From Yuukianura sp. NJ FZ-2021 (taxonomy: Eukaryota), in contig CM102287.1 in assembly GCA_046563655.1 (NCBI GenBank), positions 7,192,001 to 7,256,000 of the forward strand: 64,000 nucleotides of DNA. The letters are read 5' to 3'. Below, piece by piece: positions 1 through 64,000 of the stretch. A program made the translations under genes and the position numbers. The number at the start of each line of letters is the position of its first letter. Within the stretch, counting starts at the first letter, position 1. The notes under the pieces were generated by a model. That model saw only the letters and a program-made list of their open reading frames with translations, was not told the origin of the DNA and did no database searches.

Positions 1-2
1 AA

Positions 3-653
3 TACACTCGTGACCTGTTTTCATTTCTTGTGCAGAATGAATCTTTGGGAGCGATACTTGCAATGGCATTGTGGACCATTGGAGCACACATTTTGGTATA
101 TTGGGCTATATTTAGTTTGCTAACTACGATGTTGATTACCACGACAATTCTACAGTGGTTAAAAGTCCTTGTCGAGCAACAGGAGAGTGGTAAACAGGAT
201 TGTGAAAGAGGAAAATATTACCAATTTTACAGAATTATTCAGGTATTCGTAGCGCAAATGAGCGATCAGTACAGAATTTGGAATCTCGTTGCATACTATG
301 GAGTCATCATTGCAACAATTTCATTTTCATATGCAATTATGAAAATGAATTGGGAGGATAATCCAATCATACCGTTGCTATTCATTGCTGCTGACTTTAC
401 CATGCTAATCATGGGGATTGTCATATGTCAAATACAAGTAGACATTGGAGCATATTCTGAACGCTGTTACTCACTCAAAAATTGGCGGAATTTACCAGTT
501 ACAAAGCAAGACAGTTACTTTAGAAGCTCCGGTCGTCCGATATATTTTCCTGTCGGTGACCAATTCACTGTGTCGAGCAGTGACTTTTGTCTGCACACTT
601 TCTGCGACGTCGTCTTTCGAACTACCGTTGACCTCTTACTTACCTTCCCTTAA
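3..653 (+). CDS. 7TM chemoreceptor-like (GR/OR superfamily-like) protein, 5'-truncated by the window edge; last exon
   Basis: Frame open from base 3 (YTRDLFSFLVQNESLG...) to TAA at 653. Several hydrophobic helices. C-terminal SGRPIYFPVGDQFTVSSSDFCLHTFCDVVFRTTVDLLLTFP is clearly paralogous to the 4442-5770 gene. Confidence 0.55.
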   Translation, partial: YTRDLFSFLVQNESLGAILAMALWTIGAHILVYWAIFSLLTTMLITTTILQWLKVLVEQQESGKQDCERGKYYQFYRIIQVFVAQMSDQYRIWNLVAYYGVIIATISFSYAIMKMNWEDNPIIPLLFIAADFTMLIMGIVICQIQVDIGAYSERCYSLKNWRNLPVTKQDSYFRSSGRPIYFPVGDQFTVSSSDFCLHTFCDVVFRTTVDLLLTFP

Positions 654-3600
654 ACTTGAGCAGAAGTACAGTGTGGTTAACAAAAAAGTAGACAACAACA
701 AACTCAAAAGTTTGTAGTAGATAAGTTTTTAGCCTCAATCTCCTCCAAAAATTGCTAATTTTGAAGAAAAAAAAAAGAAAACGTTTTTGAGGTGTCTACT
801 TTTCGTGAACAACACTATATACAGTTGTTCAAGGAAAAATAGATTTAACAACGTGACGTAGGAAAAAAAAGAATAGATGGAAAGTAGGAAAAATAAACTC
901 AAAATTTTGTCGATTTCAAAAAATTGTTGGGGGTGGGTGACGTAGATCAAAATTCAACGAAAAGGATTTGTGCAATGGAAAAACAAATTTTGCTCGTGTT
1001 TTTTCGGTCTCAATTCAAATTCCTCCACAATTGGCCAATTTGAAAAAAAATACTTAATTAATTATGCAAAGACAATAATGTGTTATATATTACTGAGTTT
1101 TATTTGAAACATATCAATTGCAAACATAATTTAAATTATTGTCATCTCATCTCCCTTAACTTGCGTCAAAACAAAAATGTTAAAAATGACCAGGTTCACG
1201 TATAGCAAGTGTAGGATGTGAACACACAAAAATTAAAAGTAAAATATAAATTTTAACACATACTTATTTTCCCTGTCCTTTTTTGTTGTGCTGTTTAAAT
1301 TATAAAAATTCATCTATGGAATAAGTTATAAAGACTTCATGGAAAGTATTGAGAGAGAAAGTTATAATAAATAATAAGTTCTAATCAATAAATACAAGTT
1401 GATAGTGTAAACTCGACTTTCTACAAAAAAAAAACATTACTCCTCTAATTCCAAACCTGTTGTTGCATCAGGCCGAAGTAAACGTAAAGAAGAATTATGA
1501 AATTAGCATTTGGCCCATTCTACTCACAATGAGCAGTATTGGAACAAAAATGCATTGTGAAAAGCGGAAATAGCTGAACAATAGTGACTTTCATGTTTAT
1601 AGACTGTGTCATTTCTAAAACTTTATTTTTTTCAAAGCGCTGGAGTTTGGAAGCTTCTTTTAACATGCAATAACACTTTGTCCAGAAACCTCTATGCCTA
1701 ACCATTAGTTTGACTACTTTCTACATATCTTAACATGAGTTAAAACGTGCTGTTTGGAAGCTGTTTTGAACCATCCTATGCATTAAGTGTAATGCTGCTC
1801 TAAAACTCGTCGCCAAAAACCACCATTCTAAATTGACATCAGAAGAAAGGGAAAGCATTTCACTTTCTTTTGTGCTCTTACCACTCTTTTCAGGCAGCCA
1901 AGCATAAGAACATAACCTAACAACAGTTCTAAGAGGAAGTTAGGTTTAAATTGGATTTCCATTCTGAGTTTGAGCCTTTGAAGCCACGGGTGGAGTCGTT
2001 CATAGGCTACCAGGTAAAATTAGGACGCTTCAAGAGAATAATGTGTTAAGTCAGGTTCTGTAAAATCCGTTCTTAACAATAGCCTTCAATTTGTGGAAAA
2101 CTGTTCATAGAATCGCTTTAAGCCCAATGATATTAGGTTATGGTAGCCTAGGCTTATTTTAACTTACAACGTGGGCTTAACCTTTTTGATCATTGAAAAT
2201 TTTGAATTAAGAATCACTAGCATCAAAGACTTGGTTTCTTAGGAACTGATTTCAGTTGCTTCTTTACAAAACCTACACGAGTTTATATATTTTCAGCATA
2301 AAAAAGAGTTTTTTAAACTTGACACAGACAATGAGAAATGGTGATTTTATTCCTGAAACTGGCTAAATCCTATTTCCGCATGTCTAGCACAAATGTAAGT
2401 TCCAGTTGGTAACTTTTGGTGGAAGAATCAAAGCGTTCTGGAATGGAAATCGCTGTGCTGAGCTGCCCACGCTGCGTATCGGCTTTACTTCTGCTCTCTA
2501 AAGCACAGTTCCAGTTCCAAATCTACCCGTGTCTCAATTTTTTTTTCTTGTACTTGTACAAGTCAAATTCTTGACTTCCAAATATTTGCAAGTCTTGTAA
2601 AATAACTGCACTCCTTGGTGGTAAAATTTTGAAGAAAAAAACTGAAACTAAAAAGCAGCGGGTTCCTGACACCACGATGGTAACAAAAGCAAAAGCTGTG
2701 ATCTTCCAAAAAGAGCAATTTTCTGGAAATCCCGTCTGCTTCAGCTGGAGTTTCGCGTTGCCTGGTTTAAGATTTCCACTTTTGGCTCGTATTTCTCTAC
2801 GCTGCTTTTTCTTTTTAGTATTTTCACGCTGCTGCATACTCATGCTCTTTGTGCATAAATTCAAAACAAACTCTTTTTAAAAATGAAACGGAAAGTGCGA
2901 ATGTTGTTACGAACAGGGAAGAAGATGAATGGTAGTAAAAATCTTTTGTTCCCGTTTTTATTTTCAAAGAAACAAGAGGAAGCACTTGTCTTCAATTGAA
3001 AAATTTAATTTTGTATTTTGGTTCGATTCCATTAGGGAATTCAGCAGTTCGGGAAGTGTCAGGGAAGTAGTGAGAAATTCTGACAGGTTCAGAGGCTGCT
3101 GTCCTGTTCCTACCAACGTCTTGTAAGATACGCTAAAAGCAATGTCTCAAGAAACCATTTTACGAAATCTGATCTCTTTTCAAAAAAAGAGAAAGAAGCT
3201 AAAAGGGGTCACAAGGAAGATTCTGAATAGAAATTGAATAGTGGGCACATTTTGTTCTTGTTACTCCGAATCGGATCCTTTTCAAGTCAGAATCATATCA
3301 AAAACTCCGAATTCGGAGTTTCTTTCTATCGGAAAAGTATGACATAAGGCATGAAATGACCTTCTGATGGACATACTTTTACTTGGAAAGCTACGGTCAG
3401 AGAAAGTAAGAAAAAATAGAGGTATTTTCAAAGTAAAATTTTTGAACATGAAAAGATGAAAGTTTAAACTAGCTTTTTTGCGAACTTCAAGGAAAAGTAA
3501 GTTTTGAGGAAATGGAAAAGTAAACTTTCACAACGCTAACCAATGTCCAGCCATCGTCTGTTTCTCAACAAAAGTAGAAATGCTTTTACGATTAGGCTTT

Positions 3601-4441
3601 TGATCAGTTTATTTGGTGAATCCCTTATAAATTGAAAAATTTTGCACCAGAGGTTGATTTTCAGATGGAATACTAAAATAGTTCTTTTGAATTTAAAAAT
3701 TGGACCGTCCATTTCATATTTTTTCCAATCATGAAAAGAGACATGGTGAACCCAATTGAAATGCATTGAAAATTCTTGAGGTTAAAAAACATTTCGTTCC
3801 TTTCAAAGATTTTGATGCTCGCGATCTCGTCCTCCTTTTACAAATGAGAAAGACGAGGCTGAGTCTCAGTCATGTCGTAAAGCGACCTGCTTACGACTGC
3901 GACACGAGGCAAGATTAGCTTTTGTGAACACTTTGACCTAAAAACGGAGCCTAACCTTCGCGTGACCTTTGACCTCCCATTGATCATGGATTAACCCCTT
4001 GATCTCCTTTGACAATGGAGTTTTGAGGCCCATTGCCCATTTAAGTTTCCATTTCAAATGACGCTTAATGAGCGCCAGGCTACTAACGATAACGAGCTCT
4101 TCCGAGTGAAGGAGCTGAACGAATGTACTATAAGCAGAACTGAGCCTTAGCCATTTCAATTATATGCTTTCAGTTTAGTTTTTTATTTACTTTTTCTATA
4201 CAAAAGTAATGGTTTTTAAACACAAAAATAAAAAAGTCAACATCAGAGAATCAAAATTTTTCCACGCCACATCCCTTGCCTATTAGAAAAAAGTTTATTT
4301 TATTTTGTCAGATTTTTTTCCGTGAAGTGTACGTGTAAATTACATTGACATTTTGCTACAAATGTCATGTCGACCTTTCATCATTTTCATCATTCAACAC
4401 TATCAACATTTATATGTAATTGTACTTTTTAGTACGTTGTA

Positions 4442-5770
4442 CTACCGAAATGTAAGTAAAAGATCGAGAGTAGTTTTGAACACGACGCTGCAGTATTGGA
4501 GACAAAAGTTTCTACTTGAAACAGTAAATTCATTGCCTATAGTTATGAAATATACTGGGCGACAGGATTTTCTAACGAAACTATCATACTTTGTAAGTGG
4601 TAAATTATGCCAATTTTTGAACGAGTAGCAACGTTCTGAGTAAGCTGTAATGTTTACTGCTATTTGACAAATAACACACCCTGTGGCAAGTAGTGTGAGG
4701 TCAGCGGCAATGAAGATCAGAGGTATGACTGGATTATCCTTCCACTTCATTTTGACAATTACAAACGCAAGTGAAATTGTCTCGATTATGACTGCGTAGT
4801 ATGAAATTTGATACCAAATGTTGTACTGGTCTGAAATGTGGGCTACCAGTACTTGGAGAATTCTGTAAAATTGGTGAAATTTGTCACTTACGATATTACT
4901 ACTATGTTTTCGACCTTCCTGGTCTTGAACTAATGCTTTTAACCACTGTAGAGTTGACAGAATAACGAAAATGACAGTTAGAAGACAAAGTAGTGACCAA
5001 AACATCACCCAGTTTCCAACGATACTTCCCACCAGGATAGTAACAGTGGTTCGCAATGTTTCATTTTTAACACAAGTTGAAGCCACAATAAGAAAATGTT
5101 GTACAAAGAAGAAATTTGTGACTACAGCTAATGTACAAAACAATGGAAATTGAATAAATAGCGACATGAACATGGTATTGAATATACGGACGTAAAACTG
5201 GAACATTTTCTCATCCCTCTTCCACCGCAAAAGATGTCCAAATAATTTTCCTAGTAAAAGTGAGTTGCAAAATCCGCAAAGTTAAAAATGTCAAAGAATG
5301 TTTCAGAAAATCATTTTTATAATTAACTCACGTGCTTCTTGGTCGATTTTGAGAAACTGATTAAAAATTCCCACCGCCTTGCGTTTGTCGGAGTTCCACA
5401 TGAAGTCAGCATAGTAACCAGTCAAAATCACGCCATTTCCAGTCAAATCCACAGCAAGCTTCACTGGTTCATTCAAATGTACAAATGTTTGGTACCAGAA
5501 TATCAAGGTCATTCCGTAACAGAGACAACGAGGCAACCAAGCCCAAACCCAAACTACTTTTGGGTACTTGCTAAATGAGGATGATATTACCATGGTCCAT
5601 TCGGACTTGTTACATACAAGCTCAAACGAAGATATTTTGAAATAGCTTCCAACCTGTAAATACTTCTTGTATTCTGCATAATGGAGCCGTTTTCCACTGT
5701 TTTCCAGGATTTTCTCCAGTTGAAGTGCAGCTGATGCTGTTTCGGTTTCACGCTTTCGTAAACGATCCAT
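4442..5770 (-). CDS. 7TM chemoreceptor-like (GR/OR superfamily-like) protein, ~415 aa, 2 exons (5770-5332, 5250-4442)
   Basis: GT-AG intron 5331-5251 joins the two ORFs in frame (..QEA-R-KLFGHLLRWKR..). Multi-TM profile and size fit arthropod chemoreceptors. C-terminal SCRPVYFITIGNEFTVSSRNF..VVFKTTLDLLL resembles the OR/GR TM7 region. Confidence 0.6.
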
Positions 5771-7304
5771 CGAGAACTGAACACTCTTAAATTCTCATTT
5801 GTTGCTAGCGTATTCAAAACAGTTTGTTTTCAAGTTTGATGTCATTGGATGAATGTGAGACTTCTGTCTTCATTTCGACTTGTAAAACGACTTATGCTTG
5901 CAAACCTAAATTTTTTTATTTTCGAAAAAATTAATTTCCGTTCAATTAATTATTATAACCTTTTTCTTGAAATTTTTCTTTCTTATAGTGATTTTTACTT
6001 ATTTTAAATAAGTTATTTATAACACGACTATGCTGCACTGAAGAGAAAAATTGTAGAATATGACAGAATATAAAAATAAGCAAAAGGAGAGTTTAAAAAC
6101 TTCTTTTTCTGCGTTTTAATTTTTTTAATACGTCTTGTATATTTTTTGTAATAAGTTTTGAATTCTACGCTACTTTATACAATAAATGCAGGAAAAATTA
6201 AAAAATGCTTTTTAAAGCTTTCACCCGCAGTCCCTATGCTTCAAAATTTCGACGTGTAAGCAGAAATTAAAATTTGAAGAATGGAATTGGATTTTTTTTT
6301 GAGAATGGAATCAGCTTCCGGTCGTTTTATTTTTAGAGACCAACGGTTTTCGGTAGGTAACACTTTTAGGCTTCACTTGTTTTATGGTCGTTGGTTTCTG
6401 ACTTTCACTTTTGGAGGTGCGGGACTTTCACTTTTTGGGCAGTTTAGAGGCAGTTATGCTTCCCATTACTCAAAATCCCTCCAACGCTTTAATTCCCACG
6501 GGATCTCCTGTTTCCTTTGCTTGTCTGGTCTAGTATCGTCCAAATAAATTTACAACTGTAGAACAACTCTCAGTTCTATTTCTAAAGTTTGAGTTTTAGA
6601 TTAGGCAGGACTGAGGTGACTGGAAGTATGGTTCAGTTTGAATTTTATTGGAGACCACACGTAAAGCTAAAAAGAGAAAGCAAAATAAAATCCTGGAATG
6701 AGGGATGCTGTATCTGGGCTGTTGCTGGGGTTTTTAATGGTCCAAAAAGAAAAGTCTATAAAAGTTTTCTCATTTAATTTTTATTGGTGGAACTTGTTTT
6801 ACTGTTACGAATTTTCTGGAATTTGGAAAAACTGGAGAATAATGGTTTGTGCAGAAAATTAAGGCGGGAATAAACTTTCTCTTTTCCGGAACGGTTAATG
6901 GGAGGTGTAATTATAATTAAGTAAGGTGCGGAGAAGGTCTAATTAGCTCAATTAAAGATCCACTGCAACCTACGGAACACTCCAGTAGAGACGCAGTAGA
7001 AAACACTTCAGAACTTCATATTAGTATAAAATACTGGATTATGCTTGAGTGTTTGTTGGTTCCAAGCAAACAAAACTCGGCTTCTCATTTATGAGGAACG
7101 CAACGCTTAACCATAAATTAATTAACGTTAAATTTGAAACGCCAATTTAACGCTACAGGTACCATTTAATTAAGTTTAATTGACCTGATTCCCCTGTTTA
7201 ATTATCGATCTACCACTGTATAAGTGTGTAAATTACAAATAATTAAGTAATCGACACTTGCTAAATTTTGATATTAAATTACAGTTATAATTTGTATTTT
7301 TCAG

Positions 7305-10300
7305 GTCTCTACTTGTACGTGCTTGTGGTGCAAACTTTTATGGCTGAAAATATTAAGCTCAGAGTTTACGCTGCCATTGGCTGGGGTAAGCTTCATGACT
7401 TTACAAGCAAAAGGAATTACTTTAGTTTTAGTTTTTTAATGATTTATGAAAACAAAATTAAGTTTTAATTTATACTTCTTATATAGTAAATTAAATTAAA
7501 TTTTTGCACTATAATTTATGTTATAAATCATTCTTAATATCTAAACTCTTTGTTACATAAATTAACTTATTTCCAATTGAGGGGTTTTGTAAATAATGCA
7601 CAACTTCCGCTTCTATTCCTTTAGCTTATCGCCGAATTGCATTCGCAACGCATGCGGATGTGGCCTCAGATGAAGCCAGACGTTGTGCCAGATTTTCACT
7701 TTTGTTTTGAATTTCCGGCCACAGCGAATGTCTTTCCTTTCACTGAGATCTTTTGTCCCCGCAGTGCCATAAACCATAAGAAGCGGCAGTTTTTGAGTCA
7801 AAGCATCAAAGGATTTCAGTGGAAGAAAAATATGCTTTCTCCGACTTACCAGGCTACGTTTCCTGAAAGACAGAGAAAGCAATCCAAAAATAGAACAATA
7901 GGGTAGTACGGTGGTTGGTCATAAAGGAATAAAGAGTATACATTAGAAAGAAGCCAAGACACACCGAAGTGTCAGTGTCTGTCGGCTTCTTCTAGATGAT
8001 CAGCATGAGTCGATTTGACACTTCATTATAAACATTCACCTCCCCCCGCCCGTATTCTTCAAAGGGAGGGGAAGACAGACGACTCGGGGAAAGTCAATTT
8101 TTAAGACTTTCAAAAATCCCGCCAGTGTCTGAGCTTTATGCTAAATTTAATTCCAAAATATTTTTATCTCTCAAGCTCATTTTTCAAGCGGTGATTTGCA
8201 TTTCTAAAAGTAATTTAAAATTTAGCATTTTGACCCAAATAGAAATAAGTGAAAGTTTAGGCTTCAATGTTTAAAAAAAATTAGAGTACTTCAGAAGTGT
8301 GAACGTTTAAGCTTAAGTTTAAGTTATTTTTTTGATTTTTCTTTTGCAGGAAGACATAATGCTTCAATTAATCTAACTTTTTGTTGTTTTCAGGAATCCC
8401 GCTTCTGATCATGGTCGTGTGGTCGATAACAAAATGGCTCGTTCAGCGAAGAGCTCTTGACACGCTGGTGAGTAAATCTCGGAATCGAGGCGCTTTGTCC
8501 CATTTAATACCCGACATCAACTTTTCCCGCTTTCACCACTTACAACAGTTGGGTTAGGTTCACCTAACCTTACTATAGTAGTCTCCTAAGTTACATTCCA
8601 CAAAGGAACAGAAACTGCTGCGGCAGCTTGCATTTTATTGACGGAATCCAAGATTCTTCCAGAATCTGATCCATAATCGAATCCACTCGGATGGACACCT
8701 AAGATGGATTCGCCTGTTCCAGAACAGTCAGATCCAACTTCAAGGTGCCTTCCAGAACGTCTGCACTTTCTCCAAATAAGAAATTGGCATTCCATGGAAC
8801 ACAATCCGTTCACATAAACACAAGGGATCCATTACAGGGCAGAATGAAAGTTGAAACGCGAATGGCATTCGCGTGTCTTTGTTCCAAACGAGTCTAAACA
8901 ACGAAAGGGCCAAAAAGGAATGCTAATGTAGGACATTTTCGTTTGTAATTTATTTTTACTAACGAGTGTGCTTTCTTTTCACAGGTTCTCAAATTGCTGG
9001 TTTTCAAAAATTGATGAAAAAAATTCAAAAGTTTAAAAGCTTATGAACAACTGTATTTTGTAGGTTGAAATAGCTCGAAAGCGAGCCAGGAGCGAATTAT
9101 TTCTAAAAAATTCAAAAATTATTCAAAAAAATTGAACTTTCCGCTTCGTTGCTTATTCTGAACTTTTTTCCTGGACAGAATTCAAATGACCTTATCCATC
9201 ATCTCCTGTACTCACAAAGAAAAAAGAAACATTCGCAGACGAGTAGGAAATAGTTCGTTGGTTTGCATAATTTGATTACTCCCAAAATCCTATTTCTCAA
9301 CCCTAACTTACACCAAACCATAACCTAACCTACGTTATGGACCACTTTCTCCTGCCAGGAAGTGAAAACTTATAGAAAAAAGCCAAATACATCACTTTTC
9401 ATCCTGTTTGTACATTTTGATATTGTCCATTACTCAGGGCGGCGGTGGAGGGGAAGTTGATCCGGAATTTCTGGTTGCTTGCTTCATTGGCGTAGCGGAA
9501 GACGTTTACGACTGGATCTACAAAGCTCCCGTCGTCCTCTGTCTCTTTGCCAATGTCGTATTTCTCGTCCGAATTATGTGGGTAAGTTCCCGCCATTTTC
9601 TAACTTTTACCAAATTGTGTCCACGCAAAACATAAAAAATACTTCGGTCCATAAAATTATATCAAGAAGACGTCGGTTCGAGAGATCCCGCAAAAAAAAA
9701 ACTGACGTCAGGCGGAGTTCTGGAGTGAAAGCACGCAGTTTGGAGGTCATGGGATTGACCTCATTTGAGAAACAAGCTTGAGGGAAAGTGACAGGATTTG
9801 TAATTGGGTGTCTTTAGGAAGTTGTTTACTCTTTCGCTGAAGCGTTGTTTATTTGCATTGTTATTCTAAGGGAGGAGTTGAGTGGAGGTGGATTTTAATA
9901 AGACACTTTCGTCTTGTTTGTTTTCTGCTTGTAGGTCCTGATTACAAAACTTCGCTCAGCTACGAGTCCAGAGACGCAACAGTCCAGGAAGGCCGCCAAA
10001 GCTCTTATCGTCCTCATGCCACTGCTGGGAATCACTTACGTCTTCATCCTTACTGGGCCCAAGAAGCTTCCCACATACGAGCATCTCAGAGCTCTTCTCA
10101 TCTCTACACAGGTAAAAACCCAGTCACTGGTCACTTCTGAACGGACAATTCTGGACCATTATGCTTGTGGACGATGTTTCAACCATACCTACTTTTGAGC
10201 ATTTGTTAGCAATGTTGTTGGATATCCACTTTTCTGGCGTAAAACCAGTGGATAATATATTTCATCCGGTTTTATCAGGAAGAAATGGCTGGATAAAATG

Positions 10301-13300
10301 GGTGTAAATAGATACTTCCGGATACTTCCACCTAATGTAGCTGGAAGAAATATTTTACCCATGCGATAACACTGTTTGCTAGGTTCAATTAGGCTATGTC
10401 TGTCAATACTTTCCAAACTATAACGGCCGAATATAGCCGAACAGGAGAGTCCTGGAATCGCAAGTGCCGCTGGAAGTAATTGGGCAAGCCGTGGTCCACA
10501 GGTCGTCAATCGACGTCAAGGTGGAGGTTTACGGCACTTTTCAAACAACTTTGGCGCCATTTTCTCTCAATTTTTTTCCTAGAATGACCCGAAGAAAAAG
10601 TTGGTTCGAACTTCAAAGTGTCAGAGATTGGTGCCGTACAAAAAAAATTTTTAGGCCGAGTCACCACTTTCTCTGCTCAAAGAGTGAGAACTTTCTCCTG
10701 TTTTTCTTAGCTAAAAACTTTGGAAAACAGAAAAAAAAGTCTAACTTAATAAGGGTTCCACTACGTCTTATACTTCAAAGGTTTCTATTATTGAAACTGT
10801 AGTGCAGACGAGAAAAGTTTTGAGCCTCGGTGTTCCTAATTTTTCAAAATTTTGAAAAACAAATATGATCCTTTCATAAAATATTCATCCGGTTGCTTTT
10901 TGGTTTCCATTAAAGTTAAAGAAGCGGGCGCGGTAAACATGCAGGTTTGAATTTTATTAAAATCGAATTGAACGCTCGAGAAACTGGGTTGATCAAAGCG
11001 ACGGATGCAACTTTTATACAGCTTCCTCCAATTTTCTCATGCTTCTTTGAACTTTGTTCAATTGAAAGAAAAATTGTATTCAAAAAGTATAAACGTGAAA
11101 ATGAACAGAAGTTTTAGTCGAAGAAGAAGAAAAAGAAGAAGCCAGAAAATTAGTAAGTATGTTGGTCACCTTCAGTTTTGACTTTTGGTAGACTTTAGCC
11201 TTGTGGTAGGACGCAACTTGTGAAATACGTCGTGTCATGTCCAATGTTGATTCGAACACACCTATTAAGTGAACATGAAATCGGCAGTTTTTGGTGACGG
11301 TAAATGCGAATTTCGACTAACAAGGTTTCTTCTATATCCTTACTAAAATATTCATACTGACAAGACAAAATTTCAATTTCGAACATGACGATGATGGAAC
11401 CGCCGTGTTTGCTCGAGAAAGCAAAATTTTGCGTTAATCAAAACAAGAGGATGTTTACCAAAGACGGAAGAATATAATTAATGAGGCTTACTGGTAATGC
11501 ACTACTGCGGGTTAGCATAAAGTAAATAAAACACATGTAGGTTAGGTTAATAGTCTGTGCAAAACAATTATAAATAGGTTAGGTTGGTTCCACAGAATCA
11601 TCGTATCAAAGTGAGCAAATGTTTTGTTCAAATATGTTTGAACAAGGCACACTAATGATTTCTGGATACTTAGCGAGGTCAGTTCCAAGCAAATTTTGGA
11701 TTCTTCAAAATCCTAGACGCATGCCAATGTACAAATGGAGGACGTTTTTTTTAGCTGCTGGGTGTTGGCTGAATTTGAAAAAAAAAAATGAAAGTTTCCA
11801 ATTTAGCATATTAAAATCTTTTCGCCCAAAGCATTGATTTGAAAACTTGCAAAATTCGGTTTTTATTAAACTGGTTTTACTTTTACTTCCGAAATTGCCT
11901 TTGGTCCTAAAAGGATTTCACTGAATTTGCAAATTTTTTGATTCCTTCTATAAGAAAAAAGAAAGTATAAGATCACGCTTGCACATTTTTTTTTAGAATG
12001 CTACGCTAAGATCAATTTTTATTCAACTTGAGCCAAATTTTTTTTAACTTGGACACAGGAGAGACGAACAAACGCAGTAAAATAGTGAAATGCGGACAAG
12101 ACGTTTTTGATCCTGGAGAAAGTCCAAATAAGATTGGCTAACTTATTTTGTGACCTCTGGACCAATCAGAAGCGTCTTTCCAGGCGGCGGAAACTTTAAA
12201 CTTTATTAAGAACAATTCTCTTCGGAGAAACAGTTTTGGTGAAATGTCGAATCATAAAAACCTGACAGTAGCTTTCGTTTAACGCTCTTCCGGTCGCCAC
12301 TGTTTCTTTTACAACCAAAAAAAAATGTACAATCTGATTTTATGATAATGTTGGCCCAGAGAAAACTTTTTACGAAATTTGGAAATTTTCTTTTTGATTT
12401 TTTTGGAAACTCTTTTCCACTTTCACCAGAAACAAGTTTCGAGAAAGTGGTCAATTTGACTCGAAATTCGAAAAGTTTCTTTTTTTTAGGACGAAAGTGA
12501 AAATGATTTTGTGAAAATGAAATTGAATTTTTTCTTGAACTTTTTCAGGGTTTTCTCGTTGCCCTTCTTTACTGTTTTTTAAACGGAGAAGTTCGAATTG
12601 CTCTTCGTCATCGTTGGAATCGACTCAGTTGCTGTTGGCAGGACGGGGGAAGTCGTGGATCCGGGCAGAGGTCAAAGGGCGGTGGATGCTGTTCGAAGTT
12701 GGCTCACTACGTATGCTGCTGCTGCAACCAATGGTGGGACAAGGAGGGACGCCGCCGCAGTGGGCACAACCAATACGTCCGAGACTTGTCTCCAAATTCA
12801 AGATCCAGAACAGAAAGTAATTATTTTGAGTAAGACGTACAACTTGATTTGAGTCGCATGGACTTTCCATTAATTTCGTTTTTTCGAAAACTTTTGTTTT
12901 GTTCTCGCTTTCTTCCATTTCTTCAGCAAGTTTTATTCTCCTCACCACAACTTGAAAAAACAAAGGAGCCAGCTCAGCACTTAACGAAAACTTCGTTGAG
13001 TTTTTGCAATTAACTCATCCAATTCTCACTCACTCGGTATTTTTTTTTACTTTGAGCACGTTCCCATTTTGAAAAAGAAAAGTTTTGCCAAGTTGAAATT
13101 GAAACTGTACTTTATTTTTAGATCAACAAATCATGCTTACCGTAAGCGAGCTTCATCATCAAGTGAAGCCACGACCATGAGCATCTTCAGCATGTCTGGA
13201 CGTTCTTCTGTCAATGGCCTCTCATATCTCCAGCCACCTAATTCGGCTGCAGCAAAGCGACTCTCAATGCTTTCCAATTCACCTAATCATCCCGTGGTCC

Positions 13301-13329
13301 AGCAAGAAGATGCTGTTCTTTCCATATGA
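7305..13329 (+). CDS. Dh44-R: Class B GPCR, CRF-like diuretic hormone (DH44) receptor paralog 1; 3' six exons only (7305-7385, 8394-8467, 9438-9581, 9935-10111, 12549-12829, 13122-13329)
   Basis: [100 protein letters not shown]. All junctions are GT-AG and phase-compatible. ECD/TM1-3 exons were not found in the window. Confidence 0.85.
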
Positions 13330-14476
13330 AAACTTAAAAGTGGCGCTGCTTCAACTTCAAAATGATCTCTAACTTAATTTAATGTCGTGCATATGGAGAA
13401 GTCAACTTCTCTTGTTTTTTTTTGTAATGTTACCTTAACACAGCGTCTTGAATCTGAACATTTCTTGAAATTCTCCCTGATTTTGTCATTTTACTTAAGA
13501 AAAAAGCAATCATGAAAGAATGCTTTTTAACTCATCCATAAAATCTCAGGAGTGCATATTTTTACGAAGTGGAGGAATTTGAAATTTTAAGAAAGAATTT
13601 TATGTGTGGGTGGATTTACCAGACCTAGCAATTCTAAAATTCCAAAGATGTAGAAATGGAATTAGTAGATGAATCATTACTTGTAACACAACAACAATTA
13701 AATGTACCTGGTTAAATTTGATGTTTCGTGTTGTGAATAAACAAATATGTATTATGTAACTCTTTTGTGCCAATTCCATCTGGATCTTTTATGGTATAAA
13801 CTGTACTAATTTTCAATTTTAATAACTTTTTTTAGCACTGCTACGCTGAGAGTTAAGGCACCACCGGCGTTGTTCGATTTTATTTTTGAAATGTACTACT
13901 TGAAATATACTTCGACGAGACTTTGGAGCTCCAGCCTGCGGTTAGCAGCCATTTTAGTGAAAGTTAGCGGGAAAATCAACAGAAAACACTGCTACAAAGC
14001 ATTACCTCAAACATGTGTCTAACTAATAAAACCAACCTTGGCTACGTAGTGCATAATAATTCTTATTTATTATCAATATGGCACAAGAAATGAATCACAG
14101 GACGACCTGAATCTGAATCAGCGCAACATCAAAGTTAGCGTCTCTTTGAAATTTTTGAATTTGAGCGGCTTTCAAATGATTCGAAATTTTCCGAGATTTC
14201 ATGCAGTTTTTTTTAACTTTTGTTCTCACATTTTTTTTCTACAAACTTCTTCTGCTTCTCGTTCTGCGAATTTTTTTTTTAGTTGTTGTTTATGTTTATG
14301 CCCTTGGAACGAAGCACTGACGGATAACCGTCTTCCTTTTTCGATGTTCTTTCGGAAGAAACAGTAGAAAACTTCCTAGAAGGTGACAACGCCAACTGAC
14401 AGCTGACATATGGACAGCGACGGGGGAGGATGACGCGCAAAACGAGTGAGTCACTGGTACTGTACTTACTACATAT

Positions 14477-14484
14477 TATAAAAG
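14477..14484 (+). promoter_or_regulatory. Candidate TATA box of the calpain gene
   Basis: TATAAAAG upstream of a probable non-coding exon ending CAG|GTAAAT at 14650; calpain ATG at 14871. Confidence 0.4.
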
Positions 14485-14870
14485 TAGATAAGTAGTGCTT
14501 GAAGTGTAAGTAATCGTTATCATTCTCACTTACAGGATCAGTACAAAGTGTACTCTTGATAGTACAGCGAAACCCATAAAACTATTGGATTCTGATTTAT
14601 AAGAACTGAGAAGAGGAAAGCAACTGTCAAGTTGACGAACAAAGAACCAGGTAAATCTGAAGAAACACTTTGAGAAACAATTTCATAAACTATAAGAATC
14701 AATTTGAGTTTTAACGTATTTGTTTGTCTTTTTTGGCTAGTTGGATTTTAGATTGTGCTAAAGATTTCAGAACATACTGATGAATCAACGATCGTGTTAT
14801 AAGCAGTTCCGCTAGTAATTGGTGGCATTTTAATGACAAAGAACAAAAACTAGCAAACCATCAAGAAAAC

Positions 14871-17474
14871 ATGGAGACGAATTACTATCCCTACCAGAAG
14901 GGTCCTGATGGCTACTTTCACATGGGACCAAATACATTGGCGACAATTAGGAATCATTCTATTCATAGCAGGATACTGTATGAGGATCCGGAATTTCCAC
15001 CAAGTCACCAATCTGTATTCGGAGGTGGTGGATCCAACAACGAAATCCGGTGGCAAGGAAATATATTGTGGAAGAGACCAGTGGTACGCAGTGAAGCGCT
15101 GTAAATTCTAACTTCACATTGACGAAAATGTAATTTGATTTGATTCCTTAGGAGTTAGTTCAAAATCCGCAGTTCATCGCCGACGGAGTGTCGAGATTTG
15201 ATGTCATTCAGGGAGAGTTAGGTAAATACGACCTCACTAAATTTGCCCGATGAAACCAGTCCTTTTTACTTCGTTTTGCCTTGCCCGACGTTAAGGCTTT
15301 TTGGTTTTGTGTTTCTTTCTAGGGAATTGTTGGTTCATCGCTGCTGTCGCCAATTTAACTATGCATCCAAGTCTCTTTGCTCAAGTTGTGCCAATTGATA
15401 ACGGAACATTTAGACAAGGAGAGTACTGTGGAGCCTTTCATTTTCGGTAATCCAGTCTCGAGTCTTGCCAAGTTTATTGTATGACGTGTTTGAAGTTGTT
15501 TGATTTTGCATTTTCAAAGGTTTTGGCAGTATGGTCACTGGATTGATGTAATCATCGACGATCGGCTCCCTTGCAATCGTAAGGGGGAGCTTTTATTTCT
15601 ACACTCAAGCGATAGTCGAGAATTCTGGGGCGCACTGCTTGAAAAAGCTTACGCAAAGTAAATGCCGTAACGTATAATTCATCTTTGTATGTTTCTTTTC
15701 GAACTTGGATGAATGGATGAAGTCTAAAAGTCTGCTAGGTTTGTATTAATTTCGTTGGAATTTGAATTTGTAGGATGCATGGAAGTTATGCTAGTCTTTC
15801 CGGAGGAACTCCAAGTGAAGCCCTTCAAGACTTCAGTGGCGGAATAATCGAGGCCATTGACATTGGTGCAACAACCCCCCATTTGTTTTCTCTCATGCGG
15901 AAGGCATACAATCGGTCTTCGCTGATGAGTTGCAGTTTGAGCGTAAATTGATTTTGGCTTTGTGTAGGAATAAATTGAAATTGAAAAAAATTGAACTCAT
16001 CCTACAACTTAAATGAATTCACTTTTTAGGGACGAGGAGGACGTTATGAAGAGAGGACACGGGACGGTCTTGTCAAAGGCCATGCTTATTCTGTTACGGC
16101 TGTCGACCTCATACCGCTAGTCGGCTCTTACGGAGGTTCCAGTGCTCCATTAGTAAGGATAAGGAATCCTTGGGGTGACAACTTTGAGTGGAAAGGAGCT
16201 TGGAGTGACGGCTCCAGAGAATGGTCTCTCGTTCATCCCAGTGTTCGGGCACAGTTCGGTGTAACGAATCGAAACGATGGAGAGTTTTGGATGAGCATTG
16301 ACGACTTTCAGAAACAGTTCACTCGTTTGGAGATTTGTCATCTGAGTCCAGATCCAATTGATGCTTGTGTGAAACAGTATGGTCGTCCTTGGGACAAACA
16401 AGTTTTGTTTGGGTCATGGGTTCGTGGTGCTACGGCTGGTGGATGCTTAAATAATCGTAAGTTCCCAACCTCATGAAAAAAACACAATTGATTTCTAAAA
16501 ATTTATGCTAAGTGTTCTTTTTTTCAGGCACTTTTGACCAAAACCCACAGTATTTCTTTCATTTCGAAGCTTCGGCAGAGGATGGAGATGCCGATAAGTG
16601 TACCGTCATTGTTGGCTTACTTCAAAAGAGACCAAAGAGAGCCACCACAAATGCTGCCAATAGACAAGCCCAGTGTATTGGCTTTCGAATGTACAAGGTG
16701 AATAAGTACTAAAAACTTTCCGTCTTTGAAAATAATGCAATACTTTTTGTATTTCTTCAGGTAAATGCTTACTACCGCCCCGGAGAAAAGCTGGATCTTG
16801 CTTTCTTCAAGCGGCCTGGCCTAAAGGCATTTACTTCTGGAGATTTCATTGACTCGAGGGAAGTTAGCGCCAGATTTGAAGTTCCTACTGGAAACTACGT
16901 TATTGTTCCATCCACTTACGACCCCAACGAAGAGGGTGAGTTCTTATTGCGCATATTCTCTGAACCGTCTTCCCGACCACCACCTCCGCAGTACACAGTG
17001 CAGCAATTTGCTAGTCAGCATGGTGGAGTTATCGATGGACCAATGATGCCACTACCTCAACCGTCAGCCCCAGCTCCAGCGCCGGTGCAGAACTATTATC
17101 CTGCCTCAGCACAGCCATACCCTCCCCAACAACCGTTTGCACCAAGTGGTGCACCTCCACCATTACCAGCAGCACCACTACCTCCAATTGTTAGTTTTCC
17201 AAATCCGTATGCAGGTTCTAACCAAAGTGCTGCCCCACCTCAGTATCCCCCAGCACAGTCGAGTATGCCTTACCCACCAGCTCCGGGAAATGTACCTGGA
17301 TATCCGCCTCCAACGAACTACGGTATGCCCAGTTATCCTCCAGCACAGGCACAAGTACCGCCATTTCCGGGAAGTGCGCCTCCTTACTACAATCAGGTAC
17401 TTAATGCGACTCCTCAAGAGCATCAGGCTCCGCCAAACATTGGATTTGTCTTTGGACCTCCAAACACATACTAA
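14871..17474 (+). CDS. Atypical calpain (CysPc + C2-like domain III + Pro/Tyr-rich tail, no penta-EF-hand), 8 coding exons
   Basis: [28 protein letters not shown] (catalytic Cys), [24 protein letters not shown] (His), RIRNPWG (Asn), [48 protein letters not shown]. All introns are GT-AG. Confidence 0.92.
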
Positions 17475-17746
17475 CGGACTAAAACATTGAGCTTTAAGTA
17501 TTAATTTTTTACCTTGTAACTTTCTTCAATCTTTGACCTATGTGATATTACATTTTGACTAATTGCAAATTACAACTAATGACCTACTTTTGCATTTGAA
17601 AACATTGATCCAATTTGACGTGTAGTTAATTGGTTGTGAAAGTATTTGCGGTACAGCATTTTTTATGCTGACATGGCAAGAATGCGGGGTGTTACAGTTT
17701 TACATTCCAAACTTTCGAGGTTGTTGGCGACATGACAAAGACATTA

Positions 17747-17791
17747 AACATTTTATAAAGCAACTGCAAGTTAAGTTGCTTATAAAATGTT
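17747..17791 (+). promoter_or_regulatory. Candidate TATA box (TATAAAA 17781-17787) inside an imperfect inverted repeat upstream of laccase 1
   Basis: AACATTTTATAAAGCAACT..AGTTGCTTATAAAATGTT; proposed ATG at 17875. Confidence 0.35.
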
Positions 17792-17874
17792 GCAATCTGC
17801 AACAGCACTGCTAAAAATTCCACTCCAGTTTTAGTTTCGACGAGTGAGGAAGCTACACAACATCTAATTCGAAA

Positions 17875-20737
17875 ATGAGTAAGTTTTACTTTTTATAAAA
17901 ATGTTTCTAAAATCTTTTCGCAATTTAAAATGACATGTTTTTTTTTAAATTTCCAGAACAGCATTTGGTTAAGTGCATTTGGCAGTGGATAGTATTGCTT
18001 TGGGTATCATCGGAACATGGGTATGTAACATTGGCACAAAATGATTCTCCGAGCTCATTGCGAATGTCGAATCCAGCATTTTCAGCATACCTGAATTGCA
18101 TCCTGCCTCATCTCAAACACAAATGTCGTTCCGCCACTTTCAGTCGTATTGCTGACAGGAATTTGTTGAATCAGGTTAAACAAATTATGAAAAACAAGTT
18201 TTCTTTGAACAAAAAGTCCTAATTTCAAGTTCTTAATTTTTGTTTTGATTTTTAAGATTCATTCTGTGCAAAGTCGTCAACGAACTTCCTCTGGAGCATA
18301 TTTGCAAAACCTTGGTACAGCAGAAGCGTTCGCACTTTTTTAATTTCAATTTCCGTTGATTTTGAATTTTTATTTTCAGAATCTCGACCAGTTCAGGATT
18401 CGGCACACTGGAAAACTTGGTACCAAAATCAATACAACCAGGAAGATCCCGACTTAATTTTTAACCCGAAAAATTTAAGAAACAACAGCGCTGGTTATGG
18501 TATAATTAACTTATCTATTAATTATTATGTTTAAATTATTCAAAATATAATATGTTATTTGAACGTTTTCACAGAAACTGATGAATACTGCATCTACGAT
18601 TTGCGAATGTCGTACATCAACGGCTCACCAGACGGCGTTCAAAAGCGAATTATTGGATTCAACGGCCAGTTTCCGGGACCTACTCTCCGATGCACCAAAG
18701 GAAAAACGATGATTGTTCGAGTGACGAACGACATTCAGGACGACGACGAACCAACGTCCATTCACTGGCACGGAATTCAGCAGAACTTGTCTCCGTTCTA
18801 CGACGGACCTCAGTCCATCACTCAGTGTCCAGTCATCAGATCAAACTCAATGATCTACAAGTTTCCAGTCTTCCAGTCCGGCACATACTGGTAAAATACC
18901 CGTCAGCATTTGAATTTTAAACACTCAAATACTCAATTTCACATTGATTTGAAGTAGTTGAAGAAAATGTTTTTCGTTTTGAAGGTATCATTCACACCAT
19001 TCCTATCAATATGTGGACGGCGCTTGGGGATTTCTCATTATCAAAAACACTCCGAAGGAATGCTGGGCAAATTCTTATGATGACGAGCGTCTCATTTCCA
19101 TTAATGACTGGATTCATCGGCCAGCTAAAAACGTCTCGGAAGTATTTCTAACCCAAAACATTTTTCCGCTTTCGAATTCATCGTTAATCAACGGCCGAGG
19201 AACATTTAATTGTTCTAGAGTTGAGACCGGTCAAATCTGTGACCCATCCCTTCAAGGGCCCTCGGTCATCAACGTTGCTCAGGGAAAAAGATACCGGTTC
19301 CGGATTTTGAATTCCTCTGGAGCACAGGCATATAATTTCAGTATCGACGGACACAAGATGGTTGTGATCGAAACGGATGGAGTCGATACCGTCAAGAGTC
19401 CGAAAGTAGATGTCGTTCCAATATTGGCTGCTCAACGGTATTCCGTCATCGTCATCATGGATCAACCAGTAGGAGAGTACTGGATTCGGACTGCTGGAGA
19501 TATTGGAAGTGGACCTGTCACCCAAGGCCGAGCTATTCTTCAGTACATACCGAATCCAGAACCAATCCAGCCAGCTCTTGAGCCAACCGAAACAGATCCT
19601 GGAGTTGAACAGGGACGGCGCGATTATCACGACATTCCGTGGGAGGATTTCATAAAATCCGGCGGTATCAAAGTACCGACGCGAGAAGAACTTCAAAAGT
19701 ATTTCCCATATCCACCGCCAAAAATTAATTTTCAACTGCAAGCTGAAATTGAAGCCAAAGAACTCCGAATTGCCAATCAAACTCCCAAACCGACATCACT
19801 GGCAGTTAATTCCACCGTGGCGGTTCTATTGGATGAACAATCTTGTCCTCCTTTGCAATTTGGAATGTCTGGCAATGCACCACGGATTGTCAACAGACTA
19901 ATTACAATGAATGTGACGGATTGTCCAATTCCAGGAGAAGCAGGGCGCTTGTGCATGAATGCAGAGCCGTTCATTCCGGGGAGCATGTTCAGTCCACCCG
20001 TTTTGTATCAAGTGATTCGAGGAACCCCGATTCAGTCTTCGGTCAGGCCAATCTACACTCCAAAACAAAACCAAGTACGGTTTTCGAAATAAAATTACTC
20101 TAAAATTTCTCAAAATTTCCTAGATTTATTCTTTGAATTTTGTATTTCAGGTTATTTGGATTGTAATCAACAACCGTCACGACCATAATCATCCGTGGCA
20201 CTTGCATGGAAAGACCATATAGCTCAATTTCAATTTCAAAATTTTCAAATGAAATTACAAAAGTTCTTCTTAAAAATATTTATTGATGAAAGCTGAAGTT
20301 GAACTTAAGTTTGGTGTTTTTCAGGTCACACTTTTTGGGTTTTGGGACGAGGAGCACTAGGAGCTGGAGACTTTGTCCTGTCGCGGGACATTTCGAAGCT
20401 GACGACTGCCGGAGCCAGACGTGACACGACACTTTCGCTGGCCAATTCATGGGTTGTTGTGGCCTACATCACTGACAATCCAGGAGCATGGTTTTTCCAT
20501 TGTCACATCAATTGGGTACAAATTGTTAACCTAAAATACCATAATCAAATCAAAATCTAGACTTCATTGATTTTCGACTTTTACCTTTTTCAAGTTTTTT
20601 TTTTTAAATTTTTACAGCATTTGGAGGCGGGGCTTGCAATGACGTTTATCGAGAGTCAAGATATTGCCAAACAGGTTTACAAATTCCCTCCACTGGAATC
20701 TGTTCGTACTTGTGCCAAAGTTGGCGTCACTATTTAA
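17875..20737 (+). CDS. Secreted multicopper oxidase (laccase-like) 1
   Basis: All four Cu motifs are present after splicing: [36 protein letters not shown]. The start (ATG A|GTAAG 17875, then KQHLVKCIWQWIVLLWV..) is less certain. One intron (20209-20324) needs a GA donor. Confidence 0.85.
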
Positions 20738-21157
20738 GTCCTATTCGCTCCCCAACTTTTAAAGTGTTTCTGTGTCTGTGAGTTAGATTTTCCAGGATTT
20801 AAAATAAAGTTTTACGGTTTTTCATTTCCTTCAGAAAAGCTAAGTTGACATGCAATCTGACTAATCCTATTTTTTTTCAAAGTTTAGTTTCTTCAAAAAT
20901 GAAAAAGAACAATAGTTGTTTTTTTTTCTTTAAAAATTTCAGGAAATCCCTTATTTCACTTTACTCTTCCTTAGAAATTCTAAAAACAGAACGCATTATG
21001 TGAAGCCCTGTTTTAAAAAACGGTTTGAAAGACGCGTATTTTTTATGCCAGTAACTTTTGAACAGTTGAGGTAACTTGACCTCAGAGAAACAATTCCACC
21101 AACCTTGGTTTTCAAATATCCAGTGAAATTGTTAAACAACGTCGCTTTGTTTTAAAA

Positions 21158-24013
21158 ATGTCGCCATATTGGTTGCTAGTAATCTTAGCAACATTTGGCC
21201 AAAATGTCGTTGGGCAAATGCCTTCTTCACAACCTTGGTCTCCTTGGGCAATGCCTGGACCGAGCGGATTAACGTCCAACGCGAATCCCGTAAGTTGATT
21301 GGATTTTAGTAAGGTTAGGCTGAAATGAAATTGCTATTAAGAGTGTTTTTACAGTTTCTTTCACTACAGGGTATGAACAATGCTATGCAGTCGTCTATGT
21401 CAAATTTCATGAAGAATTTTGGAAATCCATGGTCAATGCTTAACGGCGGGTCACCGATGAATCACCCTTCTGGACCAATGTTCCAAGGTCAACCTGCTAA
21501 TGGGAACCCAGCAATGAATCGCCCTGTAAACACCGCAGGAGTACCTCAACGTATGCCGTCACAATCCGGAGCACAGATGAATCGGCCAGTCGACTCGTCG
21601 CAGATGCATCGACCAATTGGCTCTGCGCAGTCGCAAAATCCTGCTAGTGGTGAGCATCTTTTCAAAAAAAAAATTCAAGAGAAGTAATCCGATTGTTTAT
21701 GTTCGATTTTACAAACAAAAATTTCAGATTTGTCCGGACCAGCTCGAAACACAGCATTTTGGCAAAACTGGTTCCAGAACAGGGGGAAGGAACAAAACTT
21801 TGTTTTCAATGCAGATCTTGTGAATCAAAATAATTCCGCTGGATATGGTAAGGTCACCATTTTAAGCAAAATTGCTCTACAAAATTTTATTTTATTTTTC
21901 ATTGTGAATTTTTTAGAAACTGATGAATACTGCATCTACGATTTACGCATGTCGTACATCTACGGCTCACCAGACGGCGTTCAAAAGCGAATTATTGGAT
22001 TCAACGGTCAATTTCCGGGACCAACTCTCCGATGCACCAATGGGAAAACGATGATTGTGCGTGTGACGAACGACATCCAGGACGACGACGAACCAACGTC
22101 CATCCACTGGCACGGAATCCAGCAGAACTTGTCTCCGTTCTACGACGGTCCTCAGGCCATCACTCAGTGTCCAGTCATCAGATCAAACTCAATGATCTAC
22201 AAGTTCCCAGTCTTCCAGTCCGGCACATACTGGTAAAATACCCGCCAACATTTGAATTTTAAACATTCAAATACTCAATTTCAAATTGATTTGAAGTAAC
22301 TCAAGATATTTTTCGCTTTGAAGGTATCACTCACACCATTCCTATCAATACGTAGACGGCGCTTGGGGATTCCTCATTATCAAAAACACGCCGCAAGAGT
22401 GCTGGGCAAACTCGTATGACGACGAGCGGCTCATTTCTGTCAATGACTGGACGCATCGTCCAGCTCGTGACATTAGCGAAGTATACTTGACGCAGGGAAA
22501 CTTTCCAGACGTAAATTCGTCACTGATCAACGGTCGTGGGACATTCAATTGCTCGAGTATCGAGAGAGGTCAAGTTTGCAGCTCTACTAAACAGGGACCG
22601 GCTGTAATCAATGTCATTCAGGGAAAGCGATATCGCTTCAGGATTCTGAATTCGTCGGCCGGTAGAACCTACAATGTTAGCATCGATGGACACAAAATGG
22701 TTGTTATTGAAACTGATGGAGTGGACACTGTCAAGAGCCGCAAAGTGGACGTGATTCCGGTGTTGCCAGCACAACGCTATTCCGTCATTGTCATCATGGA
22801 TCAACCAGTGGGACAGTACTGGATAAGGATCTCCGGTGAACCTGCGACCGGAACCGCTGCTGGACTACTTGGACGTGCCATTCTACGCTACACAGCAAAT
22901 CCCGACATTCAAACTCGCTCAGGTCAAATGTCTTTTTCAGAACCGCCGCAACCTGGTACCGGCGTTGGCCAAGGACGACCAGATTACCACGACATTCCTT
23001 GGGACGATATCATCAATTCCGGTGGAGTCCAAGTTCCTTCACGAGAAGAACTTCAAAAATATTTTCCAAACCAACCGCCAAAACTCAACGTCCAACTTCA
23101 GAATCAATTGGATGCAGAACACGTTCAAGTTGCAAATGAAACTCCGCGGCCCAACTCTCGGCCAGTTGACCCCACGCGGGCTGTTCTTCTTGATCACATG
23201 ACCTGTCGACCTCTCCAGTTTGGCGCTGATGGTAAAGCGCCTACGCGATACGACCGAATCATTACTGTGAACATGACGGACTGTCCACTTCCTGGCCAAC
23301 CATCACGCATGTGCATGAACGGTGAGCCGTTTGTTCCGCCCAGTATCAACAGTCCCCCAGTTCTTTATCAATTGATCACTGGAGAAACGGTGCGTAATTC
23401 AGCCAGACCCATCTACACTCCGAATCGCAACGAAGTAAAAATTAAATTTTAATTAATAACAATTAATTTAATGTATAACTGTAAATGTTCAATTTCCAGG
23501 TTGTGTGGCTCGTCGTTAACAACAGACATGCCTTCCCTCATCCTTGGCATTTGCATGGTATGAAACTTGTTTTTAAAAAATGAGGCTGTGAGGTTTTTTT
23601 AAATTTTGAAATGTGCTCATGTAGGTCATACATTTTGGGTGATGGGAGCTGGAGTCAATGGCTCTGGAGATTTTGTGATGTCCAGAGACATTTCCAAATT
23701 GACGGCAGAGGGCGTACGACGGGATACAACTTTTACCCTTGGGAAATCCTGGGCTGTCATAGCCTACAAGACGGACAATCCTGGAGCCTGGTTTTTCCAC
23801 TGTCACATCAACTGGGTCAGTTTTAGACTTAAAAAAATTGTCAAAAAACCAAAGGTCAACTGAATCACGCTTTAAATTTTTGAATTTTTAAAGCATCTGG
23901 AGGCTGGACTTGGACTAACATTTATCGAAGGTGGATCAATCGCGAAACGAGTGTACAAATTCCCACCGAAGGAATCCACTCAAACCTGCGCACGCGTCGG
24001 GGTCACCATTTGA
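21158..24013 (+). CDS. Secreted multicopper oxidase (laccase-like) 2
   Basis: Signal-peptide-like MSPYWLLVILATFGQNVVG, then a Met/Pro/Asn-rich extension, then [33 protein letters not shown]. All introns are GT-AG. Tandem paralog of laccase 1. Confidence 0.9.
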
Positions 24014-24460
24014 AAATTCCATGCCACTGAACTTTCAATTCCCAAATTGAGAAACATTGTGGAAAATTCTTTAACTTTAGCAATTTTAATTAACGTAACT
24101 TAATTTCAATAACTTCTAATTCTTTTTTAAATAAACAATTTCTAAAGGGAAGGCCTAAAAAATGTCTCCAAATTATTCAAATGTCTGCATGCGAATTTAA
24201 ATGACTTTGATTTAGCAAACTCCTTTTGCAGTTACTTCCGCAGTGTCCGCTCGGATTGACCAATACGAACAAGAATGTTGAGGTGACATAAAAAAATGCA
24301 CAGGGTGGAACGCACAACTTTTTGTGGTTGCCATCGCAAACGGAGTTGGAGTTCGATTTGTTTTAATCGGCGTCTATGTTTTGCTTATTTTCGTTTTTGA
24401 ATTTTTAAGCGGATTTTGGACTATGTTTTGAGTTTCACAAATCTCAAAATATGACGAACA

Positions 24461-27130
24461 ATGATGAAAGTGAAACTACTGAACGGAACTGTACTCATCA
24501 TTGTCATAATACTATTTGCTCAAGTAAGTCTTTGTGCCGAAAACAACGAAATAGTCGTGCTCATGTCAGGAATGGAACCACTCGAACAAGACGCAACTTC
24601 AATAAAGTTTTGTAAGACTAAACGTGATAATTTTTTGAATCTAATATGCTCAAGCTAAGACTTCATTTTTTTTCTGTAAAAAGATGTTCTTGCTGAGAAT
24701 CGCGACACGCACTCCGCTGTAGTTGGATTGGAAGTGAAGAAATGCTGTCAGCAAATCACGCCTATTGACATGGAGTGTGACGTAATGATCTTTAAGACTC
24801 AAAATCAAAAACTCTGTTTTTTACTTTCTAGTTTGAATTGTGGTTTTCAATTTTATTGAATTTTGGAAACTTGGATTTCAGTCTATGTCATTGCACAATG
24901 GATTGAGGCAAGAATTTCATCCAGGAGACAAAATAAATCTGACTATGCTCTACACCAATCGCGTTAGAATTGATACTCCGATTCTCAAAATGTCCAATTT
25001 TATGAAATTGGTTTTAAAAATAATTCATTTGAATTTTTCTTTTATATCGACAGTATTTGTATGGTCGTAAAGGAGACTGTTGGCTTCGCCTCACATCGAA
25101 ACAAAAATCAAAAGGCGTTGCATCTAACGATGTCAAGATTCACTTTGACACTCACGAGTTCCGTCCGACCCCGCTACAAAAGTTGATTTCTGGTTGAAAA
25201 AAAACGAACTTTAGAAACTAATAGTTTACGAGCTGCTTTCAAATTTTTTTTGAATTTTTGTTTAGTAATACCCGGATCCAAGATTAGGGCGTGTGAATCA
25301 GTAGACGAAGATCCCACCAGAGGTTGTCTTCCTGTCAACTGTCTCCTCAAATATTCAGGATTCAGGAGCTTCTTCAACAGAACAGAGAGAAGATGTCAGT
25401 CAACTCCAACGTGTCACTCTGTTCCGTTCAAATTAGATGCTCAAAAGAAGCCTGACATTGTAAACTAAGTTTGAATAATCGTTTATCCATGCGACATTAG
25501 CAGCACTTAGCAACATTCAGTATCATTAATGATTTTTTATGTCTAGATCCTTTCACCGCGGTCCAACAAATGCAAACACTTCAGAAAAACGCCGCATTTC
25601 AACGACAAAATGAAAGACGTCGAGGACATGACCGAAGTGGCAGCGCTAAGTTACACCAAATATCCGATTGTAATTAATTTCCCTTTCATATTGATTGTAA
25701 TGGAAGCTGTTGTTAGATTATTTGGTCTAACCTAACTTTCACATTAGGATGTGTGTTGGGTTAACGAATTTTCATGTGCTTGAAATTTCAGAAAGTCAAA
25801 TGCGTTCATGGACGGAGAAATGGATCAGAAGAACTTTGCATTTGCGATACTGGATGGACTTCGAAGAATTTTTCGGCGGAAAAATTCAACCCTGAGATTC
25901 ACATTTACGTAAAATGTGACCAGCCCGTTGGAGATGCAAAGCCACTTCCGTCAACTGCGCTTATTGTAAGCTCAATTCTGTAAAATTTTAAAAATTTTGA
26001 ATTATAGTATGTTTTTTGGTTATAGATTTTGATTGGAATGCTGATCTTGGTGGCGATTCTGCTTTGCATTTACGTTCCATGTATCTATCAAAGATACATT
26101 GCACACAGCAAGATTCAATCTTTAAGTTCTGACCTGGCTGCGCAATCTTCAGCGTCATCTGACTCTGATGACGAACTGTCCATCATTTCAAGTTCAAAAA
26201 GTTCTAAACGTGGGATCTCTCCAACTCCGGCTCCAACAAAGTCAAGATTGGTGGTAATTTTTTGAAAAGAATGACTTCTTACAATCAATTTCAAAATTTT
26301 GATCTTTTCAAGGAATTTTCACCGCTTGCTCGAGAAGAAAGAACAGCTCGACCAGTGGAGTCGGATAAGCGAGTTTTGTCTGAAGGTGTAAAGCATCTCT
26401 CGTATCCAGAAAGTTTTCAACTAAAACCGCGACCAATGTCACCCATTTCAGCAAACTGGTCTCGAACAACATCTTATCCAGTTTCGGAATCAACTTCAAC
26501 AACAACTACTGCTTCTTCAAATGCATGCATTCGAACTCGGTGGTCAGTTCCGGATACTTCGGACAGTCTTCCATGTTGTCAGGATACAACATGTAGCATG
26601 GTACCCTTGAAGTGCTCCCTTTCTGTAGATGCATTTCCTCGACACACGCAACCATGTACTTGTAGCCAACAAGAATTGAAGCCACTCGTCAGCGTCCGAG
26701 TTCACACGAACGATCCGAACAGAAATACGGTCGTGTCGCTTCGAAAATTTTGTGCCAGCGACACTTCCTTGGCTCTTGAAGTAAGCTTACAAATTTCACT
26801 TTTGACCTTCACTTTGACATGACCTTGGATTTTATTTCATCATTATGATTTCAGAACGTTGTGACTTTTCCGGGACCTTCACCTCAATGCATTGCAGAGA
26901 TGGCCACAAAAAGATGGCAAAACGAACTGGACAACTTTTTAGAAACTTTGAAACCTGAAGATGACGTGACCTCTTTGACAACTCCTGCGTCAGCGTCCTC
27001 AACTGCTACAACTCTCAATGAATTCTGGAGCGAAGACAAAGAAGAAGAAGCAAAAGCCAAACCTCGGAAAAAGTCTGGTAATGAATTATGGTTCCAGCAA
27101 TTAGTTGACTCACTCAAACGACCTGATTGA
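24461..27130 (+). CDS. Uncharacterised Cys-rich type I membrane protein with a juxtamembrane EGF-like module and a Ser/Thr-rich cytoplasmic tail (~10 exons)
   Basis: Signal peptide MMKVKLLNGTVLIIVIILFAQVSLCA. Cys-rich ectodomain (CESVDEDPTRGCLPVNCLLKYSGFRSFFN..C..TPTC), EGF-like CVHG..LCICDTGW, TM LIILIGMLILVAILLCIYVPCIY. Exons join in frame at GT-AG sites. Confidence 0.65.
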
Positions 27131-27457
27131 ATTGACGCTATTACTAAAAACTAAACTACACCTAATGTTTTAACATCCAACAAATTATGTTTCACGCCTA
27201 ATAATTAAAAAGTCACAAACTCAAGTGGTTTTGACAAAATGACAAATTAAGGGTTTTGATGTTTCTAAAAGTCGGAATTTTATTCACTTTGTAGAAGTTA
27301 TGCATTTTAAAAGGAGGTTTTAAAAATACGGATCATGTCAGGAAGTTGATTAAAACCAGTAAAATTAGACTTGTGTACTAAAAAAGGTAAAGTAGGTAAA
27401 AGTAAGTTATGCTTTTAGTAATGAAGCTGAAGAGAAAACCATTTTTGAAAAGATAAA

Positions 27458-30400
27458 CTATTTAGCGCCTTCTCCATCAAGCTAAAATAAATCAAAAGCA
27501 GATGAGTTTTCGTCATTCCCAAACACATTTAGATTTTAAATTTTCGTTCGCTTACCGCTTGGAGTTCGGGTTCCTTAAAAATGTGCTTGAGTTGAAGTCG
27601 AATGGGAACCAAAAACATTAGAACAAATGGGAATGCTAGGGCCAAATTTTTTATAGATTTGACGCCAAGAAGAAACGCAAGACATCCAATCTGAATCACC
27701 GTGTATAAATGCATCTTCCAGGTACGAACCTAGAAAATTTTGGGGCAGAAATTGTTTTTACTCAATTACTTTAATTTACTTAAGTGATAGAGCTGTACTT
27801 ACTCGTCTAACGTAGATTTCGGACGGATGTTGCTTGGCCGGAATGAATAAGAGACTCACTCGATCCATCAATTGCGTAGACCCGAGTGACGCAACTCCAA
27901 TATACAGAAAGACTCCATAGAGAACTGCAAGTGGTATGAATTGGAGCACTGGAGCAAGGACAACCGTACAGCCAATCAAAACACTCAAGGCCAAGTTACT
28001 CATTCGCTGTTCTAAAATCAAGTATTCCAGAAACGAATTGAAATTTTGACACTAAATGTTACAAAAGATCTAGATTTTAGAAATTGTGGAGAAAATACCT
28101 TTGACCTCGACAATTTTTGGCTTCTCTCCTGGTGGGTTATTCTGAGAGTACACAGTGAGGGCTGTGACATGCGCCAAGGCTCTCACGGTGGCACAGCACA
28201 GCCAAGGCCCACCGAGAATCCCACACACGACATTCACAAAAGCAATGATCAGCAAATCCAGATGAAACCCACCGCCTTTCACCATCTTCCTCTCTTCTTT
28301 GTTCACGATTAATCTAAACAAAAATATAAAACAGCTCAAAAAGAGAAAAAACTGGTAAAACAGGACGAAACAAGCAGCGAAATTTCAGAAAAAAATTTAA
28401 ACAGCGTTGAATTTTCTTACTCGCAGATTTGAGTCGTCATAAAGATGAGAATGAAGAGCAGAAGAGCCGGAAGGAATGCCAAAATTGCAAAAGTCATGTT
28501 GAACGGAGTTTCCCGCCCCATGATGTCAACGATCCAATCGCGTTGATCAGGATCCGAAGGTTCAAGGCCACTCGGCACCTTCATCTTCCGAGTGTAAGTG
28601 TCTGTAGCATGGTAGTCCAACAATACCATCAGAATCACGGCAATTGGCACACCAAAGTCACCCAAAGCTCTCCTAGCCTAAAAATTCAAATTTTGAAGTT
28701 TCAAAGTTTTGTTTTTCCGAAATATTTCGAAACTGACGTTTAGTAGTTTGAGTTATTTTACCCGTTCACCAAGAAATATACTGTTGCGGAACTGACGCAA
28801 AAAGTAGGCAATGAAAAACGTGCCGAGCATCAAAATCGTTGACAGAAGAGCCGTGTTCGGTTGGCTTCGGATATCTTCGCTCTCGTCTAGGATTGGTTCA
28901 GGGGTAGTTTCTTCATACCTAAACATAAAAAAATTCGTAAATCAAAGAATTTGTGAAAATTCAAATATGAAAAGCTTACCGTATGGAGTAATGTGTTGTA
29001 TTGATTGTAAGAGAAATTGGCCGTGTGTCTCCCTTTGGTGTACCAAGAGGATGATGCGCGTAGATTTCCACGAGATTGTCTAAACTTTCGTAGATGAGAA
29101 GCATTGACGTAAGAGCTGCGAAAATATCTTGCGTAAATCGCGTAAACCATTTTGCAAGTACGGAAGCTTCGAAGAACAGCACTACAATAATGATCAGGAG
29201 CAGCCATATACTGGTCCAGAAGCGCATGGGCAAGAACTCTATGTCAAATCTCAAGCAAGACTGGAAATTAAAAAGAAAAGTTGAATTTTTTGAAATTTTG
29301 ATTTTTTTAAAAATTCCTACCTGATACAAGATTTCATCAAAAACAAGCAGTGGACCGGTTGGACCAATTGGAATCAGCGGTTGGCCAGAAATGAGAGAAA
29401 AGAGCACTCCGGCACCAGCAGTGACCATAAGCGTTTCGGAAGTTCCAATCAAATTGCCCGTTTTGTCGCCAATAAGACCAGCGAATGTTATGATTTGTGC
29501 GACGCTTGCGCAGAACATAAAAATAGTAGTTGCCAAGCACTGGAGATTAAGGCCATCCACGATATCCGACCAATACCAAGGATAGCGTCTGCGTGCATCC
29601 TGATAAACTCCGCCAAACGGAACTCCTGTGCGTTCCATTGTGTTGTATGGCTGCGGTTTCTTTCCGGGAGAACCAGCTGAAACCAAGAACAAAGAAAAGT
29701 TTGAAATTAATTTCGCAAATTTTGAAAAAAAAATTGTTTTGAAAAGTTACAATCGAATGGTTCAATAGCTGCGATCGGTGGTTCGACGTGCGGCTGCACA
29801 AAAGAAAGCTGTTTTCTGATTCGTCGTTTACGTATGGCCTTGCTTTTGCTTTGAAGAAGGTGTAATGGTAAGAGGTCACGGTTGTTCCAGTCTCCCGGGG
29901 GAAGGACGATGGATTCATCAAGGAACTCGTTGATTCCAGCAACTAAACTTTTTCGACTTACTCCACTCATAGCTACTTCGAAAAAGTCCTGGATTTCGAA
30001 AAAAATGTTACTTGTTTTAAAAAATTTCAAAATTGTCAAATCGGTTTTTGCGTTTACTTTGTTCGACATCAATGTTCCAAAAACGCGTCCCATTTCTAGC
30101 AAATCCATTTCTACGTTGGGAGGAATCAGCATCACAGTTATGAATCGAACTGGCACTGGAATCTAAAATTGTTTTTGAGAAAAGATGTTAAAGTTGCTGT
30201 CTTCGTTCACATTTTTCGAAAACTTTGTTCAATAAGAAATTTACTTCAGAAACATTGAAGATGAAGGAAGCTTCTTTGAGTCGAAGAAATAGAAATACTG
30301 GCCTTCGAATCGCTTCAAACTGCCCGACGAAAATCAGCGTCGCTTCGGCTCCATGCGGAAGCCGACGAACGACATGCTCTTTTCCTTGGATCCATTTCAG

Positions 30401-33262
30401 GTCCTCTTCAGATGGACAGTAGCTTTCGTTCAAACCTTTGACCTCCAGCTGAAACCCAGAAAATTAGAAAGCTGTTCTTAAACTTAGCAATACACTTTTC
30501 TTCAAAACAGTTGAAACATATCGCTGAAGCATTACCGAAACATGGTCGGCCCCGTTCGGAGGTGTGCGCAAAAAATTTCCGGAACTTGTTCTCAGTAATA
30601 AGCGTTTTGCATTTTCCGCTTCTCCGGGATGTTTTGTGCTGTTGTGTCTCATTAGCCCCATTGTGTCGGCCATCGATCGATTCCGATGCTTCTCTTCCAA
30701 CAAATTCTGGAAAATAGGAAAACTCTTGCTGTTATTGAAGAATTTTGAATCAGGGCATTTTAAAACAAAAACTCGGTACCTGCATATTTAGAGTTGATGA
30801 AGTAGAAGTGTTGGATCGTCGGAGCCGAAACCAACCACCACCTTCTGCTTCTTGGACATGTTTGTGCTTCAGGAGCAGAATGCGCATGAGCAGTGGACTG
30901 TCTTCGGCACGGATTAGTCCTTTTCCAGCCAACTCTTCTGCGACTCTGTAAGCAATTCCAGGCATGTCCACTTCCTCAATGTCCAACATCACCAATCCTA
31001 AAACCAAAGCAAACGAAATTCAGAAGTGGCTACAAGTTGACCTTGACCTTTGACCTCACCATCGCGTTCAATGAGTTGCTTCAGTTTAAATAGCGAGTAG
31101 AAGCTGAGTGTGGCAACGTGTGGTTTGCCCCACCGCTGTGACCCTGCCTCCAAGTCCTCCTCGTACTTGATCCACCGAGCAGTTTGTTTCCATTCTTTGG
31201 AACTGATTTCTCCATCTCCGCTTAGAACGTGCAATTCCACGAAACCGTAAACAGTCTAAAAATGTTGACAAACCAGAAAAATTGTAAAAAAAAAAAAATT
31301 TGTTTTTATACTTTCCATTTTTCCGCAAAGCTTTACCTCTTTTTCAGTGTCTGTTTTTGTACTGCCGGTGGTAGATGGTTGGTGAGACAAACTGCGATTG
31401 AGCATATGCGGATTTGACTTTTCTTCAGCGATTGGCGGAAGTAGTGAAAGTGCTGAAGCGGGGTGTGCCAAGTAGTCGATCGTTTCGGCTCTACTGCTAC
31501 TCCTTCCAGTGTCACCACTAAGTTCCACATATCTAACAATTTCAAGGTCATTCAAAATTTTCACGATTTTCACAATCCCTGATTCAATATTTTGTAAAAG
31601 TTACTTCTGGGTCTTCGAACACTGAATTATTCCCAATTACAAACTTTAAGGTGTGCGAACACCCTGGAAACGGGGGGTCAAAATGCGGCTGTAACTCATC
31701 AAATGGAAAATGGTCTGGATCAGCGTAGGAAGGTCGTACAATGACCAACAATATATCAAACTTTAGGAAAAGACTTGATCTAGTACCCTGTCGGAGAAAA
31801 TTACAAAATTTTAGTTCTATCTATGTAAATATGGAGGTGGAATGTTTGAGTCAATTTTTTTCACAGTTAGAACTAAAATTGTGTAATTTTCTCCGACAGG
31901 GTACTAGATCAAGTCTTTTCCTAAAGTTTGATATATTGTTGGTCATTGTACGACCTTCCTACGCTGATCCAGACCATTTTTGCATTTCAATGTCACAGTC
32001 TCACAAAAGTTGTTTACATAAACCAAAAGGCGGCAATTTTTTCCCACCCGAATTCAAACTTTCCCAGGTTTCTTGAGCGACGGCGCTTTCTTTTGCCGAT
32101 GTTTGCGACTTTTACAAACTACACAAGTGCTATTACCGTAGTTACTAATTAAAACAAACATTGTTTATTAGGCGCATAACACACGTCCTTAAAACACTTA
32201 AATACTATCAAAATTAATTGATAAAAATTATTTCATACTGATTTGAATTTACCTATTGTCTGCATTGGACTGTTCCTCATCTTCTCCACCTATTTGTAAA
32301 GACAGGTTGTGACCAGGAGGTTTTTCCATTATTGAAGGAATTAAGTTCAGCACAATTGGATCTAAATGTGGTTAGTCTCTTACCAATTTGAAACTGAACT
32401 GCTTTGCTGTTGGGACTTGCGGGGAAGCTAAGAGTTGCAGAAGGAATTGAACTTCGTCTAAAAGTATAAACACAAACCAGTTTAAAAAACATGTAAGAAA
32501 TAAAAGTCTGTTCTGTTACGGCTCATCCAGCTCTAATGACTCGTTTTCAAAATCTCAAATTCTTTCATAGCCCACTTAAGACGAGATTGGGAGATGAGTG
32601 ACAGGATTAAGAACTTGTCTATGCTTTCTTTAGTTGCTAAAGATAGCGTACTAATTCCTTAAGGCAATAAATATGAATTTAACTAGCATTCAATAGGATG
32701 ATAGACGATTCACAGAGTGTCTATTAACGGAAAATGAAGTTTAATTAAAGTTAAAGCTGCGTCTTTCAAGTGATTTCTGAGATGCTATAAATAGATTTTG
32801 AAAAAACAACTTGTAGACCAAAACTTTTACTTTTTGGTTTTTATTAGGTAAAAAGTTTTTATAAAAACTCTTTAGAAGACAAAAGACTTAAGAATTTGAC
32901 GGCCTGAAAAACTTTTTTTTTGAATTCGAATTCATTTCATTTGAACTATTCTAATCACTATTAACTTATTTAATTAAGTTTAACTTTAAATTCATAACTG
33001 ACAATTCATAATGAACTGATACACGTTGTAAATTGTAAAACCGCTATTTTTTGAAAATCTTACCTTCCGGAATTCCATTGCTCGTCATCATCATCGTGTC
33101 CCTTGTTGGCTATTCCACTTTGAGGACTCTGTTACAAAAAAATTTTTTTTATAAAAATTCACATACACAAAAAGAGCAAAAAAAAACAGCAACCAAAAAC
33201 TAATAGCGGTGAGAGAATGTCTGAAAACGTACGTTCTCTACGAAATCCGGAGGATGTTCCAT
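27458..33262 (-). CDS. SLC4 family anion exchanger (AE2/band-3-like) paralog 1
   Basis: [112 protein letters not shown], FPFVL; ends LDGEGAK*. The N-terminal exons (ATG 33262; alternative ATG 32329) are less certain. Confidence 0.9.
31707..31980. repeat. Long near-perfect inverted repeat (113-bp arms, 1 mismatch, 48-bp spacer); foldback/MITE-like, intronic
   Basis: 31707-31819 is the reverse complement of 31868-31980 except at one base. It lies in the SLC4-1 intron ~31534-32251. Confidence 0.9.
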
Positions 33263-34914
33263 GATGAAGTGCGAATAGGAACCTTGGATAGAAAACGAAA
33301 CGTTTCAGATCTTAAAAACTGTTTTCGAAAATCACTTTGAGATTAATTTTGTCACAATTTAAAAAAATTAAAACACACTTGGGGACGTAAGTTACAAAAG
33401 ATTGGCACAGGAATTGATGTTTAGAAAAGGTGTTGTAGACCGAACGTGACCTCAGGAAAGCGTTTTAGAAAAAGAGCAGAGAATTCTATTGTTCTTTTGG
33501 GTATAAACCTGACAGCAAAGGACGGAACTGTGAATTGATTGTTGTAATAAGACTACCCCGAAGGACACTTCAGAATGTCCCTACCGTGACATTGAACTTT
33601 TCCGATGGATTTTAGATTGTCCGTGACGCTACTAGCCTCCTTCGAAAACAATAGAACTCATACCTGGGACTCCTGTTCAAAATATAAACATCTTTTAGAA
33701 CAAAAAACAACGACAATGGACACGTAGCATGAGGAAGTGCTTTTAGCATGAATTGGATTTTTCATAAGAAGCTATAACATAAGAAATGCTCAGAAACTGG
33801 TTGAAGTAACCCAACCGCTTTCTGTTGTACTCATAGTGTAGTGTATCCGTAAAAGTACTCAGATTTCATGCCAAACCACACAAGAGAAAGCCAGCGCTAA
33901 ACGTTATTTGATTTTCTTTAGCGTCACATCTGCATGTAACAGAATTTTGTTTATTTTGAAAAAAAAAATTAATGCATTTTGAACATTGTCCTTTACATTC
34001 AATTGTACTTCATCCTAACCACCTAAATGAATCGCTGTATACAAAAATTGGTGTCTGTTTTACTTCAACCCGAGAAGTTTTAGTGGCATTGCCAAATGTA
34101 TTAAGCATGAATCATAAAATTTATGATGTTGATGTAGAGAAATTTAATGTTACAAAACATGGAACAAGTACGCTGTACCTTCATCTTTTTAAGTGTTAAT
34201 TTAATTTTCTTTTAAGTACTAATTTCTTTAAGTTCTACTAATTTTAGTTCTCATTTAGTTACCTGTTGTTCTGGGTCATAGCCGAAACTGGAAAATAATG
34301 GTACTAGTGAAAGGCAGTAATCGTGTTGACCTCGATATGCATTTTTCTGCATTTCTTTTAACTTTCAACACAACTCACTGCGAAATGTGTTTTACTTTGC
34401 TCATATTATTATTGACTGACTCTGATATTGTTCAAGTGAAATCAAAAAACACAATTTGGAAACTTTCCGATGTTAATGCTTGCATCAGCCATACCCGGCG
34501 CATCTTTGTGACAGGAGAGTGAGAGTCTCATGACCGCAATAAAAAAAATATTGGCAAATTCCATGGTTTCGCGGACTGATTCGGGATTCGGGAATCTTCT
34601 CCCGCCCACAGCAACACAGCTGGAGACTCCAGCAGAAACACTATCATTTCATTTTCTCTTTATCCAGAGTAAAATACACAAATTGCGCAAGGTTTTGACA
34701 AATTACACATCGAAATTCGAAAATACATGTTCCACTTTGTTCTTCATAACGTTATGTTAAGAATGGACGGAGTTTTATTCACTTTGTATAATTTTTACCA
34801 AAGTTTTTTGATTGGTTCAGTCAAAAACCTTGATTTTTACCTAGAAGCACACAATATATTAACCTTAAAACTTGGTTGATGAAGTTGACGAGCGAAAGGC
34901 GGAACATGTACACA

Positions 34915-37900
34915 TTATTTAGCGGGTTCTCCATCCAGCTAAAGAAATATAAACAAAACATTGCTTCAAATTTTCCCGAATACATGTCTTGTGGAAAGCA
35001 AATTTCTGTTACCGCTTGAAGTTCAGCTTCCTGAAAAATGTGCTTGAGTTGCAACCGAATTGGAACCAAAAACATGAGGAGAAACGGAAATGCAAGAGCC
35101 AAGTTTTTGATTGATTTGACGCCAAGGAGAAACGCAAGACATCCAATTTGAATCAACGTGTACAAATGCATTTTCCAAGTTTTCACCTTCAAAAATTCAA
35201 TCAAAGAGGTTCTCCAAATCAGAATGGAGATTCTTTGTCATTGCGGTATTAATCGTAAGTATTGTATTGGTATAACTGACCCGCCTGACATAGATCTCCG
35301 AAGGATGTTGCTTGGGAGGAATGAACAGAAGATTGACTCGATCCCACATCTGCGTAGTGCCAAGTGACGCAACTCCAATATACAGGAAGACGCCATAGAG
35401 AACTGCAAGTGGAATGAATTGGAGTATTGGCGCAAGGGCAATGCTACAACCAATCAAAATGCTCAGAGCGAAGTTCGTGACACGCTGCTCTACACAACAA
35501 AACATCAAAACACTTCAAGTTATTTCCAGAAAAGCTAATATTTTCGGCCATTTTCAGAAAATGTCATTTTTGATAATTGAAGAAATACCTTTGACCTCCA
35601 CAATTTTTGGTTTTTCTCCTGGTGGATGGTTTTCTGAGTAAACAGTTAAAGCTGTGACGTGGGCCAAGGCTCTTGGAGTGGCACAGCAAAGCCACGGCCC
35701 ACCAAAAACACCACAAATTACATTCAGACATGCCATGATCAGCAAATCCAAGTGAAATCCACCGCCTTTCACCATTTTCCGCTCTTCTTTGTTCACAATT
35801 AACCTAAATAATTTTTCAAAAAAAAAAGAAGCAAAATCAAAATAGCAATCTACAAAACAATTTTCGGTGGACAAAAATTTCGGTAAAAATTTAAACGTGT
35901 CATTTACTTTTTAGCTCACCTGCCATGCGGAGGGCAGCAGGTGGACGAAAATTTCAGTAAAAATTTAAACGACGTCGAACTTCCTTACTCGCAAATTTCA
36001 GTCGTCATAAAGATGAGAATGAAGAGCAGAATGGCGGGAAGGAATGCCAAAATTGCAAAAGTCATGTTGAACGGAGTTTCCCGCCCCATGATGTCAACGA
36101 TCCAATCGCGTTGATCGGGATCCGAAGGTTCAAGGCCACTCGGCACCTTCATCTTCCGAGTGTAAGTGTCTGTAGCATGGTAGTCCAATAACACCATCAG
36201 AATCACGGCAATTGGCACACCAAAGTCACCCAAAGCTCTCCTAGCCTAAAAATTCAAATTTTGAAGTTTCAAAGTTTTGTTTTTACGAAATATTTCGAAA
36301 ATGAAGTGGAGCAATTTGAGATATTTTACCCGTTCTCCAAGAAATATACTGTGGCGGAACTCACGCAAAAAATATGCGATGAAAAAAGTTCCGAGCATCA
36401 AAATCGTTGAAAGAAGAGCCGTGTTCGGTTGGCTTCGAATATCTTCACTTTCGTCTATGATTGTTGCAGCAGTAGTTTGTTCATACCTAGCAAATACTTG
36501 GAAGTTTTTTAAAAAATTCAAAATTTTACTTCAAAAATTTGAAATTACAGAATACTCTCCGGAGTTGTGTCGTTTGTGAGGTACATGAGTGATGTCGATG
36601 TGTATTTCCTGGGTGTACCCAGTGGATGATGTACGTAGATTTTTATGAGATTGGCCAAACTTTCGTAGATGAGAAGCATTGATATCAGAGCTGCAAAAAT
36701 ATCTTGCGTAAATCGAGTAAACCATTTAGCAAGTACGGAAGCCTCGAAGAACAGCACGACTAGAGTAATCAAGAGGAGCCATATGCTGATCCAGAAGCGC
36801 ATGGGCAGGAACTCTATGTCCAAGCTTGTGCAAGACTGCAAGTAAAAATTCAAAATTTGAAATCTCCCTGAAACGGTGAATTCAAACAAAAACTGACATG
36901 GTATAGAATTTCATCGAAGACAAGTAGTGCCCCGGTCGGACCAAGCGTAATTAGCGGTTGGCCGGAAAAACAAGAGTAAAGCACTCCAACACCGGCAGTG
37001 ACCATGATAGTTTCGGAAGTCCCAATCAAATTGCCTGTTTTGTCGCCACTAAGACCCGCGAAAGTAATTATTTGAGAGACGCTTGCGCAGAACATGAACA
37101 AGGTTGTTGCCAAGCACTGGAAGTTGAGTCCATCCTTGATGTCTGACCAGTACCAATCATAGCGTCTGCAAGCCTCTTGCAAAACTCCGCCAAACGGAAC
37201 GCCTGTACGCTTCATAGGGTTGTACTTCTGTCGTTTCTTTCCAGAAGATTCCGCTGAAAAAAGCATTTCTCAAAAACTTAGAATTCCAAACAACATTTTA
37301 AAATTGTTAAATCTTGGAAACATCAACGTATTTTTAACAGTTTACTTACAATCGAATGGTTCCACGACTGCAACCTGCGGTTCGACTTGCGGCTGCGCAA
37401 AAGAAAGTTGCCTTTTCATTTGTCGTTTGCGTTGGGCATTGGTCTTGCTCTGTAGCTGCAAAATGTGTAATGGCAGAAGGTCACCGTTGTCCCAGTCTCC
37501 TGGGGGTAACACTATTGATTCTTCCAGGAATTCGCTAATTCCAGCGGCCAAGCTTTTTCGACTTACGCCACCCTTAGCCACTTCGAAAAAATCCTGAAAC
37601 ATTTTAAAAATTTGGATTACAAAGTCCCAGTTTAGAAACGTATAGCATTGTTTTTTTTATACTTTGTTGGACATCAGCGTTCCAAACGCTCGTCCGATTT
37701 CTATCAAGTCCACATCAATACTTGGAGGAACAAGAATGATAGTGACGAATCGAACAGGAGCTGGAACCTAAAACGATATGTATTGTGCATTTTTAACTTT
37801 TCGCAAAACACCCCGCCCTTCTTAAAGCACTCTTGAAATTTTTACTTCGCAAACGTTAACATTGAAGGAAGCTTCTTTGAGTCGAAGGAATAGAAACACT

Positions 37901-39284
37901 GATCTCCGGATTGCGTCAAAAGCTCCTGCAAAAATCATGGTGGCTTCAGCACCCTGCGGAAGTTGCCGTCCGACCTGCTCTTTTAAATTGATCAATTTCA
38001 AATCTGTGTCAGATGGAGAGTAGTTTCCGTTAAGACCTTTGATTTCCACCTAAAATTACAAAGAAAATATCGCAAAACAATTTTTTTTAAAGAAATCGTG
38101 AAAGTCTTACGGCAACGTGATCAGCAGCAGCACCGTTCGAGAGTGATTTCAAAAAATTTCCTGAGCTTGTTCTTAATAAGCCTTTCGCTTCCGGTTGTGA
38201 AGTTTTTGTGCTGTTTCGTCTCAAGAAAGCGTCAGCAATGGAACGTTTTCGATACTTCGAATCCGAAATATTCTGAAAATGACAACTATGGTCGTGAATG
38301 CGGGATTATATTTTTTGAATATTTTTTTTAAGCTAATAACATTCTGTACATTCATATTGAGAGTAGATGATGTAGGTGTGTTAGTTGTATTTGATCGCCT
38401 GCGCCTGAACCAAATACCGGCTTCTGCTTCCTGGACTTGCTTGTGGTTGAGGAGGAGCATGCGCATGAGCAACGGACTGTCTTCGGCACGTATAAGCCCT
38501 TTCCCAGTCAGTTCCTCTGCGACTTTGCAAGCAATTCCAGGCATGTCCATTTCCTCAACGTCCAACATCACCAATCCTAAAAATCAAAGCAAACGAAATT
38601 CAGACGTGGCTAGAAGTGGACCTTGACCTTTGACCTCACCATCGCGTTCAATGAGTTGCTTCAGTTTAAACAACGAGTAGAAGCTAAGTGAGGCAACGTG
38701 TGGTTTGCCCCACCGCTGTGACCCTGCCTCCAAGTCCTCCTCGTACTTGATCCACCGAGCAGCTTGTTTCCATTCTTTGGAACTGATTTCTCCATCTCCG
38801 CTTAGAATTTGAAGTTCCACGAAACCGTAAACGAGCTAAAAATTATGGAAAACTCTCAAACAAATTCAAAATCGGAGTTTCAGAAAGTTACCTCAGGCTC
38901 CGGATCTGGTTTTGTGTTGGCTGCAGTATTAGACTGAATAGAAAATCGGCGAAGTGCGGAAGGTGGTTTCACTTTTTCTTCAGAAATTGGCGGTAGCATG
39001 GAATGTGCTGAAGCGGAATGAGTCAAATAATCGATTGTTTCAGCCCTACTGTTATTCCTGGTATCACAACTTTTCGGCACATCGAATCTGAAGTCAAAAA
39101 TAATATCGAAATCATAGTCCTGGCCTGCACAACTTACTGATTTTTATTTTCCTAATTTCTGAGTTATGAAAACATTATAATTTACAATAACATTAAATTA
39201 CCCATTGTCAGAACATGGCTGATCTTCATCCTCTTCACTAATTTGCAGAGGCAAGGTGTGGCCAATGGGTTTTTCCATTGGCAT
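34915..39284 (-). CDS. SLC4 family anion exchanger (AE2/band-3-like) paralog 2
   Basis: Same exon series as paralog 1, with open frames and GT-AG junctions. Starts MPMEKPIGHTLPLQISEEDED (homologous to MEKPPGHNLSLQIGGEDEE at 32329) and ends LDGEPAK*. Confidence 0.88.
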
Positions 39285-41377
39285 TAGTCTGTACTACGTT
39301 GTAGAATAGAATCTCTGTTATACTGTCTTACCAATGTTAGACTGAACTGTTTAGCGCTTCCCAATTACTTTTAGGCCGTAGCAATGACGCAACTGAATTT
39401 AAAATTAAACACATCTTTTAGAACAACGGACGGCAATAATGGACAGGCAGCACGCGCAAGGAAAGTGACCATGAGATGAATTGGGCTTTTCCAATGCAAC
39501 CTAGCAATGGAAACCTCACGTTTAACTGGAATCATCTTGTTGCTAACTTTATTAGACCAATCTGGAAACGTTTGGTGTAGCAAAGTAGGTGTGAGCGGTT
39601 ACGTCATAAGTTTCAATGCCGTGCCAATAGGCTTCACCCCAGTAGTCAGTGCCAAATGCAAATGAACGTTATGCCTCATGAAATTATGATTTTGAAAAAC
39701 GTTTAACGTTACACATCAAGGCGCACGCGAGTTAATTATCCTTAATTTTTTTTAATTGTGATTGTCCTAAGCACTAAGTAGTTAACTAGTAACACAAATT
39801 TAAGAAAAACGCTTTTCACGTTATGTTTTCACGCTGGTGTTTATTGCTTAACAAAATTTTGGCATTGTTAACCTCTGCGTGTACTTTCGACAAACAGAGC
39901 GTTGTCGAACTTAACCTGTTTCTAAATTTCTGAAACTTAAAAACGCCAATCTGAGCATCAAAATTTGAATGCGTCATTCCAGAAAGTAATGCATTCACTT
40001 TCCCAAGCATTCCAAGTTAATTTTGAAACTTAAATCGAATGTTTCTAGAGGCAGATGTGACCTACGGTTCATCTTCCAAGTAGTATCTACATCACCTGTG
40101 ACCTCCATCACACTCCGATTCCAAATCTGGAATTGAATAAACTCCGAACTAGAAAGTAGAAGTAGAAAGCGGAGGGAGTAACTATGCGATTCAGTCGTTT
40201 CGATCCATACCTTTTCATTTGTGAGAGAACAATGAGTTGTTCTTAATCTCAACTTTCAAGGTTTCCAGGAAGATTCCGGCATCTTCCAGTGTCATCTTCA
40301 AACCTATGCCATTTCTCGAAAAAAAATTTCAAGGTGCTCGCTTTAACACCTCCAATTTTTAGAGCTGTAGCTTCGCATGCAGCTTTCATATTTGTTTTCA
40401 AATCAGAAAATGAGACTCTCACTTCTCGTGTTTTGTTTAATTCTGGCTCTTTTAGAATAATTTGTTAAAACGCCCATATTTTTTTAACGTTGAAAAAATA
40501 CGAAATCACTAATCACTAGCGTAGCCGTGAATGGAAAGGTGAAGGATGAAATTGAATCTTGTTTAAACGTCAACAAAAACTTAATTGCTTTCTTTCCTGG
40601 TACACATAAAGGGTTGTTATGCACTAAATACTTTATACGGCGTAGAGAGGCTGCAAATATTGCATAATGGATCAATAAAAATCAACAAATCAATTTAGGT
40701 AGATGCTGAGTAAGAACACACACACGCTTACCTGTAAGATTCTTATTAGATTCATCAGTTTTATTTTATACCCTAAAACACAATTCATCAAAAATGGCGG
40801 GATCAAAGGTAACCATTTGTGCTTACAACATAGTTACTTAACTTAAGAAATTACGTTGAAGTGAACATTGAGATCATACAGTACATGTACATCATTTTTC
40901 ATTTGGTCCATTAAGCGTTAGTAGTTCTCCCACAGTTTCATTGACTATATACAGTTAGCTATAGCTAACTACTCATAGTAATAATTATTATTACGATCTG
41001 ATTAATTCTAAATTTAAGCTTTGGTTATTCAACTTAAGATTAAACTTAATTATTAATATTAATTAATTATTATAAATATTAAGTATTAGACTTAATTAAA
41101 CTTAAGATTAAATTGCTTTTGCTATAATAACACAACGAGCAAGCACCGCGAAGTTACAAATGTTCAGAAGCACCGCAGACATTGGCCAATGAGATTTGAA
41201 AGTCCACATTTTCCCTAAACATTCACGACGTTTCATCGGAGATCTAAGAATACAGCGGTAAAATTTATTTTGAACATGTCGAACGAGTAGGTGTGACCGT
41301 CCAAGGTCACACAATTGACAACATCAGGACACCGTGACTGTCTGAGATCAAGCAATTGACCATACGAGGAGACGGTT

Positions 41378-44300
41378 TTAGACGAAGGTACTATTGAGTT
41401 CATTTGTTCCCAACAGACGTTGAGTAGAAGCTGGACTGCCAGTGGTCGTCAATGTCGTAGTGGTTGAAAAACGGCGGTTTTTGGCCAAATGCGTCAGTGA
41501 CTGGGCGTATGTGTTTCCGTTATAGCCTCCTCCACTACCGCCCCCACCCAAAATTGTCATCGAAGTGGCGTCACTCGCGGAAGATTCGCGTTTCCGGAAA
41601 GTACTTCCAGCCGGAGTGTATAATCTTGAAACAGGAAAAAACAATTTCAATTGGAGTAAAAAAATTTTGGCAAAGTTCTTAGAATTTTGAAACCGGTGAT
41701 ATGCTAACTTTTTCTTTGATTTCATTATAAAAAATTAGGCATCGAATATAGTTCTTAGAAGTAGTGAAAATCTCAGATCGTAAAATCTCCGTAAAAGCCA
41801 CGTCTGATCCACTCTATATTGACTTTTTCCTGTGGGTAAAATCGAAATGAACTTGCTAGAAAGTTAGCCTTGTTGGTGAAAGCACTTCTTTTCCTATTTG
41901 CTTCGTTTTTTGTGTTTTCGTGACATTTTAGCTACACTGGTGCAAAGTAAATAAAGGTTTCTAGTAAAGCGATTATTTGTTTGGTCATCCTCATCTGCCG
42001 CGAAGCAGCGGAAAAACCTTTCTCTTTGGAATGGATTTAGTGAAGCAGAAGAAGAGAAAAGTTTTTTTGAAATGCTTTTTGTTAATTTCCTACCGCACAG
42101 GACTTTCACCACACTCAACAACAAATGGAAAGTCCACACCATCTTTGTGGTTTTCTACTTTGTAGAAAAAGAAGATCCGTCTTCCATTGTGTCCTTCATC
42201 CCTTTTTCAACCACTTCTATTATGACAAATTAATCAGACAAACTTAAGAGAAAACCATTCTTGTGGAACAACACAAAGGAGAAGAAAGTGTGAGTCTAAG
42301 GGATTTGGACTTTCTCTTGTTCAATCCTAAAAGAACAGGTTAGGTGTAGGTTGAGTTTTCTCATAATGCTATTACTTACCTAATACTTTCTGTTCGTGAC
42401 CTAGGTGACCAATCCCGCATTCCCTGCATCCCTGTTCTCCCTTCAAATTCACAGCCACAACAAGTGAAGCTTGGGCCCACGGTCCAACGGTTCCACCGAT
42501 GCCGAACTGCAACTCGAACTTCTCCATTGAAGAAACAATAGAGCAGTGCAACCAGAAAACCCTAAAACATGAAATTAAAAAGTGAATTGTTTCGAAAGTT
42601 TCTAATTTTGAAAATTCGACTGAATCCAAAACCCTCCATGAGTTCTACATCCCTTTGGTCACTTTTTCAAAATGTATGCTCTAAAACATACTAATACACT
42701 ATGCCAACATGAATTGGCCAGAAATTTTGAAGAATTTCAGGAATGTTTGTGCTGGAAAACTGTCAATCCACTTTATGTACTCTCGATTGACCTCAATCCT
42801 CAATTAAGTTCGGAGGAGTGACCACTTTCTGGTACAAATTAGGATTCAGTCATCTTAATCATCCCACTTCAAGCTTAGACTTCATCAACATTATAAGAAA
42901 AATTTCAGTAAAGACGGATACTTATCATCCGAAATCGATGTTTAGAAAGGGCTCTCAATTTCTGGGTTCAAGAACTTGACACCTTGAAGACCCATTTGCT
43001 TGTGCTCAAGGATAAACAATTAGACTGGAAATTTGAGACTGCGACTTTTCTTTGAGAGTAGGAAAATTATTGACTTTCACTTTAAGAAACTTTTTCTCAC
43101 GCTACTTACTATTACTTCTCGAAGTTCCCCAAGGTTATCTTCCCAAGATTCATAAAGTAAATTCACAGTCTCCGTGAAATGTCGAATGCACAAGAAAGTT
43201 ATCTGATTGAGCATGATCTTGGCTACGGACGACCTACTGCAATTTTCTCACTTGACGCCAAAAAGCTGCTAGCTAACCTACGCTTCCCATAACTTGACGT
43301 GCTGTAAGTTGCATGAAGCTGATTCCATGTAATTTGGGCAAATGTAAAAACGCCAGAGGTGAAAAGCTGTTTTTACATTATGGTCTTTTCACTTTTTGGC
43401 CAATTCACTTGCAGCACTAGCTCTTCTACCTTGACCTCGACGTACTGCAATTTCTATATCTCGGATAATGTCTATTTTAATATGCTACGTAGTTGCTTTA
43501 GTTGATACAACTTTAAGTCTAGCGTGTGACAAAGCAGATGACCTTTGACCTCAAGGTCAAATTATGTTACCTGTGTTGAAATGAGGAGAGCTCGAATGTA
43601 CTCGTAGACTGGATTGTTTTTGGATCCCATGAGAATGAGGACGTAGGTGATTCCTAGTAGTGGCATCAGGACAAGCAGGGCCTTCGCTGCTTTTCTGGAC
43701 TGTTGCGTCTCTGGATTCATCGCTGACCGTAGTTTCGTAATCAGAACCTTAAAATGAAGTTAAACTACGTTACAATATTGTTATTCCAATACAAACTGGT
43801 TTCTACTAAAAGCTTCTTATTACTGAATTGGAGCTGCTATCGCTCTAAAACCTTCTTCCTGGAAACGTTTTCAGCCCCGAAACGCTCTGGCTCGTGTTTG
43901 CACTTCCTGTTTATCATAGCTTTCACTCTCTTCTTGCTAACAAACTCTGTCTACTCGTTTTGTTGAAGAGCTGTGCGAGGGAGTCGAGTTAACTGGAGGG
44001 ATTAGGTGTCGTATTTTGCAAAAAAGGAAAAAGAAAGGAGGCTTTCTCCCATCGGAAGTGGTTGAAGCTGGATACCATGGTGAACTCAATCTTTAATGCA
44101 CTTTGCCTTTCTTCACATGTGGATTCAACCTAATGGAGCTGGATGGGGATTAGAATCGAAATAGAAAGGGATTTGCACAGCATGTTCTATTTTTCAAATT
44201 CACAGACGGAAATACAAAAAAAATTCTGTCCCTTTCAAATTTCTTCTGCAGCGTTGTTTTTTTTAGTTTCTTCAAAATCTGAATTTAAAATTCTCACATG

Positions 44301-47300
44301 AAAACAAGATCTCAAGGTCGCATGTGATTCTTGATTTAAGAGATTTTCTCTTCGTTTTTTTCTTGTATTTTTTTGAGCCGAAGTTGAATTTTGGAGAGTA
44401 ACGACATGGAAATTTTGGAAATCTGTGTAATGTGCATGTGATAGGGCAAAATTTGAGTAAAATTCGGAACAATTTTTGGAGAAATTTGGAGTAAGGAAAT
44501 CAATTCATCACGGTTCACTGAAGCGTTTTATGAAAATGTAAGCACTAAACTTTCCATTTTTAGCGTTTTCCTATGGCCTGGTGGCGCCGGTTATGGTGTG
44601 ATCCGAAGACGTATTTTTTCCTTACCCACATAATTTGAGAGAGGAAGGCAATGTTAGCTGCGAGGACGAGGATCACTGGTGTTTTGTAGATCCAGTCGTA
44701 GATGGTAACATTGAGCCAGAGGCAGGTTGGAGCTGTTGTTGAAAATTCTGGATCATTGATCTGTAACTCATGGGAAAACGTGCTCAATTGGATTAAAAAT
44801 TCAAACAACTTTCTATTTTCCCACAAAACTTTCTCTTGCACTCCAAAAGTTATAAAAATTTCTGAGACTTAAAAAATGGTTTTTCATATTTTTCTTCAAA
44901 TCCTCTTCTGAGAATTTTGTCTACGAGAGAAAACCATTAGCATTATCCACCATGGGAATGACAGAAGGAATGAAGACGTCTCAACCTATCAGCTTCTTTC
45001 GTATCACTGTCAACAGAAATCATGTTCCGCTTTAGTGGAACCACGGACCGCCACTTCAACTTTTCAAGAAGGAAGTCCGAAACTGAAAAATTCGTTTTGT
45101 GAATGTCATTCTCCAGTTTTTCAAAGTCATCAGACCAACTTTTTCCAAGTCCGAGATCATTTTAGTTTGAACTTGGTTGAGGTGTTCCTGGTGACAGGAG
45201 AAAGTCGACCAGAGACATGAATATTACAAAGTTAGAAATATGAATATGTTCCAGCACTTGAAACATGAATACAACGAAGATTTTAAAAGATTGGAAAAGT
45301 TTTGAAAAACGATATGAAAAACTGATGTAAGTTCTTTGAACAGCTTGAATTACTGACAAGTGAGTAATGTATACACTTTACGACCTAATGTAAAACGTAG
45401 ACTTAATAAGACATAACGCGGACAACTTGTTTTTAGGCCTCAGCTAAGTTAACCTCGTGTCTAGCGCAACTCCAAAATTTACGCGTTTTGACGAATTGAT
45501 ATTACAAGTGAATAAGAAGAAAACATGAATTGGTAAAACTTGAATTCTGAAATATTTTAAATGTAAACTTATGTTACTAAAATAATAATTTTTGCTGTAA
45601 TTTAAATATATTATTGGGCTTCAATGCACCAAAGGTAGGTGGGAGAATTGTTTTATCAACTGTTAGTGTACTGTTAGTGTTCATTGCGTTAATTAGAAAA
45701 CTAAGCGGCGTTGCAGACTTGCAAAACGTTTTTGTTCTTCGTTTACAGATAGAAATATGAATTTGTGCATCTTTCAGGTTGTATTTCAGCTATATTTGAG
45801 TTAACTGTTGATTGCTTTAATTCGATTTGACACTTACATTTGTTTCAACAGAAGCTTGAGTTATCCACTTTGCAATGGACCAGCCGAGAACCACCAGAAG
45901 TGGAATTCCTAGGTCAGAAGCACAACAGTTACTGAGGTTGATTTAATAAGTTTTAATTGAATAATATAATAAATTAATTAAATGTAAGAATGCATTTCTT
46001 AGTTTAAACTGTTTCAACATTTCTCATATTCTATGCCTTGAAGTCTGACGTTAATACGTTTAAGATCCACAATTTGTACTGCAAAAATAGTAAACTTACC
46101 CCATCCGATTAAGCAATAAATTCTCAGTTTGATGTTTTCGGCTATGAATGTTTGGACTACGAGTACGTAGAGGTATAGCCCTGCAAAACCAGTCAACAAA
46201 GAAAATTGAAAAAAGGTACAATTTTAAAGCAGATGGAAAAAAACAAACTCTTGGGAAAACACAATCATTACTTAAAGATTTGACAACTTTAGTTTTAGAA
46301 ATTAGTCATTTTTATATACTAGATATGTAAAAGTGCTTGAGGTCAAAATTCTGCGACAAAATTGCATTTCTTTGAAATTCTTTTTGAATTTTTCAGTTCA
46401 CTTTATGTGCCACGATTCACTTTAAAGCTCAAGCTGTAAACACCACTCTTTTTAGCTCATAAGTGCCCCCCTATGTACATTCAATGTCACGATTTTGGAT
46501 TTATTAACACTCGGAATCTTTTGAGGTCGTTTGCGAAGCATTTGGAAAAGATCTTTTGATCTTCACTAAATCTTAAATCCCCTGCCCCCGAAAATGATGT
46601 GTGCTAAAGGCATTGGTGAATTCAATTCAAAACAGTCGTGACTTCCATTACTCACAAATGATTAAGAAGTGAAGGAATTTCTTCCTAGAAATAACACATT
46701 CCAACACATACTTTTCTAAAGAGAAAGCATCTGACTTGGAATTGGAAAACAGTTATGTGTAAAAATGCTTTCACTCTCGTGCCAAGGAGAGAAAAAAGTT
46801 GAACGTGAAAATCATAAGCAAACAAAGGAGCAACGCAGAAGGGCCAGGATTATTTCCAACTTCAAAAACTGGGTTTTCAGTTTCCGTAATTTTGAAAACC
46901 AGAAGGAGACTTGGCCTTTTCGAGAAAAAAGACCGCAATCCGGAAAGCGTAGTGCAAAACGAGCAGAAAGTGTTGATCAAAACAACTGTGGTACTCTAAA
47001 TCCATATTTTGGACTTTGAAGTTGAAAAAAGACGAAGTTTAATTTCCAAGCCCAATCAAAAATATTTTCTAAAAGCAAATGCAGCTAAGGGGGATGAAAG
47101 GCCGAAAGAGAAAGAGAAGGGCGCGTTAAAGCTTTCATGGAAAACGGAATTAAAGCACTTTGAAGTCAAGGAGAAAGCAGTGGAGGAAAAAGTTTTTCCA
47201 AACGCTAAATCCAATGTTCCTAGAAGCCCTTACACTGCCAAGAGCACAAGAGCAGATAACCCCAGCATAACCTATCCTAAACCTAAGGTTTTCTATTACT

Positions 47301-50300
47301 TTTCCTTTAAAAAGCTTTCACCACTCCAAGTTCAAATCAAATTTTCCCGCTGGGATTTCACCGTAGCCAAACTCGGTCTTGTAAACATCCGTTTTAAAAG
47401 GATACATTTCACTTCTGTCATTACATCCTCCTTGTTTGTTATTTACAACCAATTTATATCGAACTTTCCCGCTTCTTTGTAGTAGAATTTAACCAAAAAA
47501 ATAGTTTTTCGAAATTTTAGATTTAAAATTTTGAAAAAAAAAAAATACAGAAAAAGTTTACTTGTGACGCATTTGGTTTTAATGAACCTAAAAGCCTCAT
47601 CCGTCCGAACTGAACAAATCAATTTTGTTACTCAATTTACGAAGAAGAGCTTTTCTGTTTTGTGCTTTCCTAGAGTAAAAGCACTAGGAAACGCGGAAAG
47701 TCTGAAATCAAATCTAGAAAGCTACTTAACGTTTGTTTCTATGGTAGGTTGGGTAAGGTTTATGTAAGGTTAGGTGCCTAACCTAAGAAACGCTTCCGTT
47801 AAATTGTGTTAAGACTCAAAACAGGAAACGGAAGAGCACGGGAGACTTAAGCTCTGCTTTTGTTCATTAGCGATGTCCTTGCTTCCGCTTACTCCCTAAT
47901 TCCAGTGTAACAAATCAACTCCAAAAGTTGGAGAAAGTCGACTTTTTAAAAAACTAATTCCTGGAACTCTCTAGTGACATTTGGAAGTGGAACGCGGAAT
48001 TTTAAAAAGAAAGTTCAACAGAAATTAAAACCTGGTGCTACGTGTGCTTGCTTAACCTAACTTAGCACTTTACCTTCGACGAACATCATGAAGAAGTTGG
48101 TGAGATGAGCGTAATGAAGGAGAATGAAAGTGACACAGGAGACATGACTCGAACTACTCGTATTGCCCTGTCACAAAAAGCGGGAATAAATTAGTTGCAA
48201 TTAGGTTCAATTGGGCTTGCAGTTCCTCGTGTGGGAAAAAAAACTTTCTTGGCCAGGTTTACTAAATGTTAAAGTCAAATGATAGACTAACATTTGGAAT
48301 GTTAGACTCAAATTTGCAGTTAGACTAAAATTTGGGAGGTTACTCACCTGGTAGCTAGTGAAATTCGTAATGATCCACAAAGCGTCGGACAGAATGTAGG
48401 TCAGGATAAGCTGGGTATGGATTTTATTCCGAAGGCAGCGCAGTTCTCTGTCAAAAAATAATGTCTATAATTTCAAAATTCCGATGTCAGTTCACTTTCA
48501 AAATTAGTGGTTCCAAAAACGTATTTTGAAAACGGGACACTCCTTTATTTCAACAATTCGAAAAGAAAAGATTCAATTTTCGAAAATAGTGACATCATGA
48601 TTTACTGTTTTTTGCTTTATGTGTGACTCAAATGCAGGCCCAAAAATCAATCTGTTTTTGATTCCAATAAAATTCGAAAGGAAAATATTACAAAATTAGT
48701 AAATGGTTTTCAGCTAAAGGCATTTTTCAAAATTCCCAAAATTCAAAACTTTACACACCAAATACGTGATTCACAAATTCTCTTTGGTTTCAGTTGGGTT
48801 TTGCTTCATTTGACTTTTGAATGTTCATGACCTTTGCTCTTTTGTGCTGTTTCGCGTGTTCGTTTCCTAGAATGGTTGAGTTACCATAACCTAATGTGTA
48901 CGAAATGAGTGAAATGAGCCGGAAGGGGTGAAAGTAGAGTGAAAGTTGACTTTACTTGAAGGAGACAAAGATGGAGAGGGCGATGATGAGGAAAAAGAGC
49001 GACAGAGCGTAGCCACCCAAGTACACACCAGTTGTAATATTGAGGTTACTGTCATCTGTTTGTCCGGAAGTGGGGAGAGGGAGGCATTCTGTGTAATCCG
49101 TTCGATTCTGCCAAGTCCCTCCGATGTCGCATCTCCTTCGAGCAGTTCCTGCAAAAATCCACAATCTTAAGTCTGAAGTGGAGCGGAGTATAAAAGGAAA
49201 AGTAGTAAAATTTTGCTATGAAAGTGAATTTTGAGCATCGTAGAGCGGCTGAAACTTGAAGTGTAGAACCTTTAGCTGTTATGTTCTTAAAATGGGCTTT
49301 CAACAAACATTGACTATGAGCTTGAAGACTCTTGTCAAAGTCAAATCCAAACGCACTTCATGACAAGTAGCTGCACTTGAGTTCAATCTCTACCAAACTG
49401 CAAAAGAGCTCTGCTTTCACTTTTACTGATTTTGTTCAATTTTTTTTTGAAAATGAAAAATCGACATTCTGCTACAAAAGCCAAAGCGACAACACAAAAA
49501 ACTTTGATTCTGAGCACCACCAGAAAACTTCTGCAAAAAAAAACGAGCTTCATTTTCAAAAAAAATTCTTTGAATGGGCTTAAATTTTTTACGCTAGTTT
49601 TAGGTGTACTCATGCCATCGTAGTTGTTCTTGTAGCGCAAAAGATTAATGTTCTAGGATTTGGAATTTTAAATTTGAAGAATAGTCAAAACCGAGCTAAC
49701 TGTTTCACAAAACGAACTTTTTCAACAAAAAAATATCCATTTTCAAGAAATTTTCGCCCTTTTTCAAAAATTCTGGCACTGGATTCTCTCCTTTTGTCAA
49801 TTTTTGGAACTTTTCTTGTAGGAACTCAAGAAAGCAACCAACTCCAAGGTTTTATAAAGTTATTTGAAATTCTAATTTGGGCATAAAGGGAATGCCTCCG
49901 TGGGAATCTCCTTGTCTATCATATTTATTACACAAAGGAATACGAATAACCTTATGAAGCAGTACGTAACTCTGGCGCAGAATATCTCCTTTGTATAAAT
50001 GTTATGAAGAAAGCAAATTTTGAACTACTTTGTTCTTTTGTAAGATTCCAAAAGTTTTTAACAAAAGCTGAGAGCCAAAAAAAATTCCTGCTACCTTTCC
50101 ACCCGCATAGGCTACAACGTCCTGGATGCAAATGCTTGCTCAAAGCTCTTCCAGGAACTTCCAATACGTTTTGTGGAAGTATCTGCTGGAAAGTGGAAGT
50201 GATGGGAATGGATGGGGTCAAAGGTGAGCACTTTCGTTTCGTGTCTAACTTAATATCAGATCCTAACATATCCCCTATGTCTGCTCCAGTCAACGAAGAT

Positions 50301-51501
50301 GAATCACTGCAGGGAACGAAAAACCAGAAAGAAAGTGTCCGCAACCTTTCCTTTGACCTTATCGACAACTCGAGAGTGGAGAAACTCTGCGTCCTATAAA
50401 ATCTGCAATTGAAGCATACAGTAGTAGTGCAACACATCCAAGAAAAAAAATCCGGATTGTGAAAAAGTGCTGGATTTGGAAAACCCGGAAAGTCAAGACA
50501 ACATAATCGGGAGTCGACAACTTTTACGCATCTCATGGATTTTCGAACAGTCTTTTTGGTAAACTGAACGATGAAGGTTAGGTTTGAAAAAATGCAAAAA
50601 CAGCATGAATGACGACAGGATGCGAGCGAACTGTGCATCAAATGTCATTTAATATTCGGATCACAAGAAAGGAAAAAGAAACAAACACTGTGCAAAAATT
50701 TTTAGAACACAAAAATGGATTTTCTTCGAAGTTCGTCTTTGCCAAAAACACTCATAACTTTAGCACATGAGAGAAAGAAAAAAGTAAAACACGATTGGTT
50801 TGACGCTTGACCTTGTGAGGAAAAGAGTTGAACTTTTTCTTGACACAAATCTGGTTTTTGTCTTATTACTAGAATTGTAACGTTTGTCTTAAATTTTTGG
50901 TTCTTTTTTTTACATAGCTTATTCAAAGTAAAAATTCAAATCCAAAACCAAAAGTAGAACAACTTAGCGTATTGCGGTGCGCATGGTCAATGAATTGGCA
51001 AATCCTGATTGATTGAAAATCAGGAGCTTAGTTCTGAGCAGTTTTGTTGCGATCATTAATCTTACCAGAAGTGTTGTAATGAATTCCATTTAAGTGGCTG
51101 AAGCAGGGCAGCAGGGCATCCTGCCCTGCCAGTGTCTCAGGCCAACACAAAATCCCATCCCAGTTCCGATGACAGACGACTTGGTCCTCTGCGTTGTCTC
51201 GCAACCTAATTGAATTCAAGTTCGAGTGCCTAGGGAACCTTGGCTGTTCATTTGTCACTGGTTCGAGTCCTGCTAGTTCCTCTGCTTCCCGCTTGAACGT
51301 CTCCTGCACATCGCTTGAATTGTACAAACAAGCCCACTCTTCCTCTGAAGTGATCTGGTACTTTGGAAATGCTTGGGCTGACAGCTCAGTTGGAGAATTA
51401 GATGGATCAAAGTTTTCGATTTCTGGCACTCGGCGTTTCAGAGGCATAACCTGTTGAGTGTTCTGCTGGAGAATGGAATGATCCTGATTCATGTTCATCA
51501 T
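41378..51501 (-). CDS. Dh44-R: Class B GPCR, CRF-like diuretic hormone (DH44) receptor paralog 2, complete (10 coding exons)
   Basis: Hormone-binding [134 protein letters not shown]. The start codon is uncertain (no clear signal peptide). Confidence 0.92.
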
Positions 51502-54500
51502 TTGCAACTACTGAGGATCAGTGTCACTCTGGAAATATTTTCTTTGGCCTGGCTTGTCAAACTTTTCGGTTCAAAATTTTGAGTGGTTTGAATTATTTTG
51601 AAACTTGAAAGTAATTGTTTTGGACGAGCAAGCAATTTCGGCTGGTCGGATTTGGAACTTGAAATGAAGGTCGGATTTTCGGTATGGATTGCTGGAGTCT
51701 TTTGTTGTCAAAGTTTGATGAAAGAATGGTTGTAAAAACTTTTGTGCCAAATGCTGACTAATGCAAGTTCTTCAGCCAAGTAATTTGGACGAGTGGTGAA
51801 GTAGAGATTTCCATTTCTTCATTCTAACTAGACGCTGAGGCTTGAATGTTTTTTGCAAAAAATGAGGAGACGACGACGCTTTTCTGAAATTCAAAAGAGA
51901 CAATGAGGGTGAAGCTTAGTGTAGAAATTAAATTAAAATCTTTGGTTTCACGATCTTGGTTCACAAATTAATCTGACTCGTGTCTTGTTCAAATAAAGAA
52001 CAAAGGAAAAGTTTTAAATTTTTTAAACACAATTTAATTGCTTGTCTCAGCGCATCACTTTTCAAAAATGTCAACACAACTTTCAATTCCCGAATGTCCT
52101 ACAGATGAAAACTTTTTAAGAAAAATGCATCACATACATTATCTTTTGTTCTTGTCAATTTTGTAACTTTTGGAAAACTGAAAACTTAGATTCTTCAAAA
52201 GTAATTCACAATCATGTCATTTGCTTTTTACAAAATAGAAACTTGATTAACTAGTCTGGAATTTCAGCATTTAATCAAACGTGGATTTTTTTTTGGACCT
52301 TTTGGTCATGACAATTTTTGAAATTTTACAGTTGAAAGAAGCACGAGTATCCAAAAAAAGTTGGACATTGTTTTGGAAAGTGCTGTTACATGGTCTACAT
52401 ACGCTCGATTAACTTTTGAATTCTCTGAACTTTTTTGATTAAAATGAGTTTGAAAAGTAACACAAGAACGGAAAAGTTTGGAGGTAAAGTGATATAAAGT
52501 AAGTTAAAGTAAAAAGTATAAAAGCTTCTTTTTAAAATAAAATTACAAAACACTTGTTGTTCAAGTAAGCTTGCAATTGTGTGGGTGGTGGAATGTATTG
52601 TAGTGTAAACTAGGTTGCGCTAGGCTAAGCCTTGGCTAACCTAACTTTAAATTAGACCATTCGAACATGTCTTTTTCGTATCTTTTCAGAGTTGTTGAAG
52701 TCAAAGGGACCGGAAGTTCTGTCAATGACTTCCGTTTTCCAACTGGTTTAGTTCACCGCAAAAGTCGGAAAAACGGAAAAGACTAAAATTAAATCGGAAT
52801 CCAATTTGGCAGCGATTTCAAGGTTCGTTTCCGGAAATTTTTCGGTTCCGTATCACGATCCTGGATCAGTATAAACAAACAAATATATAGCAATTTAGCT
52901 TTTAAAAAAACATAATCAAAAACCAAAATTTTGAAAATTTATCGCTGACAAGTTACCGAAACCAAGTCCTAATTACCACTTTGCTATGCATTACAAAAGC
53001 AATTTTTGGTTGTTTTCTTCCTAGAATTCCAAGTATGATCGAAAAATGCATAATTCAACAATCACTTTTCTTTAATGACATTTAAATATTGAACTAAACG
53101 TATCCTGACAACACATGAATGCCAAAAACATAAATCTTTTGTTCTTGTAAACCGTTTGACTTGACCATAGTCTTTTGACCTCGGGTTTGAGTTTGACTTT
53201 GTATGGTTTCACTTTGTCGCTTCTATTTCTGTCGCTGATTTTGACGTTTCCTTTGAAGTTACACTTTATCTTGAATCGACAGCATGTCAGACCATGTGTA
53301 TACTGCCAGTACGGAGGTTAAGGAGGTTGGAAAGAGGAAATGGACTCCGGTCGAGACTTCCGATGGAGAAATGCCGATATTCGCGTCTAGTCAACCAAAT
53401 CATGTTAGTCCAGTGCCCTGGAAGGTTATTTCAATTTAACTTAGGTTTCCTGTAACTTTGGACGCTTATCAAGGCCGAGATCTTGTTCGAATGAGGAATG
53501 CGGAAGCTAGTGGGAGCAACTTTTTGAACAGTTTGGATCGCTGTACCTAGTTTGAATTTGACAAAAAGTTTAAATAAGAATTCCAATTTTGTATCTCACC
53601 ATGCTATGCGGGAACTATGAAACCTGCACTTTTCATAGTCTGCTACACAATCCTGATTATTGGAAAAGTGAACTTTTTCAAGCAAGGTGAGAAATTTTTT
53701 ACTCAAAATGCTGACTTTCCCAAATAAGAATTTGGTTCCAGAAGTTGTCTCTTCAGCACCTAAAATTCACCCGAGATTTTCTCACCCTAATGGAAAACTT
53801 TCACCCCAAAAAGTAAAAAAATGGAAGAATGAGATTCAAGATGAGCTACCCAGAATATTCTAGAAGATGAACTCTGAAAGTAATAAGTTTTGTGTTAATG
53901 GTTTTTCTGCACAGGGGGTCACGTGGCTAAGATTAATCGCTTTTCAGCGTCATCCTTTCTAATCCACTGTTTTTAAATTATAGTGTAAACGGAACTGAAA
54001 CCGCGACTGCCTCACCGTTAACGGTTTGTGGTTCGATCCAGGAGAAAGTTACTTTCACGAGCATCATCATGTCCCAAAATATACTTTTCCCTTGTCACTT
54101 TCTCCGTTGTCAACTTCAATCTTTACTAAAAGAATCGTTAACCCAAGTTTTTTTTTGATAAATTGAGCACAAAGACATGCTATAAGCTTCAGCTCCAAAA
54201 TCCAAAATTTGAACACCGGTTTAAATCCAATCTTGAGGCAATTTGAAATTTAAATTTTCAAAATCTAATCTCCGAAGTAAAAGGACAAGATCCCACCAGT
54301 TTTCAAATTGTTTGACACAACTTTCTCCTTTCACTTTTCAACTTCCCTTAAGGTGGAGACCTGCGTTATGGAGCTGCTCAATCAGAACTAATCGGGTTAA
54401 TAAGCAATTCCATCAGTTCTTAATCAACGTAAATTAACATTTCCTACAACGGAGGGAGCAGCTAAGTTCTCGAAGGACTTTTTAGGCTCCAACCTAAAGT

Positions 54501-57379
54501 AAAGCCCTGCCCTTAGTAAAATATTAGGTTATTCTCCAAGTAATAACTGAACAAATTATGTTCTAGTGAATTGAAAATGTTTTTGGAGGGAACCCTGTCG
54601 TTCCAAAGTAGATTTTAACTAATTTCCGTTTCCAATTAACACCCTATGTTACTAGGTTAGGCAAAGCCTATATTTCGTTTCCAAAAACAGAATAAAGTGA
54701 ACACGAGGCCAAAATTTAGTTACGATTCCACATCACAAGAATTTGGAACTTCGGAGAACATCACGCAACGTACAGTGTTAGATTTCTAGACTAATTACGG
54801 TAATTTGCAGAAGTTCTTTGTAGTTACGCTGGACAGAGCGAGTGATCACACATCGACCGAATCAAATTAGGCATTCAAAGGTGTGAAAATAGCAGAGGTG
54901 TGAAACTACTTACTTTGAAATACACTTTAAACTGGCACGTACATTAGTTTATTAGTTTAGGCGGGTATGTTAAATTTTGTGATTCAATTTGGGAAAGCAA
55001 CGGACAGTAAAATTAGAGCAGAGCAAAGGAACTAATTGACATGAACCAACAAAGGCTTTCTATTCGTTCTGCTTCTGGGAAACATAAATGACCGTACAGA
55101 GTGGAAAACGGCTATTTTAGAACTAAAACTTTGTAAATTGAAAATGGAGCTGTCTGTTACATTAGCTTTGAACTGTGGACTGCTAACATTTCTGCTCTGT
55201 TCAGTCGTTCACTGGACCAGAAGTTGAAACAAAGTTTTGAACTGCTAAAATTGTTCTAAAAATAATCATATCCTTGCCATCATCATCATAGACGGAAAAG
55301 TTTAGCAAAATAAAGTAATTTTGGAAAACGGATTTTGGGAATTTTAAAGAGGAAATTGTGGAACTTCGGAAATAAAACTTAATTTGTTTATTATTGTAGC
55401 AATTGGAGTAATTGGGAATCATAACTTTCTCTCAATATTGTAAAAGCATTGTAAAAGTTTCATTAGCTCCATGATTTTGATATAGAAGTTGTGTTGAGTC
55501 AACCTTTTTGCATAAAAAAATAGAGTGCACATACTATTTTTGTTGTAAAGCTTCAGACGTTGAAGAGAGAGATAAAATGTTCTACGGAAGAGTGGTAGTT
55601 GTAGATTTCGCAACAAATTATTGTTGCGAAATCAATATGAAATCAATATTATTGAAGCGGGTACCCAATTTTTGCACATTTTTGCACTTTTCGAAGCGAT
55701 ATTTTTAGTTAGAATGTAGAAGTATGTTTTAAATTTAGAAAATGAAAGTTATTTATGACTTGTCATTTGGATGTTGTGTGTGCCATAAATCTTCTCGTCG
55801 TAACTTATACTTATTGATAAAAATGATGATTGAAAAGAAGTAAAAGCAACAAAAGGGGGTCTCCTCGTTTGTGCCTCTTTACGATGATGAAAAAGTTTGT
55901 GAAAGGAGATCAAAGTAAGACTGGGAATAGACAAACTTCGTCCAGAAATCTGTTCTCTTAACGCTTCGAAAAACACAACGAATTTATATTTTTGTTGAGC
56001 CAACTAGAAGTTCAATTAATTGAATCGACTTTTCTGCTTTTCAATTTGGGAAAGCCTGGAATATCTACCTGGAACCAGTGCCAATGCTGTAGCTTGTGAT
56101 TCGTGTCCGGTAAGCTTAATGTAATTAAAATCAGACAATGTTCAAACACTTTTCGAAACATGCAACAAAAACTTTTAAACTTTTAGAACATGGAACGGAG
56201 AATTGTAATTTGTGCCAGAGGAGCAATGCTAAGATCAGGAATTTGGATGTTGAGGTTGAAAAACTAGCTCAGTGAGAAGCCGAAGCCACAAATTGTCAAA
56301 AATTTCGAAATTTGAATTTGCGGGCGAAAGTTCTTACTTCTTAAAGAATTAGTAGCTTTTCAAAATTTCAGTGTAAACGTTATTATTTGTTTCGGGTCGT
56401 ACCGTTATCTCTTTTGAATTGACTTCCGTAAATTGTCATATTAACCGGCCTTTTACAGATTTGTTCTGTGATTAGTTAAATATTTTCATAACTTTTAATT
56501 TATTATGTAAAAAAATTTGCTTTTACCTGAACGTGTATGGAGATTGAACTAAAGTGAAAGTGGACAGTAGCAAAACTTAGCATGGAGTGGTCAAATCGGT
56601 TGCATTTTTTACAAAAATGGACAATAGATTGTTACTTAAGATCAACTGGCACTGATGTGTCAACATATTGTCAAGTTATTACTTCCTAATGGTCACAATC
56701 CACTTTGGTCCTAGTTCCACCCCTTCCATTCACTGAATGAAAGAAGACGCTTCTAATACACAAGGTTTTGAAGAGAAAGCAGAGTATATGCAAGACATAA
56801 AGTAAAGCACAGCTCTCCAAAAGTGGAAAGCATAAAAACGGATAGAGTGAAAGTGGGGAAAGCAGAAACATGAGAATTAACTGAGCGTGTCGATGATCAT
56901 ACTGACAAGATAAAGAAAATTCTGGGAAATTGTGTTTTACTTTAACACAATTGCTTCTTGATTTTTCTTATTCAGAAACTTTGTTAGGCGGTTTTTAAAA
57001 CTCTCTTTTCAGCAAATCGTGTGCTTTGGGGCGTTATAATCAAGTGGAACTATAAACTGGATGTTCCGCAGAGAAAGGCATTACATGAGAAATTTGAATG
57101 TAGTGAATTTCACTTCGACTGCAATGTAATCTTCCATTAAAATGGTTAAAATTACTCATGATAACATTTCTTCTCTTGTATTCGAATTAATCCCTTGAGG
57201 TTCAGCTTTGCAAGAACTTTGAACAACATGAGCTTTGAAGTCAAGGCCAGAAAAAAACCATTTCATTAGCTCTCTTTTTAATTTCAAAGCACTTGAAGCG
57301 CCCGAGGCGTATCATTTTATTCTACTTAGAGAAACCTTTGATCACTTTTAAAGCTTTTTTTTTTTTCAAAAGTTGAAAA

Positions 57380-58026
57380 TCACTGAAACTGTAAAAAGGA
57401 CATGACAAACAGAGACAGAAAGGCGAACAAGAATTCGATACCGGCGAAACCAGAGAGGATCAAGATCTTGATGTCTTCTGGCCCACCGAAACCTTCGAGT
57501 CCTTCTAAAGTAAATGGCAGAACAAACGCTTCGAGCGAGCCAAGTAGTAGCAGAACCTGGAAAACACTCCACGCTTTCCAGTAGTTGTACCACGCCTGGA
57601 ATCAGAAAAAAACGACTGGAATAGTTTCTAAATAGTTTAGATAAGTTCTGAAGTTTTGAATTCACGCTATGTATTGAATTTTTGAATTGTTTACGGGAAT
57701 TGCACCGAGGCACTGAATTGCTGCGAGTATCATAAGCATTGCACCGCTTCCAAACACAACATCATCGCCCCAGCACACAGAAGATTCGTCAAACTTTCCG
57801 CGTTTAGAGTAGACTTCATCGTAGTAGCCGTGACATTTCTTGTGTTTATCCTTGTAATCCAAGATCACAATCACGGACAACAGGAACAACGTCACACCGA
57901 ACACCTTAACGAGACTTGAGTACAATTTGGATGTTATTGTGATTGGGTAAAAGTTAATATGTTCAAGTACAATGAAGTTTCTGGTCTTACGATTGTAATG
58001 ATAGATAGGCTTTGCGTGGATGCCAT
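57380..58026 (-). CDS. Small four-TM membrane protein (~160 aa, 3 exons), family unrecognised
   Basis: MASTQSLSIITI|VFGVTLFLLSVIVILDY..C..CWGDDVVFGSGAMLMILAAIQCLGAIP|AWYNYWKAWSVFQVLLLLGSLEAFVLPF..KILILSGFAGIEFLFAFLSLFVMSFLQFQ*. Phase-0 GT-AG introns. The last exon uses a frame not listed in the ORF track. Confidence 0.55.
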
Positions 58027-58798
58027 TACTGCGGTTTTCTCCAGGTTTTGAACACGATTTTACATCGGATTAAAAATTCCGTGTACAAAATCATGTGAAA
58101 AGGTTACTTGAGAAAACGTAAATGCCAGAGTGCAAAAGTTTGCGGCAACAACTTTAATGAAATCTTTCGTCGGTGGGGTTACGACGCTGCCCAATATGCA
58201 ATGGAATTATTTCAGTAAAACCATATAGAAATGCGTATTTACAGTAGCTTATTGCACAGCCTTTGTCAATTTTTGTTCAGTAGTGGGTTTGAAAATGAAT
58301 TTTAGAAATTTTTTCAATATTTAGCTTGGTGAACTTTCTTGACATGAAGGAATTCATATACATTAACTTATTTTCTAAATAAATAATCTTTTTCCCACAA
58401 AACTGTATAGGACAGCCAGAATTTTTTTTTACATGGTGTCCAACTGGACCAAAAATTTTGCAACTTCTTCGAAATTTTTTTTAGGCTTATGCCATCGAAA
58501 ATATGACGGAAGCCCTTTGTGTGATTTCCTTTTATTAGTATGGGATAACTATTGAAAATAGTGCTTTTTTTTAATTAAATTGTGACTTAAGAAATCCCTG
58601 AACTTAACCTTGGATTGAATTATGTTTGAATAGGTCGTCAAATTGCGTCTTTCCAAATGCGTCTTTCGAAATTAAACAACGTCAAACTTTTGCTATTGTC
58701 TCCAGCTCACTCCACCAGAGCATTAATCAGTTCCGTTTTGAATTTTGTTGTGCAAAACTGAAAATTAAAAACAAAAATCTTTTTTTAAGATTCTCAAA

Positions 58799-61700
58799 AT
58801 GGCTACATTTTTTGTAGTCTGGCTTTTTATACTTTGGTTGAAAATTGTGACGACGGGTGGAATAGAAATGTCGCGTGATATTTTCAGTGCCATTGGAGCC
58901 AAACGTATTTGCTCAAATTCCGTCTACAATGTAACCATTTTCGTTGAACCTTCTGCGCAATCTCAACTAACTTTTAAGTTTAACTTGAAAAGTTACGAAG
59001 AGTACATTATGGTTCCAGATCATGGTAACTTTTATGTCTTTTCTGAACATGATATGGTACCAGTCATTCCGAAGCTCATCACTTCATCCGAGTCTGTATC
59101 GGTTCGACCCGGAGAATCCCGTAGTGTCGGGATTCAAATTCCGAACCTTACCGAAATTCGGTATAACCTTACCATGTCGGCTACTGATGAATACGGAATG
59201 GTTTTTGAAGACTTCAACGTAGTCATCGTTAGTAAAACTACAAAAAAGCAGTCGCTACTCATTCAGTCGGACAAAGTCGTCTACAAACCAAGTGAAACGG
59301 TAAAATACCGTATTTTGCTTCTCGATCCGAAACTGCGCCCTCTATCCAACCAAACCGTCACCGTCACTATAACCGACGCTCAACAAAATGTTATCAAAAT
59401 TTTGAACGACCAGGAAATTCTTGGCGGGATTTTCAGTTCTGATTTGAAATTGTCTCAAGAACCGGTTCAAGGCGACTGGAAGTTGGAGGCCAAGGTCAAT
59501 CACGAGGTCGCCACTCACGTGTTTACCGTTGAAGAGTACGTTTTGCCAAAATTCAAAGTTGACATTATTCCACCTCCATACTTGACCTTTGAGAAGTTGA
59601 ACTTTGTCGTTGAAGTCCAAGCGGCATATACTTTTGGAAAGAAAATGGCGGGAGAATGTCAAATTGAAATCGCTGAGGTAATCACTGAGGTGATTAACCC
59701 ATGGGAGGCCCGAACGCCAAAACGCATTAGAAAAACATCGGCGCTAGATGGCTCTGCTTTTTTTGAAATCAACGTAGAAAAGGAATTTGAGGGCGGGAAG
59801 AAACTGCAAAGTGAAAAGTCTTATGAAATGCATGCAACTGTAACGGAAAGTCTAACTGGTAGGAATGTCAGTGCAAGCGGAGCCACTGTAAAAGTGTACC
59901 GATGGCCTCACAAAATTGAACAGTTTCAAACTAGCGGAAAATTCAAACCAGGGTTGCCATTTACATTCAAATTCAAAATTACAACACCTAATGGTGTTCC
60001 CGTGGAAGACTCCAATTCGGAAGCGGTTGAGTTTCGGCATGGCTATTCTGTTTCAGCTGAAGATGGAGTTATGTTTTCGTCTCTATCGGCCAATGGAATT
60101 GCTTCGTTTACATTTCCGAAAATGCCGACCAATGAACGACTGGCTTTGGCCGCAGTTCAGGTCACTTACAAAGGCCAAACTATCCAATTCGACTCCCCGA
60201 GTCGTCCTCATTTGTCACCATTTTACATGGACCTCGTTTTGCGTTCGACAACTGTCGCAGCTAACTCACAACTACCCGCAGAAGTACGATGTACCAAGCT
60301 CATCTCTTCGCTTACAGTGGTTTTATACGGCAGAGGTCAAATTTTGAATGTAAAACGTTTGACCTTTACTCCCACCAAGGTTTACAACTTTTCCACTACG
60401 GTGCCTAGTTCAGCTGGACCAACAGGCCATATCTTGGTTTACACAATTATGGATCAGAGTCAAGAAGTTGTGGCGGAATCACGTGAGATCAATGTAACCA
60501 ATTACTTTGGAAACTACCTCACAATGAATTTGTCAAAAAGTCAAGCTGGTCCGGGTGAAAAAGTTTCACTTTCCCTTGCAACGACGGCTGGATCGCTTGT
60601 GTTCTTGCGTGGAGTGGACCAATCCGTGCTGGTTATGAAACAAGACAAAGACATAACAACTTCAGTTATCGACTCGGAACTTAGAGGATTTCTGCCGGGA
60701 GATGACACAAATAGACTGAAAGGTGGTTCCAGTACTTTCCAAGTTTTTGATGAAACTGGAATTGTCATTTTTACAAATTCAAAATTGGACTGTGAAAAAC
60801 CGCGCCAACGACCGTTTGAGGGGTCGGTAATAATATCACCGTCCAGGCGATTCGGAATTCAAAGATTTGGCTCACAATCAGTTGAATATGTCAGACGAGG
60901 CGGAAGAAAGAGGTGGAAAGCGCATGTGATGGAAACCAAAGGTGATGATGATATGGTGGAAGAGGAAGAAGTGACTTTGACAAAAGTTTCAAGAAAAAAA
61001 AGTAAAAACCAAAACAAATTTGAACCCGTGAATCGGTCGCCACAGCCTATCAAAGTGCGTAAAGACTTTCCTGAGACTTGGATTTGGCAAGAAATTCAAA
61101 TGAACTACTCGGAAACAGTGCTGGAACAAGATGTACCGGATACCCTAACATCTTGGATTATCAGCGGATACGCATTGAGTCCAGAAGCTGGAATCGGAGT
61201 GCTCCCAAGGTCACTGAGCCTGAAAACTTTTCGGCCTTTTTTCCTTAGCTTAAACAAACCATATTCCATAGTTAAGGGAGAAATCTTTGGACTTCAGATT
61301 CTAGTTCACAACTATTTGGAAGTCAAGGTGACAGCAGCCGTCACACTCAGGAATCCAGAAGCAGCTTTTAAATTTTACAACGAAGAGAAGAAAACTGCAA
61401 AATCCTTAACGCAGAATATTGACCTTCAACCAGGCGAGGTCAAGTCGATGACTATTGTCATCCAACCGAAGAAATTCGGAGTTATGAAATTAGAGGCAAC
61501 AGTGACGTGCGATGTTGCTGGTGATACCATTAGTGAAACTTTGATTGTCAAACCACCAGGTCAAAAGCAAGAACGGAACAAGGCCGTTTTGCTTGACCTG
61601 CGGAAACAAACTAAAGTGACGGAAACATTAAATGTTGAGTACCCACCAAAGCGAGTGAAAGGCGCCGGTAGCGTCAAGATTTCCGTGATTGCCGACCTGC

Positions 61701-63410
61701 TCGGCTCAAGCATCAAGAATTTGGACAAATTATTGAAAATGCCTTATGGATGTAAGAAAACTGAAAACTTTAGCTATATACATATGTTGATTTATTTTCA
61801 AAATTTTGAAAAATGTAGGTGGGGAGCAAAACATGCTGACCTTTGTACCTGACATTGTCATTCTGGAGTACTTGAAAGCAGTTGGAGAGTTAACTGACGA
61901 AATCAAGACCAAAGCTACGCAGTTTCTAGAAAGTGGCTACCAGAGGGAGTTGACATACCGACATGACGACGGATCGTTTTCAGCGTTCGGGAAAAGCGAC
62001 GGGACTGGTTCGACATGGCTAACGGCATTTGTCGTTCGATCGTTTGTAGCTGCACAACCGCATATCACCGTTGGCCATACCGTTATTGGAACGGCGCTAC
62101 GATTTTTGGCTTCTAAGCAACACGAAAACGGAAAATTTGTAGAAGCTGGTCGTCTTTTAAATTCTGGCATGAAAGGGGGCGCCAATGATGACTTCTCCTT
62201 GACAGCCTATGTTCTGCTGGCCTTCTTGGAAGCTACCAAATCAAAGTTGGACTATCCAATGGTCAACTTTACTTCTGTTATTGACAGGGGGCTAAAGTAT
62301 GTCTCAACGGCTTCACCAAAGTCCCTTGGAACCTACTCGCTGGCCCTTGTGACCTATGTCCTTCAAGCTGCCAACAGCAACCTAAAACCAATGTTCCAAA
62401 ATCAGTTGGAGAAGTTGGCAACGCAGGAGGGCAGTTTGACCTATTGGGAACCTCCAAAGCACAACAGCGCATCTCAGCAGCCTGCTTGGGAACCATCGAC
62501 CAAGCCACTCGCAGTGGAAATGACAGCTTATGCCCTTTTGACCTACTTAAAAGATGGCGCTCTAGACAAAGCCATGAAGATTGGCAAGTGGCTTCTGGGT
62601 CAACGAAATGCTGAAGGTGGATTTATATCTACGCAAGACACGGTAGTTGGACTCGATGCTCTAGGAAAGTTTGCATTAGCGACGTTTTCTAGCGATGTTG
62701 ACATGGAAATTTCAGCAGGTCAAACCAGCTTTAAGGTCAAGAATGACAATGTTATGGTGCTTCAGGAAGCAATTCTACCGAATTCGACGACAAGTGTGAC
62801 ATTTGAAGCGACGGGAAAGGGGACAGCTCTCGTCCAGCTGAGCTGGTCATACTATGTCGAAACCGCGTCTGCCAAGCCAGCGTTTGCTATCGAGGTCAAG
62901 GTCAGCCAAGTCAACTTTTAACTATAGTCTGCTATTATTAGTTAGTGTAACAATTGACCACGAGATATTTTGTTTCAGGTTGCGGAAGGCCATGGCAAGG
63001 GCAACTTGAACTTGAATCTTTGCGCCAGGTATGCTCCAGCTGACGACAACAGTGGTGAGTCTAACATGGCTGTCATGGAAGTGAACCTACCGTCAGGTTA
63101 TGCGTTTGAGAGGGAGGAGCTATCGGAGGTAGAAGTTTCCCCAGGGGTCAAACGAATTGACCTTGAAGAGGGCGCCACCAGGCTCAACATATACTTTGAC
63201 TATCTGGATTCCAACAAACGTTGCGTTGAAGTTCCAGCTGACAGAGTTTTCAAAGTGGCTGATCCTGCACCATCATACGTTTCCGTGTACGACTACTACG
63301 ATCCAACGAGGCATGCGCGGGCGTTTTACACTCCACCGGGACTGTCTGCTAGCCAAATCACGTGCAGCTCAAAAGATGGCGCTTCTACAGACAACTGTGA
63401 CAACGAATAA
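58799..63410 (+). CDS. Tep: Thioester-containing protein (TEP / CD109 / alpha-2-macroglobulin family), 3 exons (58799-61751, 61819-62900, 62979-63410)
   Basis: Signal peptide; IQSDKVVYKP, FTVEEYVLPKF, GVDQSVL, VRKDFPETWIW, VPDTLTSW, MPYGCGEQNM (after splicing), GYQRELTY..DGSFSAFG, STWLTAFV, GGFISTQDTVVGL, SNMAVMEVNLPSGY, VYDYY. Confidence 0.95.
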
Positions 63411-64000
63411 TTAAAAAAATACCTACTATGTCAAATTGTAGCGAAGAGTTAGCTTAGCTCAAGACTTATTCTGATTTCACTTTTATTCAATTACATTGTA
63501 CAATTATAACAATTTATGTAAATTTATTACATTTGTACATAAATCCCTTGTATCTGTACAATAAAATTATTGTCAGATGAAAAAGAGGTCACAGGTTAAC
63601 ACTCACAAATAATTGTCAAAACGGAAGCTTTTTGTGGTGTTTGAAAAATACTTTTTCGCTTGTTACAGATCAGCTCCAACGGCCAAGGTCACAAAGTAAT
63701 CATGACTCAAAGATAACTCTGTAGCAGAATACAAAACAGATACGAAGCTAAAATTAGAGAGAGAAAGCGAATGAAAACCGAACAAGGCAACGGTCACTCA
63801 CAACGCAGAGTGAATTTTTCCAGCAAAGGAAAACTTTTCGTTGTCTTTCTCCTCATCGCATCAGATGTGAAAGTTGCCTTATTCCTGTCCAGCATCAAGA
63901 AGAGAAAGTAAAAACAGAAATTGGATTTTAGAAATAGTACGTAGTATTTTAAATTCGTTTCGTCGTCTGTCATTGAGTGAAGAAAATCAATGGGAAACTG

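Follow-up and report, generated by a model that had tools for sequence, protein, structure and literature searches.

Laccases of putatively fungal origin have previously been described in springtails. The genome paper of Folsomia candida names 'three laccases' among its candidates for horizontal gene transfer (HGT) and assigns them to Rhizophagus; a 'laccase' entry is not found in those of its supplements that were examined (PMC5490193). Springtail genome annotations also include 'Laccase-2' of Orchesella cincta (P0106, 681 aa) and a homologue in O. dallaii (P0253). The window analysed here, a 64-kb stretch of DNA, carries on its plus strand two tandem genes for three-domain multicopper oxidases (MCOs), LACA (~18380-20737) and LACB (21158-24013), and a tblastn search with the spliced LACB protein as query finds exactly these two copies. 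They are read here as tandem paralogues of long standing within a three-domain MCO family of fungal type that was domesticated after horizontal transfer, with a probability of about 0.6 for the whole statement, its HGT origin included. A fungal origin of the family is the best reading of the sequences and not a proven one. The family would have entered the arthropod lineage (most likely a springtail or near relative) once, long ago, by transfer from a donor that was a fungus or resembled one. Domestication would then have involved the acquisition of spliceosomal introns in stages and the subsequent multiplication of the family, along with the addition of a host-type secretion signal, N-terminal extras, and a long linker that joins domain 2 to domain 3.

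LACB consists of eight exons with clean GT-AG junctions and encodes a product of 775 aa; all exons of both genes are given in plus-strand coordinates of the window. Exon 1 (21158..21289) supplies the start codon and a signal-peptide-like N-terminus, MSPYWLLVILATFGQNVVGQ, a call made by eye alone, and its open frame is clean in the spliced model. Exon 2 (21370..21649) is of low complexity, with an abundance of Met (11 in 93 aa), Pro, Asn, Gln, and Ser, and contains repeated (A/Q)M(N/H)RP(V/I) units. This exon has no match in Pfam, and a region resembling it comes after the signal peptide in a metagenome relative (L002). Exon 3 (21728..21847) encodes an AFWQNWF...NNSAGYG segment that is kept in LACA and in the relatives L001, L002, L005, and L009. 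Cupredoxin domain 1 lies in exon 4 (21917..22232; Cu-oxidase_3, E 1.2e-26), which includes HWHG and the start of GTYWYHSH, a motif split by an intron between W and Y. Exon 5 (22324..23434) encodes the end of domain 1 (YHSH), domain 2 (Pfam Cu-oxidase, E 1.2e-34), the linker, and the start of domain 3. The linker of ~150 aa between domains 2 and 3 is family-specific, and of the 150 best representatives just 6 can be aligned past residue ~260 of exon 5. Exon 6 (23500..23557) ends in HPWHLHG, exon 7 (23625..23815) carries domain 3 as far as FFHCHINW (Cu-oxidase_2, E 1.8e-13), and exon 8 (23894..24013) extends from HLEAGL, with the last T1 His and the axial Leu, to the stop codon.

The LACA counterpart of exon 3 is found at 18380..18499. 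It is followed by exon 4 (18575..18890; domain 1, Cu-oxidase_3 E 4.9e-27), exon 5 (18985..20074; domain 2 and linker, Cu-oxidase E 2.7e-33), exon 6 (20151..20208; HPWHLHG), exon 7 (20325..20515; domain 3, Cu-oxidase_2 E 2.6e-13), and exon 8 (20618..20737), which ends at the stop codon. Both genes have all four copper motifs and the axial Leu, and in both the three Pfam domains (Cu-oxidase_3, Cu-oxidase, and Cu-oxidase_2) are recognized at E values of 1e-13 to 1e-34, far beyond chance. The four peptide strings quoted in the original prediction all occur in the sequence at the places given for them: one in exon 4 of both genes, one in LACA exon 5, one across a phase-2 intron, and one across a phase-0 intron. 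The three intron positions named there are likewise real in LACA and LACB.

The 5' end of LACA had been placed at 17875. This start is possible, but only as a 4-base coding exon, ATGA (17875-17878), that precedes GTAAGT and is spliced to 18380; a rival start at 18017, with ATGG (18017-18020) preceding GTATGT, fits as well. Neither candidate yields a signal peptide, and no homologue of LACB exons 1-2 is present upstream of LACA in the window. The intron after HLHG begins with a non-canonical GA (20209-20210) in LACA, whereas the donor in LACB is GT. In run X1, a contig assembled independently (19013-20415) shows five differences, all five listed at positions other than the GA, which is therefore not an assembly slip. 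Purifying selection has preserved LACA through most of its history; because GA replaces the GT donor and a signal peptide is not recognizable, the gene may be freshly disabled or unusually spliced.

The two paralogues are old. Over most of their length, LACA and LACB are separated by a saturated dS of ~2.5, with a dN/dS of 0.09 that reflects purifying selection. The exception is a single, recent gene-conversion tract of ~500 bp on the plus strand (18575..19085, paired with ~21917-22424 in LACB), where dS is 0.33. The tract takes in exon 4 (95% nucleotide identity), intron 4 (90%), and the opening ~100 nt of exon 5 (89%), against 53-72% identity in the remaining exons and 48-62% in the remaining introns. 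Relatives that are just 39-63% identical share two intron positions with LACA and LACB. In P0001-P0005 and P0009 the similarity begins exactly at (R)YHSHH and stops between E or Q and a following V, and the introns flanking exon 5 are therefore common to these relatives; L010 has introns 4 and 5 and lacks introns 6 and 7. Since dS is saturated and introns are common to distant relatives, the family is, by its sequences, old in the host lineage. A chitin-binding CBM14 module has been added in one relative, L005, whose exon homologous to LACB exon 3 encodes a signal peptide and CBM_14 (Pfam 1e-08).

The flanking genes are animal genes: a calpain, two SLC4/Band-3 genes, a secretin-type GPCR with an HRM domain, and an A2M/TEP. 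The 3' exons of the upstream calpain (16030..17474, plus strand; Pfam Peptidase_C2 3e-34, Calpain_III 1e-15) end at 17474, and the LACA exons start by 18380. The TEP of the window falls in a group with TEPs from bee and tardigrade (98 SH-like), and its best named matches share just 27-28% identity. Contamination or chimeric assembly, by which laccase genes of a fungus in the sample were wrongly joined to animal DNA, would account for the fungal resemblance of the proteins, and the runs holding this stretch do contain many variant contigs. However, contigs of separate runs, X1 (17193-18550) and X2 (16806-18064), span the junction from the calpain 3' end to the LACA upstream region and exon 3, and an X2 contig (22866-25103) extends out past the LACB 3' end; X1 and X2 are runs of one sample, and their support is not fully independent. 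A run of another study (X5) has a 96%-identical copy with intron 5, parts of intron 6, and flanks. The GC3 of LACA and LACB (0.46-0.49, versus 0.43-0.45 in neighbour genes) and their short introns (65-116 nt, 25% GC) fit the AT-rich host, and the same family is present in named springtail genome annotations. Contamination is thus extremely improbable, and it is near certain that LACA and LACB are, as predicted, true MCO genes that reside in an animal genome.

The prediction that the proteins look fungal and not metazoan-type is sustained by the laccase motifs, the axial Leu, and the first 180 aa of LACB, which contain 0 Cys. The contrast that it drew with insect laccases was one of motifs described as usual in those enzymes. 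For each of the three domains, solved fungal laccases rank first in the PDB, and the closest protein-atlas clusters are Ascomycota MCOs. In a careful ML tree (71 rows by 528 columns, LG+G4), the window genes and six metagenome ORFs form a group (100/99) that is united with the two Orchesella proteins (100/98). A 19-row clade (100/99), with springtails as its only named members, includes 7 full-length proteins and 6 metagenome exon-5 ORFs without an organism name, and no other named animal appears among the matches listed (35 + 120 homologues). The family is not peculiar to this genome: the Orchesella proteins belong to the same well-supported clade, and fungus-derived laccases had been reported for F. 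candida (PMC5490193). The LACA/LACB family is an old domesticated one already seen in springtails, and neither a fresh nor a unique acquisition.

The sister of the 19-row clade in the ML tree is a clade of basidiomycete laccases, Fet3, and chytrid and Glomeromycota MCOs (69/95), with ascomycete lineages branching further out; the deep backbone is weak (49-69% bootstrap). The proposed fungal origin agrees with this position beside a fungal clade, but the bootstrap there is 69% and AU tests retain two non-HGT topologies. One unites the sampled fungi and leaves the springtail clade outside (p-AU 0.309); the other joins the springtail clade to the clade with a protein of the crinoid Antedon, which has a Met axial ligand and is the only representative of the metazoan type in this comparison (p-AU 0.242). 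Because both topologies survive, phylogeny alone does not establish a fungal donor. Each is compatible with vertical descent, in which an ancient opisthokont or animal MCO lineage was kept in springtails, and perhaps in other poorly sampled animals, and lost elsewhere; the fungal likeness would in that case be due to common ancestry and slow change instead of transfer. The age of the family in the lineage, with its conserved introns, saturated dS, and own linker, also suits vertical descent, as does L024, the one fungal locus examined, in which the intron between W and YHSH is missing. Yet the springtail clade is nearer to the fungal laccase/Fet3/chytrid clade than some ascomycete MCOs are, and with springtails as the only named members vertical descent would need many independent losses. 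The copper motifs and axial Leu are, moreover, nearly letter-for-letter those of named basidiomycete laccases (e.g., HCHIDWHLEAGL in Rickenella). Vertical descent is therefore a serious but rather unlikely alternative to transfer from a fungus.

The predicted product of LACB is a blue copper oxidase that is intact and secreted. Electrons would be drawn one at a time from phenolic or other small substrates by its T1 copper (His-Cys-His, with a Leu that does not coordinate) and handed on to a trinuclear copper cluster, where O2 would be reduced to water. The suggested dietary role in lignin or phenolic oxidation finds no support in these sequences; the chitin-binding module of one relative points at least equally to the cuticle or peritrophic matrix. 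LACA and LACB could instead be metal oxidases (ferroxidases or cuprous oxidases) for iron or copper handling and not phenol-oxidising laccases. In the FastTree analysis, the wider group of the family and the fungal Fet3 ferroxidases are sister clades (92 SH-like), and the Met-rich N-terminal region of LACB is reminiscent of copper-binding segments, likewise rich in Met, in CueO and CopA. The careful ML tree, in contrast, shows no specific placement with Fet3; LACB stops directly after domain 3 and is without a membrane anchor, whereas Fet3p has a C-terminal anchor; and domain 2 matches solved laccases far better than Fet3 (3.6e-31 versus 1.9e-08). A metal oxidase function is accordingly improbable.

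Among known systems, plant ascorbate oxidase (TIGR03388; PDB 1aoz) is the top NCBIfam model for the three exons tested (5e-29, 3e-24, and 3e-11) and a high PDB match for domain 1. The scores of 42-101 bits are far under the family cut-off of 614.8 bits, the ranking is not a fair contest because NCBIfam is without a fungal laccase model, and plants fall outside the window-gene clade in both the FastTree and ML trees. The clade of Antedon mediterranea P0284 and proteins of 725-876 aa, which stands here for the metazoan type to which insect MCO1/Laccase2 belong, is also animal-encoded and has the three-domain MCO fold, but differs in its Met axial ligand (e.g., HCHIEVHQLEGM), where LACB has Leu. 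Of five members checked, two carry 6 Cys within the first 150 aa and the others 2-3, unlike LACB, and this clade and the window genes do not group together in the ML tree, although a topology that unites them is not rejected. Basidiomycete and ascomycete laccases share with the window genes three cupredoxin domains, the full set of four copper motifs, and an axial residue that does not coordinate copper, and solved examples (PDB 9gly, 5nq8, 1gyc, 3sqr/3v9e, 3pps, and 1gw0) give the best matches in the PDB (domain 1, 4.8e-18; domain 2, 3.6e-31; domain 3, 3.7e-11). In contrast to fungal laccases, the window genes lie outside the fungal laccase clades of the ML tree, contain a linker that the fungal matches leave unaligned, and have eight exons, host-type introns, and N-terminal add-ons. 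The F. candida laccases are likened to the window genes by their description in the genome paper, not by sequence. The Orchesella proteins are the closest named relatives, ahead of fungal laccases and Fet3-type oxidases: animal-encoded and in one clade with the window genes, they have in common with these the HPWHLHGH motif, an axial Leu or Phe, and the long linker with its invariant QGR. They are 30-33% identical to exon 5 over the alignment and 48% within domain 2, and LACB differs from them by its Met/Pro/Asn-rich N-terminal extension.

Two tandem three-domain multicopper oxidase (MCO) genes, LACA and LACB, are read on the + strand from the stop-to-stop ORFs and raw sequence of the window, and tblastn recovers only these two copies of LACB in the whole window. 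The spliced model of LACB consists of exons 1-4 (21158-21289, 21370-21649, 21728-21847, and 21917-22232) and exons 5-8 (22324-23434, 23500-23557, 23625-23815, and 23894-24013), all on the + strand. Its introns are 65-91 nt long, all seven are of the GT-AG type, and the spliced reading frame is uninterrupted across 775 codons. The matching exons of LACA, defined by homology to LACB, lie on the same strand at 18380-18499, 18575-18890, 18985-20074, 20151-20208, 20325-20515, and 20618-20737. Both genes encode the Pfam domains Cu-oxidase_3, Cu-oxidase, and Cu-oxidase_2 in that order (E 1e-13 to 1e-34), a laccase-like architecture that we take to be CAZy AA1. The four copper-ligand motifs (HWH, HSH, HxxHxH, and HCHxxxH; 10 His and 1 Cys) are complete in both spliced proteins, the last of them reading HCHINWH in each; with this full ligand set, the axial T1 position is Leu in both. 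The peptide strings and the three intron positions named in the original prediction are all found in the window. The N-terminus of LACB (MSPYWLLVILATFGQNVVGQ) is signal-peptide-like as judged by eye and is followed by a 93-aa low-complexity exon with 11 Met and repeated (A/Q)M(N/H)RP(V/I) units; residues 1-180 contain no Cys.

No homologue of LACB exons 1-2 is present in the window upstream of LACA. Exhaustive enumeration of LACA 5' exons that could encode a signal peptide produces 630 loose models, of which strict splice-site criteria leave two: ATGA|GTAAGT at 17875 and ATGG|GTATGT at 18017. In both, the first coding exon is 4 bases long (one Met plus a split codon) and supplies no signal peptide. 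The LACA start originally placed at 17875 therefore survives the strict criteria, but so does the model at 18017, and neither includes a signal peptide. The LACA intron after HLHG opens with GA (20209-20210), whereas its LACB counterpart opens with GT, and read-through past HLHG meets a stop three codons on. A contig assembled separately from sequencing run X1 covers 19013-20415 with five differences; the five X1 differences listed there all fall off the GA site, so the GA is real in that sample. Judged from its sequence, LACA would be either freshly disabled or unusually spliced.

The LACA and LACB proteins are 72% identical. Outside one tract, dS between the genes is ~2.5 (saturated) and dN/dS is 0.09, which indicates an old duplication with purifying selection on both copies. 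Identity rises to 89-95% across exon 4, intron 4, and the first ~100 nt of exon 5, compared with 53-72% for the remaining exons and 48-62% for the remaining introns; this stretch of ~500 bp is a gene-conversion tract. Further copies are hinted at by contigs of 896 nt and 5553 nt from X1 and X2 (runs of one sample), which match exon 4 and exon 5 pieces (19283-19401, 22045-22238) at ~82% identity in another arrangement. These contigs suggest that one or more additional laccase paralogues exist, either at another place in the genome or in a co-sampled relative.

A Pfam scan of 127 of the 149 window ORFs of at least 80 aa (those outside the overlapping frames of the laccase region) identifies the neighboring genes. 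A calpain gene (16030-17474, + strand) lies directly upstream of the laccases; its last ORF (16713-17474) carries a Pro-, Gln-, Ala-, and Tyr-rich tail of ~170 aa beyond domain III. Two tandem SLC4/Band-3 anion exchanger genes (Band_3_cyto plus HCO3_cotransp; 27700-31300 and 34800-38850, - strand) constitute a second tandem duplication within the window. A protein-atlas search with one SLC4 exon gave no pointer to the phylum of the host. Exons of 7tm_2 type (secretin-type GPCR) occur at ~10 kb on the + strand and, with an HRM domain, at 48-51.5 kb on the - strand. An A2M/TEP/CD109-like thioester-protein (TEP) gene occupies 58769-63410 on the + strand and includes an unusually long uninterrupted ORF of 1027 codons. 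The best named matches of TEP are bee TEPs at only 27-28% identity (one metagenome ORF reaches 43%), and in a FastTree phylogeny it groups with bee TEPs and tardigrade CD109 (98 SH-like). These results fit a panarthropod host without close sequenced relatives among named proteins. The original description of the laccases as lying between animal genes is thus borne out by the calpain, SLC4, GPCR, and TEP genes around them.

Contamination or a chimeric assembly would place fungus-like genes in this setting artificially. Contigs from the same sample, however, link the 3' end of calpain to the LACA region (X1, 17193-18550; X2, 16806-18064), and another X2 contig (22866-25103) extends beyond the LACB 3' end. 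X5, a run from a different study, contains a copy that is 96% identical over 22554-23769, with intron 5 and parts of intron 6. GC3 is 0.46-0.49 in the laccases versus 0.43-0.45 in their neighbors, and the laccase introns have 25% GC. Because of the bridging contigs, the X5 copy, the GC3 near that of the neighbors, and the AT-rich introns, contamination or chimerism is very unlikely as the source of the genes; together with the flanking animal genes, the bridging contigs and GC3 place the laccases as physically integrated in an animal genome. Within X5, contig depth over window positions 22472-23872 (the 3' part of LACB exon 5 to exon 7) is 70-99, versus 1-7 in the flanks. A LACB-like segment may be amplified in copy number in that organism, a second carrier may be abundant, or the depth may be an artefact.

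A word-indexed protein search with LACB exon 5 (E <= 1e-5; visible proteins 203-648 aa) returns 35 proteins, including 11 unnamed metagenome/Logan ORFs at 39-63% identity, after which come a laccase of Batrachochytrium (41% across 51% of the query) and laccases from agaricomycetes. An exhaustive search of 1.84 billion representatives yields 2270 matches at E <= 1e-3. Of the 150 best representatives, only 6 extend past exon 5 residue ~260, the others covering domain 2 only, and fungal matches align to exon 5 residues 1-170/200 alone. The ~150-aa stretch between domains 2 and 3 (the D2-D3 linker) is therefore family-specific. An alignment of the springtail-type linker keeps the QGR(P), AP..YD, and MNG positions, with Q216, G217, and R218 invariant. 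The structure predicted for exon 5 with an 11-row alignment is of poor quality (mean pLDDT 48.3; linker < 50).

The closest named proteins belong to springtails. A profile from 36 top full-length representatives retrieves P0106, annotated as ‘Laccase-2 [Orchesella cincta]’, along with five further proteins from Orchesella dallaii. Below these rank MCOs of chytrids, ascomycetes, and basidiomycetes together with Fet3, and lower still a crinoid protein, laccases of plants, SKU5, and bacterial CopA. Among the matches listed in word- and length-filtered searches, every named animal in the clade is a springtail. Top PDB matches for each domain are fungal laccases, and the nearest protein-atlas clusters are Ascomycota MCO fragments. 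The top NCBIfam model is a plant-type ascorbate oxidase, far under cut-off, in a collection without a fungal laccase model. The motif HFWH[AS]H occurs in none of the 298 MCO sequences collected. One Orchesella dallaii protein (P0248, 1152 aa) is about twice MCO length and may represent two tandem MCO genes fused by annotation; if so, tandem arrays exist in Orchesella as well.

Trees were built with FastTree (171 rows), a quick IQ-TREE run, and a careful IQ-TREE run (71 rows x 528 columns, LG+G4, UFBoot/SH-aLRT). The three approaches concur on the groups around the window genes. In the careful tree, the window genes and six metagenome ORFs form one clade (100/99) that is sister to O. cincta Laccase-2 plus an O. 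dallaii homologue (100/98); monophyly with named springtail proteins has support of 97 SH-aLRT in the quick tree and 96 in the FastTree phylogeny. A 19-row clade (100/99) adds a second group with other O. dallaii proteins, and all its named members are springtails. Its sister group in the careful tree (69/95) comprises basidiomycete laccases, Fet3, and MCOs of chytrids and Glomeromycota. Outside both are ascomycete lineages (59/75, 49/55), and beyond them are plants, bacteria, and a crinoid-containing clade. The window genes fall inside neither the basidiomycete nor the ascomycete laccase clade. Members of the crinoid-containing clade have a Met axial ligand, and their first 150 aa include 6 Cys in two of the five members checked and 2-3 in the rest; the clade probably stands for canonical metazoan MCOs.

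Three observations favor an old fungus-to-arthropod transfer as the putative origin of the family: the tree topology, motifs that match those of named fungal laccases, and the springtail-only distribution. Vertical descent with many losses may instead explain it: constraining the fungal rows to one group that leaves out the springtail clade lowers lnL by 10.2 (p-AU 0.309), a constraint that unites the springtail clade with the crinoid clade lowers it by 17.2 (p-AU 0.242), and on this weak backbone neither tree is rejected. Against vertical descent, the same topology, fungal motifs, and springtail-only named members point to transfer. The original proposal of a fungal acquisition accordingly agrees with the maximum-likelihood topology and the motifs, while vertical topologies stay unrejected.

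A viral vector was considered and rejected, as the MCO of the giant-virus-like metagenome locus L015 does not lie beside the springtail clade and clusters with P0127, P0128, P0131, and P0150, unnamed representatives from the tree's ‘fungal’ half. With this grouping, the ‘fungal’ half may be partly viral or protist. L015:1-11314 has 35% GC, no interrupted ORFs, and a full-length MCO ORF with a signal peptide (4461-6119); its other ORFs encode an HNH+AP2 endonuclease-like protein, a dual-specificity phosphatase, a 675-aa product, a peroxidase, a PL14 polysaccharide lyase, and a chitin synthase. By this content, L015 looks like a giant virus.

Introns within the family appear to have changed in stages. 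Similarity of the metagenome ORFs to exon 5 starts exactly at (R)YHSHH and stops at ...E/Q then V, so both introns that border exon 5 have been kept among proteins of 39-63% identity. At least 10 of 26 metagenome loci carry the W|YHSH intron, and the ORF of a basal clade member (P0136, locus L017) likewise begins at RWHSH. Introns 4 and 5 are present and 6 and 7 absent in L010, all are present in L002, and the W|YHSH intron is absent from L013; introns have therefore been gained or lost in stages within the lineage. In the comparison with fungal genes suggested originally, the W|YHSH intron is also absent from the fungal locus L024, the one locus compared. In L005, the exon matching LACB exon 3 encodes a signal peptide, an FWKTWF motif, and a CBM_14 peritrophin-A chitin-binding domain (35.6 bits versus a cut-off of 22.1) and ends ...AIGYG|GT as in the window genes; L002 has a signal peptide and a LACB-like Met/Pro/Asn-rich segment. 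The signal peptide, Met-rich segment, and CBM_14 domain appear to be host-side additions to a foreign catalytic core. Window-flank ORFs have no match in the 26 metagenome loci when compared for synteny.

LACB is most likely a secreted blue copper oxidase, as predicted from its sequence. Substrate electrons would enter at the T1 copper (His, Cys, His), for which an axial Leu should give a relatively high potential, and would cross the Cys-His bridge to a trinuclear cluster held by eight His, where O2 would be reduced to water. Candidate substrates include phenolics of dietary or humic origin and fungal pigments encountered in the gut, an idea shared by the original prediction and the Folsomia candida genome paper; the CBM14 paralogue would point to catechols in cuticle or peritrophic matrix, and the Met-rich segment and nearness to Fet3 in one tree weakly suggest metal ions. 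A broader but improbable reading is that a domesticated fungal oxidase, springtail-wide or found more widely in soil arthropods, gained animal modules (signal peptide, Met-rich segment, and, in one paralogue line, the peritrophin-A chitin-binding domain) and would serve as a cuticle or peritrophic-matrix phenoloxidase on chitin in animals with no insect Laccase2 system. If true, tanning of the cuticle or the chemistry of the gut lining in one of the oldest hexapod lineages on land would depend on a horizontally acquired enzyme. Going by the title of a 2019 review by Asano et al., as cited in PMC13449613, Laccase2 is reportedly insect-specific.

Fungal-like springtail laccases are already known, and the window genes add previously undescribed features of the family. 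In print they have received one sentence, in the Folsomia candida genome paper (PMC5490193), which lists three laccases among its horizontal-transfer candidates assigned to Rhizophagus; the word ‘laccase’ is absent from those of its supplements that were searched. Full-text literature searches turned up no study devoted to springtail fungus-like laccase genes. The locus presents fungus-like laccases that are long-resident, under purifying selection, subject to staged intron gain, expanded, and remodelled, and it is a useful case for how a foreign enzyme becomes naturalised in an animal genome. It also raises the question of what such enzymes act on in soil hexapods: food components (phenolics, fungal melanin, humic matter) or the animals' own chitinous structures.

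Compared with known systems, the window genes share with fungal laccases sensu stricto the non-coordinating axial Leu/Phe motif, displayed by named basidiomycete laccases as HCHIDWHL..G[LF], but lie outside the laccase clades. Metazoan and insect MCO1 and Laccase2 usually have a Met axial ligand, a Cys-rich N-terminal segment, and a GTHFWHAH-type motif. The window genes differ in their axial Leu, the Cys-free first 180 aa of LACB, and GTYWYHSH; set against these general insect features, the original reading of the motifs as not insect-like holds. Fet3-type ferroxidases carry a C-terminal membrane anchor and ferroxidase substrate residues. LACB has no sequence beyond domain 3, and the window genes are not in the Fet3 clade of the careful tree. 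The closest likeness is to the springtail Orchesella ‘Laccase-2’ type, with which the window genes share both a clade and the long D2-D3 linker with QGR(P).
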